Part shown: one piece after another, positions 1-64,000 of the stretch | Numbering within the stretch: the stretch's first letter is position 1 | How the letters are laid out: each line of letters begins with the position of its first letter | Source: Haplodiscus bocki | Taxonomy: Eukaryota | Direction of reading: 5' to 3' | Assembly: GCA_965655095.1 (NCBI GenBank) | Contig: OZ296658.1 | Location: 23,622,001 to 23,686,000, forward strand | Length of the DNA stretch: 64,000 bases | The notes under the pieces: generated by a model | The model's input: only the letters and a program-made list of their open reading frames with translations | The model's database searches: none | What the model was told of the DNA's origin: nothing | Position numbers and translations under genes: made by a program

Positions 1-481
1 TTAAACTTCAAAAACAAAAAACACCGAAAATAATATATGATTTACTTCCCAGATGATAATAGTTACGTCGATGTGTTTTTGTTTGTAATATTCATATTTC
101 TTTTCCGAGTTTGTATTCTATCCATACAACCTATACTCTCACTGATTTCATTCGCTCAGATCTTTCCATTCTCTTAATCTTCGTAGCGCTTTTTCTTTCT
201 GACTTTATTAAATATTGTAAATCGGATGTTGATATTGGTCTAAAACCAAAATTAGTTTTTTATCATAAGCGGATTTCTTCACCTGACTCAACAGATAGTA
301 AAAGCCCTTTCTTTTGAGTTCACGCCTGACACGACCTTTGTTGAGGTGTAGGAAGGCAACAGTCGCAAAATTGAAGTGGGAGCCTTGTCCTGAGTTTTGA
401 GATAGTTTTCTAGCTCGAAATGGAGTGGTTTTTGAGACTTTCCACTTCTATTTCGAACACCCCACCATTGAAAACTTCACA
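1..481 (+). repeat. 5' LTR of element 1 (3' part)
   Basis: Ends ...CTTCACA like the copy ending at 14975; followed by a degenerate PBS-like sequence (TAGTGCGACCAGCGGGG) and a leader with repeated AAACTGGT motifs. Confidence 0.85.
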
Positions 482-1110
482 AACTAGTGCGACCAGCGGG
501 GCTACAACATACAAACTGGTGAGTGAGGCACATTGCGAAATAGTGTGACCAAACCTAAACCACAAACTGGTGAATGAGACATATAACTACAGACTGGTCA
601 GTTAGACCAGCAACATACAAACTCTTGAGAAAGACAAATACACAAACGGGTACGACCAACAAAACTGTGAAGTACGAATCTACGAAACCACAAACTGGTC
701 TCTGAGAGACTCCGAAAAACAGATCCGATGAATCAGTGACAACACTTCTCAAACTGGGTCAACAACTAACTGGTGAGGCACCTACAACGAACCAGTGCTA
801 CCACACTCTATAGACAGCACTTCGCAAACTTGCAGGACGAAGATTAATCTACGAACTGGTGTGGTTACTGGAAAACAATACAATGAGTTGTCAGTGACAC
901 ACTCGGCTACTTGATTGAATCTACAACCCTGATACCGAAGGGACTTCACGGACCTAGCTTGATCATACTCCGCCAACTGGTGAGATTCAAAGATTCATAG
1001 TGAGACAAACATAAATTGTTAAGTGAGAATTTTAATTTCATATTCTACTTTAAACTGACTGAAAGAATCTGTCGAAAGACAGACACCCACGAAACCAGAC
1101 ACTCCCGAAA

Positions 1111-2365
1111 ATGGAAGAGAACACAGTATCATTTCCAGACTTGGCCCTAGACAAACTTTTGGGTAACGATCCCGATCAAGATGCAAAATCACTTCTACTC
1201 ACAGTCAAAAACAAAATCAATTTCTCCCTTCGATCACAACCAACTGACTACGCTGAAAGAGGACGTTATTTATTCAGAAAGAACGCCGTTTTTTCTTCAC
1301 TTCTTCGAGGACCAGCAGCAGAATGGTATGCCAACTCAATAGGCGATGCAGCAACTTGGGACTAGATCAAAACCGTTTTCATTGGTAGATTTTCAGATGA
1401 CCGAGACAAATACAAACACAGAATCACAGCAGAGAGTTATGTGCGAGGTAACGAAGAGTTAATCGGAAACTTTTATCACAGAGTCAAAAGCGCCGTTGAC
1501 AAAGGGTGGCCACTAGACCCAAACGGGAACCAGACCGAAAGAATTGATCAAAAAGACCAAAGAAAGGCCAAATACATTGAATTCACAGTCAAAAGACTCA
1601 GACCAAACGGACTAAGGAGAAAAGTTCATCAATATTTGATAGAGCAGCCGAATGCAACTTGGGATGCCTTCCAGGCTCATATGAAGTCCAAAGACGTCAT
1701 CTACACAGTCAGCTCAGAACTAGTGCCTAATGCCACTACCGATCAAAATACCAAACTCCATTCTCTGGAGCATAAGATTAAAGAACTCACTGCATTGTTT
1801 AAAGAGCAACAAGTGAACCAACTCAACCAATCTAGTCCCCGACCTGCAAAAGCCGATAACAAATCGAGACAGAGAATTACAAGATTCTGCTCATATTGCC
1901 GGAGAAAAGGGCACACCCTCATGTACTGCAGAACCGAAGCCCACGATGAAAAGATTAAAAAACAACAGACACGGAACAACCAAGGGCGTCGAACAGTTTT
2001 CACTCATGATTACAATAGAAGAAGAGGACCAAAGTCTGGGTCTCAGAAAACTCAGACTTTTAATCAGCAACCCAGATACGGAAATCAAAACAATCAGACA
2101 TCCTATCGACAAACTGGCTTCAATCCAGGTAGAACAGGAATCCAAACTCAGATAGACAGTATCACCAAAGCAGATCAAGCAACTCCTGGAACAACGGACC
2201 AAATGACCGACAGCAAACTCAATATAACTTCAACGTTAGACCAGAAAATCAATACAATAAAAACTTTCCACAGAGCAAAATTTTACCTACACCCAACTCA
2301 GTTCAATTTATTGATCAGTCACAAAATGTAGTAAGTAATTTATCGGGCTTCTTCCCGTTAAACTA
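1111..2365 (+). pseudogene. gag: gag of element 1 (interrupted)
   Basis: ORFs 1111-1365 and 1441-2331 contain the capsid-like LRGPAAEWY segment and a CCHC knuckle CSYCRRKGHTLMYC; in-frame stop and frameshift. Confidence 0.85.
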
Positions 2366-2399
2366 TTGATGTCTCCGAGACCAGAGGAAAAAAGTAACT

Positions 2400-5300
2400 T
2401 CAAGTCACGTTTCCATATGAACGCCTTTTCCTTTCCCACCGGAGACAGCCAAAAAGATACTGGACTCGAAATTGGTTTTATGTTCTACACCGGGGCAGCC
2501 TGTTCAATCATAAATTAACGAACCTTCCTTGAAATTGCTCAATTTAGAGAACAGATCACTGTAGTCAGAAGTAAACAGAAAACAAAAGCCTACACTGGCG
2601 ATATTGAACCCATTTCTGAACATACCACCCTATCTCTCAGCTTTATATCAGATGGCGAACAACAGTTTGAACTACGAATATGGGTTAGAGAGACAGAGAC
2701 CTCGAATCTACCCCGGATCGAATTTTGGCGTCAATACGTTTCGAAATTGCACTTCGAAATACCAGCAATAGAACTCAAAAATACGGCGAACGCTATCTGT
2801 TACGGTAATATGTGTTCAACAAAACCTTATTTGTTTGTCTCAAAGATACACACTATCAGAAAACCTCATCAGCATCATATTGATGCCACAACCTCCAGAG
2901 TTTGAAAATATTTATCGGAAGATAACGCGAAAAGTTACCCACTAGGAATCACCTATGTTCCTCGTCGACACTCAGTCAAATCAGGACCAGATTTTGTTAT
3001 TGTACTTTGTACTCAATCTGGAACTTATTTACTAATCTTGATGGAAAACAACAGAAATCACCAAATAACACTGGATAGAGGAGTTATTGGATATTCTTCA
3101 CTCGATATCTCAGGCTATGATAGACCCAAATGTCATATCAAAGACTGTGTCTAGATGGTGAATTCAATTCTTACGGAGAATGACCAATATGGAGAATGTT
3201 TCCTCCTCCATTTTACAGTTCCATGTGAACCTGATATGAAAGATCAAATAGAGAAACGGAATGGAAAGGAGGAAACAATTTTTCAAGCTAATATCCCCAT
3301 CGCGCATTGCCTTTCAGCCGACGCAAAGACGAATAAGGGATTTGCAGAAGCAGTTTGCCGTAGAAAGATCAGACTTCAAGAATACTGCAGGAAAGCCAAA
3401 GCACCCGTAGTTTCAACTCTCCCCTACTGGGATCCAGAATCCAACAATTTCATCTACAATCTAGTAACTAAATCAAAAATTTCGAAAAGCCAACGCTAGA
3501 CAACTTTCGAATCTCACTCAAAAATATGAGACGACATGCTCTACTTAGCAAAATCACCAAAATTAATGACAAAATCGTGTCCGGATTAGATAAACTTCAA
3601 TGGACTGACGTTTTCAAACTCATACAAGATACCTTCACAAATTACGGAATCCAGATCCAGATAATCACCACAAGAGAAACAGACTCCATAAGAGGAAACT
3701 TTTCATTCAACAACGAGCACTATGTAGAAAATCAATTAGACAACTACACGAGCGAATGGACTAAAGAACGAGATGAACTGGAAACAGAATTAACTAGAGA
3801 TTCAAAATCCTGTCAACCGCCTCGCACCAAATAATTCCCTATCTTGAGACCAAAACAAGTCAGTGATAATCTAGTCGATTACTATCTTGCATACCAATCA
3901 TCAGTCATTAAGAATCTCATGAAACAACTCGTTTTTCGGTACGCCGACATCCAGGATGAAGAAGTAGTTACTCTGATTGATATGATCAAAAAAATCCAGG
4001 GACGTGTATTCCCAACACAAACTCGACATCAGCCAGACAGAACAGAAATTTCATGTTACTCTGAAACCTAATTCAGAACTCGGGAAACAACGACCTAGCA
4101 AGTGCCATCTTCATCTCAAAGATAAACTGGAAAAACAAATTCGACAACGCCAAGATTCTGGTATAATTCGAAAAACGGGAGGTGATGATGATTTGGGATC
4201 ACTTTTCGTTAATCCAATCAAACTACTGCCAAAAGCAGATAATTTTAAACTTGTCAATGGTGCTAGATACCTAAACTCGATCACCGACCTAATTAACTAC
4301 TCGTGGCCATTAGAACCAGTCCTGTTGATTATGACAGGAATCAATGTCAAATCTTTTACAGCAAGCGACCTTTCATGTGTCTATCACCAGGTCCCTCTAT
4401 CTCCTGAAACACAAAAATTGATAAGTTTTGTAATAGGAGGAAAGCAATAAATCTACCATGTTGGATTTTACGGACTTTTTGGTCAATCTCAATGGTTCAC
4501 TCGGTTGATGGCTATTAACTTCGAACCCCTCATCAAAAAGAAGAAAACTGTCACACACCTTGATGACAGTCTACCCCAACCTCAAACCAAAGCAGGAACG
4601 TGAACGATTTTTCACGAATAACAATAACTTCTTCGCAAAGGAAACCTTAAAGCAGCGCCGGACAAAACTCATTTTTTTTCTTGAGAAAAGTAAAATTTCT
4701 TGGCTATGTTGTGTACGAACAAGGGATCCAACCAGTTGCAAAAAAAGTGAAAGACCTAGAGAATCTGAAATCTCCTGAGAGCAAAAAAGATGTAAAGAAA
4801 GTCCTCAGATGCTTTGGTTTTTACCGTTTCTTTATCAAGGACGTCCACGTCGATAGTAAACCATTCTACGAGTTGATCAAAGATACTACTTCTTTTAAAC
4901 GGACCGATCTGCATGAAGAACTATTTATAAAAATCAAAACCGAAATCTCCGCAGACACTATATTGGCAGTACCTTCAAATGGGAACCCCTTCCACAAACA
5001 CAACGACTCCTCTAACGTCGGAGCTTGTTGCATACTAGTCCAACAATTTCTCGAAAGAAAAAGAACAGTCTCATTCAATTCGAGAGATTTCGATAACGCT
5101 GAACAGAAAACGTAAACCCTTCACCGTTAATTAAGTGGGATAGTATTCTCACTACAAACCTGTGATCATTAATTTCCGATATATCTCTTCTGTGATCACA
5201 AACCCATTCTTTATGTCTGGCGACGAAAAGGACAACTATCTAACGGATTTTTCAAAAATCAAGTCAACATCACCAATTTTCTCAACATCAAAACCATCCG

Positions 5301-7400
5301 GACACCCGGGTCCAATCTCGCTTTTCCTGACATCCTGAGCAGAAACTTAACACTATCAGAAGCAAATACACTACAACTTCATTAAAAAGAGATCCCAGAC
5401 CAAATATCATTTTTTGATCAGGTTGGCCACAAAGTGCGCTAAATTATCAAGCACGAAGATGAACAAAACGCATCTTATAACAACTTCTACCCCATCATCT
5501 GCCAACAATGTCTTAAAAAAAATACTCTCAGACCTAAAAGCGATGAAAACGAACATCATGTTGAAATTTATCTTGAAGGTAATGAAGTCTTAGATACCAT
5601 GCAAGACATGACTGACTGCTTTAAGCTCGGGAAGACCATAAACCAATACAAACAACTTGGCTCTAGCATTAGTCCTGCATCGAATACCTCTAGTCTCAAT
5701 GAACGAGAATACAGTGATTTTGAACAGTACGACGACGAACTTACACATGACGAACCTGAAATAGCAGGGCTGAACTTTGAAAGTCAAGACCCTGATTTCC
5801 GCAGAGATAACACCGTAGCGCACAAATCGTCCCGTACAAAAACCGAGTATAAACCGATTCTCAAGAAATTGATTTCTTTCGCGCTGTTTCCTCACGTAGA
5901 CACATCCAATCTGATTCAGGAACTTAGTGATTTCGCTCGCCATGCTGACTGAGACCTACAAACACCATTAGAAGAACAACTCAACGATCCTGTAAAACAA
6001 GTTCTTCGCAAATGCGTTAAAACATCAAACACAAGAACTCAGAAAATAACCGACATTAACCAATCAAAAGCCCTGCGAGCATAATACAACCAATTTGAAC
6101 AACTTTTCATCGAAAGTGGCACTAATTTCCTATGTTACGGAGAACCAATTCAGGACACTTCCAAAACCGAGATGAAAATCTGTGCTCCTCTATCGCTTTT
6201 TCAACCACTCTTTTCTTTAGCCCACACTCGTAGCCATAGTGGTTACCCAGGAAGATTCAAAACTTTTCAAAATATCAGACAATATTTCTTTTGGCCAGGA
6301 CAATACAAGTGGATAGTTTACCTAATAGAAGGTTCCATTGAATGCCGAACTAATAAACAGAAAAGACATGACCTAAACGAAACACCATTGGAACAATGGG
6401 GAAAACTAGAAACGAAACCTTTCAAGACGAAACATATGGACCACAAGAGACAACTTCGCCCAAGCAGTGGTTCAAATACCCATTGCCATGTCATAGTAGA
6501 GGCCTTTTCTCAATTTCCCGGAGCTTATCCAATTAGAGGCACCAGAGCTGAGAGCACCATCAACACATTAGAAAAATGGATCATATCGTATGGTATACTT
6601 CAAAAAATTGTTTATGATAACGGTTCAGCCTTCATAAACAGTGACTTCACTAACTGGACCAAAGAATTTGGTATAACACTTGATCCTCGTACTACTTACT
6701 CGCCATGGACCAACGGCAAAGTCGAAATGCAAAATCAGCACTTCACTAGATACTGGCGAAAAATCATGAATCAGTCTGGCAACAATTGGTCAAAACTTAC
6801 AGACAAATTTGCGTTTGCACATAACACAAGCGTCAACCATACAACTGGCCAAACGCCTTGCGAAATCGTTTTCGGAACAAAACCAAAAGTTCCAATGATT
6901 CCTGAACTCAGACTATTACGAAATAAAAATAAGCAGTGCAAATCCGATTTTTCCAATGGACTTCAATCTCATACACATAGCGAAAACAACCTGTCGAATA
7001 TTTCACTTAATTGCCTACTCCGACCACAGCTTTCCGATGAATTACTAAGACGAAAAAACGACATTATACAAATTTATTAGTCAACTTGTCAAAGATGCCG
7101 CTAGAAAACGTCAAAAGCACACGAGCACCGAAACCGATATTGAATCGGACGACCAATCAACTTAGGACAAAAAGTCTTTTTTAGAAAATCACTCACAGGA
7201 TCAAACGAAATCTCACTAATTTTAACGACAACGAGTCGCACCGTTTACACTGACAAAAGAAATCACGAACGCAACATACGAAATACGAGAAGATGCCAAC
7301 CCAGACAACGTCAAAACTACGCAAAGAAATCACCTAATCGAAAATTTTCTGAAAGAAAAACAACTCCCTTGCTTCTTACTAACTTTGCTGTCATATCCAG
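2400..7400 (+). pseudogene. pol: pol of element 1 (PR-macrodomain-RT-RNase H-integrase), disrupted
   Basis: Decayed protease motif (FYTGAACSII, ~2480), RT segments (DLSCVYHQVPL, HLDD), RNase H (DSSNVGACCILVQ), integrase (HTRSHSG..C, YDNGSAF, NGKVEMQN). Confidence 0.9.
3260..3670 (+). other. TARG1/OARD1-like macrodomain remnant in element 1 pol
   Basis: IAHCLSADAKTNKGFA...FIYNLVTKSK...SGLDKLQWTDVFKLIQDTF follows the Poa1p/TARG1 motif order and aligns with the intact copy at 39849-40250. Confidence 0.8.
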
Positions 7401-8819
7401 AGACACCCATTTCTCTGAACATTTGGTCAACTTACAAATTGAGCATTACAGCTCTGGTAGAGAAAGCAATTCCCTTGGCGTATTGCGTTCTATAATAACG
7501 CTTATCCAAAACAATTCAGATAGCCAACATTAAGATGATTTTGAGTTTTCATCTAGTGCAGACTCTGGAATTCAATCGCCTGCAAGTTGGATACAACATT
7601 CACCTAGAAGTCAAAATTCAAGCCCGTATGAAAATAGAGCATTTTTCTTTTTACCCCAATTTCAATCACAAACTGTGCTTATGACTCCTATGCCTAGACA
7701 ACCGCCCGAGCTACCAAAGCCAAGACGTGATTCACAGCCTACTAATTCAAATACCCCACCAAAATTAAGCAATGCTACTGATAAAAGCAAAATAGCCCAG
7801 TTCACGACGACAAAAAAACAGAAAAAAGAAATCTTAATAACTGACTCAGAAAACTCCAAAGAAAGGGATACAAGGACTAGAACAATTTATTACAAAATTT
7901 ACATTATGAAATTTATTCACGGTTAATTTCTATATGCGCCCCAGTCTCTGCTAAAAAATCAAGTATCTCCCTGTACTCGAATGTTTCCTCCCATTGTTGG
8001 ATAACCTGCTGCTTCCCGATATATCCCAGCCACTCATAGCCCTGCTGGATGGTTTCCAATTTGTGCCAGAGCATATTAACAAAAAAGGAAACTAGAGCAG
8101 CTTACCACTACAACAGAACAATTTAACTGCAAAACAAGACAAGAAAAACCAACTAGTAAAGGAAACTCATGAAAGATCAATAGGCCTTACAACGTCCCCG
8201 GAAACAGTCTCCAGAATGGTCACAAATGACTAGGAGAAACTCGTCTGCGCCATGTCGTCTCTTGGAAAGAAGGGCATCGTCAGCTCCCGATTGACGAAAT
8301 GCAATTTCGCCATTTCCTGGACAAAAAGAAAATAGCCCCACACAGCACCTTCTGAAGTCCTTTCAGCCAACGATCAAAAGTAGAAATAATTTAAATTTGA
8401 AGAAAGGACTGAAACAAAAGAAATTGTGAAATTTCTTTTTCAGGCATCCCCCATGCTAGTTCAAAATTCTCCTCCACAGTTTTTTTCTCATTCTACATCA
8501 TTTTGTTTCCCTTACTCAAAAACTTGTTTTTCGAAATTTTTGTTCAACGGCAGTGGGTCAACTCAGTAGCAGATCCAACTTCGTAAGAATATGTAAAGAA
8601 AAAAAAACTTACAGCAAAAAATTTTCGAGTCAGACTGAGTAGCTCAAAAGAAAAAGAAACTTGAAGAAAAGACCCCATTTGCTAAACAAAACAACAACCG
8701 ACGACAACACCATAAACCTTTGTCTCATACACCCCTTGTTTTCCTGTCTTTTTTCAAACATTTCTATTTTCAACTAGTCTAATGTTTCACCAAAACTCTT
8801 CCTATCCCCCACTAATAGA

Positions 8820-9065
8820 CAAAGTTCTGTTCTACCCTTCTTTTCTCCTATCCTTCCTTTCCTCTACCCTTCTATTGTTCTATCCTTCTATTGTTCTGTC
8901 CTTCTATTGTTCTAACCTTCTTTTGTTCTACCCTTCTTCTGTTCTATCCTTCTATTGTTCTACCAAACTTTTGTTCTATCCGCCTATTGTTCTATCCTTC
9001 TATTGTTCACCCATTCTATTGTTTTAAACTTCTATAGTTTTATCCTTCTGTTGTTCAACTGCCTA
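8820..9065. repeat. Pyrimidine-rich minisatellite (unit like CCTTCTATTGTTCTA)
   Basis: Directly visible degenerate tandem units inside element 1. Confidence 0.8.
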
Positions 9066-10847
9066 TAGACATTTTTTTTCGTTTTGAACGTCTTTTGTGC
9101 TAGCATCCCTTGATCCAACGTAAACCCACATTCCAGAACTCAACTTAAACAAAAAAATGCCTTAAACAAAAACGAACACATGATCGTGCTCAATCATCTT
9201 ATCTTGTTTCAAAAATATCACACAGCCCAAAAACAAGTTTTGAAAAATCATGCATTTCATCCTTTTAGTTGCATGCCTAACAGAGAAGAAAACATTAGAA
9301 AGTTCATCAAATGGTAGACCGTGCTGATAGAACCACAAAACTACATTTATTGGATACGACGTTTTTGCAGAAGCCAAAGTCTACCAAATTGAATAACACT
9401 GCCAGCGAAAAAGAGACAACTGTCTTGATGTATTTTAAAATAAAAAACACAATCGTTGAGATATTTCAATTTGAAAAAAAAAGAACCACATTGCATTCTC
9501 CTACGCACAAGAAAGCCTCAGATTAAAAAAAATATATATTTACCATCATAGAAAGAACTCTATGTTTTCCATTTTTTGAAGCAGTATTCAAGCTTCCACA
9601 TGCCGTTCCATCCAACCTACACTTAGCCGAACTAACTGATATAATTGACAACAATAATGTTTGATCTAGACGAAGACATTTACAACGAAAATAAAATTGA
9701 AGAAATAGAACCCAATTGCCCAGGTACCATAACCGTACCCTCTAAAGCGAGCCATGATTTTAGGACAACAAAACTTAAATGGTCAATCCAGCACCCATTT
9801 CGTCCAACAACTAATATCAATCCAATAGACAAACCCGCTCATCCAATCGTCCTCGAAATCAAAAAGGGAAAACTTGCCTTGGCAAAACTTTTCATCACTC
9901 TGGCTGTCTGTAGGAAATCTCCTGAACCGCATCTTACTCAACACGATTATCATATTCTATGACAACTGATGGACACTGCTGAATTTCATGTGGGAACCCA
10001 TACAAGCTATTATATACAAGAAATCAAAAAGGTAGTACAGAAACAATCCAACTGATTGTCGTCAATTCTGGTGGTGCCAGAACTCAATCTTTGCAGCTGG
10101 TGGTGCCAACATTTGTGCCTTATAAAAAGTGGTGCCTTTTTTTGTTCTTTTTCCACTGTTGGTGCCAGTGGCCTTTATTAACTTTTTCATTTCAGGTGCA
10201 TTTTTTACAACTAGTGGTGGTAGCTAATTACCTATTTCCACTGGGGGTGCCAGTGATGTTTGTTAACTCTTTTTTAAGGCTCGAAATAGAAATTAACTGA
10301 TTTTTTTCCAGAACCCCCCTCTAACGTTTTTCTTTTCAGCTGCAACCATTTTTCCTCTTTAGCTCTAACCAATTTTTTGAGCAGTTTGTTCCGGCTTGAA
10401 AGTGCAGAAGAGTGTCTTCCCCGTTTAAAGGTACCGGTGTGTGGTGTTTTCTGGCTTAAACGTGCTGAAGGGTGTCTTCCCGGCTTAAAAGAGCCGATGT
10501 GTTCCTTTTCCGGTCTAATTTGCCGAAGTTTATTCTGTGTCCTAAGTTACTCAAAATTGTTTTCTGGCCAATAATGTCAAATTTAACCATTGTTAGCACC
10601 TCGACCGAAGTTGTCATATCGTTTCAGTTACTATGTGCTTGAATATCTGCATAGCCAAAGAGCTAGCTACAGTACAAACCTTCTGTATGATTTGGTTAGC
10701 TAGTTGCTAATTTTTGTCATATAAAAACATTTCTTTATTTTAGCTTTGCTCGAAGTACCGTTTTCATTTGTGATAATGAATAAGAAAAAATTCCTTTCAT
10801 AGAATGTGTTATATTTCTTTTGATGCTAAACATTTTATGTGACAAGC

Positions 10848-12898
10848 ATGAACCTATACCTGATTATATTTCACCTTCTGTACAAGTATCCCACTAAGAC
10901 TGCAGCAAGATGACAAAAAACAATATTTATTCATTAAACTAATTAGACACTGAAATATGGCACCACAGAATATCAAAATGAACGATGTAAAACTGACTAT
11001 GTATACAAAAGGCTTTCGAACCGAAGTCAATGCTATATATTGCAGAATAAAGCACCAAAGGAACAGATTGTATTTCGGGATGCATGACCATTCTAGTATG
11101 GATATTGAACAACCACAGATAACAAGTGATATCGACCTGACCCCTGAACAATGCAAGCAAGCCTCCCAGGGAAGATCACGTACTGTGTTCGACCACAAAC
11201 TAGCTTTTGCAAAGGGAAAGAAAGAAACTCATCATAAATGGACAAGAGAAGTATATGGAGACTACGTGAACGGGTGTAAAATCTATGAATGGATAACCAA
11301 AGATACCCTTGAAAGTAATATACAAGATATCACTTTGAAAGTGAGAATTAAAGATGAAAAAATCTTCAACCGAAACGATCAACTACTACCTTGTGACTGG
11401 GAAAAACTTGAATGTGAAAGTACATCATTAGATCCTTATGCCTATACGCGGAAAGCCCCTGAAAATTGTATAATAATAGTTTTAAAAGAAGACTATGCAC
11501 ACATGCTGAAAAATGACAACCACTATTAGATAGTTAACCAAAACACTTCAGACACGAAAAAAATATACGAGGTAAAGAATCTTCCTCAAAATCTTTGCAA
11601 CAAACTAACAGAAATTCATCCAACCATATACAGCTCAAGGTGGGTTGCAATTCACTATGGTGGATTTGATATGAAAATAGGACGGAAAATTATTGAACTG
11701 CTTCCTCGTTTTTTTTTGCAATATCAGAATAATGCGTTCTTTTCGAAACCTGGAAAATTTTACGTCTACAGTCCTCAACCCAAACCAGCTGGTCTATATA
11801 TCAACACTTGGTTGAAAATGGACTACGAACTACAGCAAGCAACAAAACTTGACTACCTTTTCATCGAGAGTTCGAGAGCGCTACAGGCATCAGAACTGAA
11901 TCTATTGAGGAACCAATGCAAACAAGAAAGAATTCAAATCTTCACTATCCTGATGCTATCAATTGAAAATCCCAGACTTGCGGGATACATGCTCACAAGA
12001 AATAGATCAATGTTTCCAGAGACAGACTGAAACCTAGCATGGATCTACTGCTGTCCACAAGTAAGATCATCCCTACACACCCTCAGCCAGTGCTACGACA
12101 AAATACCCACCCTTTAAAAAGTACAAAAACATTTCATGGACCCCTGTACTAGCCAAGCTTTACCCGATGCTGTGCCACAAAATTGCTCAGACCGGATAAA
12201 AAAATTATTCCCAATGGATATGGACCAAAATTTTTCATGGTATTCCCTATCAGCTGAAACTACCCACAGAGACAGACCTGCACCGATCGCCCCTAAAGAC
12301 ATTTCTCCCGTTACTACACAAAAGTTTCCCCAATCATCCAAAGCAGGAATGTATACCAAAGGCCAACATAACTCAACGATTTTTGGGACGATATCTTATT
12401 GAGTTCAGCATCAAAGAATGCCTTGCAAAAGTTAACACGAAACATGATAGTCCCCTCAAATGCAGCGAAAGTCTTAGACAGATACACCTACTATGCACCT
12501 AGAACAGACTTTTTCGTAGATAATATGATATCTCTGAATTATTCCGAGGATAATTTTGTTCAGACTGTCGGGACCGTTGGCTACTGGGTTGAGAAATGTG
12601 GAATCAGGTCCGTTATATTCCTCTTCACAAAAAACTGAGTGTTAACATCACCGTCAGAGTGGTGAGAACCTTACAAATGCATCGGATAACTGGAAGATCA
12701 GTCAGTTCCGGAAATGTTTTTCTAGCAGCTACCTACAACCCTTTCATGGTTTCAATATTGAACGCAGTGTATTCACCAGCCAAACCCAACGAGTCTTCGA
12801 CACCTATACCTGCAGAAATGCAGGAACCTACGGAACACATCTATCTCTTTATTCAAACACTACCCAATAGCGCTTCCAACACCGTTTCACCTGTCTAA
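10848..12898 (+). pseudogene. env: env-like glycoprotein of element 1, class III (chuvirus-G/gB-like) pattern, disrupted
   Basis: Signal-peptide-like start (MNLYLIIFHLL), Cys-rich ectodomain, segment NQC..ER...LSIENPRLAGYML...CPQV......CYDKIP......FMDP.T.......C, and a C-terminal hydrophobic remnant; located between integrase and 3' LTR. Confidence 0.7.
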
Positions 12899-14494
12899 AA
12901 ATGTTTATTCTATTTTCCGTTTCAACATTATGACCAACGAAGATTGACCCCTCTCTGATCTAGACTTTCGATTATCCAAGAACAATATCACAGAAAACGA
13001 TCTTCTACAGCTTCCAGAACTACTCCTTGAAGAGCCAAATAACTCCCCTAGCAAAACTTCTCTCACTCACGAACCAGGAGATCTATCTGTCACACCAACC
13101 GATAAAACTACAATCGCCCTGAACGATAGAACCAGAAAATGAAAAACAACTATCCCCTTAAGACAGCTCTCTCAGAAACAGAAGAAAAGCGAAGAAGCTG
13201 CGCTTAAAATCAACTTCACAAAAAATTCAAACTTCCAGTTTACCCTAACCTACAAAATTAAAGGAAACATAAATCAGTGAAGAACCGTTTGATGATATTC
13301 TCTCCTGGCACTTCAAAGGAATGATTCAAATCAGTGTTTTCAGGCCAGACAATTCTGGTTAATCTGGACAAATCTTCTGAAGAGAGATGATAAAACTACA
13401 GTCTGCTCCTCACGCCCATCGCCTGTCCAAGCAAACCCAAGTTGTGGTATTTTATTCTACCTTCCCCATGAAGAAATGTTCAACACACACAAGAACCTTA
13501 TAAAGAAGGATAATGTCTATATCCAGATAAAGATCCTTGACTTCCCGTGAAACCTGGTTACAACTTCGACAACCGTGTACACCGGGTGAGATGCCGTGTT
13601 GGACATACAGCAAAAAGAGGAAGAAAAAGAAAAACTTTCAAAAACTAAAACTTAGAGCAATAACATTTTGTATCCGCCATTTTGACTGCCGATGTGCAAG
13701 TTCGAAACGTCCTTGATTTACGTACAACCACTTCAAATCTAACGCCGCCATTGCCCCGTCACCTACCTTATATGGACCTTAACGTCAGCCAGTAAAAGAA
13801 AAGAATCAACTCCCGAGAAAACAACGTCACGTCATCTGATGTCAATTGACGTCATGTGTGTTTTAACATTATAAATACTGACGACTCTAAATTCACGTGA
13901 TTGGTGACGTGACTCGGCGTCATACTCGGTGCCAATACAGTGCTATCCTCATTCTGATGGGCTCCCGAGAGCATTAAATTTAGTATATATAGCGGACCAA
14001 AATTGCCGTTTTGGCGCGCTCCCATCCAGCTCAGATCAGATGTCACCAGATACGTGAATTCACTCCAGCCATTTACCAGCAAAGACAGATCGAACCCATT
14101 GCAGTACTCTCTGAGCAGTAATCGATAGTCGAATAATGTTTCCACTTTTGAATTTATTTCTAACCTCTTTTTGGTGATATTTTTTTTTATAATATAAATT
14201 TAACTTTCCTTCTGATGTAACTAAAAATTCAATTAACCACGTTTAAACCTTCAACTCAAAAAAACAGTCAAACAACTAAGTTTCATTTAGACTTTTTTTC
14301 AACTAAATCTAAAACCAAAATGAAATTTTTACTTCAAAGACTTAGCAAAACTGCTGGCTAATAACGAACTTGGCAAAGTGCTGTTTGTCTAAAACTCATT
14401 TCACTGTCCTCAGTTGACAACACCTTAGCAATCTTGCGGACCCCTAGCAAACTTGGCTATCTGCCGTTAGCTCATACTGTCTGCGAATGGCAAT

Positions 14495-14975
14495 TAGACT
14501 TCAAAACTTGAAAAAAACTAAAACTAACTTATGATTCACTTCCCTGATGATAAAATTTACGTATATGTGTTTGTGTTTATATTCTTCATAATTCTTTTCC
14601 GAGCTTATACTCTATCCTTATGATCTATACTCTCACTGATTTCTTTTGCTTAGATCTTTCCATGCTCTTGATCTTCATAGTGCTTTGTCTTGCTGATTTT
14701 AATAATAATTGTAAGTCAGATGTTGATATTAATCTAAAACCTAATTTAGTTTTTTATCATAAACGAATTTCTTTACTTGACTCAACAGATAGTAAAAGCC
14801 CTTTCTTTCGAACTCACGCCTGAGACGACCTTCGTTGAGGTGTAGGAGGGCAACAGTCGCAAAAATAAAGTAGGAGCCTTTTCCGGAGTTTTAAGATAGT
14901 TTTCTAGCTCGAAATGGAGTGGCTTTTGAGACTTTCCACTTCTATTTCCAACACCCCACCACTGAACACTTCACA
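14495..14975 (+). repeat. 3' LTR of element 1 (part with demonstrated homology; probably extends upstream to ~13640)
   Basis: Homologous to 1-481. Purine tract at ~13611-13634 and TGACGTCA/TATA motifs at ~13847 and ~13984 suggest U3 upstream, but the start is not fixed. Confidence 0.8.
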
Positions 14976-17229
14976 ATTTAGGTATCTTTTGGACATAAAT
15001 TTAACGTGTGACTGTAATATGCAATCAGTAGTCAACAAGTCATCTAAGCATGTCTCTGCAATTTCAGAACTTGAGATTATCACTATGATATCGACGTTCT
15101 CACGGTGTTCTAAAACTTACACGAAGCAACATACGGAGTATTGTGGAGTGATTTATAGATGCATCCTCAAGAGTAAGCTGCTTAATAATTTCAAGTTTCA
15201 ATACATGGAAATACAGTTTCTATATTTCAAAAAGAAGCTGTGTCAAACTGATGAACTGTTTGACACTAGCCTTGAAATGATTCTTTTCGATCCTAAAATC
15301 TTCGAACTGTTCAAATTTACCACCAGCATGTAAGAAGACAACAGGGTGCCACTGATTTTAATCAATTTTTTCCAGAATAAAATTTATCCATTGCAACCGA
15401 AATGTGAGTCCAAATAGGTTTCATGTACCTGAGTTTGATAAATTAATCAATTGCTTCTGCGTGCGATGTCGTAGGACACTGCTACGGAAGCAACGCTCAA
15501 AAACTAGAAGATTACCTTGCAACTGTCCTGCGTTACAAGCTAACGACACTTGGCAGATTGTTCTCCATGGATAACGTATAATTAAAAGCGAAAACTTGGC
15601 AGACGTTGTTTACTGCAAATGAGTGCCCAAAACCTGTACAATTGAAAGGGCCTCCTTTGTTTAGAATTGTATTTGGAAGGCCGATTTTAAATTCTACTGA
15701 CGAAGTTTACTCTGATTGTGTTAACAAAATATTACGTTTTGTTATTCAGCATTGGATTCAAGCAGTACACAGACTGACAAAAATAAGTTCCAAGCTCAGT
15801 AATCAGGTAAGTTGTGACCCTTGGGTACTTGAAACCACTTCTAGGCATATTTTTCTCCGACCACTGATATCTTCCCATTGCTCTCAATTCTTGGCTCAGT
15901 GCGCCGCACGTAGTCACTTTGTACAAAACATCATCCCCCTTGTACATAAGAAAGTGAGTGTTGCCTGCTGAGACTTCTTTCGAGAACAAATGGAAGCAAA
16001 ATGGTATCCTATGATGAGCAATGAAATCAGGGAGTCGAAAAAGTGGGATTTTTTCTGTTAAGGTGAATTAGTTTTTATTGAACTAGAACTGACTGGAAAA
16101 ATGATACTGTCATCTCCTTAATTGCCAACCAATCGGTAGTACAGCCAAACGCGAAACCATGTTACAACTACTTTACTAACTTGTTGGAGGACAACAATAA
16201 GAATCAAAATAAAAATCCATTAATCTGAGTATGCATATTTGGTAATCCCCTCTGAGACCTGGCTGATAGATGGCTGATAGATGAACAAAAACTCAGAAGT
16301 AAACATGGGATGAGATGTTGAAGTTTTTCCACGTCGCGATCGATCGCACGGGGTACTGATTGCAGCAATTAATAACTTTTTGGACAAGCTTACAGATCTC
16401 ACTATTAAATTTTTTTTCTGTTGCTCTGCTCTATTCAACAGGCTTATAGACTTTGTTTTTGTTTCCAACATTACACAGTTCTGGGGCAGCTTCTAAATAC
16501 CAGGTTTTTTTGAAAGTTTCAGAAAAACATTGGATAAATATTACGCTCTTTTCTATCGGTTTCATTGTTCTAACTTCCCCATCTTGACAATAAAATTTTT
16601 ACTGTTGGCGATTTCAACATTCCCTCATTCGGTTGGTCCTCACTAACATCTGCCAAACATTTGGAGCACCAATTGAAATTAGGTCTGAACTTAATCGGAA
16701 TCAGAATCAGTTCTTTGATGTTCCTACTGAGATCAGAGGAATTATCTTGGACTTTATTTTCTGTGGCATTGACACTTTCCCATACGCGGTTCTCAGATCA
16801 TTTGCCTTTGATATTGCGATTAAATAAAAAATCCCAACGAATCCTGTTCAGTTAGTATTTCAAGGGCACTTTCAAGCTAACATTCTCAATAACTTGTGTG
16901 TCTAACGTGTAAAGCTCTTTCAATTGGTTGTCACCAACTCCAACAAAGATTTCTACGAAGTATGGTCCACGCATCTAATATCCGCCAAACAGAATTCACT
17001 TTCACTTAAGCGTCAAAGACGTACCAATCTGTTTTCCTTCTATTCCTCACATACTTTTCAATTTCTCATTATATACGAAGTGAGCAACAAAATACTATAA
17101 AAAGAACATTCTCAAGCTACTCGTTTGAGCCAAATTCAGTTCAAACCTAAAATTGTGGGAAAAATTAAACTTGAGAAACATTTCGTGGTAAAAAAACTTA
17201 GTCCCTGCAGCCACTAGTCACTGTTCACT

Positions 17230-18750
17230 GTTAGAATCTTTTAAGAACGATGAGTTCAATGGAATTCCTGCCGTCCACGATGAAATGCGGTGAGTACATG
17301 TTTTCTGACGTCGACAAGGCGGAGTTATTGGACCATTTTTTTGGGAATGTCTCCAGCAATCAGAAACAATCCACTGCAGCTTTTAAACAATCTGACAAAA
17401 TCTGCTTGAATAAATTTGAGATAGATGTCATTTTGTACCGTCTGGCTTTCAAAGTCTTCCGGCAGTTCAGTCGTTGCTTTTGACTCTGTTGCATCATTCA
17501 ATCTTCACCATAAGAAGCATGGTTAGCATGGCATCATTAAAAACTTCCTGTGCGGAAGAAAACATTGCAATCAACATTGAGAAGCGGGCAGAAGCTGGAT
17601 AAATCAGGAAGCCTTTGCAGTCACACTTCAAGAAATATAAAACAAATAAAGACGTATAATAGTACAGAAACGTCACGCAGATACAAACTTGAAAAAGTTC
17701 GATTTCAAACGTAATTAAACCAAAATAACTCCAAACTTCATTTTTGTTATATCCTCAAAATCCTCGTTTGGCACGGATATCAATTTTTTGGTTAAGATTA
17801 GATGATTAAAATGCCAAGTACATGAAATTGAAGTGATTACTAAATCTTTAACTTTCGTACCAGACGGAATAGTATTTACAGAAACAAATTTAACGGATGT
17901 GATACCACTTAGAACTACAGCAATGAGGATATCAGCCTTTAGAATCAAAACCTCGCCAAAATGCCGAAAGACTGTCCCGTGGTGTGTTTCCTTGTACATT
18001 AAACAAGGACTTCATTGATTAAAAAAGACAGATAACTTTAAATCTGATATTGAAAAACTTTTATTGAGAATCTTCTTTGATGACTAAAACATTTTGCACC
18101 ATATGTAAATTGGTAAAATATTAAAAAAGGCGTCTTCTTCCTGACTTTCAGAAACTGATGCACTTTTCGGGAGGATTGAACCACTATTCATTCATTTCTG
18201 GCAACTTCAATACAGACGCCATGAAAACAAACTCCACTGTACCTGAAGACAGAGCATTATTGGATTCTTGGTTTCCTATGATTTCGAAATACAGAATCAG
18301 ACTCCCTACTGAACTGACTGCAAAATCGGAAACTTGCATTGACCATATTATCTCTCGAAATGAAATAACACATTGAGAGACAATAACATGCACTATTATG
18401 ATTATTTGTCAGTTATGGCTGCTATTCCTGTGAAGCAAAACCCAAAAAAGAATTCCTATAATGTGACAAAACAAAAGCCAGGAGCTTGATGAACCTCAAA
18501 AAAGAAAATGCCCATAAATTGTTGTTTGTCCTTGATCAGAAACTGAAATCAATTCCTGGTATAGAGTCTGCAAATGATTTATGCATATTTGTGCCGTCAA
18601 AAACTACCCGAAAGATGTTTACTAAAATGGATTTCTCTCTCAAACTTTTGAAATTACCAAAAGTAACAAAAAGCTGTAATATGTATGTAATATTGAGACC
18701 AATATCAAATTAAAACTTGCTGAATGGTTATTACCGAAGAAAACTCCAAG
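17230..18750 (+). mobile_element. Degenerate non-LTR (LINE) fragments
   Basis: KAELLDHFFGNV (pre-RT linker) and APE-endonuclease-like motifs VFTETNL, GNFNTD and TCIDHII in broken frames. Confidence 0.55.
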
Positions 18751-18907
18751 ACTTTCTAGACTAATCTTTGTTTAATTTTGCTGACTCTCTAATTGGGAAG
18801 CGTAAATTCCTTTAAAGCCAGTCAAGTGTGCCACATAATGACATATGGCAGCAACTATTTGAGAAAACAATGACAAACAATCCATTTTTTTTTCAAAAAA
18901 GAAATCA

Positions 18908-19070
18908 AAAACATGGTAATCATACCATGATCATGTCATGAATCATGACGACCATGCCAAGAAACATGGCCGCCATGCCATCATCATGGCATAATCATAA
19001 CCATGTTTGGCATGATCTTAGTATGATCATGGCAAGATCATGGTATGGCAGCCATGTTTTTTCAACCCGG
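18908..19070. repeat. CATG-rich palindromic element (MITE-like)
   Basis: AAAAACATGGTAATCATACCATGATC ... GATCATGGTATGGCAGCCATGTTTTT imperfect inverted repeat. Confidence 0.55.
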
Positions 19071-21362
19071 GTATCCTTCAATTCAGCGCAATAGATTTAT
19101 GCTGCAAAGTCTCATTCATTCATTTCTCATACAATGACCCCCTTCCTGGGTTAAAATATTTACATGGAAGCTCTTTTTTGGAACATACTCCCGATATACT
19201 TTGCTTTGACATTGTTGTTAAAAATTTGGCTCCAAAAAAGCATATAAGGTTTTCTTCACTCACCCAAGAATACCAGTCTGGTGGGTTGAACTTCATTGTG
19301 TACCTTGAAAACTCAGCTCACAAGCAAAAAACAAGTTGCTTTTTTCTGAGCTACAAGGATTACAAACTACTGGATACAACAAAAAAGTTTTACACTCGAC
19401 ATATTATTTTATGGTGTATTTTATTAGTCCTTCTTTAAATATTTGACAAAGAGGGCTGCAACATTTGATCTTAATAATTCTCGCTATTTGTAAGTCAATT
19501 TAATTTTAAAAAAACATGGCGACAACTTTTTGAATGTTCTGTTACTTCACTAGCAGTATTTTAGGTTTAATAGTTCAGCAATTTCGTTCACTAATACTTT
19601 TGAACTGGAGCATTACTGACAAAAATTTTTCGATATCTAACAGATTTAAATGAGAGATGTCGCCTTACACACCCGACCCAAATTTTGAAAATGGAAACGG
19701 AATCATTGTGAATGTATACCATTCAGATTAATTGGTTATGTCCGTTTAACTTCTATAAGTCTGTAGATAGGCTGCTGATTACTTAATTCAATTACTTCAT
19801 TCCATTTGGTTGGCACTCCACAAGAAATCTTTCATGTTTTAGTTGTACGCGGCCTTACAAAGAAGATGTTTTATATGAAGATATTGTTTTTTTTTCAAAA
19901 ACGCAGATTTATTGATTACAGTTCATTTCTTTGGGTATTGGGAGGTTACTGATCTCTTAACTGAGTTAATTTGCGCTCGTTGACCTAATTGAAATCGTAA
20001 CTGACATTTTTTTTACTTTGTCGTCTGGTTACATTATTCTGATAAATTTCATATATGACCAAACGTGGACAGCACTGGTGGAGCCTCCAAACTTCAATTA
20101 ATTTACTACTTTTTAAAAACATGAAACTCCAATAGAAATGGGCACTGATATTTCATCTTCTCATTTTGACGTGAAAGAGTTTTCTTTTCGCGAGTTCTAA
20201 AAAAATTGATTCCTACATTTTGTTCATTTCTCGAGTTTGTTCACGGTCTTCCGGTGGGATCGCTAAGGTAGTTCATTGTATTTGTGTGGTGCCCCACAAG
20301 ATAGCTTTCATGTTATAGTTGTACGGCGTCTTATTAGAATGATGTTTTCTCACTAGGATAATGTTTTTTTCACAACTGTCAATAGATTACTTACTGTTCA
20401 TTTGTATGGGTAATTAGAATGTTAGTGATCTCTCATTTGAGTTAGTTTGCACGTGCTGCTAACCCAATTCAATTAAGTACTGACGTTTTTACCTTCTCTG
20501 ACTAAATTATTCTAATACTTTTATTAAATGACCAAATGTAGTCAGTGTCCCGAACCTCCACCCTTATGACGCTTTCTCAACAGTATTTGTCCAACTGTCA
20601 CTCTTTGTACAGTGTCTAAACTTTCCCGGATTGAATCCTTGATTTTCCTTTATTATTGCATATTTTTGCAGAAAATTGAAAACCGGCGGATTGTTTCTAA
20701 GAAGTGCTCTTAATCGGGGTATCTAAGAAAAAATCTTCTCGAAATGATGATAACCAAGTCCGGTTATCAAATTTGAAAATATTGTATCGCAAACGCCTAT
20801 TAGAGGTCGCTGAATTTTTGAATTAAAATGTCAATTGACCTTATGTTGAAAATTTAATACCCGAAATTTCCAGATGAGTTTGCATCTTGAAACCATCAAA
20901 ATGCAATTGTTCGTTCAAAAGCTGTGATCCTTTTGGCGTACAATTGTTGCCATAATGTAATCTGGGTTCTCAGGCTTCTTCTAGATTCGACGTGTTTTCT
21001 GATTTTCAACCTCTGAAAAGAGGTATCTTACTGGTTTTGGTCCAGAAATATTTTGCCCATCACTGATAAACCTTTTTGAACACAAATAAAACCAAAATAA
21101 ACAGGTCGTTTAACTATGAAATATTGCTACAAAAATCTTGTATTGGCCGTTTTTTTTGTACGAGTTACTGGGAAATTTCCTGCTTTTGTCCGCCAATCTG
21201 CTTGTATCGTAGAAAAATTTCGGACAAAAGTTCTACTCGGGAACCTGAGACTTTTTTATAGTTTTGCAAAATTTATCTCGGAAAAAGTTTCTAGGGGAAC
21301 TCACTTTTTAACGGATCACAAAAATCATCGTTCAACCTATTGAAACAAAATAAAAACTTAGT

Positions 21363-22835
21363 CTAACCTCCCGGATGTGAATTCACCAACTCCGTAACGT
21401 CATAAACTTGTTCACGAATGATAATCCAGCAATCGTCCACCGTATCGTGCTGTCGAACTTCCTCTCGTGAATAAACTTTCTCTTTGCTTTTTATTTTTTT
21501 ATCCAGTTTGGGCAAAAACTGGGAATGGAAGGGATGTCGTTTTCGTTCATCCACTGGTCGGAGTTCTATTTCAATTTTCTTGTCCAAAATCTTGCGCCAT
21601 TTTTCCTCTTTTTTCATATCATTTTCGTAATCTGTTTGTGCTGAAATGTCGAACTTTTTCTCAGAAGGGGTTTCTCGTTTCTTGTATCCCCCAACAATTC
21701 TTTGGACTGTGTTGCTTTTGGCTTGAAGATTATGAACACCTTTTTTCTGAACCGGTAACACGTTTTCAAGAAAGTGGTTTTTCAGGGCTTGTTTGCTTTC
21801 ATGCAGATGTTCGCTTGATTGGATACTTTTACTAGTAATTTTATCGGACAAAATGTGACCCATTTCCTGGAACCCTGGGTACAGCAGAATTCTCTGGTTG
21901 TTTGGATGTTCTTTGATTAGTAAGTTGAAACAGGAGTTATCGTAAGGACAAGCTGGGTTCTTGGTTTTAGAAAGAGGTTGAGAGACCCAGTTTTGGTCTA
22001 TTGCCTTGATCGAAAGCTTGGTCGACTTTGGAATTAACCTTAGTTCCAAGGAAAACTTGAAATGGAAAAGTCGGGAATTTAATTCAAGATCACGGGTTCC
22101 TTTATGGCGCGCCGTTTCTTCAATGAAACAAGAGGTCCAATTTTGATGGTTATCGATGGAATATTCCACTGAAATTACCTTTTTTCCGAGTCCAGCAAAA
22201 GCCAAACCTTCCAGAACTACTTCGTCTCTGGCTCGTACTACGGTTCCGGTTTTTGGAACGGTTAAAAACGACATGATTGGGATTTCAACCGGAAAAGCAT
22301 TCCGGTTTTGGGTCAACTCAATGGCGAAAATTGACCCGTATCGGTCAGAGGTCAAATATCCGGGAATAATTAGTCTGAAAGGTCCTCCGGATTTTATATC
22401 TAAATTACGATTGTTGCATTTAAAAGCAAGCATTGCTCCTATGTTTGGATTCAGCAGCACTGAAAGAGGAATTTTCAAATGTTTTTCTTTATCGTCTTTG
22501 AAAATACTCGAATGGAATTCAACTGTTGTAATTTGTTCCTCGTTGATCTGGTATTTCGAGAACATTGTAGAAGTTTCTATTCCAGTGAACGTGGCCTGTG
22601 TGTACAAACTGCATTTTTCTGCACTGAACTTCTCGTCAACCAATAAGATGTCGCGATCAATGACGTCATCGAGCCACTCGAATCGGTCGAAGATCTGATC
22701 AGGAAAATCGATTCCGGAAATGAGAATGAAATCGTTGACTTTTGATAAAACATGTTCAGGGATATTTTGTTTGGGCATCATGTAAGCAGGAATTGGTGTT
22801 AGCTGTGTATAATGATCTTCACTTTCGTTTTCCAT
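21363..22835 (-). CDS. Sulfite-oxidase/nitrate-reductase-family Moco and dimerisation domains followed by a cytochrome b5 domain; divergent, probably continues in a downstream exon
   Basis: MLAFKCNNRNL...GGPFRLIIPGY, LEGLAFAGLGKKVISVEYSID..NW, KAIDQNWVSQP, then VYSREEVRQHDTVDDCWIIIREQVYDVTELVNSHPGG. The ORF ends at a donor-like GAG|GTTAGA inside the b5 domain. ATG at 22835. Confidence 0.75.
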   Translation of the reverse strand: MENESEDHYTQLTPIPAYMMPKQNIPEHVLSKVNDFILISGIDFPDQIFDRFEWLDDVIDRDILLVDEKFSAEKCSLYTQATFTGIETSTMFSKYQINEEQITTVEFHSSIFKDDKEKHLKIPLSVLLNPNIGAMLAFKCNNRNLDIKSGGPFRLIIPGYLTSDRYGSIFAIELTQNRNAFPVEIPIMSFLTVPKTGTVVRARDEVVLEGLAFAGLGKKVISVEYSIDNHQNWTSCFIEETARHKGTRDLELNSRLFHFKFSLELRLIPKSTKLSIKAIDQNWVSQPLSKTKNPACPYDNSCFNLLIKEHPNNQRILLYPGFQEMGHILSDKITSKSIQSSEHLHESKQALKNHFLENVLPVQKKGVHNLQAKSNTVQRIVGGYKKRETPSEKKFDISAQTDYENDMKKEEKWRKILDKKIEIELRPVDERKRHPFHSQFLPKLDKKIKSKEKVYSREEVRQHDTVDDCWIIIREQVYDVTELVNSHPGG

Positions 22836-23519
22836 TTTAGAACAGGTTTTCTTGTAGACAGAAAACAAAAACAAGACAACTACTTTTCAATACGAAATGA
22901 CTTTTTGTAGCTCTCTTTGAAAGTCTGTTCAGCTCAACTTATATGCTTTATAGTTTCAATCAATCGCGAGGCAAGCTTCAATTAAATTTGTTGATAAAGT
23001 TGTATGATTCTAAATTATAATTTGTTATTTTAGTCAGCCTTAGAGAGCTTTTAGCAAAGTATTGCTTGATCAAGTTACGTCAGTTTTATTTTTTTAAAAA
23101 CTCGTGTAACCATTTATCGAAAGTATACTGAATAATTTTCTGGCATGAAAGACTAGTAATAACTAATAACTTTCATCATAACGCAGCCAAAACATTTTTT
23201 AGTGTATTGACTATTTGCTTCATAGGCATAACTGAATATTATTTTCAGTAGTTTTAGATTTCTTTTGATATTCCTTATTTGAAGTGACTTCTGCTCAGGA
23301 AATCAAGCCAAATCGCTTCAAATTTGATTTATTGATTACCAAACAGTCACGGTGCATCAATGCCTTTTTCCAATTTGATGAAAACAGTTAGTGTTTATTC
23401 CAATTTTGATCACCTGTTTTTTCTTGAATTTTCATTTTGAATTTTTTCGCCAATTCAACATCATTTCGCTTCCTGTTAAAAAACAAATCCAAAAAACTTT
23501 TGTGGTCGTTTTTCCTCAA

Positions 23520-24014
23520 CGTTGCAATAATTACTAGTTTACACCCATATGTAATATAGAAGGAAAATCATCCAATCGAACGGAGCGTTTTTTTTTTACG
23601 TTTACTTGCCAATTGTCCGGACAGCGCAGATTCTGACCTTGAAAATTCTTTATCACCAAATTTTAGCAAATATGCCGTAGAATTCGACTGAAAAAAAGTA
23701 AGATTTCTCAAAACGTACAAAAGTTGAGTTTTTGAAAAATGAATGGGTTTTTTTAATTTTTTCTTCAAAATCGTTAAAGGTGGCAAATTTGCTCTAGATT
23801 GCGTATCAAATGATATTATTTCATAAAAATGTTTCGTTTCTACGTGAATTGAGGCTTTTTGCAGAAATCAGAAGAATTTTAACTTTGGAAAAAATTATCT
23901 AAATCTGTTGAAGATAGTATGTTTTTTTTCAAAAAAAACGCTTGCATCCTTCTAAAAACATATTTAGCTGAGTTAGAAGGCGAAAAATATGCTGGTAGTG
24001 GCCGACCGTTTTGT
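23520..24014 (+). mobile_element. Non-autonomous Helitron-like repeat copy
   Basis: Shares its body with 56860-57376 and, in reverse, 49560-50000; ends in a degenerate form of AAAATATGCCGGT..TAGCCGGCCGTCTTGT. Confidence 0.55.
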
Positions 24015-24461
24015 TTTGAAATTCTTTTTTTATTTTTGTCTTGACTGGAACATTTTTCAATCAACATAGGTCACCAAAATAGAGAAAAATCAATTGGTTT
24101 TTTTGCTATTTTGGTAACCTATGATGATTGAAAAATGTTCCAGTCAAGACAATAATATAGCATTAACAATTTTAAAATAATTATTCCAAGGTTGAGAGAA
24201 AACAACCAAAAAAGTTTTCGACTTAAATTGTTTTTTTTACAGGAACGATAATTTCCAACTTTTGTTGCTGCCCAGAGTTCCTAAATTTGTCCTTCTTTGA
24301 AAACGCTGTTCGATCATTTTCTGCTTCCCAAAAACATGAAACCCAATTAGAAAAAAGATATTCATATTCCATTTTCTGAAATTGGCCTGAACGAATTATG
24401 TTTTCACAAATTCTGAAATTTTGCTTTCTAAATTTTGTTCATTTCTCGAGTTTGTTCACAG

Positions 24462-24702
24462 TCTTCCGGTGGCGAGAGGAAGTCGCAAGGATCGAACTCG
24501 GAGAGACGGTTGATCAAAGTTGCGATTGGTCAAAAACTGGAACAAGTGCTAAGTGGACTTCCGGTGGATTACAAAACAGTGGCGGAGGTGAGGTTGGTCA
24601 AGATCGCCGATCGAGATATCACAGAGGTTGAAGATCAAGATAAGTACATTACTTTGCATCCGACGAGAAGATTCGACGGAAAATGGTCGCTGGGATCTTC
24701 AG
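24462..24702 (+). CDS. Internal exon of a host gene, probably part of an Ig-like domain
   Basis: TTGTTCACAG| acceptor, 241-nt open frame (SSGGERK...RRFDGKWSLGSS), CAG|GTTAG phase-1 donor; GC-richer than its flanks. Confidence 0.6.
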
Positions 24703-24881
24703 GTTAGCTCCTCCAACACATTTGACAGGTCGCCAGAACATTCAAAAAATCTTCTTGATAGTTTCCTTATAATAATCTTCCTTATGATAATCAATCTTCC
24801 TTATGTGTACCTAAACACAAACAGTGCTGTAGAGCTAGATCTATGGCATAATGTTAAGTTGAGTGGTCTCGCTGCAAATTA

Positions 24882-24882
24882 C

Positions 24883-24921
<39 letters not shown>

Positions 24922-24922
24922 A
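24882..24922. repeat. (AAAG)n microsatellite
   Basis: Directly visible. Confidence 0.9.
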
Positions 24923-25189
24923 GAGTTAATTTCTTTGATGGAGATAGTATAAAAGTAAATATGTTAGGAAAATAAATATAATATAAGATAAAGCCAACTC
25001 ATCTCACATCAAAGGGGACCCTCCCAAGGTGTAGCACCTTTCACTTGAGGGCCCTGGTGAAAGTACTATATCCTAAGGACCTATCAGAATCTTGACTGTT
25101 CGGCTGGTTAAAAAATAGTTTCGTAGACAACGTTACTGAGTTGAAATTCCTCTACTACAGATAGATCTCTACTACATTTTTTGATGTCC

Positions 25190-26552
25190 GAAATTTGTGA
25201 AACACTAAAGGTTTCCTTTACGAAGTTTTTCGGCACTGTGAGACAAAAAATTTTCGACGGAAACGTGATACCCCCTATTATGCATAAAATTTTTCGATAC
25301 CCCAAATTTTCTGAGACATTGAAGGGATGCCCACGAAATTTTTCGGCACTGTGAGACAAAAAATTTTCGACGGAAAATTGTGATACCCCCTATTATGCAT
25401 AAAATTTTTCGATACCCCAAATTTTCTGAAACATTGACGGGATGCCCACGAAATTTTTCATCCATAAAAACTTTTTGAAACCAAAAAATTCCTCAAAAAC
25501 ACTAGGATTCCCTTACGAAAGTTTTCGGCACTGTGAGACAAAAATTTTGACTGAAAATCGTGATATGCCCCCTCTTATCCATAAATTTTTTTCGATACCA
25601 GAAAATTTCCGGAAAACAGAAGGGTTCCTTTACAAAGCTTTCCGTTTCGGTCCTGTGAGACAAAAAGTTTCGACGACAAAACCGTGATGCCCCCCCTCCT
25701 TCTATGCATGAAAATTTTCGATAAAAGAATTTTTCTGAAACAACACCAAAGTGTTCTCCAATGAAATATTTCGGTACAGGGAGACAAACTTCGACGGAAA
25801 ATCTTGATACCCCCCTTATCCAAACTTTTTCGGTACCCGAAATTAGTGAAACACTAAAGGGTTCCCCTACGAAATTTTTCGGCACTGTGAGACAAAAAAT
25901 TTTCGACGGAAAATCTTGATACTCCCCCCCTTATCCAAACTTTTTCGATACCTGGAATTATTGCAACAGTAAAGGATTCCCCTACGAAATTTTTCGGCAC
26001 TGTGAGACAAAAAATTTTCGACGGAAAATCTTGATACCCCCCCTCTTATCCATTAAATTTTTCGCTACCGGAAATTTTCTGAAACACAGCACAGAAGGGT
26101 TCCCCTACGAAATTTTTCGTCACTGTTAGACAAAAAATTTTCGACGGAAAATCTTGATACTCCCCCTCCCTTATCCAAACTTTTTCGATACCCGGAATTA
26201 TTGCAACAGTAAAGGATTCCCTTTCGAAATTTTTCGGCACTGTGAGACAAAAAATTTTCGACGGAAAATCTTGATACCCCCCCTCTTATCCATTAAATTT
26301 TTCGCTACCGGAAATTTTCTGAAACACAGCACAGAAGGGTTCACCTATCAAATTTTTCGGCACTGTGAGACAAAAAAATTTTGAACGAAAAGTCGTGCAT
26401 AGAATACAGAAATCAGTGGTGGAATTGATGTTTGTAGAAAACTTTCGCAAACTAGATTTTAAACAGTAGTCTCGTTTTTAACTGTGGGCAAATGTTGATC
26501 AAAATATTTGTATTTCTGCGAAAAATATGCCGGTGCTAGCCGGCCGTCTTGT
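25190..26552 (+). repeat. Tandem array of ~115-125-bp units ending in a Helitron-like terminus
   Basis: About 10 units with core TTTTCGGCACTGTGAGACAAAAAATTTTCGACGGAAA; terminal hairpin GCCGG-TGCTAG-CCGGC then CTTGT at 26529-26552. Confidence 0.8.
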
Positions 26553-26559
26553 TATGTAT

Positions 26560-29500
26560 CAACTTGAAGCCGAATGTATCTCAATTGATGTTTTCTTTGA
26601 TGAAATCTATGACAACTCTGTGCTCACCGGTCGAAATCAAGCCAGGAGACCGTCAAATAACTTTCCGGAATGGGCTTGTCGCCACTGAAGTCATAACCTC
26701 AATTGTTACCAAATTTCAAATTATTTCGGCTAGATAGGTAGTCGCTAGATTTTTTGAAACTTTTCCGAACAAAATTTTGATGGGAATAATTAATTTGCTG
26801 TCGAAGTAAAGTCCTGATTACATTTGTGGTTCGACTGTCATATCACTAGGAGACATAGTAATTTCAGCCATTCTCCACGGAAAGTCAGAGTTTTTGCATT
26901 CTTCAAGTTTTCTCTCAATTATATGCAGTAGTGTTTTGATTATTTTTTCAGGTTTTTGACATAAATTAAGCCAGCCGGCTATGATTTTAATGAATGATTT
27001 AACATTTTTGAATGATTTTATGTCGTTTGAATTTGAAAAAGAAACTGAAATTAACAGGTAAGAATGGAACTTCAAAATATGCATGAGTTCAAAACTGCGC
27101 ACCAACAAAAATTTTGCTGAAGATTCTACGAAATGCTTGGTTAAACTGTGGCCTTTGATAGTCAATACCAATTCAATAATGAGATGAACATTAAATTCTT
27201 GCGTTGAAGTTCTGATAAACTTTGTTTCGAACTACTCCACTCTGCTTAAACGATCAAGGCAACGTTAAGTCTCAATGATCCTTACAGTATGCATTGCACA
27301 TCAAAACGACTGTTGAAGTCTTTCTGACGTTTTACCGTTCGCGACGAACTATTGACGGGAACGTATTTCAAGATCACTCATCTCCATTCAGTAGTAAAAA
27401 GTACTATGTTCATAATTTTGTCAGAGGGTACTTCTTCTAGGGAGCTTTGATTTTGTCGCAGGTTTCTGACAACCAGTCCTACGTTCCTTAAAACACCGAG
27501 GAATTGCTTTTCAGAATTCAGTACAAAATTGTTGCCTTTCTGCGAAATCTTTTCATGTATAGTTTTGCTTCTTGTCTCAATTTGATCAGACACTGGATTT
27601 TTTGCCGGCCGGTTCCACAGCTGACGCTCTTTGTTCGTTCTCAATGTTTTCGATCTCCTAAACTGCCTTCTACTTCCAACATTGTCTTCGAAAAGAATTG
27701 ATTTTGTCAAGTAAATCAGTGAGCAGGAAAAAATTTATATATATTTTTTTAGTGGAGACTGGAAATTCTGGGCGAAAACTCACAATTTTTAACAGATAAA
27801 ATTATTCTTTTCTTTGTGCAAATTCTGAGTTTTATACAACGAATAGCTTTTTTTTACCGTAGCTACTGGAGTCCTCAAAACGTTCCTAGGTAGACCAAAA
27901 ATCGAACATTGTTCACGATTTGACTTCTTTCAATGTTGTAAGACACTCTTTTGCTCCAAAAAGTTCAAGATTAGCACTCTTTTATAGAAGCATTTTCCTG
28001 TTTTATCCTTACTGTTGTTACACTTACAGTTCAACTTGAGCTTTCTCAATCTACGAGAACGCCTCCACTCCGAATTGTTGACCGGTATCCCATGCAAACA
28101 AACTTAAGCCAAGTGAGCTGCAACAAGCTGCAAGCTAAACCAATAATTTTCACTGGTGAACAACCTGTCAGCAGGGACTCTCGCTTACTTTCCCTAATGC
28201 AGCCTATCTCTGATAATGAACTCTCAAGGAATATCAGTTTTCCGACCATATCACCCGTTCATCAAGAAAAAAATTTTCACAGCTCCTTCAAAATTTGTTG
28301 TAAATTGCTTTTTTATCGCTTTCTTCAAACCTATTTTGCACACCCAGCTAGGTAAGAAAATTTCATGAGAAGGCCTATAAGGTAAGTGTTTGAGATTTTC
28401 TGGTATAGTCAAGTTTGTCATCACAATCAGCCTCACTGATTCGACATTGAAGTCTCCCACAATTGAGATGAACTTTGAACATTCATCAAGTAACGGGAAA
28501 AAGTGATACATAACTCGAAAATTAGAGTTTTCTTCAGCCCAAAACTTTGAAAAAAACGGAATAGTGAAACCACTAAAAAATGGAAATCGACATATGTCAA
28601 AGTTGCATCAAAAAGTAAATCGCCTTGCTTATTTAATAACTCAACTAAGATTTTAGTTGATGTTAAGTTTCGACGCTTGGCTGAGGAGAACTCTTGTCTT
28701 ACTAAGACTTAGCTGAAATTTCTCGCAAATCTCAGCGTTATTGTTCGCTGACGTAACGGTTACCTCAACACACTGTCATTGGTTACGTTACGTGGAACAG
28801 TCAAAAAAACACTCTGTGCTCGTCACCTAAAGGGCTAAAATCAACACCAGAATTGACTCAATCAAGCGTTAGATGCGAGCAATATTCAACCCACTTTTCA
28901 GTTTTAATTAGGATTCTGGATTTTAAATACTTGCATTCAGTTTTTCTGTTTTCAAAATATAACACAATGGGTTATTGCTTGAACCTATTTTTTTAAGTCT
29001 GTTGTTTATTTGCAATGAAACTAATATAAAAATTACAGAAGGAAACGCGCCAAGTCGACACGTCTAAATATAATTAGTTTTACCAACTTGCAACTTTGAC
29101 GTCAAATTGACGGCTATTTGAAATAAATGAGGAGGATAAGTTGCACATTCTAACTTGGATGAAAAAGCACCGAAAATGGATAAACAAAAAACCTGTTTTG
29201 AGAAAGAATATAGCTTCATGTTCACTTAAGGTATCTTCCTTATTTTTCATCTACCGTTGAATCATCGTTGGTGTCAATCTGGCATGCGTTAGATAATTGT
29301 ACGTACATAATAGTCCAATAACCATCAGTTTTTCCAAAACTGGCTCCGCGAAAACTTACGGTGTGCCGCACTAATAACTTCTGGTTAGGACTGGCATTCT
29401 TATCTGAGTTTCAAACTCTTCAGAATTTCTTCTGCTAAACGTACCTGTTTTGTTCAAGTCTTCCATCATTCTAATTTGCTGACAAACTCAATGTTTATGG

Positions 29501-31600
29501 AACATCTTTTCCATTGTAGTTCTCAATGAACAATTTAACAATCAGATTTTTGTATGCTTGAGAAACGTCTCCTTGAGAAGCTAGTAAATTCACGCGATGC
29601 ATTGACCATTGTAAAACTTCCAGGCAACAGAGTTTTTTGTCAATCAATATTTAATTGGTAAGCTTGAATGACGGCGAAAAAAAGTGGTAATCGACGAAAC
29701 GTTCATTTTCTCCTTCTAACTTTTCATATTTGACCAGGCAAGATTCTCTAACTTTATCCGGTTTTTGATTGTGAATTGCTCGATAGTGCGTAACACCTCT
29801 TTCGATTCCAGTTCGAAAACGATGAGCTCGCTCACTGTAAACTAAATGATGTTTCTCAAGCATGTGACAATGATACTGTACGAAGTGCCGATTTTCATTG
29901 ATTATCTATTTTCAAATCTTTCTACAAACAGTTTGAAATTCACCAGCAAAATCAATCAGCGCTAAAAGGAAATTGTGTGATCGAAATGTGCCTATCGGAG
30001 CACACTGTTTGATATGCTGTTTTTCTCCGCTTTGCCAAATCTGAACATTTATTCGGAGGTTCGAGCTCGATAAGACCTTGTGTCAATGTCAGTGACACGT
30101 ACAACAAACGACATCCTGAGTTGCCTGGAAACCTCTGATCAAAGACTCGTTCTCTAAAAATTGCCTCTTTTAGCACTTTTTTCGTCAATGATTCTGTTTG
30201 TGCATTCTTCCATGCGGAACTTTTTAGATTTGCCAGAAAATAGCTGGGCTTGTTCTTATGGTAGGCTACTATTCATCCTCATTTTCATCCTGCCAGTGCT
30301 TGGTACAGATTGAATTTTTCATTCCAGCTATCACGGCTCGAACGCTTTTGACACAAGAGTGTACCATACGAATCAGAAATTACGTCATGTTTCTGTTCAG
30401 AATTGGTAGAAGCAGAATTCCCTTTTTCGGAAATTACATCTTGTTTTGACTCATTTTTATCTTAATCTTGTGTTTAATTCGCTCTATGTGCCTTCAGTGA
30501 TCGATGCAGAATGGAGTTTTAGACCCGAACCTGCTCTTTGGATGACATCGTCCACGCGTTTTATTGCTCTAGCTCTCGATGCTGTTGGTTTCGCAAGCAC
30601 CAGGTCTCCATACCAATGGAATCTTGTCACCTGGAGCTCTAAAAAAAGTAAAAAAGTAGCACAATTTTTTTTGAGAATCTCACACCAGCATGTCGAATAT
30701 CCTTAGTTGCGAAGTTCCATTCAGCCTGAACGGATCTGGTGATGTTGGAAAATGTTTCATGCAATAATTTTCAGCATTACAAAAGTTTTCGTTGTTTGTG
30801 GCATCAGCCCCTGATTTTGTTTTCAGTAACGTCTTCTTGATTTTGTAATCTTTCATAAAGTCCAAAATCTTGTGCGGGAAACCCTTCAATTCGCGCGGAT
30901 ACCATGGGCATCTCAAGCTTCATCTTGGATTTCCTTCCTCACAATTACGTAATTTTTGTCCCGTCACAGAAAAATTCAAACTTTCGGCAACACTTCAGGT
31001 GCATTTTCAATCGAATCTGTTAGAAACTCAAACTGAATTGACCAGAAGTAGCTGAATCTTGATCATGAAGATGCATCGTAATTTTTTTGAGTGTTTTTTT
31101 ATTATTTTGAACAAAGCAATCAAAATTAGGGGTTGAATGCAAACTGATTTCGCATCAACTTGTGTCACGCCCCATGCACCGATGAAAATTGCGCTGTTAA
31201 TCTGTAACAGCTTGAACGGCGATTCAAACTGCTGTCGAGAAATGTGAATGCTCTGGGCCAAAACATCCAAAAATTGAATAAACCAGCCAGGCGCTTGAAG
31301 GAGATGAAAACAATATTTTGGTCAGTGCTAAAACCAATGACCTTGAAACCGTTTGGCCTCATATAAAATTTAGAGTGAGCGAATGGATTTTTTTTCTGCG
31401 TGTCTGACCCACCAGCTATTTGATGAATTCAGAAAAGATCCAAAAAAGTCAACCCGGACTACTTTTATTTTGCATTTAGGCAATAGAAAAAGACTTTCTT
31501 TCTGCAAAAAGTCTCACTCCAGGATTTTGATCCAGAGTCATCAATCAACGGAAAAAGCTTATTTAACTTTCCTCGTAAGCAGCACATCCTTCAGTTTTTA
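26560..31600 (-). mobile_element. Heavily decayed TE/LINE-like debris
   Basis: Broken minus-strand frames with a SIVGDFN endonuclease-like motif (~28450) and RT-linker-like fragments; family not determinable. Confidence 0.3.
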
Positions 31601-31605
31601 GACTT

Positions 31606-33197
31606 TGTGACGTGTGTGGTGTGGTGTTTTCATATTCTTTTTCTGCTCGAGTGGCTTGCTTTTATTGTATTGAATGGTGGTGGCTGAATTTTATTCTTTC
31701 TTAACTATACGTCTTAAATAATCCACTCTATGGTGTTTGGCAGAACCGTAAGACGTTCGGTTCACAACCATGCAAATCTTCCGTACTGCAGAGCTTCCAG
31801 GTTCTACTTGGTTCGGGTCAATATGCTACGCTGGTACCTTACCGTCACTTAGCCCACCGCACGGTATAGAGTGAATTTGGTTTGGAATACTATCAACTCT
31901 ATGCAAACGAGTTGTTTCTTAATTCTAAATTTTATAATCTCGATTAATGGTGGTGGTGGTTCTGACTTTCTATCTTCTCAAATTTTAACAAGCTCTGAAC
32001 AAATTTCATCTTTCTTTAATTTTCTTTCGAATGCGTGTTTCAGGTTCTCGTCACTTAAATGGTTTTGTTAGTAGTAAGTCTGGGATTACTCTACTACTAT
32101 TGAGTTGAAAAAGTAGTTTTAACTACTTTGGGGTTACAAAAATTTTGATCTGTTTAGAGCTTGCTATGGTAAAAGTGAAAGAAATGAGATTATGAAGTTG
32201 ATTGAATTGATTTTTCGTTAAGCTTTGACAAAATTGTAGTTTACAATGAATGAAATCTAATATATCTCAAAGAACAGAACTCACGACATTATGGTTTGAA
32301 TGTTGGTGTGGTTGATCGATGGTTGGAGGTCGTCTATGCAGTCTTCGTGGGGCAGTCTTTGGATATTTGTGATTTGATCGTAGGATTTGTTCAAGAGAGA
32401 TTCGAAAATTTATGAAATTGAAAAGAATACAAAATTTAGCAAGAAAAGTTGAACGTCGAACGTTCAATAAAATTTTTGAAGACGTCTAACGTCAAAGAGT
32501 TTTTCAAAATTGCAAAAGTCAAAAAGAACGAGCAGCTGAGTTTTGAAAAGTGGGGTTCTAAAGGCAGAGTTTTGCGAGTCCGCCTTTTATAGTTTTTGTC
32601 ATGCTCAACTGTGACCAGTAATATTTTGCTGGTCATTGTCTGGTGCATGATCAGCCTTTCATGCTTCAAGGTTTTACTATTTTTGGGGTATCTGTCAAGG
32701 AATCATCCCCCAAAAGTTACTATTATTATTTCAACTGTTCTAAGTTTGAAGCATTGACGAAATTTTGTTTCTTCGCTTCAAGAAAATAATTCTTGATCGA
32801 AAGCAGTTGGGAGTTACTATTTCTATAAGTAACTAAAATTTGATGGCTACTGAATTTAAGCATCTGATGACATTCGTTGTTGAGTTGGCGGCCAATTTTG
32901 CTGACGTACATTGATTTGAATTTTGGCGGTCGTCTCCACAACAGAGGCTGTTTCGTCAGGAGAATAAATTTAGATAGTCTTCTGGTGTGGTGAGATTGTG
33001 CCATCAATAGCGACGTGATCAAATATTTTATATGAAGCACCGGATAAGTGAGTTCTTTAATTATAAAAAGCATCGATTGAGTGGTTAAAATATGCGCGTT
33101 TAAGATTCAAGCTAAGTCATGTTTAAGTTTAACGTTGTTTCAATTCTTCATTCTTTTCAGCATTCTTTCATATATTATGACTTATGGCATTGTCATA
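31606..33197 (-). repeat. 3' LTR of element 2
   Basis: Direct repeat of 44273-45864 (offset 12667); termini TATGAC...GTCACA on the element strand; AATAAA at 31666-31661. Confidence 0.97.
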
Positions 33198-33200
33198 ATG

Positions 33201-33211
33201 CCTTCCTTTTT
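33201..33211 (-). other. Polypurine tract
   Basis: AAAAAGGAAGG 3 nt upstream of the 3' LTR. Confidence 0.8.
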
Positions 33212-33230
33212 GTAGTTTGTGTCCCACAAA

Positions 33231-33591
33231 CTAGTGTTGTTGAATATGAAAGTCGCCCAAACAGTACGGTTGGCCTTTGGTGTACGCGTCCACCGCAGAA
33301 GGTCCACAACATTTGAGAATAGCTTGAGCGAGAGTGTCATCTGTAGCAACAGGTGGTGGATCAGTCTGCGTGGATTGATTGGCCATGCGGGGCGCACTAA
33401 TGAAGAGTTGTGATGGTGCGCGCAGGAAACTTCGATATGTTGTATGGTTTGTTCGTTTGAGGACGACCGGGCCAGGTGGAGAGGTGATTTTGAGGACCCG
33501 GTATTGATTGTTATCAAGGAGGTGAACCACATCACCTACGCGAACGTTGTGAGTTCGCCCATCACACGTTGTCAAGGGAGCAAAAGGAAGA
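33231..33591 (-). CDS. Accessory ORF4 (spliced; ~121 aa), beta-rich N-half plus STQTD motif
   Basis: T-rich tract then AG| acceptor at 33593-33592; 1 nt then in-frame LPFAPLTTCDGRTHNVRVGDVVHLLDNNQYRVLKI...NQSTQTD; ends just before the PPT. Confidence 0.65.
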
Positions 33592-33794
33592 CTAAAAAAA
33601 ATCAAAGGGAGACCCACAACGGTCTCGCAGGGAGGAAGCTGCTAAGCTTGCAAAAAGAGTTCGCAGATGAACTTCAGTGAGGAAGCTGCTAAGCTTACAA
33701 AAAGGGAGTTCACTAAGAACTACTGAATTGAAAAATGTAAAAGGTACAAAACAAGCGAATTAAGAACAGACGTGTTAGAAAGCGAGTACAAACG

Positions 33795-34221
33795 TTATTC
33801 TTCAGTTTGTAAATGTCTAATATTTTGTTGGGGGCGTCTTCGGGGTGAAGGACGGCGCTGGGCTGGCTGGCTGGTTGGAGTGGCTTGGGCAAGAGTACTA
33901 GGATGGATACGAGGTGCTTCTAATCGAAAATAGAGGTGGGGGTGCTGGCAAACGGGACACTTCTCGTACCCACGGGAAAGGAGAAAATTTAAGCAAGGGG
34001 GACAAGTATAATGCGGGATATGGTGATGGATGTGTAACGTAATGATCTTATGTACGGGGAAAGTTTTTAAACAAACGGGGCAGGAGCGATAAAGGGGGCC
34101 GAGAGGGCAGCGGGGATGAATGGGTGTATCGTCATATAGCGGGGCATTCATGGAGTCGGATGGGTCTTGCTGTCGGCGGACGAGGTAGTTTTGGTCGTTG
34201 TGGTAGGTTTTGAATGGTGCG
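33795..34221 (-). CDS. Accessory ORF3 (spliced; ~143 aa), RING-like zinc finger
   Basis: GTTTTTTATTTTAG| acceptor at 34223-34222; CPVC...TLH.....PHYTCPPC..........CPVC; Arg-rich C-terminus. Confidence 0.8.
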
Positions 34222-34381
34222 CTAAAATAAAAAACTATTGATACGTAAAAATTTATAAATGTGGTAATCTAAAAATCTAAAATGCTGAGTAAGATGAATG
34301 CAAAAGTGGTATAAAAGCAGTTCGTGTAAGTTTGAAACGAATGTTTGAAGGTTTAAAAGTTTTAGGTTCGCAAAATCAAAT

Positions 34382-34748
34382 TCAACCAGGGCGGCCATCA
34401 GCAGGGGGTGCGAGGACGGGTCTCACCCGTTCTTCTCTTTCAATAGCAGTTTTTCGAAAATTAATGGGGTCGCGGTATAACTTGAGGAGGGCACGGCGGA
34501 CAATTTGATATCGGACGCGATCCCAGCGATTGAGGTTGGGGAGTGAATCAGAGTGGTATAAAAAGAGAACAAATTCGTTCCATCGGGGGTCTTTATAGGG
34601 GAAGTGTACCGCAGTTTGGTCATTTAGGGTGAGTTGAATGGTGCCCTCCGGGAGGATCATCAAGTGGGTGATTGGGTAGCGTATGTCATTTAGCACACAC
34701 GCCCATGTAAAATCCAGGGAGACGGCCTGCCATGTGTGTGCATCGGCG
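34382..34748 (-). CDS. Accessory ORF2 (spliced; ~123 aa), unknown function
   Basis: CATTTTCTTTTAG| acceptor at 34750-34749; 1 nt then in-frame ADAHTWQAVSLDFTWACVLNDIRYPITH...; GC-rich island between AT-rich spacers. Confidence 0.7.
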
Positions 34749-34947
34749 CTAAAAGAAAATGATTACGAGGGACGCGGCTACGCATCACGAAGAGAGCTTT
34801 ACGCAAAAAGCTAGAACAAATTATAAAATATATTCGTGAGCAAGTGAAAGAGATATAAAAGATAGTGAACGGATTAATATAATGTAGTATTGAGTTTTAA
34901 CGAGTATTCGTGATTGTTTATTAAGTTGAACGAAAAGTTTATGTAGT

Positions 34948-35332
34948 CTAACGAAAGTTGAGTATGGAAGCCATTACGAAGGGATCGATGTAGGGGATGG
35001 GACGGGAACCACCACAAGAAGGACAGATTGGGTTGGTGAGGTAGTAGAGGGTGTAGGAGCACGGGTTGCAGACAGGAGTAGACTGGGGGTCAGTGAGGCA
35101 CTTGGGATTAAAGCAATGAGGAACGGCATAGTCGAGGTTACATTTTGTACAAATGGGAATACCAAGGGCCTGGAATGGGTCCACGGGGGCACGACAAGCG
35201 GGGCACATGTGGGTATTGTATTGGATAAGGTAACTGCAACAAGAGCGGCAGATTCGATGGGGCACGTTACTCGGGGCGTGGAGGGTGACAAGGGTATCAA
35301 CATCGCGCAGGCAAACGAAACACTGTTCAAGG
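34948..35332 (-). CDS. Accessory ORF1 (spliced; ~129 aa), RING-like zinc finger plus further Cys clusters
   Basis: CTAAT branch point, pyrimidine tract, TTTCAG| at 35334-35333. Extending to the acceptor completes the finger: CFVC...TLH.....PHRICRSC..........CPAC, then CTKC..HC....C and CNPC...CPSC. Confidence 0.8.
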
Positions 35333-35480
35333 CTGAAATGGACGGAAGGACGGATTAGAAGGGGGGCACGCTAGTGCCACACAGAGGCTCCGAAGAGGCG
35401 TTTACTTTTGGATACTTACTTATTTTACATGGTGAACTTTGTACATTTAAGCACTGTTATACATTACTTGGGGACGACAC

Positions 35481-37857
35481 TTAAGCTGATGTAGTTTGGG
35501 TAGTGTCGACGTGAGGTACCGGAGCTGGAGTGAAGGTGGTCAGAACCAACGGAGGTGTTGTACGAATGGTTCTGGTTGGTGCGGTGACGTCCGGGTACAG
35601 TTTTTCTTCATCTTCGGCGGAGTAAGGAAACGGTGCGTTAGCTTCAGTTTTCAGTAAAGCTTCCTTAGCAAGAGCACGGAGTGCAGTAAATTCATCACGA
35701 GTCAAAATTAAAAATGAAGAGTCTGAGTCTGGTTGGATGTCGTTCGTGACATGAATAAATTGGCCAGATTTATTCTTGAAGAAACGACGTGGGGCACAGC
35801 AAAGTGCACGTGCCTGTCTGTGAAAGAGTGGAAAGTTAAGTAAAAACAAAAATAAAGAAAGTGCGATTGATCCGCCTGCGATTAAGAATGAAGTCTTCGC
35901 TGGTACAAATTTGTCAAGTGCTGCTTCTGTTGCAGGATTGAGAGACGTATAGTGTGCTACAATTGGTTCGGTCAATTTTTGCAAAGTTTCAGGATCCATT
36001 CGTCTAACATCTGGAATTTCAGTCAGTTCCAACTGTACGCTCTCAAGAATTGATTTCCGGGCGGCACCGATTGAGTAACTTGGAAAATTGAGTCGATCGA
36101 AAGGGACATTTTGAAAAACTTGATTCAAAGGTGGTGCCAGTTTGATTGTTGCAATATACGGTTCCGGAGTTGTTTTACATGCGTCCATATCAGGTGACAG
36201 GACAAGATCGCCTTGATTAATATAAATGGTACTCTCACAACTCGGTCGAAGTACACAAGCCTGACAATCAATGGTGGACAAACTGAGTCCGTTGCGGCTA
36301 TCGTTCTTAATGTCCATTGTGGGGTTGCGAGAAATGAGGTGGTAAACGCCATTTGCCAGGTAGATCGCCTGTGGGGCTTCCGGGAGAAGGACAGAGGAAA
36401 CGGGGCAATTTCGGAGTGCTGGTATGTCTTGATTAAAATACAACGACGTCAAACAGAGAAGCGTTTCATCAGTAGTAGTCGAAAAGCCTTTGCGGCACAG
36501 TTTGATTCGATTACTGCCCGTGCATTGTTGTAGCGTAGACGCGGCTAACTCTGCAAAATTCGTATTGTCTGTTGCAATCGCGACGTAGGGTTTCGGGAAT
36601 TGGTAAACTGATGCCGTCTTGCCGTCGTCATTGGGCTGATACAGAGGTTCCGCTTGAAAGACATTGTACGTAGCGGACTTAGAGTTCATCGGGATGCCAA
36701 GTACAAAAGAGATGCCTTTAGGTAACATTGTGACTTCTAGTACGATTTGCAATTCGTAATAGATAGCTTCGAATCCCGATGGTATAGCAGGTGTCAGTTT
36801 GCTACCTTTCCGAAATTCTTCAGCGGCTAATTCTTGTACTATTGTGGCAAGTTGAGTGGGGAGTAGGAATTGTGGTGTGATATGTCCAGTAGCGAGAGAT
36901 GAGATGATTGAAAAGAAATTGTTTCTATACGCGTAAAATGCTGCACGAAAAGCTTTGAAATGAGTGTACAAAGTGCCGATTTGTGATAAATACAGTTGTG
37001 AAGACTGGAGAAAGTGGCGGTACGCACTTTCAAATTGGTAGCAACGGAACGCATCTTCCAGAGTGTATACACGTGCAAGCATATAAGAAATATGTTCGTA
37101 AGTGTCGTCTTTAATGCGTTCAACACTTTCTTGGGTCAGACGAATTTCGTCTCGGAGTAAAGCAAGTTTTTCGTTGTTTTGATCTTGGACGGTCTGAAAT
37201 GCCTGTTGTTGTGTCTTTTGTTGTTTGGTTACTTGATCGAGTTCTCGTTCTAAGTCTTCAGTAGAGTCGCAAAGATTGAAAATGGAGAGTGCGCTACATG
37301 CTGCATCTTTGATCGGTTCGCCTAAGATGAATCCAGTGCCAGCGGCAAGTGCTGCGACAGCACCAATGAGTCGTCGTGTTCTGTTGTGAGGCGCTTCTTC
37401 ATCGATAGAGCGTCTTTGTCGAGGGGCTCCGAGAGACTCGACTGGTGGGAAGAATGATTCCGCGATATCGCTCAAAGTATGAAGTTCGGATTGGGCTTCA
37501 TTAATTTCGGTTGTAAGATGGTTGTACATGTTTTCCATTTGTTGTATAACCGGTATGTGAGATTCATTGAACGTGTTGTTTTTGCATCCTGCCCGTGCTA
37601 CGCGGTATTGCATGCGTGAGAGCTTTGTCTTGCTTTCGAGGATAACAGCATGCACGCCGTCGATATTGAGATCCGGGAGCGTCGGAAAAGGAGAGAACAG
37701 TCGAATTTGACTCTCGCTTTCTGAAGTCACAACTTGATATTTAAAAATGAAAGCGGCTCCTCGTTCAAATTCCGGTAGTTGTTGGTTGTTGACAGTCGAA
37801 TATTGTATGGTGTTTGCAATGAGAAGTGTTGTCCAGATGAAAATTGGCGTTGGGATC
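35481..37857 (-). CDS. env: Envelope glycoprotein, class I F-like fusion protein (spliced; ~793 aa)
   Basis: Acceptor TCTCCTTTTAG| at 37859-37858 precedes a signal-peptide-like IPTPIFIWTTLLIANTIQYS; furin-type sites RQRR and RTRR; fusion peptide LIGAVAALAAGTGFILG; heptad repeat; Cys-rich region; TM FLIAGGSIALSLFLFLLNFPLF. Confidence 0.9.
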
Positions 37858-37874
37858 CTAAAAGGAGACCTTCG

Positions 37875-40800
37875 TTATTTCTGATGATAAGTTTTGCGTT
37901 GTCTTGCAGGAGTTTTACTAAATTTCGTTCCTGACTGTTTTTGTTGTTTTCGCTCTGGAGAGTTATAACTTTTAACTATATCAGGAAGATATGCCGTAAA
38001 AAGCGGTTCTGCTTTTCTTTGTGAGGACGTGTTAGGTCGTAGTTGCATGTTAGACGTGTTTGCAGGAGGTGTTCTCCTAAGACTTCTAGCTGCGGCGTCC
38101 ACAATTTCCGTGACGTTGTCAACTGATAATTGACTTTCGTGGAGAAAGACATTCTCAGGTATAAGAGGTTGTATGTCAGTTTGAGGAGTAACCGGTGGTT
38201 GTATCGCAACGTCATTTCTGGTGTGTGGACTTGGGGGTTCTCGTGTTGGTGATGGCGAGAACACAGGAGGTGATCTCGTTACTTCACGTCTTGTCGGTAC
38301 GGGCGAAATAAGTGGCGAAATTCTACTTGGTGTAGTTGATGCAGTTGTTCGTTCTACGGTAGGTGTTGGTGTGAAAATACTAGAAGATGCAGGCAGAAAA
38401 CTAAGACAATCATCGTGATTAAGTGTTCCATCTATATATTTGCGTGCGTCTGTTAGGTTTTGAGTTGACTGAAAACTTCTTGGTTTATTTCTTGTAGGTA
38501 CATTGGACGTTGGCGGAGGTTCGAAAAATGGTTTCAATCTATCATAGTGTACAATTTGTTGTTTTGCAGAGTTTTCTTCTTTAATTCTGAATGTGACATC
38601 GTTCAAACATTTTTCAATGATATATGGTCCTTTCCAAGGACTTGCGAACTTAGAAGTTGTTCCTACAGCAATGACTGGATGATAAAGTAAAACTTTTTGT
38701 CCTTCTTTGTATGTTGGACCGTGAACCTTTTTGTTATAGATAGCATTTCGGCGTTTTTGTTTTTCATTCAAATTACGTCGGACTAACTCAAATGCTCGTT
38801 GGAATGCGCGTTGTTTGTTGTGCACAAATTCATGAATGTCTGTAGTTACATTTTCTTGTGGGTTAGGATACATGCAATCTAAAGGTAAACTCAACTCTTG
38901 TCCAAAAACTAGGAACTGCGGTGTATATCCTGTTGATTCATGTACCGAAGATCGATATGCCATCATTACGTAAGGCAGTTGTTGTGACCAGTTGCTTTGT
39001 TCTTCATTAATACATTTTGCTAACATGTTTTGTAAAGTTTTATTCATTCTCTCGATCACCGCATTTGACTGAGGATGAAAAGGTGTTGTGCGAGTTTTGT
39101 CCATTTCAAGAAGTTGCATTAATTGTTCAAAAAGTTTTGATTCGAAATTTCGGCCTTGATCACTATGAAGGCTGTGCGGACAACCAAAGCGACTGATCCA
39201 ATGATCAACTAATGCGTTTGCTGTTGTGGTAGCTGTTTGATCTGGTAATGGTATTGCTTCGTACCATTTTGTGAAGTGATCGCCAATTACTAAGATGTGT
39301 TTATTTCCATTTGACATTGGCAAAGGTCCCATAAAGTCAATTCCAATGTGATGAAAAGGATAACTGGCTTGCCATTCTACTAAAGCGTGATGATATTTCT
39401 TGGGTGGTCCCGAACGTTTTTGACATTCCGGGCACCGACTGACAAACAATTTTGTGTCTTCCTGCTGTCCTGGCCAGTAGAATCTTTGTTTTATTTTCTC
39501 TGAGGTTTTAGCAACTCCTAAGTGTCCGGCTGTTGGTGATGAATGACATGCTGATAGAATTTCTTGTGTCATTGACGGTGGTACTATTTGTTGCAATACC
39601 ACTTGGTTATCTGCGGTTTCGAATTTCCTGCACAAAATTCCATCGATGAGTTGTAAACTTTTCAGTTGGTTGTTAAGTTGCCATGCTAGCCTAGGAAGTC
39701 CTTGCAATTCTTGTGAGGTGGGCACTTTTCCCTTTTCAATCCATTCAATCAATTTAGACAATGCCTCATTTTGTCGTTGCGCTTGTCCTAACGCAGAGTG
39801 AACTGGTGTTTCTGTCTGTTTTCGTGATTGTTCATCTTTATTTCGATCATAGACTGTGATTGTGAGGTTCGACTGTGCACAAATTTCTCTGATAAGACGT
39901 TCAACTTTGTACCATTCTAATCGATCAAGTCCACAACCGGCTTTTGGCATACTAATTTCAGTGACTTTATGTTCATTTGCGTGCTTCGTCATTGCCTCTA
40001 GTGATTGTCGCAAACTATCGTACGTTGGTTTTTGAAAATAGCGGTTTTTTGTAACTAGGTGGTAGATGAAACGTTCGTCTACTTGTTGGACAAAAAGGGG
40101 AGAGTTCGTACTCTCAGGAAAATTGTACGGGAACTTGCGTTTGAAACTTCGGGCAATTCCCGCGGACATTTTAAAGTCTGATGATATGCAATGTGCTAGT
40201 GAGTCTTCTGAGTCAAAAAGATTACCATTTTTATGAATGAGTTCGAAAAATTTTGTTTTCACTGGTTTATCTATGTTTTCTTTGCTTTGAGAACTAGTAA
40301 CTTGATTTACAATGGGGATTCGTGAAAGTCCGTCGGCGTGACCAATACTTTTGCCGGGTCTGTGTTGCACTTCATAATCAAATGCCGCTAACTTTTCGAG
40401 CCATCGTGCTGTTAATCCATCTGGATCTTTAAAGTTATGCAACCACTGCAATGCACGATGATCAGTCACAATTTTGAATTTCCTCCCGAGCAGATAATGT
40501 TTAAAGTGTCGAGTAAAAGTTACAATTGCTAAAAGTTCTCGTTTTGTCGCAGAATAGTTTGTTTGAGATTTTGAAAATGCCTTAGATGCGTAGCAAATAG
40601 CTCGCTCTTTACCGTCTTGCACTTGGGCTAATACTGCTCCCATTGCTGTTAGACTTGCGTCAGTGTACAAAATGAATGGTTCTTTTACGTCCGGAAAGGC
40701 TAAGATTGGTGTAGAAGACAAGTGTTTCTTTAAATTTTCAAACGCTTCTTGCGTTTCTTCTGTCCAAGTAAAAGAACTCTTAATTTCACTAGCTTTATGC

Positions 40801-42554
40801 AATGGTCGGGCTATCATAGCGAAGTTTTTGATATACCGTCTGTAATATGAACAAAGTCCCAAAAACGACTTGACATCTGTTTGATTTTGTGGTACTGGAA
40901 AGTTTTGAACTGCTTTGACTTTTTCGGGATCGGCTTCCAATCCATTTTTGCTGATTACATGTCCTAAGAACTGAACTTTTGTTTGGAAAAAGGCGCATTT
41001 TGTCGGATTGATTTTTAGATTCGCCTCACGAAATCTTTGGAAAACTTGTTGCAGTCTTTTAATGTGCTCCTCTGGAGTTTTTGAAAAGATGATACAATCA
41101 TCTAAATAAGGTACTGTAATGTTCCACGTGAGTCCAACAAGCACGTGTTCCATTAGACTTTGAAATGTGTTCGGACTTCCCGTTAGTCCCATTGGCATGC
41201 GTAGCCATTTAAATGATCCGAAAGGAGTACTAAACGCTGTATAATTTTGGCTTTTGGGTTCCATTGGTAGCTGATAAAATCCCCAAGACATATCTATTGT
41301 TGTGAAATAAGCACTTCCTTGAAGTGTATCGAAAATTTCCTCTATTGACGGTATCGGCCAGCAAGACTTGATTGTTTGTTCATTCAGTTTTCTATAGTCT
41401 ATTACTAATCGTAGTTTTCCATTCTTTTTTGGAACTAGCATCGCTGGTGCACTATATGGACTATGACATGGTGTAATCAACTCTTTGTTCATGAAGGCAT
41501 CTATTTTCTCTTTTAAATCATCTTTGTAATGCACTGGCATTCTTCTATTCGGTAATTTTATTGGTTGTGAGCCTGGCTTCACATCTATTCTATGACTAGT
41601 TGCATCGCATTTTCCGAGGTCCCATTGATTGATTGAAAAGATATCACTATAGTCATCTATTAAATTTCTAAAATCTGCCCTGCAGTTATTGTTTATTTCT
41701 TTGCTAATTGCTTTCTTTACATTCTCCAAGTCGTACTTGGGATCTACTTCATTATAATTTTTCTTTTGTTTCTGATTTATTTCTTGTATCAGACGATCTG
41801 ATACCAGTTGGGACGATCCCAATGTTGTATCTTTGTAAATTGTTAAAACTTCATCATTTGTATTTGCTACTGTGATAGGAACTATTCCTTTTTCAAAACT
41901 AAACAAAGCATCTTGTGCTATTTGAGTTTCATTATTTATGAAGCGCTCGTGCGGTTCAAACAAAGCGACTCTCGCTACTGGTGGCGCTTTCCAACCAGGA
42001 ATTGTGCCGGGCACAATCATAACATGTTGTGGTGGTATTGAGACTTTCTCTAATGCCACGACTCTATAAACTTGTTTTTCGTCGAACGAAAACTGTTTTC
42101 TGTAAAGAGGGACCAGTACATTTTTATCAATTTTCAATTTGCCTTCAGAAAATAGTGCATCACATTTATTTGCTTCAAGAAAATCAAGTCCCAGTAAACA
42201 ATCTGATGCTGCTTCTATTAAGACGTAAAATGTATGCTCGTACGTTTTGGGACCTATTTTGATTGGTACGGATACTGTGCCTTTAATTTGAATGGGCATC
42301 TGATTTGCGCTGCTGAGTCTTGTTGTACTTGGCTGTATTTTGACTTGATGATTTTCATTGATTTGATTGAAAAGTTTTTCACTAAGACATGACACGCTCG
42401 CTCCACTATCGCAAACGGCTTCGACCTGTTTGTTCAAAATTGAAATCTGTACATACAAACTTCGATGATCCACAACGGAATTAAGAAGCTGAGTAAGTGG
42501 GCCTTCATTAGTGTCGTCTACGTGTTGACCCCGGGACGTAGACTGGTCTAGTTT
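37875..42554 (-). CDS. pol: Pol polyprotein PR-RT-RNase H-macrodomain-integrase, reached by -1 frameshift from gag
   Basis: DSGA protease, YLDD RT, YTDAS/RELLAI RNase H, HHCC plus IDF/SDQG/ERMN integrase, GPY motif. The frame is open from the slippery site; the listed 1532-aa ORF starts at 42473. Confidence 0.97.
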   Translation of the reverse strand, partial: KLDQSTSRGQHVDDTNEGPLTQLLNSVVDHRSLYVQISILNKQVEAVCDSGASVSCLSEKLFNQINENHQVKIQPSTTRLSSANQMPIQIKGTVSVPIKIGPKTYEHTFYVLIEAASDCLLGLDFLEANKCDALFSEGKLKIDKNVLVPLYRKQFSFDEKQVYRVVALEKVSIPPQHVMIVPGTIPGWKAPPVARVALFEPHERFINNETQIAQDALFSFEKGIVPITVANTNDEVLTIYKDTTLGSSQLVSDRLIQEINQKQKKNYNEVDPKYDLENVKKAISKEINNNCRADFRNLIDDYSDIFSINQWDLGKCDATSHRIDVKPGSQPIKLPNRRMPVHYKDDLKEKIDAFMNKELITPCHSPYSAPAMLVPKKNGKLRLVIDYRKLNEQTIKSCWPIPSIEEIFDTLQGSAYFTTIDMSWGFYQLPMEPKSQNYTAFSTPFGSFKWLRMPMGLTGSPNTFQSLMEHVLVGLTWNITVPYLDDCIIFSKTPEEHIKRLQQVFQRFREANLKINPTKCAFFQTKVQFLGHVISKNGLEADPEKVKAVQNFPVPQNQTDVKSFLGLCSYYRRYIKNFAMIARPLHKASEIKSSFTWTEETQEAFENLKKHLSSTPILAFPDVKEPFILYTDASLTAMGAVLAQVQDGKERAICYASKAFSKSQTNYSATKRELLAIVTFTRHFKHYLLGRKFKIVTDHRALQWLHNFKDPDGLTARWLEKLAAFDYEVQHRPGKSIGHADGLSRIPIVNQVTSSQSKENIDKPVKTKFFELIHKNGNLFDSEDSLAHCISSDFKMSAGIARSFKRKFPYNFPESTNSPLFVQQVDERFIYHLVTKNRYFQKPTYDSLRQSLEAMTKHANEHKVTEISMPKAGCGLDRLEWYKVERLIREICAQSNLTITVYDRNKDEQSRKQTETPVHSALGQAQRQNEALSKLIEWIEKGKVPTSQELQGLPRLAWQLNNQLKSLQLIDGILCRKFETADNQVVLQQIVPPSMTQEILSACHSSPTAGHLGVAKTSEKIKQRFYWPGQQEDTKLFVSRCPECQKRSGPPKKYHHALVEWQASYPFHHIGIDFMGPLPMSNGNKHILVIGDHFTKWYEAIPLPDQTATTTANALVDHWISRFGCPHSLHSDQGRNFESKLFEQLMQLLEMDKTRTTPFHPQSNAVIERMNKTLQNMLAKCINEEQSNWSQQLPYVMMAYRSSVHESTGYTPQFLVFGQELSLPLDCMYPNPQENVTTDIHEFVHNKQRAFQRAFELVRRNLNEKQKRRNAIYNKKVHGPTYKEGQKVLLYHPVIAVGTTSKFASPWKGPYIIEKCLNDVTFRIKEENSAKQQIVHYDRLKPFFEPPPTSNVPTRNKPRSFQSTQNLTDARKYIDGTLNHDDCLSFLPASSSIFTPTPTVERTTASTTPSRISPLISPVPTRREVTRSPPVFSPSPTREPPSPHTRNDVAIQPPVTPQTDIQPLIPENVFLHESQLSVDNVTEIVDAAARSLRRTPPANTSNMQLRPNTSSQRKAEPLFTAYLPDIVKSYNSPERKQQKQSGTKFSKTPARQRKTYHQK
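39849..40250 (-). other. TARG1/OARD1-like macrodomain within Pol
   Basis: NGNLFDSEDSLAHCISSDFKMSAGIARSFKRKF...IYHLVTK....KPTYDSLRQSL...ISMPKAGCGLDRLEW.KV..LI. Confidence 0.9.
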
Positions 42555-42557
42555 AAA
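42499..42557 (-). promoter_or_regulatory. -1 ribosomal frameshift signal
   Basis: U UUA AAC directly before the gag UAG, 7-nt spacer, 8-bp stem GTCTACGT/ACGTAGAC; pol is in the -1 frame. Confidence 0.85.
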
Positions 42558-43840
42558 GTATTTTGTTGCTGCGAGGAATTTGCGTTGCGGTCTTGATTGT
42601 AGTTTCGTGAATTTTGGTTGAAATTCGAATTTTGCTGCCTATTGTTTTGGTTTTGTCGTGGTGCTCTACATTCACGAGACATATGTCCCAGTCTTCCGCA
42701 ATTAAAACAAGCTTGACAATCCCTGGATTGGTGATTTGTTCTGTTACAATGCCTGCATGGTTGTTGATTTGTGTTGTTTCTGTTTTGTTGCTGATTTGGT
42801 GTATTGCGATTGTTGTTATATCTGTTGTCTTGTTGATTGCCACTGTTGTTGTATCTATTGTTTTGATTGTTATTGTTATATCGGTTGCTATTGTTGTTTG
42901 AATTTCTATAATTTGGATTTTGATTTGTACTTGCACTTTGTCTATGTGGTCCGGGACTATTAAAACGAACGGAGCGACCGTCGGTACTACTTGAACGTGA
43001 ACTCGAAGAGTTTTGATTTGTTTGTGGTAGAGCTTTTTGAATTTCTTGTCGGATTGTCTGTATTAATGTTCCCATCATATCGTCTTGTGAGGTGGATGTT
43101 GTTGCCATCAATGGTTGCGGGGGAGTGGCTGAAACCATGTTTACTGTGGCCTGGGATCCACTTCTAAGACTGGGATCCATTTCCATGAACGCATGTAGTT
43201 CGACTGCGAGGGCTAGAGCAGCATCCGGACTGGCTGGTTTACTCTTTCGAAGTTCCCATCTCAGCTGGGGATCATGAAGTCCTTCGATGAAACTAGTGAG
43301 AACCATTTGTTCTTCGATGAGGGGTTGTCCCCTATAAACTCTTCTAGCAAGTGTTCGAATATCACAAAGAAACGCGGCGATAGTTTGGTTTGGTTGCTGC
43401 CGCGCAGCTTTCAGTTTTGCTTTAAGAACTTCAACATTTGTAGTGTACGTGGTTCGAAAAGCTGCTACTAATTGATCAAAATTCTGTTGTTGTGCTACGG
43501 TTAAGGTTGTGTAAAAATGCAAGGCGTTTCCTTTGAGTCTTAATGCAAAATAGTTCGGTCTGTTATCAGTGGTGGCCGTGTGCCATCCTGAAAGTGTTGC
43601 GGCTGTTGTGAATTGTTGTAAGTAATCTTCAAAATCTCCTTCGCCGGTGAAAGCTTCTGGCATTAAACACGACGGGAGGGCCGAAAAAACTGCGCCGGCG
43701 GTGGCCGTCGACGTACTTGGTGTGGTCGGCGTGAGAGGGGTGAGAGAAACGGAACCGCCGCCGCCTGATCCGGATCCAGGTCCGCCGCCACCACCGCTTC
43801 GTGGTGATCCGCTTCTTGATGGGGGGGTTGACGACGCCAT
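42548..43840 (-). CDS. gag: Gag (430 aa)
   Basis: LKGNALHFY capsid-like region, two CCHC knuckles (CRHCNRTNHQSRDC, CFNCGRLGHMSREC), Asn/Gln-rich flanks. Confidence 0.95.
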   Translation of the reverse strand: MASSTPPSRSGSPRSGGGGGPGSGSGGGGSVSLTPLTPTTPSTSTATAGAVFSALPSCLMPEAFTGEGDFEDYLQQFTTAATLSGWHTATTDNRPNYFALRLKGNALHFYTTLTVAQQQNFDQLVAAFRTTYTTNVEVLKAKLKAARQQPNQTIAAFLCDIRTLARRVYRGQPLIEEQMVLTSFIEGLHDPQLRWELRKSKPASPDAALALAVELHAFMEMDPSLRSGSQATVNMVSATPPQPLMATTSTSQDDMMGTLIQTIRQEIQKALPQTNQNSSSSRSSSTDGRSVRFNSPGPHRQSASTNQNPNYRNSNNNSNRYNNNNQNNRYNNSGNQQDNRYNNNRNTPNQQQNRNNTNQQPCRHCNRTNHQSRDCQACFNCGRLGHMSRECRAPRQNQNNRQQNSNFNQNSRNYNQDRNANSSQQQNTLN

Positions 43841-44250
43841 TTTTGAACAAAAGCGTTCTTAGATCTTATTGAGTTTTAACCGAACAAAACAAAAAAACAC
43901 TGTTTTAGAGTTTTAAAGTTTTAAAGAAAAAGAAAATCAAAAAAACTGTTAAGAAAAAAACACACTTAAAGTTGTGATAAACACGCAGTGTCTTAAAATT
44001 TTGTTCAATCAACTTCTTTTTCTTTTATTAGCCAGCTCTTCTCAAGAGCGAAACAAGTAGTTTTAATTTTAAGTTGAGTTGAGAGCGACCGTTCGCGAAA
44101 GCAACCGTTCGAGAAAGCAACCGTTCGAGGAAGAGCAACCGTTCGTGGTTAATGTTTTATCACTTACCTTGTACTGGCAACTGAAAACTTTAAGATTTAA
44201 GTTTTACGTTTTACAAAAAAAACCCAAAAACAAAAGAAGGAGAAAGTCAG

Positions 44251-44268
44251 ATCCCACCCTTGTCACCA
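44251..44268 (-). other. Primer-binding site
   Basis: TGGTGACAAGGGTGGGAT, 4 nt inside the 5' LTR boundary; complementary to a tRNA 3' end ...ATCCCACCCTTGTCACCA (Ser/Leu-like; identity not established). Confidence 0.85.
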
Positions 44269-44945
44269 TTTTTGTGACGTGTGTGGTGTGGTGTTTTCAT
44301 ATTCTTTTTCTGCTCGAGTGGCTTGCTTTTATTGTATTGAATGGTGGTGGCTGAATTTTATTCTTTCTTAACTATACGTCTTAAATAATCCACTCTATGG
44401 TGTTTGGCAGAACCGTAAGACGTTCGGTTCACAACCATGCAAATCTTCCGTACTGCAGAGCTTCCAGGTTCTACTTGGTTCGGGTCAATATGCTACGCTG
44501 GTACCTTACCGTCACTTAGCCCACCGCACGGTATAGAGTGAATTTGGTTTGGAATACTATCAACTCTATGCAAACGAGTTGTTTCTTAATTCTAAATTTT
44601 ATAATCTCGATTAATGGTGGTGGTGGTTCTGACTTTCTATCTTCTCAAATTTTAACAAGCTCTGAACAAATTTCATCTTTCTTTAATTTTCTTTCGAATG
44701 CGTGTTTCAGGTTCTCGTCACTTAAATGGTTTTGTTAGTAGTAAGTCTGGGATTACTCTACTACTATTGAGTTGAAAAAGTAGTTTTAACTACTTTGGGG
44801 TTACAAAAATTTTGATCTGTTTAGAGCTTGCTATGGTAAAAGTGAAAGAAATGAGATTATGAAGTTGATTGAATTGATTTTTCGTTAAGCTTTGACAAAA
44901 TTGTAGTTTACAATGAATGAAATCTAATATATCTCAAAGAACAGA

Positions 44946-44956
44946 ACTCACGACAT
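44946..44956 (-). promoter_or_regulatory. Putative shared leader: start codon plus splice donor ATG-TC|GTGAGT
   Basis: First ATG downstream of the TATA box, A at -3, consensus donor in phase 2 matching all five downstream acceptors. Confidence 0.75.
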
Positions 44957-45250
44957 TATGGTTTGAATGTTGGTGTGGTTGATCGATGGTTGGAGGTCGT
45001 CTATGCAGTCTTCGTGGGGCAGTCTTTGGATATTTGTGATTTGATCGTAGGATTTGTTCAAGAGAGATTCGAAAATTTATGAAATTGAAAAGAATACAAA
45101 ATTTAGCAAGAAAAGTTGAACGTCGAACGTTCAATAAAATTTTTGAAGACGTCTAACGTCAAAGAGTTTTTCAAAATTGCAAAAGTCAAAAAGAACGAGC
45201 AGCTGAGTTTTGAAAAGTGGGGTTCTAAAGGCAGAGTTTTGCGAGTCCGC

Positions 45251-45258
45251 CTTTTATA
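45251..45258 (-). promoter_or_regulatory. TATA box of the element 2 LTR
   Basis: TATAAAAG on the element strand, implying a start site near 45225. Confidence 0.65.
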
Positions 45259-48200
45259 GTTTTTGTCATGCTCAACTGTGACCAGTAATATTTTGCTGGT
45301 CATTGTCTGGTGCATGATCAGCCTTTCATGCTTCAAGGTTTTACTATTTTTGGGGTATCTGTCAAGGAATCATCCCCCAAAAGTTACTATTATTATTTCA
45401 ACTGTTCTAAGTTTGAAGCATTGACGAAATTTTGTTTCTTCGCTTCAAGAAAATAATTCTTGATCGAAAGCAGTTGGGAGTTACTATTTCTATAAGTAAC
45501 TAAAATTTGATGGCTACTGAATTTAAGCATCTGATGACATTCGTTGTTGAGTTGGCGGCCAATTTTGCTGACGTACATTGATTTGAATTTTGGCGGTCGT
45601 CTCCACAACAGAGGCTGTTTCGTCAGGAGAATAAATTTAGATAGTCTTCTGGTGTGGTGAGATTGTGCCATCAATAGCGACGTGATCAAATATTTTATAT
45701 GAAGCACCGGATAAGTGAGTTCTTTAATTATAAAAAGCATCGATTGAGTGGTTAAAATATGCGCGTTTAAGATTCAAGCTAAGTCATGTTTAAGTTTAAC
45801 GTTGTTTCAATTCTTCATTCTTTTCAGCATTCTTTCATATATTATGACTTATGGCATTGTCATAACTTAATAGCCACCATTTCCACCAGCAATCGTAATG
45901 CATTTGATAAATCGTCTTATCATGGATTTCAAGTGTTTTTCTGGTTACCGGCAAAATAAACTCAATGGCGAAAAAATAACAATCTCTAAAAGAAATCACA
46001 CGAAGCCTCTTTTGTTGAAATGTTGTGTTAATGCATGTCTTGTACCAAATTGAAATGACTGTGTTTTTCTATATTTGAATGGATAAACATTGATGTATTG
46101 TTTTTCAGCGACATAAATTTTTCAGCGAGATCTCGAAAGTTTTGCTGATGTTCTGTAAAATTGTTTTTGCAGAGCTAGTCTTACTCAGAGTTTAATTTTT
46201 TTTATTTTTCTGATTTTGAAGATTCCCAACTATTTTGTTGCGTTTTTTCATCAAAGGTTAGAAAGCAACTGAGTTGTTACTACAAGTATTTTTTTCCATT
46301 GTTCTCCACAAAAAGCAGTTGGAAGAATTTATGAACCAGAAGTTGAAGATTATCTATCCTGTGTAAGGGTCTCGGAGAAAATCAGCGCTAAACAGCGGTG
46401 GTTCACACGTTTGACGTTTTTCAGCGCTGTTTTGTGCTGATGTAGAAAACCTTAGAATCACCACCGTTAATCAGAGTTGTTTCAAACCCAATCAGCCCTG
46501 TTTTTTAATGAATCAAAAATGTTTAGCGCTCGCTAAAGGTGGGTTGCATATTGAAAAAAAACTGCTTTTAAAGTCTTGGGGAAATATCATGATCATCTAA
46601 TGAAAAATTCTATAGAATGTCCCAGTTGCAGAAAGACTTTTTCCGTTAAAAATTGTCGAAGGTTATAATTCAGTGATTCTAATTCTGACAACACATAGTT
46701 CTCAGTGAACGCAATTACGGTGAGTGAAATATGTCTGTCGAAGAACTTGGTTGCAAAAATCTGTTTTGTTTGACTTTCGTGCGATCAGAGCATCTGTCCA
46801 GAGGACTTGCATGAATAGGAATGCGCGTAACCGTCGGCCACTAAAGAACCGAAAAGACTCTGACCAAAGAATTAGCTCACATTTCGTTTTTTTTTTTTCA
46901 ATAGTTTTCCTAAGTAACAGTTCTCACTGCACGTTGCTCCGTGAGATACTTGCTTGCTCCCTGTAAACTTATCCTATGTCAAAGACTCACTGGATAATTA
47001 AACCACATATTTTACATGGTAATGCGTGCTGTACATCGAACTGTGAACAGCAGCCATCCCAATTCGGAGCCGTTTAACGCATGACAAGACTGTAATAAAA
47101 AAATACAAAGCTGGGAAAATGAGTTAAGTAACAGATATTCAATCTTTGATTATTTTCTGTCTTTTTCTCACCGTACCCGGGTCGAAGTTTTGGTTGCAAA
47201 TTTTCCGGCATAAGAGTTTGAATTGCGGTCAAAATTAGCTACAAAACTACTATTTATCTGAAACAAAAAAATCTAAGGAAAATTAAAATACATTCAAAAC
47301 AGAACTCTATATTGTTTTTGAAAAAGAAATTTTTACGTGCTCAAACTTGTTATACTTTTTGGCTGGTTGTTGCTAACACCGAAAGCCCACACTTTTGAGG
47401 AGCATATGCTCTGAAAGCTTCGGAACACTTTGTTCATAGAATTTTTTTGAAAAATTTCGAATGGCAATAGTCTTTAGATTCTTCTCGTAGACCTTTATTG
47501 CCAGCAAGCAAAGTAACCATTTTTTATTGTTTAGAGTTCTTTTTTTTAAAAAAAGCCCACGTAGGAATTGTTTCTCTCAGCGTTCATTTTTGATCTCATG
47601 TTGATATCAAAAAACTAGTAGAAAAAGTTAACTTAATTGGAGGAAGCAAAAGAATTTAGGGAGGTTAATGTATACATTATTCACATCCAACAGGGATGCA
47701 AAAAGAACGTAACCGCCCGTTTACTTTGCAACCTTCTACAGTTGAACAACTACGAGTTAACAGAATTGGTTCATGACTACTTCTCTCTTTACGACTATCA
47801 TATTTTGTACGAGTAAACCAGCAGTGGGATTTGACATAACCGACGAACACATATTTTTTTGTTTTGAAATGATTTTTTTTTCGACGGGACAGCTATAATA
47901 GGCAGTTGCAGTTTTGTTCAAAACAGACTCAGAGTTTCCAAGACATTTCTTTTTCTTGGAAAGAGGCAAGATTCTACATTTTTACTCAAATCAGTTGCTT
48001 CTAACATTTTTTTCTCAACGATGCACTTTGAACGTCAAACGTACAAACCAGAAGACGTCAAGGACGATTTGTCAGAATTTCTCATTTTTTCATATCTTTA
48101 GCAGGTAAAAGGAATAAGAGCAGTTGCTTTTTACCGGATTTGATGCGCCCATACTGTTTGTTTCTCTCTCTCTCTCACACTGCTTTTAATTGTCAAAAAC

Positions 48201-49559
48201 AGCTTTTATTTTGAACTTTGTAAGTATAGGAAAAATGCGTTCGTTGAAAGAGTTTGAGGAATTTTCTTTGATGCAAGTGCTGCTTGATTCCGTGTTTGTG
48301 CTGCTTGCTTCCGTGTTTGTGCGACTAAGAGCTTTGCTTTCAGAGTGGGCGTAGAAAAAAACGTATTTAAAAGTTACAAGTTCTCACGAATTGTCCATTT
48401 TTTTAAAACTAACCTTGCATAAGAGCCACGGAGCTCATCGATGGAAAGTAAAGCTAAAAGTCACTTACTTCAATTTTTCCAATCAACTAGCGATTACTCA
48501 ACGGCAAACTGATCTGATAGAAAGAAGTTGACAGTTGTTATTTCAAACCTTCAATACTGGCGTCATATTTTTGGTCAAACTTAATTAAACTTCAAATTAA
48601 GTATAGAGTTAACGCACCTTTCATCTCAAAAACCAATTCTTTTTGACAATTCATTTGGAAAATGTATATGCGTTCAACTAGTTGTACTAGTAGGTTCCTC
48701 GTTAGTTTTACGTCCCTAAGTGAAGTGTCTTTCCCTGTCATCAATTTGATCCTGGACTCCAGGTTCTCAGAAACTTTCCAACTTTCTTTCATTTTTTCTA
48801 GTCGTAGAAACCATCGCTTCTGGTTATTCAACCATCAGTAAAACTAGAGAGTGTAAATTTTTGGCATTATATTAATTTCCGTACCAACATCGATATACAA
48901 TGCCTAAAACTTGTTACTAATTTCTCTTTTACTTGCAAAGAATGCTTGTGAAAACGTTGGGAAACAGGCCTTTGTTTAGTTTGATTACAAAAACTTCTTT
49001 GCGCAACTTTTTTTAGCGTCCTAATGAAACAACAGAATGCTCTTTGGGTCCTGATGATGTATAAATACTTTTGACGGTCAGAGTTTCTAGAGGAATTATT
49101 TACGTCCCATCAGTCTTCAGTGGAAACTTATAATTAGATGACTTAATCCAAATACCATATATTTTGAAAAAGAGAACTTGAAAAGGTTTTTCACTAAACG
49201 TACTCTGTGTATGACTTGTAATTTATGTATAGTATTGTCAAATATTCACTCACATTATGCATACGAGTTTCTCAAAGCTAAATTCAAAAAAGATCGGGAA
49301 TCATAATTTTACTCAGGGAGCAGTCTAGTACTTCAGTTACATATTATATCAATTTTAACACTTGAAAAACAACGAACTAGATAATCCAGCTTGGCAATTC
49401 ACCAATAAATATTATGAGTACTGTTTGTGATCAAGTCATTTGACCAAACTGGAAGATTTTGTGTATTTTTGGAGCTCAATTTCTACGTAGTGTCGCAACT
49501 GCTGGTTAGCGTCGGAGGGTTCACTAAGGGTTAATCAAACTGCTGTCAGACTCAATACC

Positions 49560-50000
49560 AACAAGCCGGCCGGCAGCCAATAGCATATTTTCCGCCATCT
49601 AATCTTGCTAAAAATGCATTTTAGAAAGGTGAAAGCGTTTTTTTTGGAAACGACAAAAAAGACAATATTCAATTTCTGATAAATGCTCCAAAATCAAATT
49701 CTCTCCCATTTTTGCTAAAAACACTCAAATGCAGTGGAAAAAGATAATTTCATGAAATAAGATCACTTGATACGCAGTCTAAAGCAAGTTTGCCATCTTT
49801 ACCGCTCCCAAAAAATCAAAAAACCGAAATCGCGGAGGTATTCGAAAAATCTTTCTACTTCTTTCGCCGTCTATGGTAAAAAAATTACCTTCAGAAACTT
49901 CGGACATATAAAATTTCCAATTGGCAAGTAAGATTAAAAAAACGTTCGCAATGAGTGGATGACTTTCCTTCCTTATTTAAAGATAGGCGGAATTTAATAA
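49560..50000 (-). mobile_element. Non-autonomous Helitron-like repeat copy (reverse)
   Basis: AACAAGCCGGCCGGC...GCATATTTT is the reverse complement of the family terminus; body resembles 23520-24014. Confidence 0.5.
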
Positions 50001-52529
50001 AAACTTTATTACATCGAACGGACAGTCAAATTTTTTTGATGGTAGTTAGAGGAACTCTCGCCCTTTTAAAGCAGCTTTATTGATTGTTTTTATGGTCATG
50101 TAAAGTCACAAATTTATTTGTCATATTCGGTTATTTATATATATTTTTTATTTTCTACACCACTACACGCCGCGTCAATTTGTCTGTAAAATACAGAGCT
50201 TATTGATTGTAATTGTATGTATTACACAGTGTAATGCACAGTATTGCATGTAATTCAGACACTCTGTCCAAAAGCACCTCGTTACCGTCACCAACAACGT
50301 GGGGAGGTAGTCGAAGCCACTTTGGCAGACGGCGCAATTTGCTTCATAGCCCTTAAAAAATCCCAGACACACATTATCAAACAATTGCACACATTTTCCC
50401 CAAACCTCTTGCTGGAACACGACATGACATCGTCGTTGGATAAGCTCCAAAATCACCTGGATCACGTTGAGCGGGTCACTGAAAGAAGCAAAAAGATGTG
50501 TCTGTCCTGGACGGCATGTGTCTGTCCTGGTGGTACGGGCTACACCAGAACCAGAACTACAAGAATGCTCTTTAGCAGAGCAATGCTTACAACAATGATT
50601 GTGACTGTGGTATGGTTCAGTTGCAATGCAGTGAAGCTGCTTCCTATGAAACAACAATTAAAACAGAAAGTATTGCCAAATCTTCTTTTCACACCGACAA
50701 TTCTGCACCTCCTCGCACTCGGATTCTAAAAAAACTGTGGTCAGCCGACAGACCCCGGAAAGTGTTCTACCAACAAACGTGCTGTTGGTCAGAAAAACAT
50801 GAGAGACCGAAACTCAAAAGCCAACTTTTGTAATCACTTATCTTGTATCAAAAAGCCAAACAACCGAATTTCGAGAGTGGTGCTGAAATTTATAGATGTT
50901 TTGTAGAACGAATGAAGAAAACTTAGCTGAATAACCCTTCCATGCTACACTCTTTCTTCCCGGTGCTGAGCAAATGATCTAGATGTATGGATTCGAAACA
51001 TCAACATCAATAAAGAAACTCCCAAACAATAATTTTTGGAGTTGATTATCAATACTACTGATTTCTCCTGTTGCTCAATTTATTTTGAGAATTGTAAAGT
51101 CTTGATGTAAATTTATTCAATATTTAATTTGTTTTATATCTAGATTATGATGATTCGAAATCAATACTCACAAAGTCTATGGAATCTCGGAATTTACTTA
51201 ATGAAAAGTTCGAACAGTTTGTCGTATCGGAGCGGAAAAAAAACAAATAACATTATAATAATCGGGCACTGTTCAAGTAGAAGCGACGACTAAAAACATG
51301 AAACTTCTCCAGTTAAGTAATATTTTTTCGAAGCCAACTTTGTCAAACGTCTGAATACAATGTAATGATGTAAAGCAGGCTGAACAGATTCAACGCTGTT
51401 GAGTGAGTTCAAAATGACTTCTCGTCAGGAAAAGGAAGTTTCCATCAATCAGATCGATCATGAACTTTGGCATGGGTTTGAGCAATAATTCATTTGTAAA
51501 GTGGTAACTTCAAAATGACCGGGGTCAAAAAAGTTCACCATTTGAGCTGAACAGTTTTGAAAACGCATAGCAACGATGTTGAATTTCGCTAGATTGATAA
51601 TTAATGATACTTCCACTTTTTGCCCCTTTTGTTGTCATTATGGCGTAGATACCTAGGAAAAGTATATATTAATCGCGTGCAGAAGCAAAGTTTGCAGGAA
51701 AAAAAAGATGAATTCGGAAAAACCGTCAGTAGCAGAAACGATAAGGGTATTTTTTGTTAGTCTCGCGTTACTACTAACGCTCAAATCTTAGAAAAAGTGC
51801 GATTATTAAAATGAAATAAACGTGAAGTTGAAACCAACCCCAAGAATTTTCGATGATAAATGGAAATCTGGAGAAATTATATTACTCAAAGAATAACACA
51901 AAGTATTTATTTTCGCTATGTTTATTTGCTATTTAAATTTAACTTACGAAGTTGATAGGATTATACAGGATATGGAATCTACTTACCATACTAGTGGCTC
52001 CAGATTTCGAAGATTACCAAATAGAAAATTCTGTGCGGCATGAGGGAATGAGATAAACGTTTAGATACAGTGGCTACAAAGCTTAGATAATAAATAACGA
52101 TAGATACTACCCACCACTACGATGAAAAATTAAAGGTTGATGAAAAGCTCGATTTATTCAGATCGAATTGCACAGTTTCAAGATTTAATTTTGTTGAAAC
52201 AAAAATTCTAATTCTCGAAACGGGATTTTCCTATTGGCTACATAACCCACGTGTTTGGTCACGTGACCTGGTTACGTCATCAATCTGGGTATAACTACGC
52301 AGTGTTCAACCAAAAGTTTCAGTTGCTCGCTCCTGCTCACTTGCCTATTTACCCGAGCCGAAACTCTCTTCCAATCAGTCCTCATTTAAATTCTTGAGAA
52401 TTCTTATCTCTTCTTTTCTATCAAGCGAGCTAAACTCTCTTATCTCAAACACGCCTCACCTTGAAACTTTTTCTGAAAAATCTGAAACAAGTCTTGACCT
52501 CAACTCAACAAAATTGCTTCCAATTTATC

Positions 52530-52800
52530 TAAGACAGTTCCAAAACTTCTCGGCGCCGCAATTCAGCAATATTGCTTCGAAATTAATCAAGACAATTCCA
52601 AAACTTGTCTTAGCCGAAATCCAACAATATTGCTCTTAAAAATTTTGAAACATTTCCAGAAGTTATTTTAGCCGGAATTCAATATTATTGCTTCCAATTA
52701 ATTCCGAGAAAATTCCAAAACTTGTATCCTAGCCGCATCCTAACAATATTGCCTCAAAAATATTCTGAAACATATCCAAAACTTCTCTTATCTGCTATTC
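52530..52800. repeat. Degenerate short tandem repeat (CCAAAACTT...GCCG...CAATATTGC units)
   Basis: Several visible units downstream of a promoter-like motif cluster. Confidence 0.6.
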
Positions 52801-53649
52801 ATCATCCCAGCTAGACAATGCGACGTAGTTCCAACCTATTGTCAAAACAACGGATTCTTCTATTCACCTTTGAAATTTGCAATTTATGATTTTGTTTAAT
52901 CTAGTCTACTTCTTTCAAAAACTTCTCGCGATAAATTGCGATAGAACTGCCGCTTCCGAGATAAAAAAAAAAGAAAAGGAGGAAACCACCTGGTTGTTGC
53001 GTTACTCGAGTTTTACCTGAGTCCTAGAAAAAAGTTACAAATGTTTAACCCCTCCAATAAATCCGGAAATTTATTCACGGTTTGGCAGTTTGAAGAAAAT
53101 TAGGACCTTTCAACCAATCGGTAAGCTAATGCAAGTACAGAGATGTAAAGTAAAGCTAAAAGTGTAATCCTATCTGAAGATTAAATGGATGTAAATTCCT
53201 CGTCAGTGGTTTACGCTTATTAAAAAGAGGACATAAGAATCTTGACTTGGTTAACTGTTTTCATGGCATATTATCAGAACTGTATATAAAAATTGATATC
53301 CAGTTCGGTAATTCCACAGGATTTAACTCTTGGTTTGGACCTAAAAGGAACTGAAGAGGAATGGCTAGGTCGACTGCCTTTTTGACATGTTACCGAAGTC
53401 TCAGCTGAAAATTAAATGAATACGACACAAAAGTAAAACTAAAGAAAAACAAACAAAAAGCAAAAATTGAGCTAGAAAAAATGAACGTAATCACTCTTCC
53501 TAGCCTCAACTTAGTCTATAATGTGATAAAAAAATTCCTTTTCTGGAAAGAGTTGTATTCTTATCGATTACAAAAATGTCATCTATGGGTATTTTTAAAC
53601 TCTGGACAAATAGAATTTTTATGAATTATACAATAAATTGATGCAGAGT

Positions 53650-54100
53650 TGTTCACAATTGTGCAAGTTCCATCTGACTTTGAAGCAGCACTAGTACATG
53701 AAGTGAATAAAAATGTGACGCTGGTTACTGCCACGCCACATGCTACGATGCCCGAAGGTTTATTCGACCTCTAGAAAACATCCAGACTCTGAGAGTTTTT
53801 TGATCTGAGCCCGCAGAACACCTGGCGATCAAACGTTGAGCTGGTCTAACCAAGCCCACTGCAAGCGACATGCTAGTCTACCGCAACCAGCGATTAACGA
53901 ATTGAATTGCTCTATAAGTATAGTTTGATAATCCGAAACTCTTTTCTGCCACTTTGAGCCGTAGATGACAGTCAGGATTTGCTTAAAATCGTGAGTGATA
54001 TCTGGCTCTTGGACTATGAGTCCACTATTTCCTCTCATAAATAGAATAACAGTCACCCAACCCAATCTTTTAACGTTTCGACATCTACCCGATAGTAAAT
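53650..54100 (-). mobile_element. Possible LINE RT remnant
   Basis: Broken frames resembling the RT region around the GVPQG motif; weak. Confidence 0.3.
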
Positions 54101-54962
54101 GCCAATAAAGTTATCGCTTTTTTGTCAGGAACTACTTACGAACGTGGCTTTTCTGGCTCCGGCAAGTTGTTATCTAACGGGGTTTCAATTCCGATTCTCA
54201 GTTGTTGTGGAACTTTTTCAGGCAGAAGAGGTGATTGGGGAGAATTTCGATGTGCCATTTTTAAACCTTCAAGGTTCCGGAGTTAATTTGTTAATAAAAA
54301 TTTATGTGATTGTTTCTGAAGTTATATTTCTGAAATTACAAGAGTGCTGCTAAACAATATAAAATTGGATTGATCAAACCTAGCTCCTAATAACCTCACC
54401 CTCCCGAAATTTCAGATTGTCTTGTGCACATTTACTTTTGGTAGATTGACTGCCATTTCCGAATAATCATCAAATTGTTCATCTCTTACCTTATACCTTT
54501 TCTTTGCTCAGCAAGTCCTTGCTCGTAGAACTTACGCAACTTTGTCTTCACGGATTGGTAAAAAAATAAAAGTGTAAGCGTCTGAAACTTTCTTACAGAA
54601 TAACGTAGACGTTTGGCTACACACGCTGCTAAGCAATATTAGCCAAAGCAAACAATAGCAAACATACTTGATAACACCAGTTTCCTGCGACTGTCAAGCA
54701 GAAATACCTGCACCGCACGCAAGTTTTATGTATCTCGCAAGTAAACAACATGCGACACTCCAGAAATCCAACATGCGAAACCGCATGTAAATAATGCTGC
54801 GGTAGCAGGTAAAATTACTTGCAACCACAGGCACCGCAGGTAAAATGCATGTGGGGCCAAAATACACGCGGGCTGCAGGTTAAATTTCTTGCTTTTCCAT
54901 GTAAATTGACATGCGCCGTTTTTACAGTGTGATTTCGAAATTAACGCTGACATCATTGACAG

Positions 54963-55198
54963 GTGTCACAGCACATGACGAGGGAAACTATCATTTGGGC
55001 CTATTTGACGAAGCTGGAAACTTCCTAGCCTGTCACATGATGAAGGTTAAACTGCTGGAAGCCCCTCCGCCTGAGAAAGACCACAATTTCCGATTTGCTA
55101 ACAGAATGGCCATGCTCGACAAAAAAGCTGCTGCTGCCGATAAAGATGTACAATTTTGGCCAGAATTCAGGGCCAACAAATTTGACGTTCTGGGCTAA
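54963..55198 (+). CDS. Terminal exon of a host gene (Ig-like D-x-G-x-Y motif)
   Basis: GCTGAC branch point and TTGACAG| acceptor, phase 1; (G)VTAHDEGNYHLGLFDEAGNFLACHMMKVKL...FDVLG*. Confidence 0.65.
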
Positions 55199-56512
55199 TG
55201 TTGACACGACAGCCATTTACTTATAATCAGATAAATTAAAAGTTTTTCGTTTATATTAGATTTTCAAAATTATTAGTTTCATAGTCTATATCGATACGGC
55301 AAGTCTCTTGGTGTTTTAGACCGCAAGGCTAAGAGCTGTATTTCTGCGAAAGTATGAAGGCTTCCGGTACTTTTGTTGCTTTGAGCATCGGATAACATTT
55401 GAAAACTAAGAAATTACATACATTTGAAGTCATTCAAACTTCCAAATTTAATCCCAGCTGGGGGATCTAAAGCTTCATCGTCCGAAGTCAAAGTGAAAAG
55501 TTTCTTTTCCACCTTTTCGGAGAAACATTCATTTGCCCAATAATCTAAATTAAAAGTTAAAGTGAAAAATCAGTGATTCAACTTTCAATTATCTTCGATA
55601 AATTTTATTCATGACAGGTAATATTGAAGAGTTTCCGGGAAAAATTTGGTGAGGGTAATTTCGATAAAAGGAATAGTTCTTCATAAATGTGGGAGATTTG
55701 GTTGAAAATTAAATTTGTGTTCAGTATTGCGTTATAAGTAACTTCACTTTCGACTAAGTTTTGATAAATAGGGGGTCGCTCGACATAAACATGATACACC
55801 TTTGATTGCGAGTTATAATTTGTCGCTTTGTTAATCATCTTTTTTCCACTTCATTCGACGTTACTTCTTAAGATCGTGAGAAGACAGTTCGGTGACCAGT
55901 TCTCAGCATCTGATGGTCAACCTGGAGCGAAAATAAAGTTGTTGACACAGAACAACAGCTCAGAACTTGTTGTCCCAAAAACACGTGAAAATTTCGAGCT
56001 TTCAAAATTGCTATTGTTAATAACTAACAATATTGATTCTGAGTGACTCCTCAGCAAAATTAAGCAAGCTTGGAACTTAGTTTCTCAAGGAACAATCGTT
56101 TTTTTTTGAAAAAAAACAGTAAAAGCAAAAACACTTGTCTTGGATTTTTTCATTAAAAATCAGTTTTTTTTTGTTTCAAAATTGGACCAAGTGTTGAAAA
56201 AGCTACCCTGATTTCGACCATTATTGGTCAAATTTGAGATTTTTCTAGCAACTCTCATTAACTGCGCAAAATACAGAAAAACATTCCGATGCAACTTTGA
56301 AGCATTGAACCTTACAATACCTCTGACTTTTACAATTTTCTCAAAGTCCTCAAGAGCTTAAAGTTCCCAACGATAGTGAACTTTCTATACTGTAAGTTAT
56401 TGAAAACCCAGACAAATCCATAATTCATCCTTGAAAATCCATATTTCTTAACATATGAAAACAGGGAAAATTATGGTGACCTAGTCGACATGTTTTAGAG
56501 AGATGAAATTTC

Positions 56513-57376
56513 CAACAAATCGGCCGGCCATGACCGACATATTTTCTGCCCTCTAGCTTTGCTAAAGATAATACTATCTTCAGCAAATGTTGAAAAATTT
56601 TCCAAATTTAATTTTTTTCTGATTTTAGCAAAAAACCTTCAATTCAGGTGGAAAAAAAGACATTTTTATGAAATAGCATCTTTTGATGAGCATTCTTCAG
56701 CAAAATTGCCACCTTTAACTTTTTTTTGAAAAAATCATGTTATTTCTCAAAACATCCCATCTAATTTTTCAAAAAAAAAAACAAATTTCGAACGTTTTGA
56801 AAAATCTTATAATTTTGCGCCACATTATTTATAATATGGAAAACAAAATCTTCTTGTCATTATTTTGCACCATATTATTTGTAATATAGAAAACAAAATC
56901 TTCCTCTCAAATGGAACGTTTTTTTACCCAATATTTGCCAATTGCGTTCACGCCAACATCGGCAGTTCTTCACGTTTCTGAATGTAAACTTTTTTCATCA
57001 AATTGTAGCAAATTTGCCGTAAAATGCAACTGACATAGTAAAAATTCTCAAAACGTTCAAAAATTGTTTTTTTTTTTGAAAAAAAAATAGATGGGTTTTT
57101 CGATCAAAAATCTTCAATTTTAAAAAATCGCTAAAGGTAGCAAATTTGCTGTAGAATGCGAATCAAATGGTATTATTTCTTAAAAAACGTCTTTTCCGCC
57201 CTGATTACGAGGTTTTTTTGGCAAAAAATCAGAAATGTTTGAACATTGGAAAAATTAGACAATATGATGTAGAAGGAGTGTTTTTTTCGAGGAAAAAAAC
57301 GTATTCATCTTTTAAAATTTCATCTTTACCAAATTGGGAAGGCGCAAAATATGCCGGTGGTAGCCGGCCGTCTTGT
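56513..57376. mobile_element. Two oppositely oriented copies of the Helitron-like repeat
   Basis: Reverse terminus at ~56515-56548 and forward terminus ATGCCGGTGGTAGCCGGCCGTCTTGT at 57351-57376. Confidence 0.55.
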
Positions 57377-58526
57377 TACTATTTCAGTCGGGAGAATTTG
57401 CTGTAATTTGGTGACTGAAAACTTTTCAAGACAAAACAGTGAGGCATTCGTACCTTAACAATTGGCAAACAGCGTTAAAAAAAGGTACGCCTTTAGTGAA
57501 TGATTTTACTCCCATACTATAATTAGGGCTGAAAATAATAATTTTTTTCATCAAACGAAGCATCTGCGATATCCGGTAATTTGAAAGCGCAAATTAGAAA
57601 AAACGTCGGCTACCTTTGGGAGAAAACAATAAAAAACAATTGGGAACGAAGTACAAATTCGGACAGAACAATGTGAATTGAAATCAATTTATGCCCAGTT
57701 TTTTGTCTCTCATTAGGAACTTGGATTTTTTGACGTCATTAGAATTACTAGTGGTGTAGTGTAAACTGTCAAAAACTGCTTCTTCCGAAACACTTGATTT
57801 TGTTTTTGTTTTCGCGCTCAAAAATGGCCAAATTTTTCGAACTTGGTTTGAAAAAAATGAACAACAGTGTCCTAAAAAGACTTGCTCAGCATATGAATGT
57901 TTTGGAGGAGACATTTTAGGAGGCCAATTGTTTGTCTTGGTGTTGTTTAGTATGCGATTTTGTAATAAAATGGAGTGTAAATTGAAGCAACCAAAGGAGG
58001 TATGGTTGACAAAGTATGAGACACACTGACGCGTACTTGTTTCAATTCAACATTTTGGAACAAAACTTTTGTTTGGCAGCTGGTGTAAAAGTTTTTGACT
58101 TGTCAAGCACATCTCCTATTATGGTTTCACTTTTCATCCCAACTGACGAGTCCAAAAGTGCTCCGAAGTTCGGCTTCGCTTCTGTTTTATTTTGTAGTAT
58201 CCGCCACTGACCTGAAACTCTTCGCTATTTTTATCTTTAGATTATTAACTGAGGCAAATTCTGGAGTTTGCGTTTTTCGATTCAGACATTTAGAATACTT
58301 TTGAAGTTGTGGAAACTAATGTCTGGATTTACTGATCAATGCATCATGGTTACTTTGTCTCGCGACTTTAATAAGCAGCACAAAGAATCTAGTTTTCTAA
58401 TATCTCAAAATTTGAAATGGCTATTTTAAACCTATCTTCACCATGCCATTGTGATTGATGTGCAACTAACTATGTGATAAAATTGGGAGCAATTTTTCGA
58501 AAAAATCCAAACTTCATTTCAATCAC

Positions 58527-58636
58527 TATCATCCATGATCATCCATGACTCGTGGATGCCATGTCATGACCATGGAATGATTCTTGGCGAGGCGTGCCAT
58601 GAATCATGGACGAATAATGGATGAATCATGGATGAC
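58527..58636. repeat. CATG-rich imperfect palindrome
   Basis: TCATCCATGATCATCCAT ... ATGGATGAATCATGGATGA. Confidence 0.5.
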
Positions 58637-59577
58637 AATCCAAGAATGGTCAAACTGTGATGTTCAACATTTTCGAAGCTTAGATATCAAAAAATTGTTC
58701 TGACAAAAAAACAAAAGGTTCATAAATGGAGTGATTTTCCATACTTCAAGGGATTAAAAGGTTTACATTTTTCCGAGTTCAGATCTCAGAAGATTGCTAA
58801 AACCAAAAGTTTTCAGAATTGTTCGAAGGTTTAAAATGTTGAATAATGTTTTTATATATGTTTCATGAGGGAAAAATTTTCGAGGTTTTAATGCATGGAT
58901 TACAAAACTAACATCACAATCGCGGAAAAAGGAGCGTTTCTAAATATTTTCAGGTCAAATTTGCCCATTACAGCTTCCTTTGGATTGTAAAGTTTAGTTG
59001 GGTACGATTATACTTGTCCATTCCTCAAAATCTGCAAAAATGCAAAAAGTACAAAAATGACAAAACTTGGCTGTCTCAAGCCTTTTGAGTTTTCGTCCGA
59101 TTTGGATAAAACAAAGACTTTTTCCATCTCCTCAAATTTTTTACAAGAAGTTATGCTCCCACAACTTTTTTTCAAAAATTTTACAATTGAGCCTCCAAAA
59201 CACTAATTTTTGCTAAGGAGTTTACTTGATTAAAATTCTCACTACAGAAATCGGCGCTTCTTTCAAATCAATTGAATATTACTTGATTAGATATACTCGA
59301 CAAGTCAATTAAAGCTGAACATTTTTGGAACTTGAAGTTTCACAGCAAAAAAAGATTGAATTTTTCGTGAAGTTGTGAGGTAATTTTGTCCGCAATAATG
59401 TTTAGAAAACATTTTTATTGTACTCAATGGACGTTGGTTATAGTTGGAAGTCAACAATGTCCAATTCAACGTTGGCAAATTAAATAGGTAATTCTCGCCA
59501 AAGAAAATCGCATAATTTTGACGATGTCTCAGAAATGGCTCATCTTACAAAAATTTGCAAAGTGTTTGCAGAATGTG

Positions 59578-61289
59578 TTATTCGTTTCTTGTATAGAAGA
59601 GAAAATAATAAATGACCTCGCTCATCATCTGACACATAGAGCAAGGTGAACAGCAACAGGTGACGAGTGCGTCTTCTGCAAAGTTGCCCTTGATGTCGTA
59701 GTCTTCTCTGATGCGTAGTCTGAAGAAGATCAGCAGAGCGAGTCGCAGAAAAGCCACAGTCAAGGTCAGCAAGTATAGCACAATCGTCACCACAACAGCC
59801 CAGTCACCGTGCCATCTAGAAGTCTACTTCAATTTTTCACCTCTGATGTTAAAGTTTTTAACAAGTGGGATTCTAGTCCATTTCACATTAACCACATAAG
59901 TCTAAATCTACAAATTAGGACTACAATGAAAGTAAAATGTGTAGAATTAAATGAGACTTATCATATAAAAACTCAGAATTTACAATTGAACATCGGTTGA
60001 TTTTAGCACCGCTTCTCAGTATAGAGTTTCTTAAATTTCCAGGTGAATTCCTGTGCGTCAAGTAATGGCGTTATTCAAAACATTAGGTTTCTTCAGTTTT
60101 TAGAAAGTGTTTCGTAAACTCTAGGTTTTGCACCTTCATCTACTCCGCCATAACTTAAGTAAGGATCAGTTATTTTTGGATATGTTACTTAAGGATAAAA
60201 GATATATTATGTTTTAGAGATTATTGTACTATTTTTTCAAAATCAAAATTGTTGATGACTTCATACGAGAACTTGAATTTGTTCCAAAAGTTTCGAATAT
60301 TGGTGCCATTTTTGAAATTCAATAAAACAATCATCAGTAAAAACAAAAATTTGAACTTTTCCGCATTTTCTGCCTAAAATTGCCTTAAAATGAATTTTTG
60401 ACAATCCGGCAATTTTTACCGTTGCTGGAGAATTATCCCATGAAGCCTTTAAAAAAACCATTTATTTCCACAGGCAAAAAGTTGGTTGGTTTGCTGTTTT
60501 TGGGTTGCCACAATTGAACAAAAAAAATACTGTTTACAATATGAATTCCTGATGTTATGGTAAAAAAGGCAGCTAAAAAATGTATAGGTGACGATGTCAA
60601 AACTCAAGTTGATTGATTTAAGCGTTAAAAACTATCAATGTACCACCCCTTTGGTCTTCGGAACTTTGCGATAGCCCTTGAGCTTACTGCAAAAGTTTTT
60701 TGAGAACGCGAAATCACTCACCCGCTTGTAGCATAAGAAAACTGATATCCGATAGAGAACACAATGCAGAGCATTGTGAGACAGAAACTGCCCAGCCAGT
60801 ATCCCGTTCTCTTGGAGTAGTAAGCGATGAAGAAATATGTGAACTCCCAGCAGATACACGTCGAAAGACAAATGCCGATGTTGTCAAAACAGCTGAACAG
60901 TCCCTTCTGCCACTGGTACTGTAGCAGAGACGGAAAAATTACATAAAGTGCAATTCTTTGAAATACCAAAATCTGAACCTCAAACGTCGATTATTTGACA
61001 ACAAACTACATCAATGAAAAAATATATATAGGAAAAAGATATTTTTTTTATTACTGGAAAGGGCTCTAATTGTTTTTCGAAAAAAAAACGTGAGATAGAA
61101 TGAAAAAAAATATCTTTCGACAACTGTAAATAGCAGCTGATTAGCAGCAGCCACTTGAATAGAAACACTTCAATTCATTACCTTGAATACTCGGAGTCTA
61201 CTCGATCTAAACTGACGAACGATTTTTACAAAACTTGTTTGAGCAGTGACTATTCCTTCAAGAGACTCGTCAGATGCCATCTGGTGCAT
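59578..61289 (-). CDS. PLAC8/cornifelin-family Cys-rich membrane protein, 3 exons (61289-61182, 60918-60722, 59815-59578)
   Basis: WQKGLFSCFDNIGICLSTCIC and RLRIREDYDIKGNFAEDALVTCCCSPCSMCQM are PLAC8 motifs; GT-AG junctions are phase-consistent (0, then 2). The 3' end is uncertain. Confidence 0.85.
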
Positions 61290-61299
61290 CTACAACTTA

Positions 61300-62350
61300 A
61301 CATCGTCAAGTCCCTACGCATGGAGTGAAAAACAATCTTCCATTAATCAATTTACTGAGCAGAAAACAACGAGCTACTTTTTTTACTCTGTAGTTGTCAC
61401 CTGAATCTCCAACTTGGATATGACAAGATGGGCTGACTTCTCTTCCAAAACAACCTATTTCAACAAGCAGTCGTAAATGATCATCAAACCATGCAAAAAC
61501 AACCATCTTGCTGAAAACCAAAGTTACCAAGACGCACCCTGCTCCGATCATTTAACATAAACAAGAGTCACCCAGCTTAACTCAAGGAGAGCAAACAATC
61601 CCCCACGCATTACGTCTTCGAAGACACAGACTAGAATGTCTTCCATCTCCACATTGGAGAAAATCGTTTCTCTCCTTATTGCTACAGTAAGATGGAAATG
61701 CTGATCGAACAATGGTAACATTGGATATGGAATAATTGAAAACTCAGTCCCCAAAGTCACCAAGCACCACTCATCAAAGTCACCTTAGCCCAGCAGTAGT
61801 ACCAGTCACCAAATCAAACAGTACAACACATTCAAATAGAAAAAATCAAATAAGTCCAACAACTAATTGGAACTGAGAAGACGAGGTAAACAAATTAGAA
61901 AAGGAACGCAACAGAGAATGCAACTCGAGACCAACAACATTTTCACCATCATTGTCTCAGCCATAATTATAAATATCTAGCAAGCGTCCTCAGTAAAACA
62001 AAAAACTACCACCTCAGATGAATTTGGAGTTCGAAATTGCAGAATCTGTCACTGACTAGGCACGCCTTTCCGACGATTTTTCTAGCAGTGGTTACAATCT
62101 ATCAAACCTTTTTGCTCCCTCAAAACCTGAAGCCGACTCCTATCGTTTCCTAAACGAAGCCAGCTGCACTGCTCCTGAAATCTTCGAAATCCTACAAAAC
62201 CTTGATGCAACAAATGTTGTTGGTCCAGACAACCTAGGAAACTTGGTACAAAAAATGAGCGGAAATTACTGTAAATCGCTGTAACTAACCATCGGTGCAG
62301 TCCTCAGCAAAGGCACTCTTTCTGATTTCTAGAAAAATGAAAAAAATTCC
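61300..62350 (+). mobile_element. Degenerate L2/CR1-like LINE fragment
   Basis: EIFEILQNLDATNVVGPDNLG resembles the L....A.GPD motif at the start of LINE RT; broken frames. Confidence 0.5.
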
Positions 62351-64000
62351 CACACAGAAGATCGTTGCAGAGAATTGATAATGAAATTCAAAAAAAAATC
62401 AGTTCCACTTGCAATGCATCTCGAGTACTTGACACGATTAATTTGGACCCTTTTTGGACGAACCAAATGAATTTCGCAGGAGACGATCCGCAATCCTTCC
62501 ACATTTCGACTTCATCTTCTCGTCTACTGAAGAAACTAAAACTGCTTCGATTATCGATTCACGTGGAACTTCACGATGTTCTGCTGCGCATCAATTTCTT
62601 CCAAGTTTCGATATAGATGCATAAAGTGTCCTAAATGTGAACTGTCAAAATGAAGGAGTATAAGGTGATCGAAGCGAGGAACAATTACAAACGAATAGAC
62701 TGACAATACAAACAACTTCAAAAGAACATGTCTTCTGAACCACAACAAAAGCATTCAGACACTTGTTGGCAAACCAAACTTCCTGAATTTACACTGAATC
62801 TATACCGGAAGCCTAAAGTAAAGCACGGGGGTTTAAGTGAATTCAAAACTCAAATGATTGTTTCAATTTCTGCCATGTTTTCAATTCATATCGAGGCCCT
62901 AGGCCTTTCGTTTATGATTTGACACCCTTAACTGACCGTAGGTTGTTCAATTTTAGAACGTTGTGACAATATTTGAAACCTAAAATTAAGAGTGGATTGT
63001 CAAAAAATGCACATGTGCGAAACTGTATACTGAAAAAACTTTGATGCATGTGTGAAGTTTCCGAAACCAAGTTCCCATTGTTCAGATTGCTATTCGTTTC
63101 AAAACCCAACATGCTTCACTTTGTTCAAATTTCCAGTATACTTCTTGAAGAGCTGTAACAAAAAAGATTCTTATATCTGGTAATTACTGTGCCTCTATGG
63201 CAACTGCATCTCTGCAGCCAAAGCCAGACTAGAACTGACAAATTAGCGTTCTGCAGCCAGGGATGTTCTTCCAAAATATTATACTCCTGGTACTAATAAA
63301 TGGAAAACTTATACACCACACCGTCAAAATAAGCTATAAATTATATATTTGATGACAAAAATTGAAAGTCAGAAGATCTCGTTGATTGTATTTTCCTCCA
63401 GATGAAGTACGTAAAATGCTCATTTCCTGGCACATTTTGCAAGAATTTATCAAAACTGAAGCGAAACTCGAAGAATAATAACGATTCAACAATAGCTGTC
63501 TAAAGACAACCTGATTTTCTCCTTAATACAAATGAGTAAATCAAGAAGCTTCCAAGTTTGTCTTTGCAAGCTCACAAAGAAGTTAGAAGAGTTTCAGCTC
63601 TGAATCGTATTTTTTTCAAGTAATTTTTTTTGCAACAAATTGACAAAACCTTTCTAATAACTTACCTCCACTATCGCCGGTGGCCCTGAAACACATTGAC
63701 TTTTTCTTTTCATTAAATACTTTTAGCTAACGCCGCGCCTTTTGATAATTTTGACAAAAAAACTTGAGCAGCTATCGAAGGATAACTTATTGAGTTTTTT
63801 TGAGGAACAATAAAAAAATACTTCATTTTTTTGACTCATAAACATTACTAGCAAGTGTTTTGTACAAATACTTATTCTTTCGTATACGTAATAATGAAAC
63901 ACAAAATATGCCTCAATTTTTATGGAGAGTAAGTTTGATTATTTCACATTTTCTCTTCAAAAAAGGTGAAAGAAATGGCTAGGAATGATGCACCAAAAGT

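Follow-up and report, generated by a model that had tools for sequence, protein, structure and literature searches.

A gypsy-type retroelement with env and four accessory genes that are probably expressed by splicing from a shared start codon in the LTR

The minus strand of a 64,000-nucleotide stretch of Haplodiscus bocki DNA (GCA_965655095.1, contig OZ296658.1, positions 23,622,001 to 23,686,000; hereafter, the window) contains an intact, very young gypsy/errantivirus-like element that carries env and four conserved extra genes. Env and each of the four ORFs open at a predicted splice acceptor in the same phase as a start codon–bearing splice donor in the LTR. The element therefore probably expresses these genes as complex retroviruses do, although splicing is inferred here from sequence alone. 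The element is 14,262 bp long and is flanked by LTRs of 1,595 bp without a single mismatch; the window contains no N. Its features, all on the minus strand and numbered from the first letter of the window, are as follows.

31604–45865 (−), whole LTR element; gag, pol, and env are each uninterrupted (0 internal stops or frameshifts)
44271–45865 (−), 5′ LTR, 1,595 bp, 100% identical to the 3′ LTR
31604–33198 (−), 3′ LTR, carrying the same TATA, leader ATG, and donor (donor G at 32284), and AATAAA at 31695 and 31666
45251–45258 (−), TATAAAAG, putative promoter TATA box
44952–45225 (−), putative leader exon (5′ end inferred), with no ATG before its last five bases, ATGTC
44946–44956 (−), leader start codon plus donor, ATGTC/GTGAGT (the slash marks the predicted exon end); unspliced, it reads ATG TCG TGA, a two-codon uORF
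44162–44167 (−), rival donor CAAG/GTAAGT, between the primer-binding site and gag, with no ATG-initiated frame running into it
44251–44268 (−), primer-binding-site-like stretch beginning TGG, two bases after the 5′ LTR, inferred from position only
44084–44145 (−), tandem array in the 5′ UTR, 16-nt unit, 3.8 copies
42548–43840 (−), gag, 430 amino acids (Retrotrans_gag plus CCHC knuckles), with its own ATG
42551–42557 (−), T TTA AAC slippery heptamer directly before the gag stop (function inferred)
37875–42638 (−), pol frame: protease, RT, RNase H, a weak Macro-like stretch, and integrase (H2C2, rve, p58_C); the frame is −1 and overlaps gag by 91 nt
35481–37859 (−), env acceptor (AG 37859–37858) and env exon, 791 codons, in the same frame as pol after a single stop
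34948–35334 (−), ORF1 acceptor (AG 35334–35333) and ORF1, 127 codons, with a RING-like domain starting at codon 4, followed by further Cys pairs
34382–34750 (−), ORF2 acceptor (AG 34750–34749) and ORF2, 121 codons, no known family
33795–34223 (−), ORF3 acceptor (AG 34223–34222) and ORF3, 141 codons, with a RING-like domain (codons 47 to 94) paralogous to that of ORF1
33231–33593 (−), ORF4 acceptor (AG 33593–33592) and ORF4, 119 codons, no known family
33201–33211 (−), polypurine tract just upstream of the 3′ LTR, assigned by position

The initial annotation stated that env and the four downstream ORFs lack an ATG at their starts, that each begins at a pyrimidine-tract AG followed by one nucleotide and the open frame, and that the first ATG after the TATA box of the LTR lies at a consensus donor in the complementary phase. 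Reexamination of the sequence confirmed these observations in full. The positions 37858, 35333, 34749, 34222, and 33592 are each the G of an AG; the next base is G, C, C, C, and T, respectively, followed by open frames of 791, 127, 121, 141, and 119 codons. None has an ATG in the 5 to 17 open codons upstream, and the first internal Met is at codon 82, 42, 30, 24, and 69. Internal Met starts would remove the env signal sequence and the first Cys pair of the ORF1 RING-like domain. ORF3, however, has its ATG at codon 24, upstream of its RING-like domain, and could start there. On the donor side, the first ATG on the minus strand after the TATA box is at 44956, inside the LTR, in ...ATAATGTC/GTGAGT. 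Only three distinct GTRAGT hexamers exist on the sense strand, and one of them sits two bases after this ATG.

To estimate how unusual the acceptors are, we ranked all 758 AGs in the element with a crude polypyrimidine-AG score, which was devised after the sites had been seen. The AGs at 34749, 34222, and 33592 rank 1 to 3, that at 35333 ranks 10, and the env acceptor at 37858, which scores only moderately, ranks 107. None of the 486 AGs in the gag-pol-env coding sequence reaches the top score, and in flanking DNA such sites occur about once per 4 kb per strand. Each ORF-start window holds only two to four AGs, and the best-scoring one is always the phase-2 one. Shuffles of the 2.28-kb accessory region gave four or more ORFs of at least 110 codons in 1.25% of trials.

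ATG density falls from 17 per 607 nt upstream of the TATA box to 5 per 1,410 nt downstream. This depletion, which begins at the TATA box, supports a start site upstream of the leader ATG. The start site nevertheless remains inferred, and a second TATAAA at 44603 would put the leader ATG in U3.

Profile searches placed the element among Ty3/gypsy elements, probably of errantivirus type. The Pfam order in pol is protease, RVT_1, RT_RNaseH_2, Integrase_H2C2, rve, and Integrase_p58_C, and gag has Retrotrans_gag and CCHC. The putative class I, F-type env of the window hits no Pfam family by itself; 2 of 17 aligned relatives match Baculo_F (best 3.4e-8), and the profile weakly matches a solved “fusion protein” (E = 3e-4). 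A hydrophobic N terminus is present, and a furin-type site, a fusion peptide, and a C-terminal membrane anchor are visible in the alignment.

The accessory ORFs, each searched separately as an exon, are conserved genes. ORF1, ORF2, and ORF4 have relatives down to 64%, about 28%, and 50% identity, and homology starts at the junction. The Cys/His columns of ORF1 are invariant in seven relatives; ORF1 matches zf-RING_4 at E = 2.5e-4 and 21.2 bits, below the 27-bit cutoff, and weakly resembles the NOT4 and RNF125 RINGs (E = 0.14 to 0.18). ORF3 codons 47 to 94 align to the RING-like domain of ORF1 (35% identity, E = 6e-10 in a four-sequence database). No Pfam or PDB sequence matched ORF2 or ORF4. 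The predicted ORF2 structure has four strands and three helices (pLDDT 69.5) but no significant fold match (best E = 0.024), and the ORF4 model is too poor to be informative (pLDDT 53).

Conservation of the junctions was examined at the protein level. The Phe-Ser (TTY AGY) read across the acceptors is kept in most relatives that extend that far: 7 of 7 for ORF1, 8 of 9 for ORF4, 6 of 9 for ORF2, and 2 of 2 for ORF3; in three of nine ORF2 relatives, the junction residue is not Ser. Env relatives with an N-terminal Met begin within about two residues of the predicted spliced N terminus. Some relatives seem, however, to have start codons of their own: Most distant relatives of ORF4 have a Met shortly after the junction, and ORF1 relatives and one env lineage have a possible start upstream of it. 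Since the proteins in the collection searched are called from ATG, GTG, or TTG and always begin with M, their first residue does not prove an ATG.

The model that best accounts for these data, which we consider somewhat more likely than not, is as follows. Transcription would start just after the TATA box in the LTR. The unspliced RNA would serve as genome and as gag/gag-pol message, and on it the first AUG would be a harmless two-codon uORF. A fraction of the RNA would be spliced once, from the donor right after ATG-TC in the leader to one of the five acceptors, each supplying the third base of a Ser codon and then its own frame. The result would be a nested, 3′-coterminal set of mRNAs, each translated into a different protein beginning with Met-Ser, with acceptor choice deciding the product. 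The sites, their phases and strength, the reality of the genes, and protein-level conservation across the junctions are demonstrated by our analysis, while the start site, the use of this particular donor, the frameshift at the slippery heptamer, and splicing itself, including that of env, are inferred. The interpretation given in the initial annotation is thus supported in part, and its suggestion that the architecture has no precedent in Metaviridae is too strong, as discussed below.

Several alternative arrangements within the element were rejected. The possibility that ORF1 to ORF4 are exons of one gene was rejected, since donor-like sites at ORF ends are absent or in the wrong phase (34426 is phase 0) and 35419 lies after the env stop. 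Tandem duplication does not account for the shared phase: Only ORF1 and ORF3 are related, their RING-like domains sit 43 codons apart relative to the acceptor, and there is no DNA similarity between the units. A two-step leader, in which exon 1 is joined to the 13-nt mini-exon between an acceptor near 44183 and the donor at 44167, would put the frame in phase 0, which does not fit. No other copy of the element is present in the window, which contains only a distant, degenerate retroelement at about 3400–11530 on the plus strand; searches of the window revealed no Rfam hits and no tRNAs.

A less likely possibility is that the five acceptors are used with another 5′ partner, either the perfect donor at 44167 or, in a host that trans-splices, a spliced leader resolving a polycistronic RNA. 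Translation would then start at internal or non-AUG codons or at a codon supplied by the leader. The donor at 44167 occupies the classical retroviral position between the primer-binding site and gag, the 150- to 200-nt spacers ending in a U-rich tract plus AG resemble intercistronic regions, and ORF3, as well as ORF4 in its relatives, has Mets of its own. However, no ATG-initiated frame reaches 44167, all three frames being closed upstream of it. This scenario also leaves the ATG-less env and ORF1 unexplained and does not explain why all five acceptors share the phase that fits ATGTC/GT.

It is unlikely that the accessory genes are unspliced and transcribed from internal promoters in the AT-rich spacers, with translation from internal or non-AUG starts. 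Env is transcribed from an internal promoter in some Oikopleura Tor elements (PMC4402516), TATA-like motifs occur in the spacers, for example about 30 nt before the ORF3 acceptor, and an AATAAA lies 26 nt after the ORF1 stop. Yet AT-rich spacers yield TATA-like words by chance, and this view does not explain the top-ranked polypyrimidine-AG sites at the ORF starts, their shared phase, or their conservation. Least likely, env would be made by read-through of the single stop separating it from pol, with the accessory ORFs as decaying or nonfunctional passengers and the phase match due to chance; although pol and env share one frame, five relatives are continuous pol-env proteins, and the stretch upstream of ORF1 in the window has no start codon and contains one stop where relatives are called from a start, a fusion glycoprotein needs its signal sequence at the N terminus, the accessory ORFs are conserved over wide divergence with invariant Cys/His, and the combined chance of the site strength, position, and phase is very small.

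In its broadest form, a reading that we consider about as likely as not, an invertebrate errantivirus lineage has independently evolved a complex retrovirus-like expression program, in which a single start codon (Met-Ser) in the R region of the LTR is spliced to any of five acceptors, so that acceptor choice alone selects among Env and four accessory proteins. If so, genome complexity of the kind thought typical of lenti-, delta-, and spumaretroviruses, that is, several accessory genes served by one donor and alternative acceptors, also arose in Metaviridae. The family looks recently active, since the LTRs are identical and the gag and env clusters hold hundreds of members. Two RING-like accessory proteins in such a family are natural candidates for interaction with host factors and control pathways. 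The case also warns annotators that ATG-less ORFs downstream of env in LTR elements may be real genes.

Parts of this organization have precedents. MDG1-group elements (Drosophila 412 and Stalker2), which are insect Metaviridae, encode small accessory proteins, sORF1 and sORF2, that were shown to be expressed (PMC11952523); they lie upstream of gag (in some Lepidoptera, downstream of pol), have their own start codons, and are not reported to use a shared spliced start. In the Caenorhabditis elegans Ty3/gypsy element Cer1, the extra protein CERV, encoded downstream of pol, is made from a spliced mRNA (PMC10309623). CERV is, however, a single protein from a five-exon mRNA that shares exons with gag, and Cer1 has no env and no set of alternative acceptors. 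Oikopleura Tor elements are a Ty3/gypsy lineage with env, which in some members is spliced from an LTR transcript with the donor near the gag start (PMC4402516); other members use the internal env promoter, and no accessory cassette is described.

In complex retroviruses, one promoter and a major 5′ donor feed several alternative acceptors, giving nested 3′-coterminal mRNAs for env and accessory proteins. In deltaretroviruses, a start codon in an upstream exon is shared by products of a downstream exon. The resemblance is functional only: The pol and gag domains of the element are of Ty3/gypsy type (RT_RNaseH_2, Integrase_H2C2, and Retrotrans_gag), all proposed mRNAs are singly spliced, no regulator of RNA export or transcription was identified, and none of the accessory proteins resembles a retroviral one.

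Another of the closest known systems is that of Drosophila gypsy and other errantiviruses, which share the LTR-gag-pol(−1)-env layout; their env is of baculovirus F type and is expressed by splicing, as is inferred for the env described here. In D. melanogaster gypsy, the env start codon is itself formed by the splice, AT from the 5′ site and G from the 3′ site, which is the same phase as here (PMC2585583; env acceptor conservation in PMC13669377). In the element described here, four extra genes follow env, whereas a 2012 review states that accessory genes were not shown for errantiviruses (PMC3383448). The predicted 5′ exon carries a complete ATG plus two bases and lies in the LTR, 1.1 kb upstream of the gag ATG, not at the gag start. 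Because TCN is always Ser, the third base is free, and a shared ATG-TC leader would make any acceptor in the right phase productive, an economical extension of the gypsy device of building the env start codon across the splice.

The minus strand of the window carries a single LTR element of 14,262 bp, and the window contains no N. The two LTRs are 1,595 bp long and identical, so the insertion is very young. Neither gag, pol nor env contains internal stops or frameshifts. The main parts of the element are as follows:
31604-45865, minus strand: whole LTR element
44271-45865 and 31604-33198, minus strand: the two LTRs
42548-43840, minus strand: gag, 430 aa, with Retrotrans_gag and CCHC knuckles
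37875-42638, minus strand: pol frame, reading protease, RT, RNase H, a weak Macro-like stretch, and integrase
35481-37874, minus strand: frame following pol, containing env

Pol is in the −1 frame relative to gag and overlaps it by 91 nt, with a T TTA AAC heptamer located directly before the gag stop. The Macro-domain match (approximately 39850-40110, minus strand; pol residues 788-874) lies between RNase H and integrase and is weak (E 4e-4, below the cut-off). The same stretch is 36% identical to 3409-3663 on the plus strand, which is part of a second, degenerate retroelement (about 3400-11530, plus strand) whose pol pieces are 25-36% identical to the pol described here. An ORF of that second element, at 10957-11529, weakly matches Pfam Monjiviricetes_fusion (E 1.6e-5). 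A TGG-initiated primer-binding-like stretch follows the 5′ LTR of the intact element, and a polypurine tract precedes the 3′ LTR. Between the primer-binding-like stretch and gag, a 16-nt tandem repeat (44084-44145, minus strand; 3.8 copies) is found in the 5′ UTR, in a position that recalls the binding-site arrays of the gypsy 5′ UTR. A 115-codon ATG-initiated ORF lies entirely within the U3 part of the LTR (45393-45740, minus strand, equivalent to 32726-33073 in the 3′ LTR); it has no Pfam match, and its exact sequence is absent from the protein collection. Outside the element, a 503-codon ORF (21363-22874, minus strand) has Mo-co oxidoreductase, dimerisation, and C-terminal cytochrome-b5 domains, a nitrate-reductase-like order, and ends at HPGG, probably at an intron.

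The frame after pol, which is the same frame as pol and is separated from it by a single stop (37874-37877, minus strand), encodes a 791-residue protein with 117 relatives in the protein collection. All members of the alignment share a furin-type basic site, a fusion peptide, conserved cysteines, and a C-terminal membrane anchor. Two of 17 relatives match Pfam Baculo_F (best 3.4e-8), and the family profile weakly matches a solved “fusion protein.” We assign this protein, putatively, to the F-type env of errantiviruses, a type that a recent survey finds in insects, other arthropods, rotifers, tunicates, cnidarians, and ctenophores (PMC13524379).

The initial annotation had proposed that env and four downstream ORFs lack start codons of their own and open at splice acceptors sharing one phase with an ATG-bearing donor in the LTR. 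Every one of its statements about the sequence held. Each of the five proposed acceptor positions is the G of an AG:
37858, minus strand: env; next base G, then an open frame of 791 codons, first internal Met at codon 82
35333, minus strand: ORF1; next base C, then 127 codons, first internal Met at codon 42
34749, minus strand: ORF2; next base C, then 121 codons, first internal Met at codon 30
34222, minus strand: ORF3; next base C, then 141 codons, first internal Met at codon 24
33592, minus strand: ORF4; next base T, then 119 codons, first internal Met at codon 69

Upstream of these sites, each frame is open for only 5 to 17 codons, with no ATG in that stretch. The putative promoter TATA box TATAAAAG is located at 45258-45251, and the next ATG is at 44956 in ATGTC|GTGAGT. 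On unspliced RNA, this reads ATG TCG TGA, a two-codon uORF. Since TC followed by any base encodes Ser, all five joins would begin with Met-Ser.

To estimate whether this arrangement could have arisen by chance, we scored all 758 AGs of the element with a crude polypyrimidine-AG score. Each ORF-start window holds only two to four AGs, and in each of them the best-scoring AG is the phase-2 one, so little cherry-picking was possible. The ORF2, ORF3, and ORF4 sites rank 1 to 3, the ORF1 site ranks 10, and the env site ranks 107. Since the score was designed after the sites had been seen, these figures are indicative only. No AG in the 8.4 kb of gag-pol-env coding sequence reaches the top score, while in the flanking DNA such sites occur about once per 4 kb per strand. 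That three of them should each fall in a start window of about 60 nt, all in the same phase, is very unlikely by chance. Only three distinct GTRAGT hexamers exist on the sense strand (44951, 44167, and 35419), and one of them lies two bases after the first ATG of the putative transcript. The shared phase is not inherited by duplication: only ORF1 and ORF3 are related, and their RING-like domains sit at different distances from the acceptor.

The accessory ORFs are most likely genes. ORF1 has relatives at 64 to 79% identity with invariant Cys/His columns and contains a RING-like domain starting at codon 4. ORF3 has a paralogous RING-like domain at codons 47-94, as well as close relatives. We found 38 relatives of ORF4, down to 50% identity, and 34 cluster representatives of ORF2, down to about 28% identity. 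One relative joins an ORF2 N-terminal part to an ORF3 RING, so the adjacency of these two ORFs is conserved. Searches with ORF2 and ORF4 returned no known family or fold. In shuffles of the region, four ORFs of this size were obtained rarely (1.25%). Within the accessory region, the only AATAAA (34917-34922, minus strand) lies 26 nt after the ORF1 stop and could give a short transcript isoform, and a 30-nt direct repeat (93% identical, 47 nt apart) is present in the spacer between ORF3 and ORF4 (33640-33740, minus strand).

Conservation across the junctions was assessed from proteins only, with the exons searched separately. Proteins in the collection are called from the first ATG, GTG, or TTG and written with M; many therefore extend upstream of the acceptor and reveal its translation. 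The Phe-Ser pair (TTY AGY) read across the AG is kept in 7 of 7 relatives for ORF1, 8 of 9 for ORF4, 6 of 9 for ORF2, and 2 of 2 for ORF3. Sequence further upstream is poorly conserved and rich in residues encoded by pyrimidine tracts. For ORF2, homology begins at the junction, and no relative has a conserved Met there. For env, relatives that start with Met followed by a signal-like stretch begin within about two residues of the predicted spliced N terminus. One env relative of 48% identity (P0047) comes from a Logan assembly contig of 6,349 nt, about the size expected for a singly spliced env mRNA of such an element.

The model best supported by these data, which we consider somewhat more likely than not, has a single LTR promoter. 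Unspliced RNA would serve as the genome and as the gag/gag-pol message; some errantiviruses are reported to carry IRES elements (PMC3383448), which would help translation past the five upstream AUGs. Single splices would run from ATGTC|GT to one of the five acceptors, giving nested 3′-coterminal mRNAs, on each of which the leader AUG would be the first AUG and in frame with a different product. The sites, their phase and strength, the conservation of the ORFs, and the protein-level conservation across the junctions are seen in the data, whereas the transcription start, the use of this donor, and splicing itself are inferred from sequence alone. The interpretation offered in the initial annotation is partly supported. 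A second TATAAA at 44603 would leave the leader ATG in U3. Against that alternative, ATG density drops from 17 per 607 nt upstream of the first TATA to 5 per 1,410 nt between it and the gag ATG (shuffle mean 12.8, P = 0.005), a pattern that a long 5′ UTR starting there would show. This implies an R region of about 900 nt, because the AATAAA signals lie near the LTR end.

Several points complicate the model for individual genes. ORF3 could start at its own ATG. Most distant ORF4 relatives have a Met of their own shortly after the junction, which the closest subfamily of the ORF4 studied here lacks. ORF1 relatives are called from a start upstream of the junction; if that were the true start, the ORF1 in the window would be broken twice, having no start codon and one stop. 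One env lineage has a true in-frame Met upstream of the aligned junction.

A less likely possibility is that the same acceptors are joined to another donor or to a spliced leader. A perfect donor, CAAG|GTAAGT at 44167, sits in the classical retroviral position, but all frames are closed upstream of it, so it cannot supply a start codon. Together with a strong acceptor at 43946 (rank 4 of 758), this donor brackets part of the 5′ UTR upstream of gag, and a TTTTCAG acceptor lies 13 nt before it (within 44162-44190, minus strand), which may represent a leader intron or an alternative leader. Expression from internal promoters appears doubtful. Read-through combined with decaying passenger ORFs is very unlikely, although pol and env share a frame and five relatives (P0070, P0094, P0108, P0117, and P0132), one with only 47% env identity, are continuous pol C terminus plus env proteins.

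In the literature searched, which was not complete, we found no description of an errantivirus with several accessory genes sharing a leader start codon. A 2012 review states that accessory genes had not been shown for errantiviruses (PMC3383448), and the 2026 survey of env-carrying elements does not discuss splicing or accessory genes. Spliced or accessory proteins exist elsewhere in Metaviridae, namely, Cer1 CERV (PMC10309623) and MDG1 sORF1/2 (PMC11952523), while Tor env can use an internal promoter (PMC4402516). Env acceptors are conserved among errantiviruses (PMC13669377). In D. melanogaster gypsy, the env start codon is itself produced by the splice, with AT coming from the 5′ site and G from the 3′ site, which is the same phase as here (PMC2585583, citing the original 1994 work). 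Making a start codon available to env through splicing in this phase is therefore already known from gypsy; what would be new, if the model holds, is a complete leader start codon shared between env and several accessory genes.

Follow-up and report, generated by a model that had tools for sequence, protein, structure and literature searches.

The analyzed stretch of Haplodiscus bocki DNA (the window; 64,000 nucleotides, contig OZ296658.1, positions 23,622,001 to 23,686,000) carries a complete env-bearing Ty3/gypsy LTR element on its minus strand. Four short frames, ORF1 to ORF4, occupy the interval between env and the 3′ LTR of this element (Table 1), which bears out the proposal of an earlier sequence-only reading that ORF1 and ORF3 are accessory genes of a retroelement. 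LTRs, a primer-binding site (PBS), a polypurine tract, gag and the order protease, RT, RNase H and integrase identify the element as Ty3/gypsy. The element is intact and, with both LTRs identical, was recently inserted. The gag frame ends at a UUUAAAC slippery-type site. Comparison of the PBS with the host genome yielded one match, at which no tRNA was called. The element family is large, with 705 first-look ORF3 candidates in the genome, 150 of which were scored. Several observations concern the anatomy of the element and its copies. A macrodomain lies between RNase H and integrase (about 39890-40080, minus strand; Pfam E 4.5e-4). In one copy the 5′ region of gag is fused to the middle of ORF3 at a short shared word, and in another the env-accessory block is tandemly repeated. 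An antisense GT-AG intron-like stretch is found in U3 (33048-33160, plus strand), with a donor conserved among copies that suggests a spliced antisense RNA.

Table 1. Features of the LTR element, given as positions in the window
Feature	Position	Strand	Description
Target duplication, 4 nt	45865-45868 and 31602-31605
5′ LTR	44273..45864	-	1592 nt, no difference from 3′ LTR
TATA-like box TATAAAAGG	45250..45258	-	putative promoter
Candidate starter exon end	44945..44956	-	ATG TC, then donor GTGAGT, phase 2
PBS	44250..44268	-
13-nt candidate leader micro-exon	44168..44180	-	consensus donor AAG/GTAAGT
gag	42548..43840	-	430 aa, zinc knuckles
pol	37875..42638	-	protease, RT, RNase H, macrodomain, integrase (Pfam)
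env exon	35481..37857	-	791 codons, starts at phase-2 acceptor
ORF1 exon	34948..35332	-	127 codons
ORF1 C2H2C4 RING (predicted)	35322-35194	-
ORF1 second Cys cluster	35151-35014	-
ORF2 exon	34382..34748	-	121 codons, without known family
ORF3 exon	33795..34221	-	141 codons, small N-terminal region
ORF3 C2H2C4 RING (predicted)	34082-33948	-
ORF3 Pro/Arg-rich tail	33857-33831	-	RRPSPRRRP, residues 122-130
ORF4 exon	33231..33591	-	119 codons, without known family
3′ LTR	31606..33197	-	polypurine tract just before

The env-like frame, as read from its sequence, contains a basic cleavage-type site (RTRR), a hydrophobic peptide and a transmembrane helix. PF12259 was found on 2 of 117 env homologues, and the window env itself gave no direct Pfam or PDB match. 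An extra phase-2 acceptor at 35817 (minus strand), directly past the transmembrane helix, could yield a 111-residue env-tail protein. Its AG is present in 56 of 60 matches and the frame is open in all five env-deleted copies, evidence that is weak because the AG also belongs to an Arg codon. ORF2 and ORF4 showed median pairwise dN/dS values of 0.10 (30 distinct full-length CDS) and 0.16 (32 distinct full-length CDS), respectively, and their profiles had no PDB or Pfam match. The STQTD stretch of ORF4 (residues 73-77), which resembles the binding motif of the dynein light chain LC8, is invariant in 13 of 13 aligned alleles of 52-88% identity, and the N-terminal half of this protein looks, by eye, like a small beta-barrel. 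Elsewhere in the window, a decayed and distantly related LTR element (1-14970, plus strand; LTRs 86% alike over 483 nt) retains a macrodomain and env-like remains and gave no RING match. An intronless 490-codon ORF (21363-22835, minus strand) encodes molybdopterin-oxidoreductase and cytochrome b5 domains in a nitrate-reductase-like order, and an array of about 115-120-nt repeats spans 25177-26391.

ORF1 and ORF3 each carry eight Cys and His residues in the order C,C,H,H,C,C,C,C (C2H2C4). The ligand positions are C4-x2-C7-x10-H18-x6-H25-x2-C28-x2-C31-x11-C43-x2-C46 in ORF1 and C47-x2-C50-x12-H63-x6-H70-x2-C73-x2-C76-x11-C88-x2-C91 in ORF3. These patterns, pointed out in the sequence-only reading, are real: any given position is retained by 32-33 of 33 distinct full-length ORF1 copies and by 33-34 of 34 ORF3 copies. 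Unlike the ligand His, the other His residues of the HIHHH stretch vary (13-30 of 34 copies). The spacings originally given hold except for the last spacer, which comprises 11 residues and not 10. Also present as described are the extra Cys cluster of ORF1 (C61/C64/H72/C73/C78/C88/C91/C103/C106; eight Cys, one His) and the RRPSPRRRP tail of ORF3; 30 of 32 distinct ORF3 copies have at least six Arg or Lys within their 30 C-terminal residues. Both alternative frames contain stops in all 33 ORF1 and all 34 ORF3 copies, which rules out an overlapping 109-codon ATG frame over ORF1.

Comparison across copies, suggested at the outset as a check on function, showed that both genes are under purifying selection. 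Median pairwise dN/dS was 0.13 for ORF1 (33 CDS, 436 pairs; median dS 0.81) and 0.18 for ORF3 (34 CDS, 506 pairs; median dS 0.95). These values are based on distinct full-length CDS from 47 loci and on pairs with a pS of 0.1-0.7, after removal of broken copies and of two divergent ORF3 alleles. The copies used for dN/dS and conservation are the best-scoring ones and thus overstate intactness, and since copies are related, the counts also overstate independence. Paralogy of the two RING units is supported by profile comparison (HHalign probability 97.8%, E 8.5e-13). Of the further claim that they were duplicated within the element, the paralogy stands, while a tree of 46 rows and 54 columns, from which three element-like sequences without the full pattern were excluded, is compatible with a single origin of the element RINGs (p-AU 0.41) and does not demonstrate it.

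AlphaFold models of the protein chains, built from copy alignments, predicted a RING fold with two loops and a central helix for both proteins. Confidence was high over residues 1-50 of ORF1 (pLDDT 76-88) and residues 41-100 of ORF3 (pLDDT 88-93). Residues 59-127 of ORF1 are unfolded in the model and its second Cys cluster stays below a pLDDT of 50; compared with the RING profile, this cluster (residues 58-116) reached an HHalign probability of only 5.5%, and 9 of 12 members gave a weak match to a double zinc ribbon. The top Foldseek and VIA-align matches were almost all RING or U-box domains. Among these, the ORF1 model aligned with RNF125 at an rmsd of 1.8 over 48 columns (probability 1.00) and with the RNF213 RING at an rmsd of 1.9 over 51 (Z 6.0), and the fold match of the ORF3 model reached a Z of 5.0. 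All structural matches were above E 0.001 with Z scores of 5-6 throughout, and small zinc domains often stay at such low Z scores. The window ORF1 and ORF3 themselves fall below Pfam cut-offs, and a sister allele passes that of zf-C3HC4_3 (28.8 vs 27 bits). A model of an ORF3 homodimer with zinc gave no answer (score 0.00). ORF1 and ORF3 almost certainly contain a RING fold.

The E2-contact positions of RINGs are listed in the available text of PMC7010608, and of these positions, Ile or Val before C2 and Pro after C7 are present. The residue following C8 is Arg in 27 of 29 ORF1-slot RING strings. In case of the ORF3 strings, Lys is found in 22 of 36, Gln in 10 and another residue in 4; the window ORF3 has Gln, which is neither Arg nor Lys, and one sister allele has Pro. 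We consider E2 recruitment and ligase activity to be likely for ORF1 and to be slightly favored for ORF3. Alternatively, the RINGs could be zinc-binding adaptors without ligase activity that function in the element's own cycle, namely in RNA export or in particle assembly or budding with env. This explanation is modeled on arenavirus Z, which has a role of this kind and is found among the sequence and fold matches. One ORF1 allele matches Pfam zf-P11 (E 6.4e-5), ORF3 has an Arg-rich tail, and the RINGs would share their first exon with env, all of which would suit an adaptor. Retention in ORF1 of the E2-contact positions, including the Arg that follows C8, speaks against it, and taken together with the behavior of RING alleles described below, we regard an adaptor function as unlikely.

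The C2H2C4 order has been described for the Mdm2/Mdm4 RING in the available text of PMC6372010. The RINGs had been called atypical based on the His at the third ligand position; this His is indeed present and the order as such was already known. The Mdm2/Mdm4 RINGs (PMC6372010, available text; PDB 6SQP, 6SQO, 2VJE) are alike in ligand order and provide a weak top Foldseek match for ORF3, whereas the element proteins have a longer His-His loop, lack p53-binding, acidic and RanBP-type domains and are encoded by a retroelement. It could be envisioned that the element RINGs are MDM2 mimics which ubiquitinate or block p53-family proteins, thought of here as restraining retroelements. Besides the shared ligand order, MDM2 RING chains take the first four places in the Foldseek search with the ORF3 model (E 0.05-0.2), and the host genome (1.5 Gb) contains two p53-family loci. 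By sequence, however, RING1B (E 0.0014) is matched better than MDM2 (E 0.08 or worse), MDM2 is absent from the ORF1 sequence-search matches and from the best 50 matches of each wide fold search (ORF1 and ORF3), and in the structure search with the ORF1 model other RINGs rank ahead of it. Further, the His-His spacing is 4 in the MDM2 RING and 6 in the element RINGs, and no Pfam match to a p53-binding SWIB-like domain was detected in the 127- and 141-codon exons. In the host genome, four SWIB matches were found, none of which read as Mdm2, a test that is weak for a split gene. The His-His spacing of the element RINGs also occurs in unnamed proteins other than MDM2. A profile search of 1.84 billion representatives returned 53 matches, about ten of them to unnamed proteins that have a His-x4-8-His pattern and group weakly (82/73) with the element RINGs in the tree. 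No relative was found in the viral contigs searched, and small viral RING proteins appeared as weak matches in BFVD (best E 0.004) and in the ESM Atlas (0.88-0.92, under its recognition mark). Because other RINGs match better by sequence and no p53-binding domain is found, the predicted element RING would be a scattered C2H2C4 variant that may work like the Mdm2 RING, with kinship to MDM2 as a candidate only; mimicry of MDM2 is very improbable.

The sequence-only reading had missed how ORF1 and ORF3 are likely expressed. Neither begins with ATG, and position 35332, given there as an end coordinate, is exactly the first base past a splice acceptor. In fact, none of env and ORF1 to ORF4 opens with a start codon. 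All five are preceded by acceptors consisting of a pyrimidine tract and AG (env, 37857; ORF1, 35332; ORF2, 34748; ORF3, 34221; ORF4, 33591), and all of these are in phase 2. When distinct 5′ ends were scanned for the strongest nearby acceptor in any phase, phase 2 was obtained for env in 15 of 15, ORF1 in 50 of 51, ORF2 in 41 of 42, ORF3 in 51 of 56 and ORF4 in 57 of 60 cases. In-frame ATGs near the start are rare (env 1/15, ORF1 6/51, ORF2 8/42, ORF3 6/56, ORF4 5/60). Five acceptors would share the donor phase by chance with a probability of 1 in 243; counting the two RING acceptors as one duplicated unit raises this to 1 in 81.

A fitting start codon is located in the LTR. About 300 nt downstream of TATAAAAGG, an ATG-TC is directly followed by the donor GTGAGT, and 117 genomic places have the box 270-300 nt before this starter. 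The entire block, ATGTCGTGAGT, is exact in 29 of the 30 LTRs compared, which were those taken upstream of a PBS, and its ATG is the first after the TATA-like box in 28 of 29. Among 1582 LTR 11-mers, only the two that form the ATGTCGTGAGT block were found in all 29 LTRs, the single LTR without the block being excluded; because some stretches start inside U3, this test is fair for R and U5. The starter is kept even in LTRs whose U3 fails to align. As TC followed by any base encodes Ser, a single exon would supply all five genes with Met-Ser. Without splicing, the RNA reads ATG TCG TGA, a two-codon upstream ORF followed by a stop. We also noted an ORF of 21-24 codons in R (MKFVQ...; 44676-44611, minus strand, and the 3′ LTR copy) that is present in 25 of 30 LTRs, with in-frame indels, a kept stop and a weak phase-1 donor inside. 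If an acceptor in R were used, the upstream ORF formed by the starter would extend to four codons.

Another donor of consensus type, at 44168, is conserved as well, and the starter may therefore be joined indirectly. The RINGs could thus be real ligases expressed from another leader, which would be trans-spliced or consist of the 13-nt micro-exon and a coding exon upstream of it. The AAG/GTAAGT donor at 44168 is a full consensus, scored as retained in 19 of 20 copies and found in divergent ones too, the phase-2 frame of the micro-exon is free of stops, and the weak phase-1 donor of the short ORF in R would fit such an upstream exon. Yet an in-frame ATG upstream of the 44168 donor is absent in 21 of 21 sequences, frame and stop of the short ORF persist past its weak donor, and no other stretch of the LTR is as well conserved as the ATG-TC block, making a different leader improbable. 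A spliced leader ending in AUG was ruled out since it would need phase 0. The pyrimidine following the accessory acceptors cannot discriminate between donors because 77 of 174 four-fold sites are pyrimidine-only. A retroposed spliced copy was likewise rejected, as the sole match of starter followed by pyrimidine equals the control rate and is unrelated to the element. The predicted sites were not represented among the 15 joints listed (126 further; contigs, four runs of unrecorded kind), which has no bearing on expression. From the arrangement of signals in the DNA, it is likely that a first exon running from the TATA-like box to ATG-TC would be joined to one of five phase-2 acceptors, with unspliced RNA stopping two codons on.

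To what extent the RING genes vary between elements is seen from a comparison of 11 elements with the window copy. Identity is 97-100% for RT and 95-99% for integrase, and mostly 88-100% across gag, pol and env, while slot by slot it is 33-98% for ORF1 and 39-96% for ORF3. At least three allele classes exist per RING slot, synonymous sites of divergent RING alleles are near saturation, and the slots are uncoupled. Such old alleles shuffled on one backbone would represent what host conflict tends to leave. Alleles that diverge to 33% and swap freely are more readily explained by a host partner that varies than by a constant partner within the element and in this respect also speak against the adaptor explanation.

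LTR pairs about 9.25 kb apart revealed a RING-less sublineage. Among 10 stretches retrieved, 8 were of this type, and all 8 have a deleted or frameshifted ORF1, no detected ORF2 or ORF3 and a broken ORF4. Two forms exist, an 11-kb form that keeps env, again at odds with RINGs serving as adaptors in a cycle with env, and a 9.25-kb form without the env ectodomain. An open gag frame is seen in all 5 of 5 cases from this sublineage and an open pol frame in 2 of 5. At least 28 places match the RING-less accessory region at 87-100%, at least 10 of them at 99-100% (40 of 1052 candidates scored), and the sublineage has multiplied recently. As it still multiplies, the RINGs are not needed in cis and may work in trans or under certain conditions only. 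Multiplication of RING-less copies and the lack of a known target would also be expected if the ORFs were captured cargo, or ligases regulating the element's own proteins, with no role in counter-defence. Low dN/dS at a dS near 0.8-0.9, close to saturation, together with several old alleles per slot excludes neutral cargo, and we deem this explanation as a whole most improbable.

On balance, we lean towards the view that ORF1 and ORF3 are conserved paralogous accessory genes, spliced from the LTR, that likely encode ubiquitin ligases directed against restricting host factors. Here, the ATG-TC exon of the LTR would be spliced to a chosen phase-2 acceptor, yielding Met-Ser fused to env or to one of ORF1 to ORF4. 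The RING products would bind E2-ubiquitin, while substrate or location may be chosen by the additional parts of both proteins, namely the N-terminal region and basic tail in ORF3 and the second zinc cluster in ORF1. The putative substrates would be host restriction or silencing proteins, an identity for which we see the case as evenly balanced and for which no result of the analysis points to any particular host target. Any benefit of the RINGs would be conditional or shared in trans. More tentatively, this invertebrate-type lineage could possibly have evolved the design of complex retroviruses independently, with swappable RING ligase alleles engaged in an arms race and RING-less cheats using the products of helpers.

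Complex retroviruses (lentivirus, deltaretrovirus, spumavirus) express small genes beside env via a 5′ donor and alternative 3′ splice sites; most of their accessory genes start at an ATG of their own, and these viruses recruit host ligases rather than encoding any. The element is alike in having small genes near env and a choice of splice sites and belongs to a different lineage (Ty3/gypsy). DNA viruses use RING E3 ligases such as herpesvirus ICP0 and baculovirus IE2/PE38 against host defence. Compared with the RINGs of large DNA viruses (ICP0, IE2, PE38, giant-virus), most of which are annotated as C3HC4, only weak matches to small viral RINGs were observed. Errantiviruses, as far as described in the available texts of PMC13524379 and PMC3383448, share the LTR-gag-pol-env order and a 4-nt target duplication with the present element, in which the F-like features of env are putative, whereas the present element has four further genes after env, which are predicted to be spliced. 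According to the available part of a 2012 review, accessory genes had not been shown for Drosophila errantiviruses (PMC3383448), and the terms 'RING', 'accessory' and 'splic' are absent from the main text of a 2026 survey (PMC13524379). Other invertebrate LTR elements are alike in carrying extra genes past pol or env. The available texts describe an extra ORF3 with spliced expression in bdelloid Juno/Vesta (PMC5408684), ubiquitin-related domains in the polyprotein of planarian Burro (PMC6431247) and a RING annotation in Isis-like/Osvaldo gag (PMC3630058). These extras are nucleases, esterases or polyprotein domains, in contrast to the duplicate stand-alone RING genes with one LTR start codon found here. 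Neither a stand-alone RING accessory gene nor an LTR starter exon was found for any LTR element in the open literature (few subscription journals, outside Repbase and supplements). Extra ORFs in LTR elements were therefore known before, while the predicted stand-alone RING pair and LTR starter exon appear to be new.

Retroviruses borrow host ligases through adaptors, and an accessory toolkit of the kind proposed here is more typical of complex viruses. With a shared start exon, the sequence behind any phase-2 acceptor would become an expressible gene, which would offer an LTR element a simple route to gain, swap and lose accessory genes. As the start codon would be supplied by the LTR exon, ATG-based annotation would miss such genes. 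The presence of RING-positive and RING-less sublineages in one genome makes the role of these genes testable by comparison. If our reading is true, the stand-alone RING ligases would further provide direct bait for retroelement-restricting proteins of an animal lineage that has been little studied.

Follow-up and report, generated by a model that had tools for sequence, protein, structure and literature searches.

Structure of the Env-Bearing Retroelement

The window, that is, the whole stretch of 64,000 nucleotides of Haplodiscus bocki DNA that was analysed, contains an env-bearing Ty3/gypsy (Metaviridae) LTR retroelement located at positions 31606-45864 on the minus strand. The characters of a Ty3/gypsy element are all present: LTRs, a target-site duplication, a stretch resembling a primer-binding site (PBS), a polypurine tract, gag and the order protease (PR), reverse transcriptase (RT), RNase H and integrase (IN). 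First of all, the 5′ LTR (44273-45864, minus strand) and the 3′ LTR (31606-33197, minus strand) are both 1592 bp long and identical to each other, so the insertion is considered to be recent, and the element is flanked by a 4-bp target duplication ACTT at 31602-31605 and 45865-45868. The PBS-like stretch, starting with TGG, is located at 44251-44268 and the polypurine tract at 33201-33211, both on the minus strand. The PBS pattern used for the tRNA has a single match in the genome, at which neither ARAGORN nor Rfam called a tRNA. At L113:1498-1540, a PBS-like sequence runs on into an apparent reverse complement of a tRNA T-arm, and no tRNA gene was called there.

All the coding regions of the element are read from the minus strand. 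The gag ORF (42548-43858), recognised as an ORF and by Pfam, carries zinc knuckles, and immediately 5′ of its stop codon there is a slippery heptamer, TTTAAAC (42551-42557); pol follows in the -1 frame, presumably by frameshifting. The pol ORF (37875-42638) is 1587 aa from stop to stop and is arranged as PR-RT-RNase H-macro-mini-IN-tail. In Pfam, the aspartyl protease occupies residues 63-155 (42174-42452), the RT residues 402-562 (40953-41435, with the YLDD motif of the core) and RNase H residues 625-753 (40320-40766 by Pfam and sequence), and the integrase (38529-39584) is composed of a zinc finger (residues 1019-1076), the rve core (residues 1094-1189) and a C-terminal domain (residues 1337-1370). 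A conserved segment before the integrase zinc finger (39594-39806) is, judging from its position, probably the "mini" bridge domain described in the available part of the paper on ancient errantiviruses (PMC13524379).

Downstream of pol, an open env-like ORF of 797 aa (35481-37874) is conserved in six families, and it has basic cleavage-like motifs, a hydrophobic stretch, long predicted helices and a C-terminal hydrophobic helix. In errantiviruses, the third ORF encodes a fusion glycoprotein of the F or gB type; the ORF found here has no match in Pfam and nothing significant among the PDB profiles (the best is a "fusion protein" at E 0.26), and its structure model is of low confidence (pLDDT 39.6) and has no fold match. 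Three small ORFs lie between the env-like ORF and the 3′ LTR, including one at 34948-35370 with a weak RING-like match in Pfam (zf-RING_4, E 3e-4, under the cut-off).

Several other features are distributed in the window. A decayed second LTR-type element with an integrase is located at 1366-11526 on the plus strand; one fragment in it weakly matches the Monjiviricetes fusion glycoprotein (E 1.5e-5, under the cut-off), and two 483-bp repeats that are 86% alike (1-482 and 14494-14976) may be its LTRs. An open frame of 507 aa on the minus strand (21366-22886) encodes in turn a molybdopterin oxidoreductase, a Mo-co dimerisation domain and a cytochrome b5. There are also an array of degenerate repeats of about 115-120 bp at 25176-26391 and a 16-bp tandem array at 8809-9080.

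The TARG1/OARD1-Type Macrodomain in Pol

From 40250 to 39849 on the minus strand, the translation is free of stops and gives 134 aa, corresponding to residues 797-930 of Pol, and this segment is, with hardly any doubt, a complete TARG1/OARD1-type macrodomain. The sequence-only reading had placed an intact macrodomain between RNase H and integrase, and this is borne out by the open frame, the Pfam domain order and the phmmer search against PDB, in which human TARG1 is the top match (E 1.1e-31, residues 7-134). In the profile search, the isolated domain scores 29 bits against Pfam Macro and passes the cut-off of 22; when the whole ORF is scanned, Macro (residues 854-915) reaches 20.6 bits and stays under the same cut-off. 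The AlphaFold model of the domain has a pLDDT of 95.7 and is superposed on TARG1, DarG and alphavirus macrodomains with TM values of 0.90, 0.86 and 0.74-0.79, respectively; since the TARG1 alignment was fed into the model, this fold match depends in part on the sequence match. A search of the ESM Atlas returned only generic RNase H/integrase clusters, below 0.9.

Two motifs had been proposed as the catalytic Lys and Asp motifs of TARG1, and the alignment agrees with this. LVTK is located at 40058-40047 and GCGLD at 39938-39924 (both minus strand); in the phmmer alignment, the K of LVTK (codon 40047-40049) pairs with Lys84 of TARG1 and the D of GCGLD (codon 39924-39926) with Asp125, 41 residues apart in TARG1. 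The numbering offset was counted by hand, and K50, R86 and R126 of TARG1 all land on the expected letters. Lys84 and Asp125 form the catalytic dyad of TARG1 according to the available parts of PMC9411070 and bioRxiv 10.64898/2026.03.31.715305, the former of which also states that DarG lacks the Asp. Moreover, the pocket residues His32, Cys33, Ser35, Asp37, Gly43, Gly121 and Gly123 of cellular OARD1 are conserved in the element domain. Positions 50, 86 and 126, which in human TARG1 are the RNA-docking triad K50/R86/R126, are R/R/R in the window copy, and the helical segment that follows the glycine-rich loop of cellular TARG1 is replaced in the element domains by a shorter proline-rich loop.

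The domain had also been called "TARG1/DarG-type". Of this name, the TARG1 half holds and the DarG half is given up, because DarG is without the Asp of the dyad. In phmmer, DarG reaches E 6.5e-6 only; against the DarG family NF048014 (NCBIfam), the macrodomain scores 46 bits, below the cut-off of 250; and no ADP-ribosyltransferase that could be a DarT-like toxin partner was found among the element ORFs scanned. Macrodomains of the RNA-virus type, represented by alphaviruses, are 10-14% identical to the element domain and rank far under TARG1.

Copies and Conservation in the Genome

The genome searched comprises 1.5 billion bases, and about 5,900-6,000 first-look candidates for the domain were obtained, of which the best 150 were scored per search. 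Twenty stretches of 10 kb were taken, comprising 18 elements in six families (A-F) and two host-like loci. The RT cores of families A-F are 80-85% identical to the window, the macrodomain lies between RNase H and integrase in 18/18 elements, and env is present in 17/18. An assembly artefact and a single-copy accident are both ruled out. Further queries yielded a seventh family, which means that at least seven families carry the domain at the RNase H-integrase site. In all 57 element loci from two further queries, RNase H precedes the domain and integrase follows it; since only the best 150 of about 5,900 candidates were scored per search, this leaves room for other positions in Pol within the genome. 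The families of this genome form one long-branched clade in the RT-RNase H tree (SH-aLRT 100) and likewise in the macrodomain tree (99/98).

In order to avoid selecting loci on the macrodomain itself, a query with RNase H alone was also chosen. All 30 loci fetched in this way carry the domain, 28 of them (window included) complete and in frame; one of the remaining two has a frameshift inside the domain and the other is cut off along with the integrase, and there is no clean macrodomain deletion among the 30. Another gypsy family with open Pols of 1283-1285 aa, together with a diverged env-bearing element, has the macrodomain in none of the six stretches fetched. Since gypsy elements of this genome can keep Pol open with no macrodomain in it, the domain is dispensable for some gypsy elements here.

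The copies differ in their accessory ORFs. One family A copy (L098) is without env, and its gag and macrodomain-bearing pol are still open. In families B-F (L082, L085, L087, L089, L091-L094, L099 and L100), env is followed by a fourth ORF, at least 250-360 aa long, for which weak coiled-coil matches only were obtained in the seven scanned. In its place, family A has small ORFs whose cysteines are arranged in a RING/zinc-finger-like way (window 33795-35370).

The macrodomain is under long-term purifying selection. For 10 pairs of real copies, each pair taken from one family, the pooled pN/pS is 0.10 for the macrodomain, 0.036 for the RT and 0.51 for the Pol tail, as pairwise codon counts in which the pairs share sequences and hence are not independent; between the window and L081, for example, there are 40 synonymous and 7 non-synonymous differences. 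Between families, dN/dS is unusable because dS is saturated; there the macrodomain is about 50% identical, similar to the protease and linker domains, and the RT is 78-84% identical. Among own-genome loci matching the pattern, the catalytic Lys is present in 76/77 and the Asp in 77/77 (79 examined, many near-identical), and the dyad is present in representatives of all six aligned families; L083, an own-genome locus fetched separately, has Asn at the Asp site. In the 14 carriers outside the clade of this genome (see below), Lys is kept in 14/14 and Asp in 13/14. The K50/R86/R126 positions are basic 3/3 in the window copy, in families B, C and D and in P0003 (5/7 family representatives have all three), 2/3 in families E and F, and 0/3 in the host-like ORF L096a; the triad is poorly retained in outside elements and is variable among cellular proteins as well.

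When the window Pol is compared with L097 and L081, the synonymous divergence jumps between neighbouring domains; against L097, pS is 0.04 in the macrodomain and 0.44 in the next domain. These jumps suggest recombination among subfamilies.

Origin and Carriers outside This Genome

The best host-like match in the genome is a 328-aa open frame (G000:C2:12.306 Mb) with no retroelement domain nearby. In the phylogeny, which had been proposed as a check against the host TARG1, this ORF branches apart from the clade of the elements (99/98). Its identity to the element domain is 46%, and that of fish and axolotl OARD1 is 41-51%. A recent capture from the host gene is ruled out on these grounds, and the capture is regarded as old because the host-like gene is no closer to the element domain than vertebrate OARD1 is. 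Host-like TARG1 genes were seen at L096:4844-5827 and 7092-8627 and at L095/L127: the 328-aa frame has an unknown N-terminal part and none of the three basic RNA-binding residues, an adjoining copy is broken up and has a repetitive tail, and a further one lies on C5.

Outside this genome, a query of RNase H, macrodomain and zinc finger was run against 1.84 billion representatives, from which the best 150 rows were taken and 151 proteins scanned. Among the matches listed, a macro match is present in 27/151 proteins, and most are without the domain. Thirteen of the 27 carriers resemble the clade of this genome and 14 fall outside it; in the latter, the domain follows RNase H in 10 (three of these end before the integrase) and the integrase core in three, and P0218 has one degenerate copy upstream of the RT, which places the domain on the integrase side of RNase H in 13/14. 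The named carriers, annotated as uncharacterized, include beetles and a sawfly, namely Harmonia axyridis, Rhynchophorus ferrugineus, Leptinotarsa decemlineata and Athalia rosae; one carrier row bears the label of a bacterial MAG protein, probably by misassignment. The Pol of Athalia rosae (P0187) has a pair of macrodomain-like copies in the RNase H-integrase interval, and the second of the pair is much diverged.

The RT-RNase H tree was built from 55 rows. Only proteins having one RT-RNase H pair followed by an integrase were admitted, and three near-duplicates of own-genome families were dropped. In AU tests, run with a quick model after the tree had been inspected, a single clade of all 16 macro-bearing Pols is rejected (p 0.004), and a single clade of the 13 Pols with the domain at the RNase H-integrase position is not rejected (p 0.21). 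It is likely from these trees that the domain was captured or moved more than once among gypsy Pols, and with p 0.21 for the 13 carriers, repeated capture at the RNase H-integrase site itself is not supported.

Probable Mature Protein Carrying the Macrodomain

The motif hydrophobic-Asn/Gln-x-hydrophobic is found at the protease N-terminus in 7/7 Pols and 3-6 residues past RNase H in 6/7, the window copy being VNQV (40299-40310, minus strand), a putative protease site that would separate RNase H from the macrodomain; P0003 has no protease-like motif after RNase H. The same motif occurs in 0/7 linkers between the macrodomain and the next domain, and its background rate is 0.004 per residue, counts that belong to a motif defined after inspection of the sequences, to related Pols that are not independent and to short linkers that are often without the motif by chance. 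With a protease-like site before the domain and none after it, the macrodomain probably stays on the integrase, and a macro-integrase is the likely mature product.

Ty3/gypsy Gag-Pol goes into particles, which is the basis for expecting packaging here, and the TTTAAAC heptamer with pol in the -1 frame fits a packaged Gag-Pol. The sequence-only reading had the domain packaged with Pol and protecting RT/integrase or cDNA; its place in Pol stands, and with regard to the carrier, the evidence favours the integrase more than the RT.

Host PARPs as Candidate Writers

There are 31 PARP-domain matches in the genome. Twelve long PARP ORFs were scanned and comprise eight UPF1/ZNFX1-like helicase-PARP fusions, one WWE-PARP, two ankyrin PARPs and one PARP alone; one helicase-PARP catalytic domain could be aligned over the full triad, in which H-Y-E is kept. 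The helicase-PARP ORFs (G000 C12:72.98, 73.20 and 74.38 Mb; C11:84.96 Mb; C2:27.77 Mb; C5:43.71 Mb; C3:80.39 and 96.85 Mb; L114-L120 and L123) are an expanded family of long single-frame SF1 helicase fusions of 1680-2243 aa, one of them partial; in several, the PARP domain is present twice. This family is a candidate for nucleic-acid-sensing ADP-ribosyltransferases, tied to the element by co-occurrence in this one genome.

Proposed Function of the Macrodomain

The conserved dyad and pocket suggest that the macrodomain is quite probably an active enzyme. What it would act on is judged from its class and its place in Pol: the integrase-borne TARG1-type domain would erase ADP-ribose added by the host to the RNA, the cDNA or the integration complex of the element, a reading to which a probability of about 0.5 is given, and the chances that counter-defence is the role for which the domain was selected are about even.

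In the proposed mechanism, Gag-Pol frameshifting would put the macrodomain into the particle, the protease would cut after RNase H and not after the macrodomain to give the macro-integrase protein, and the macrodomain would then hydrolyse ADP-ribose by the Lys/Asp mechanism of TARG1. The targets would be ADP-ribose linked to the bases or the ends of the element's nucleic acid, or to Glu/Asp of its proteins, with host PARPs as the writers. The genome of the element passes through RNA, single-stranded DNA and gapped DNA and may be exposed to all the marks that TARG1 removes, and an eraser would protect these intermediates. In particular, guanine-N1 and uracil-N3 adducts occupy the pairing edge and would halt reverse transcription, which would explain why the TARG1 class was captured instead of the class found in RNA viruses. 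In the available part of bioRxiv 10.64898/2026.03.31.715305, TARG1 is the only tested hydrolase that removes U-N3 ADP-ribose on RNA, it also removes G-N1, the human enzyme needs K50/R86/R126 for RNA substrates, and the natural role of nucleic-acid ADP-ribosylation is said to be still open. As for DNA, TARG1 is described as non-redundant for thymidine-linked ADP-ribose (PMC8501950, in part), and the ADP-ribose that PARP1 puts on DNA, at single-stranded telomere DNA and at Okazaki fragments, is likewise removed by it (PMC11102865, in part).

The same enzyme could also serve ordinary DNA repair. During integration, PARP1/2 would modify cDNA ends, single-stranded gaps and nearby proteins, and the domain would clear these marks so that joining and gap repair can be finished. 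This agrees with the integrase-side position in 13/14 outside Pols and all 57 own element loci, with the removal of PARP1-made DNA marks by TARG1 (PMC11102865, in part) and with a full-length, top-scoring PARP-domain match in the genome. However, TARG1-like genes are already present in the host, most gypsy elements manage integration with no macrodomain, and the copy upstream of the RT is left unexplained, so that this role appears rather unlikely.

Chromodomains steer integration in chromoviruses, and the targeting domains of other gypsy elements sit after the integrase core. By analogy, the macrodomain may be a reader bound to the integrase, which would steer integration to ADP-ribosylated chromatin or DNA breaks; it is predicted to remain on the integrase, and in three outside Pols it follows the integrase core. 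But both dyad residues have persisted through a long divergence, and binding alone would need neither, which makes a reader improbable.

Processing of metabolites or primers, that is, of O-acyl-ADP-ribose or of the ADP-ribose that caps RNA ends or the tRNA primer within the particle, finds some agreement in the closest PDB match, which is named O-acetyl-ADP-ribose deacetylase, and in terminal-phosphate ADP-ribose, which is also a TARG1 substrate (PMC8501950, in part). The activity of human TARG1 is much higher on base-linked than on end-linked or small-molecule substrates (bioRxiv 10.64898/2026.03.31.715305, in part). According to the available part of PMC8501950, however, several host hydrolases act redundantly here, so such a role gives little reason for the TARG1 class and is very improbable. 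The role of a passenger or structural spacer, in which the domain came in by a single capture and was retained for folding and the open frame alone, would suit the identity of only about 50% between families, far under the 78-84% of the RT, and the open Pol frames of macro-less elements, but pN/pS of 0.10 against 0.51 for the Pol tail, the invariant pocket and catalytic residues, the 30 RNase H-chosen loci without a clean deletion and the presence of the domain in distant lineages leave it scarcely credible.

Returning to the erasure of host-added ADP-ribose, a wider and more tentative proposal can be made, which we hold to be rather doubtful as a whole. Animal defence may have an ADP-ribose arm, in which the helicase-PARPs that are expanded in this genome would put ADP-ribose on bases in the RNA or cDNA of elements and stop reverse transcription; in response, an integrase-borne eraser of base-linked ADP-ribose would have been added to Pol more than once in gypsy lineages. 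A TARG1-class domain kept by selection in Pols of reverse-transcribing elements that expanded recently points to nucleic-acid ADP-ribosylation as a pressure on retrotransposons. Viral macrodomains are the best evidence for antiviral ADP-ribosylation, yet they come from RNA viruses and belong to another class, and a small soluble domain and a candidate writer family in one genome make the proposal directly testable.

Comparison with Known Systems

Among the literature matches listed, no description of a TARG1-type domain in a gypsy Pol was found, in a search that had subscription journals and repeat databases outside its range. The available main text of PMC13524379 has 0 matches for "macro" or "ADP", and a motif search of its seven supplementary files, which may hold no protein sequences, was negative; the available parts of PMC6338049, PMC8195603, PMC7217437, PMC8672886 and PMC4299795 add nothing further on macro domains in retroelements.

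The closest known protein is human TARG1/OARD1/C6orf130 (PDB 4J5Q, 4J5R, 4J5S and 2L8R), with 44% identity in the structural alignment (TM 0.90), the Lys84/Asp125 dyad, the AHCIS and GCGLD motifs and basic residues at 50, 86 and 126; the element domain differs from it in being embedded in a retroelement polyprotein, in the proline-rich loop that replaces the helical segment and in being known here from sequence and a model. The DarG antitoxin macrodomain (PDB 5M31 and 5M3E; NF048014) shares the ALC1-like class and the catalytic Lys (TM 0.86), whereas its identity is 23%, the element domain scores 46 against 250 bits for the family, DarG has no dyad Asp, and the element ORFs have no toxin partner.

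With regard to mobile elements, the ancient errantiviruses (Chary and Hayashi, PMC13524379) are alike in LTR-gag-pol-env, in the RT-RNase H-IN order, in having many near-identical copies and in a bridge with a probable mini domain; in the available part of that paper, however, the bridge is listed with RNase H-like, mini and pseudo domains only. The teleost epsilon-like endogenous retroviruses (Basta et al. 2009), compared here through one review sentence (PMC4977317), are also retroelements with a captured macro domain, but they are vertebrate retroviruses, and their macro domains are described in that sentence as additional ORFs. Finally, the macrodomains of coronaviruses, alphaviruses and hepatitis E virus likewise lie inside a viral polyprotein and, in the sources as available, counter host PARPs, whereas they belong to a different class (10-14% identity and TM 0.74-0.79 for alphaviruses), and RNA viruses have no DNA stage. 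The TARG1-class domain in a gypsy Pol extends this known theme of viral macrodomains to another enzyme class and to elements of another kind.
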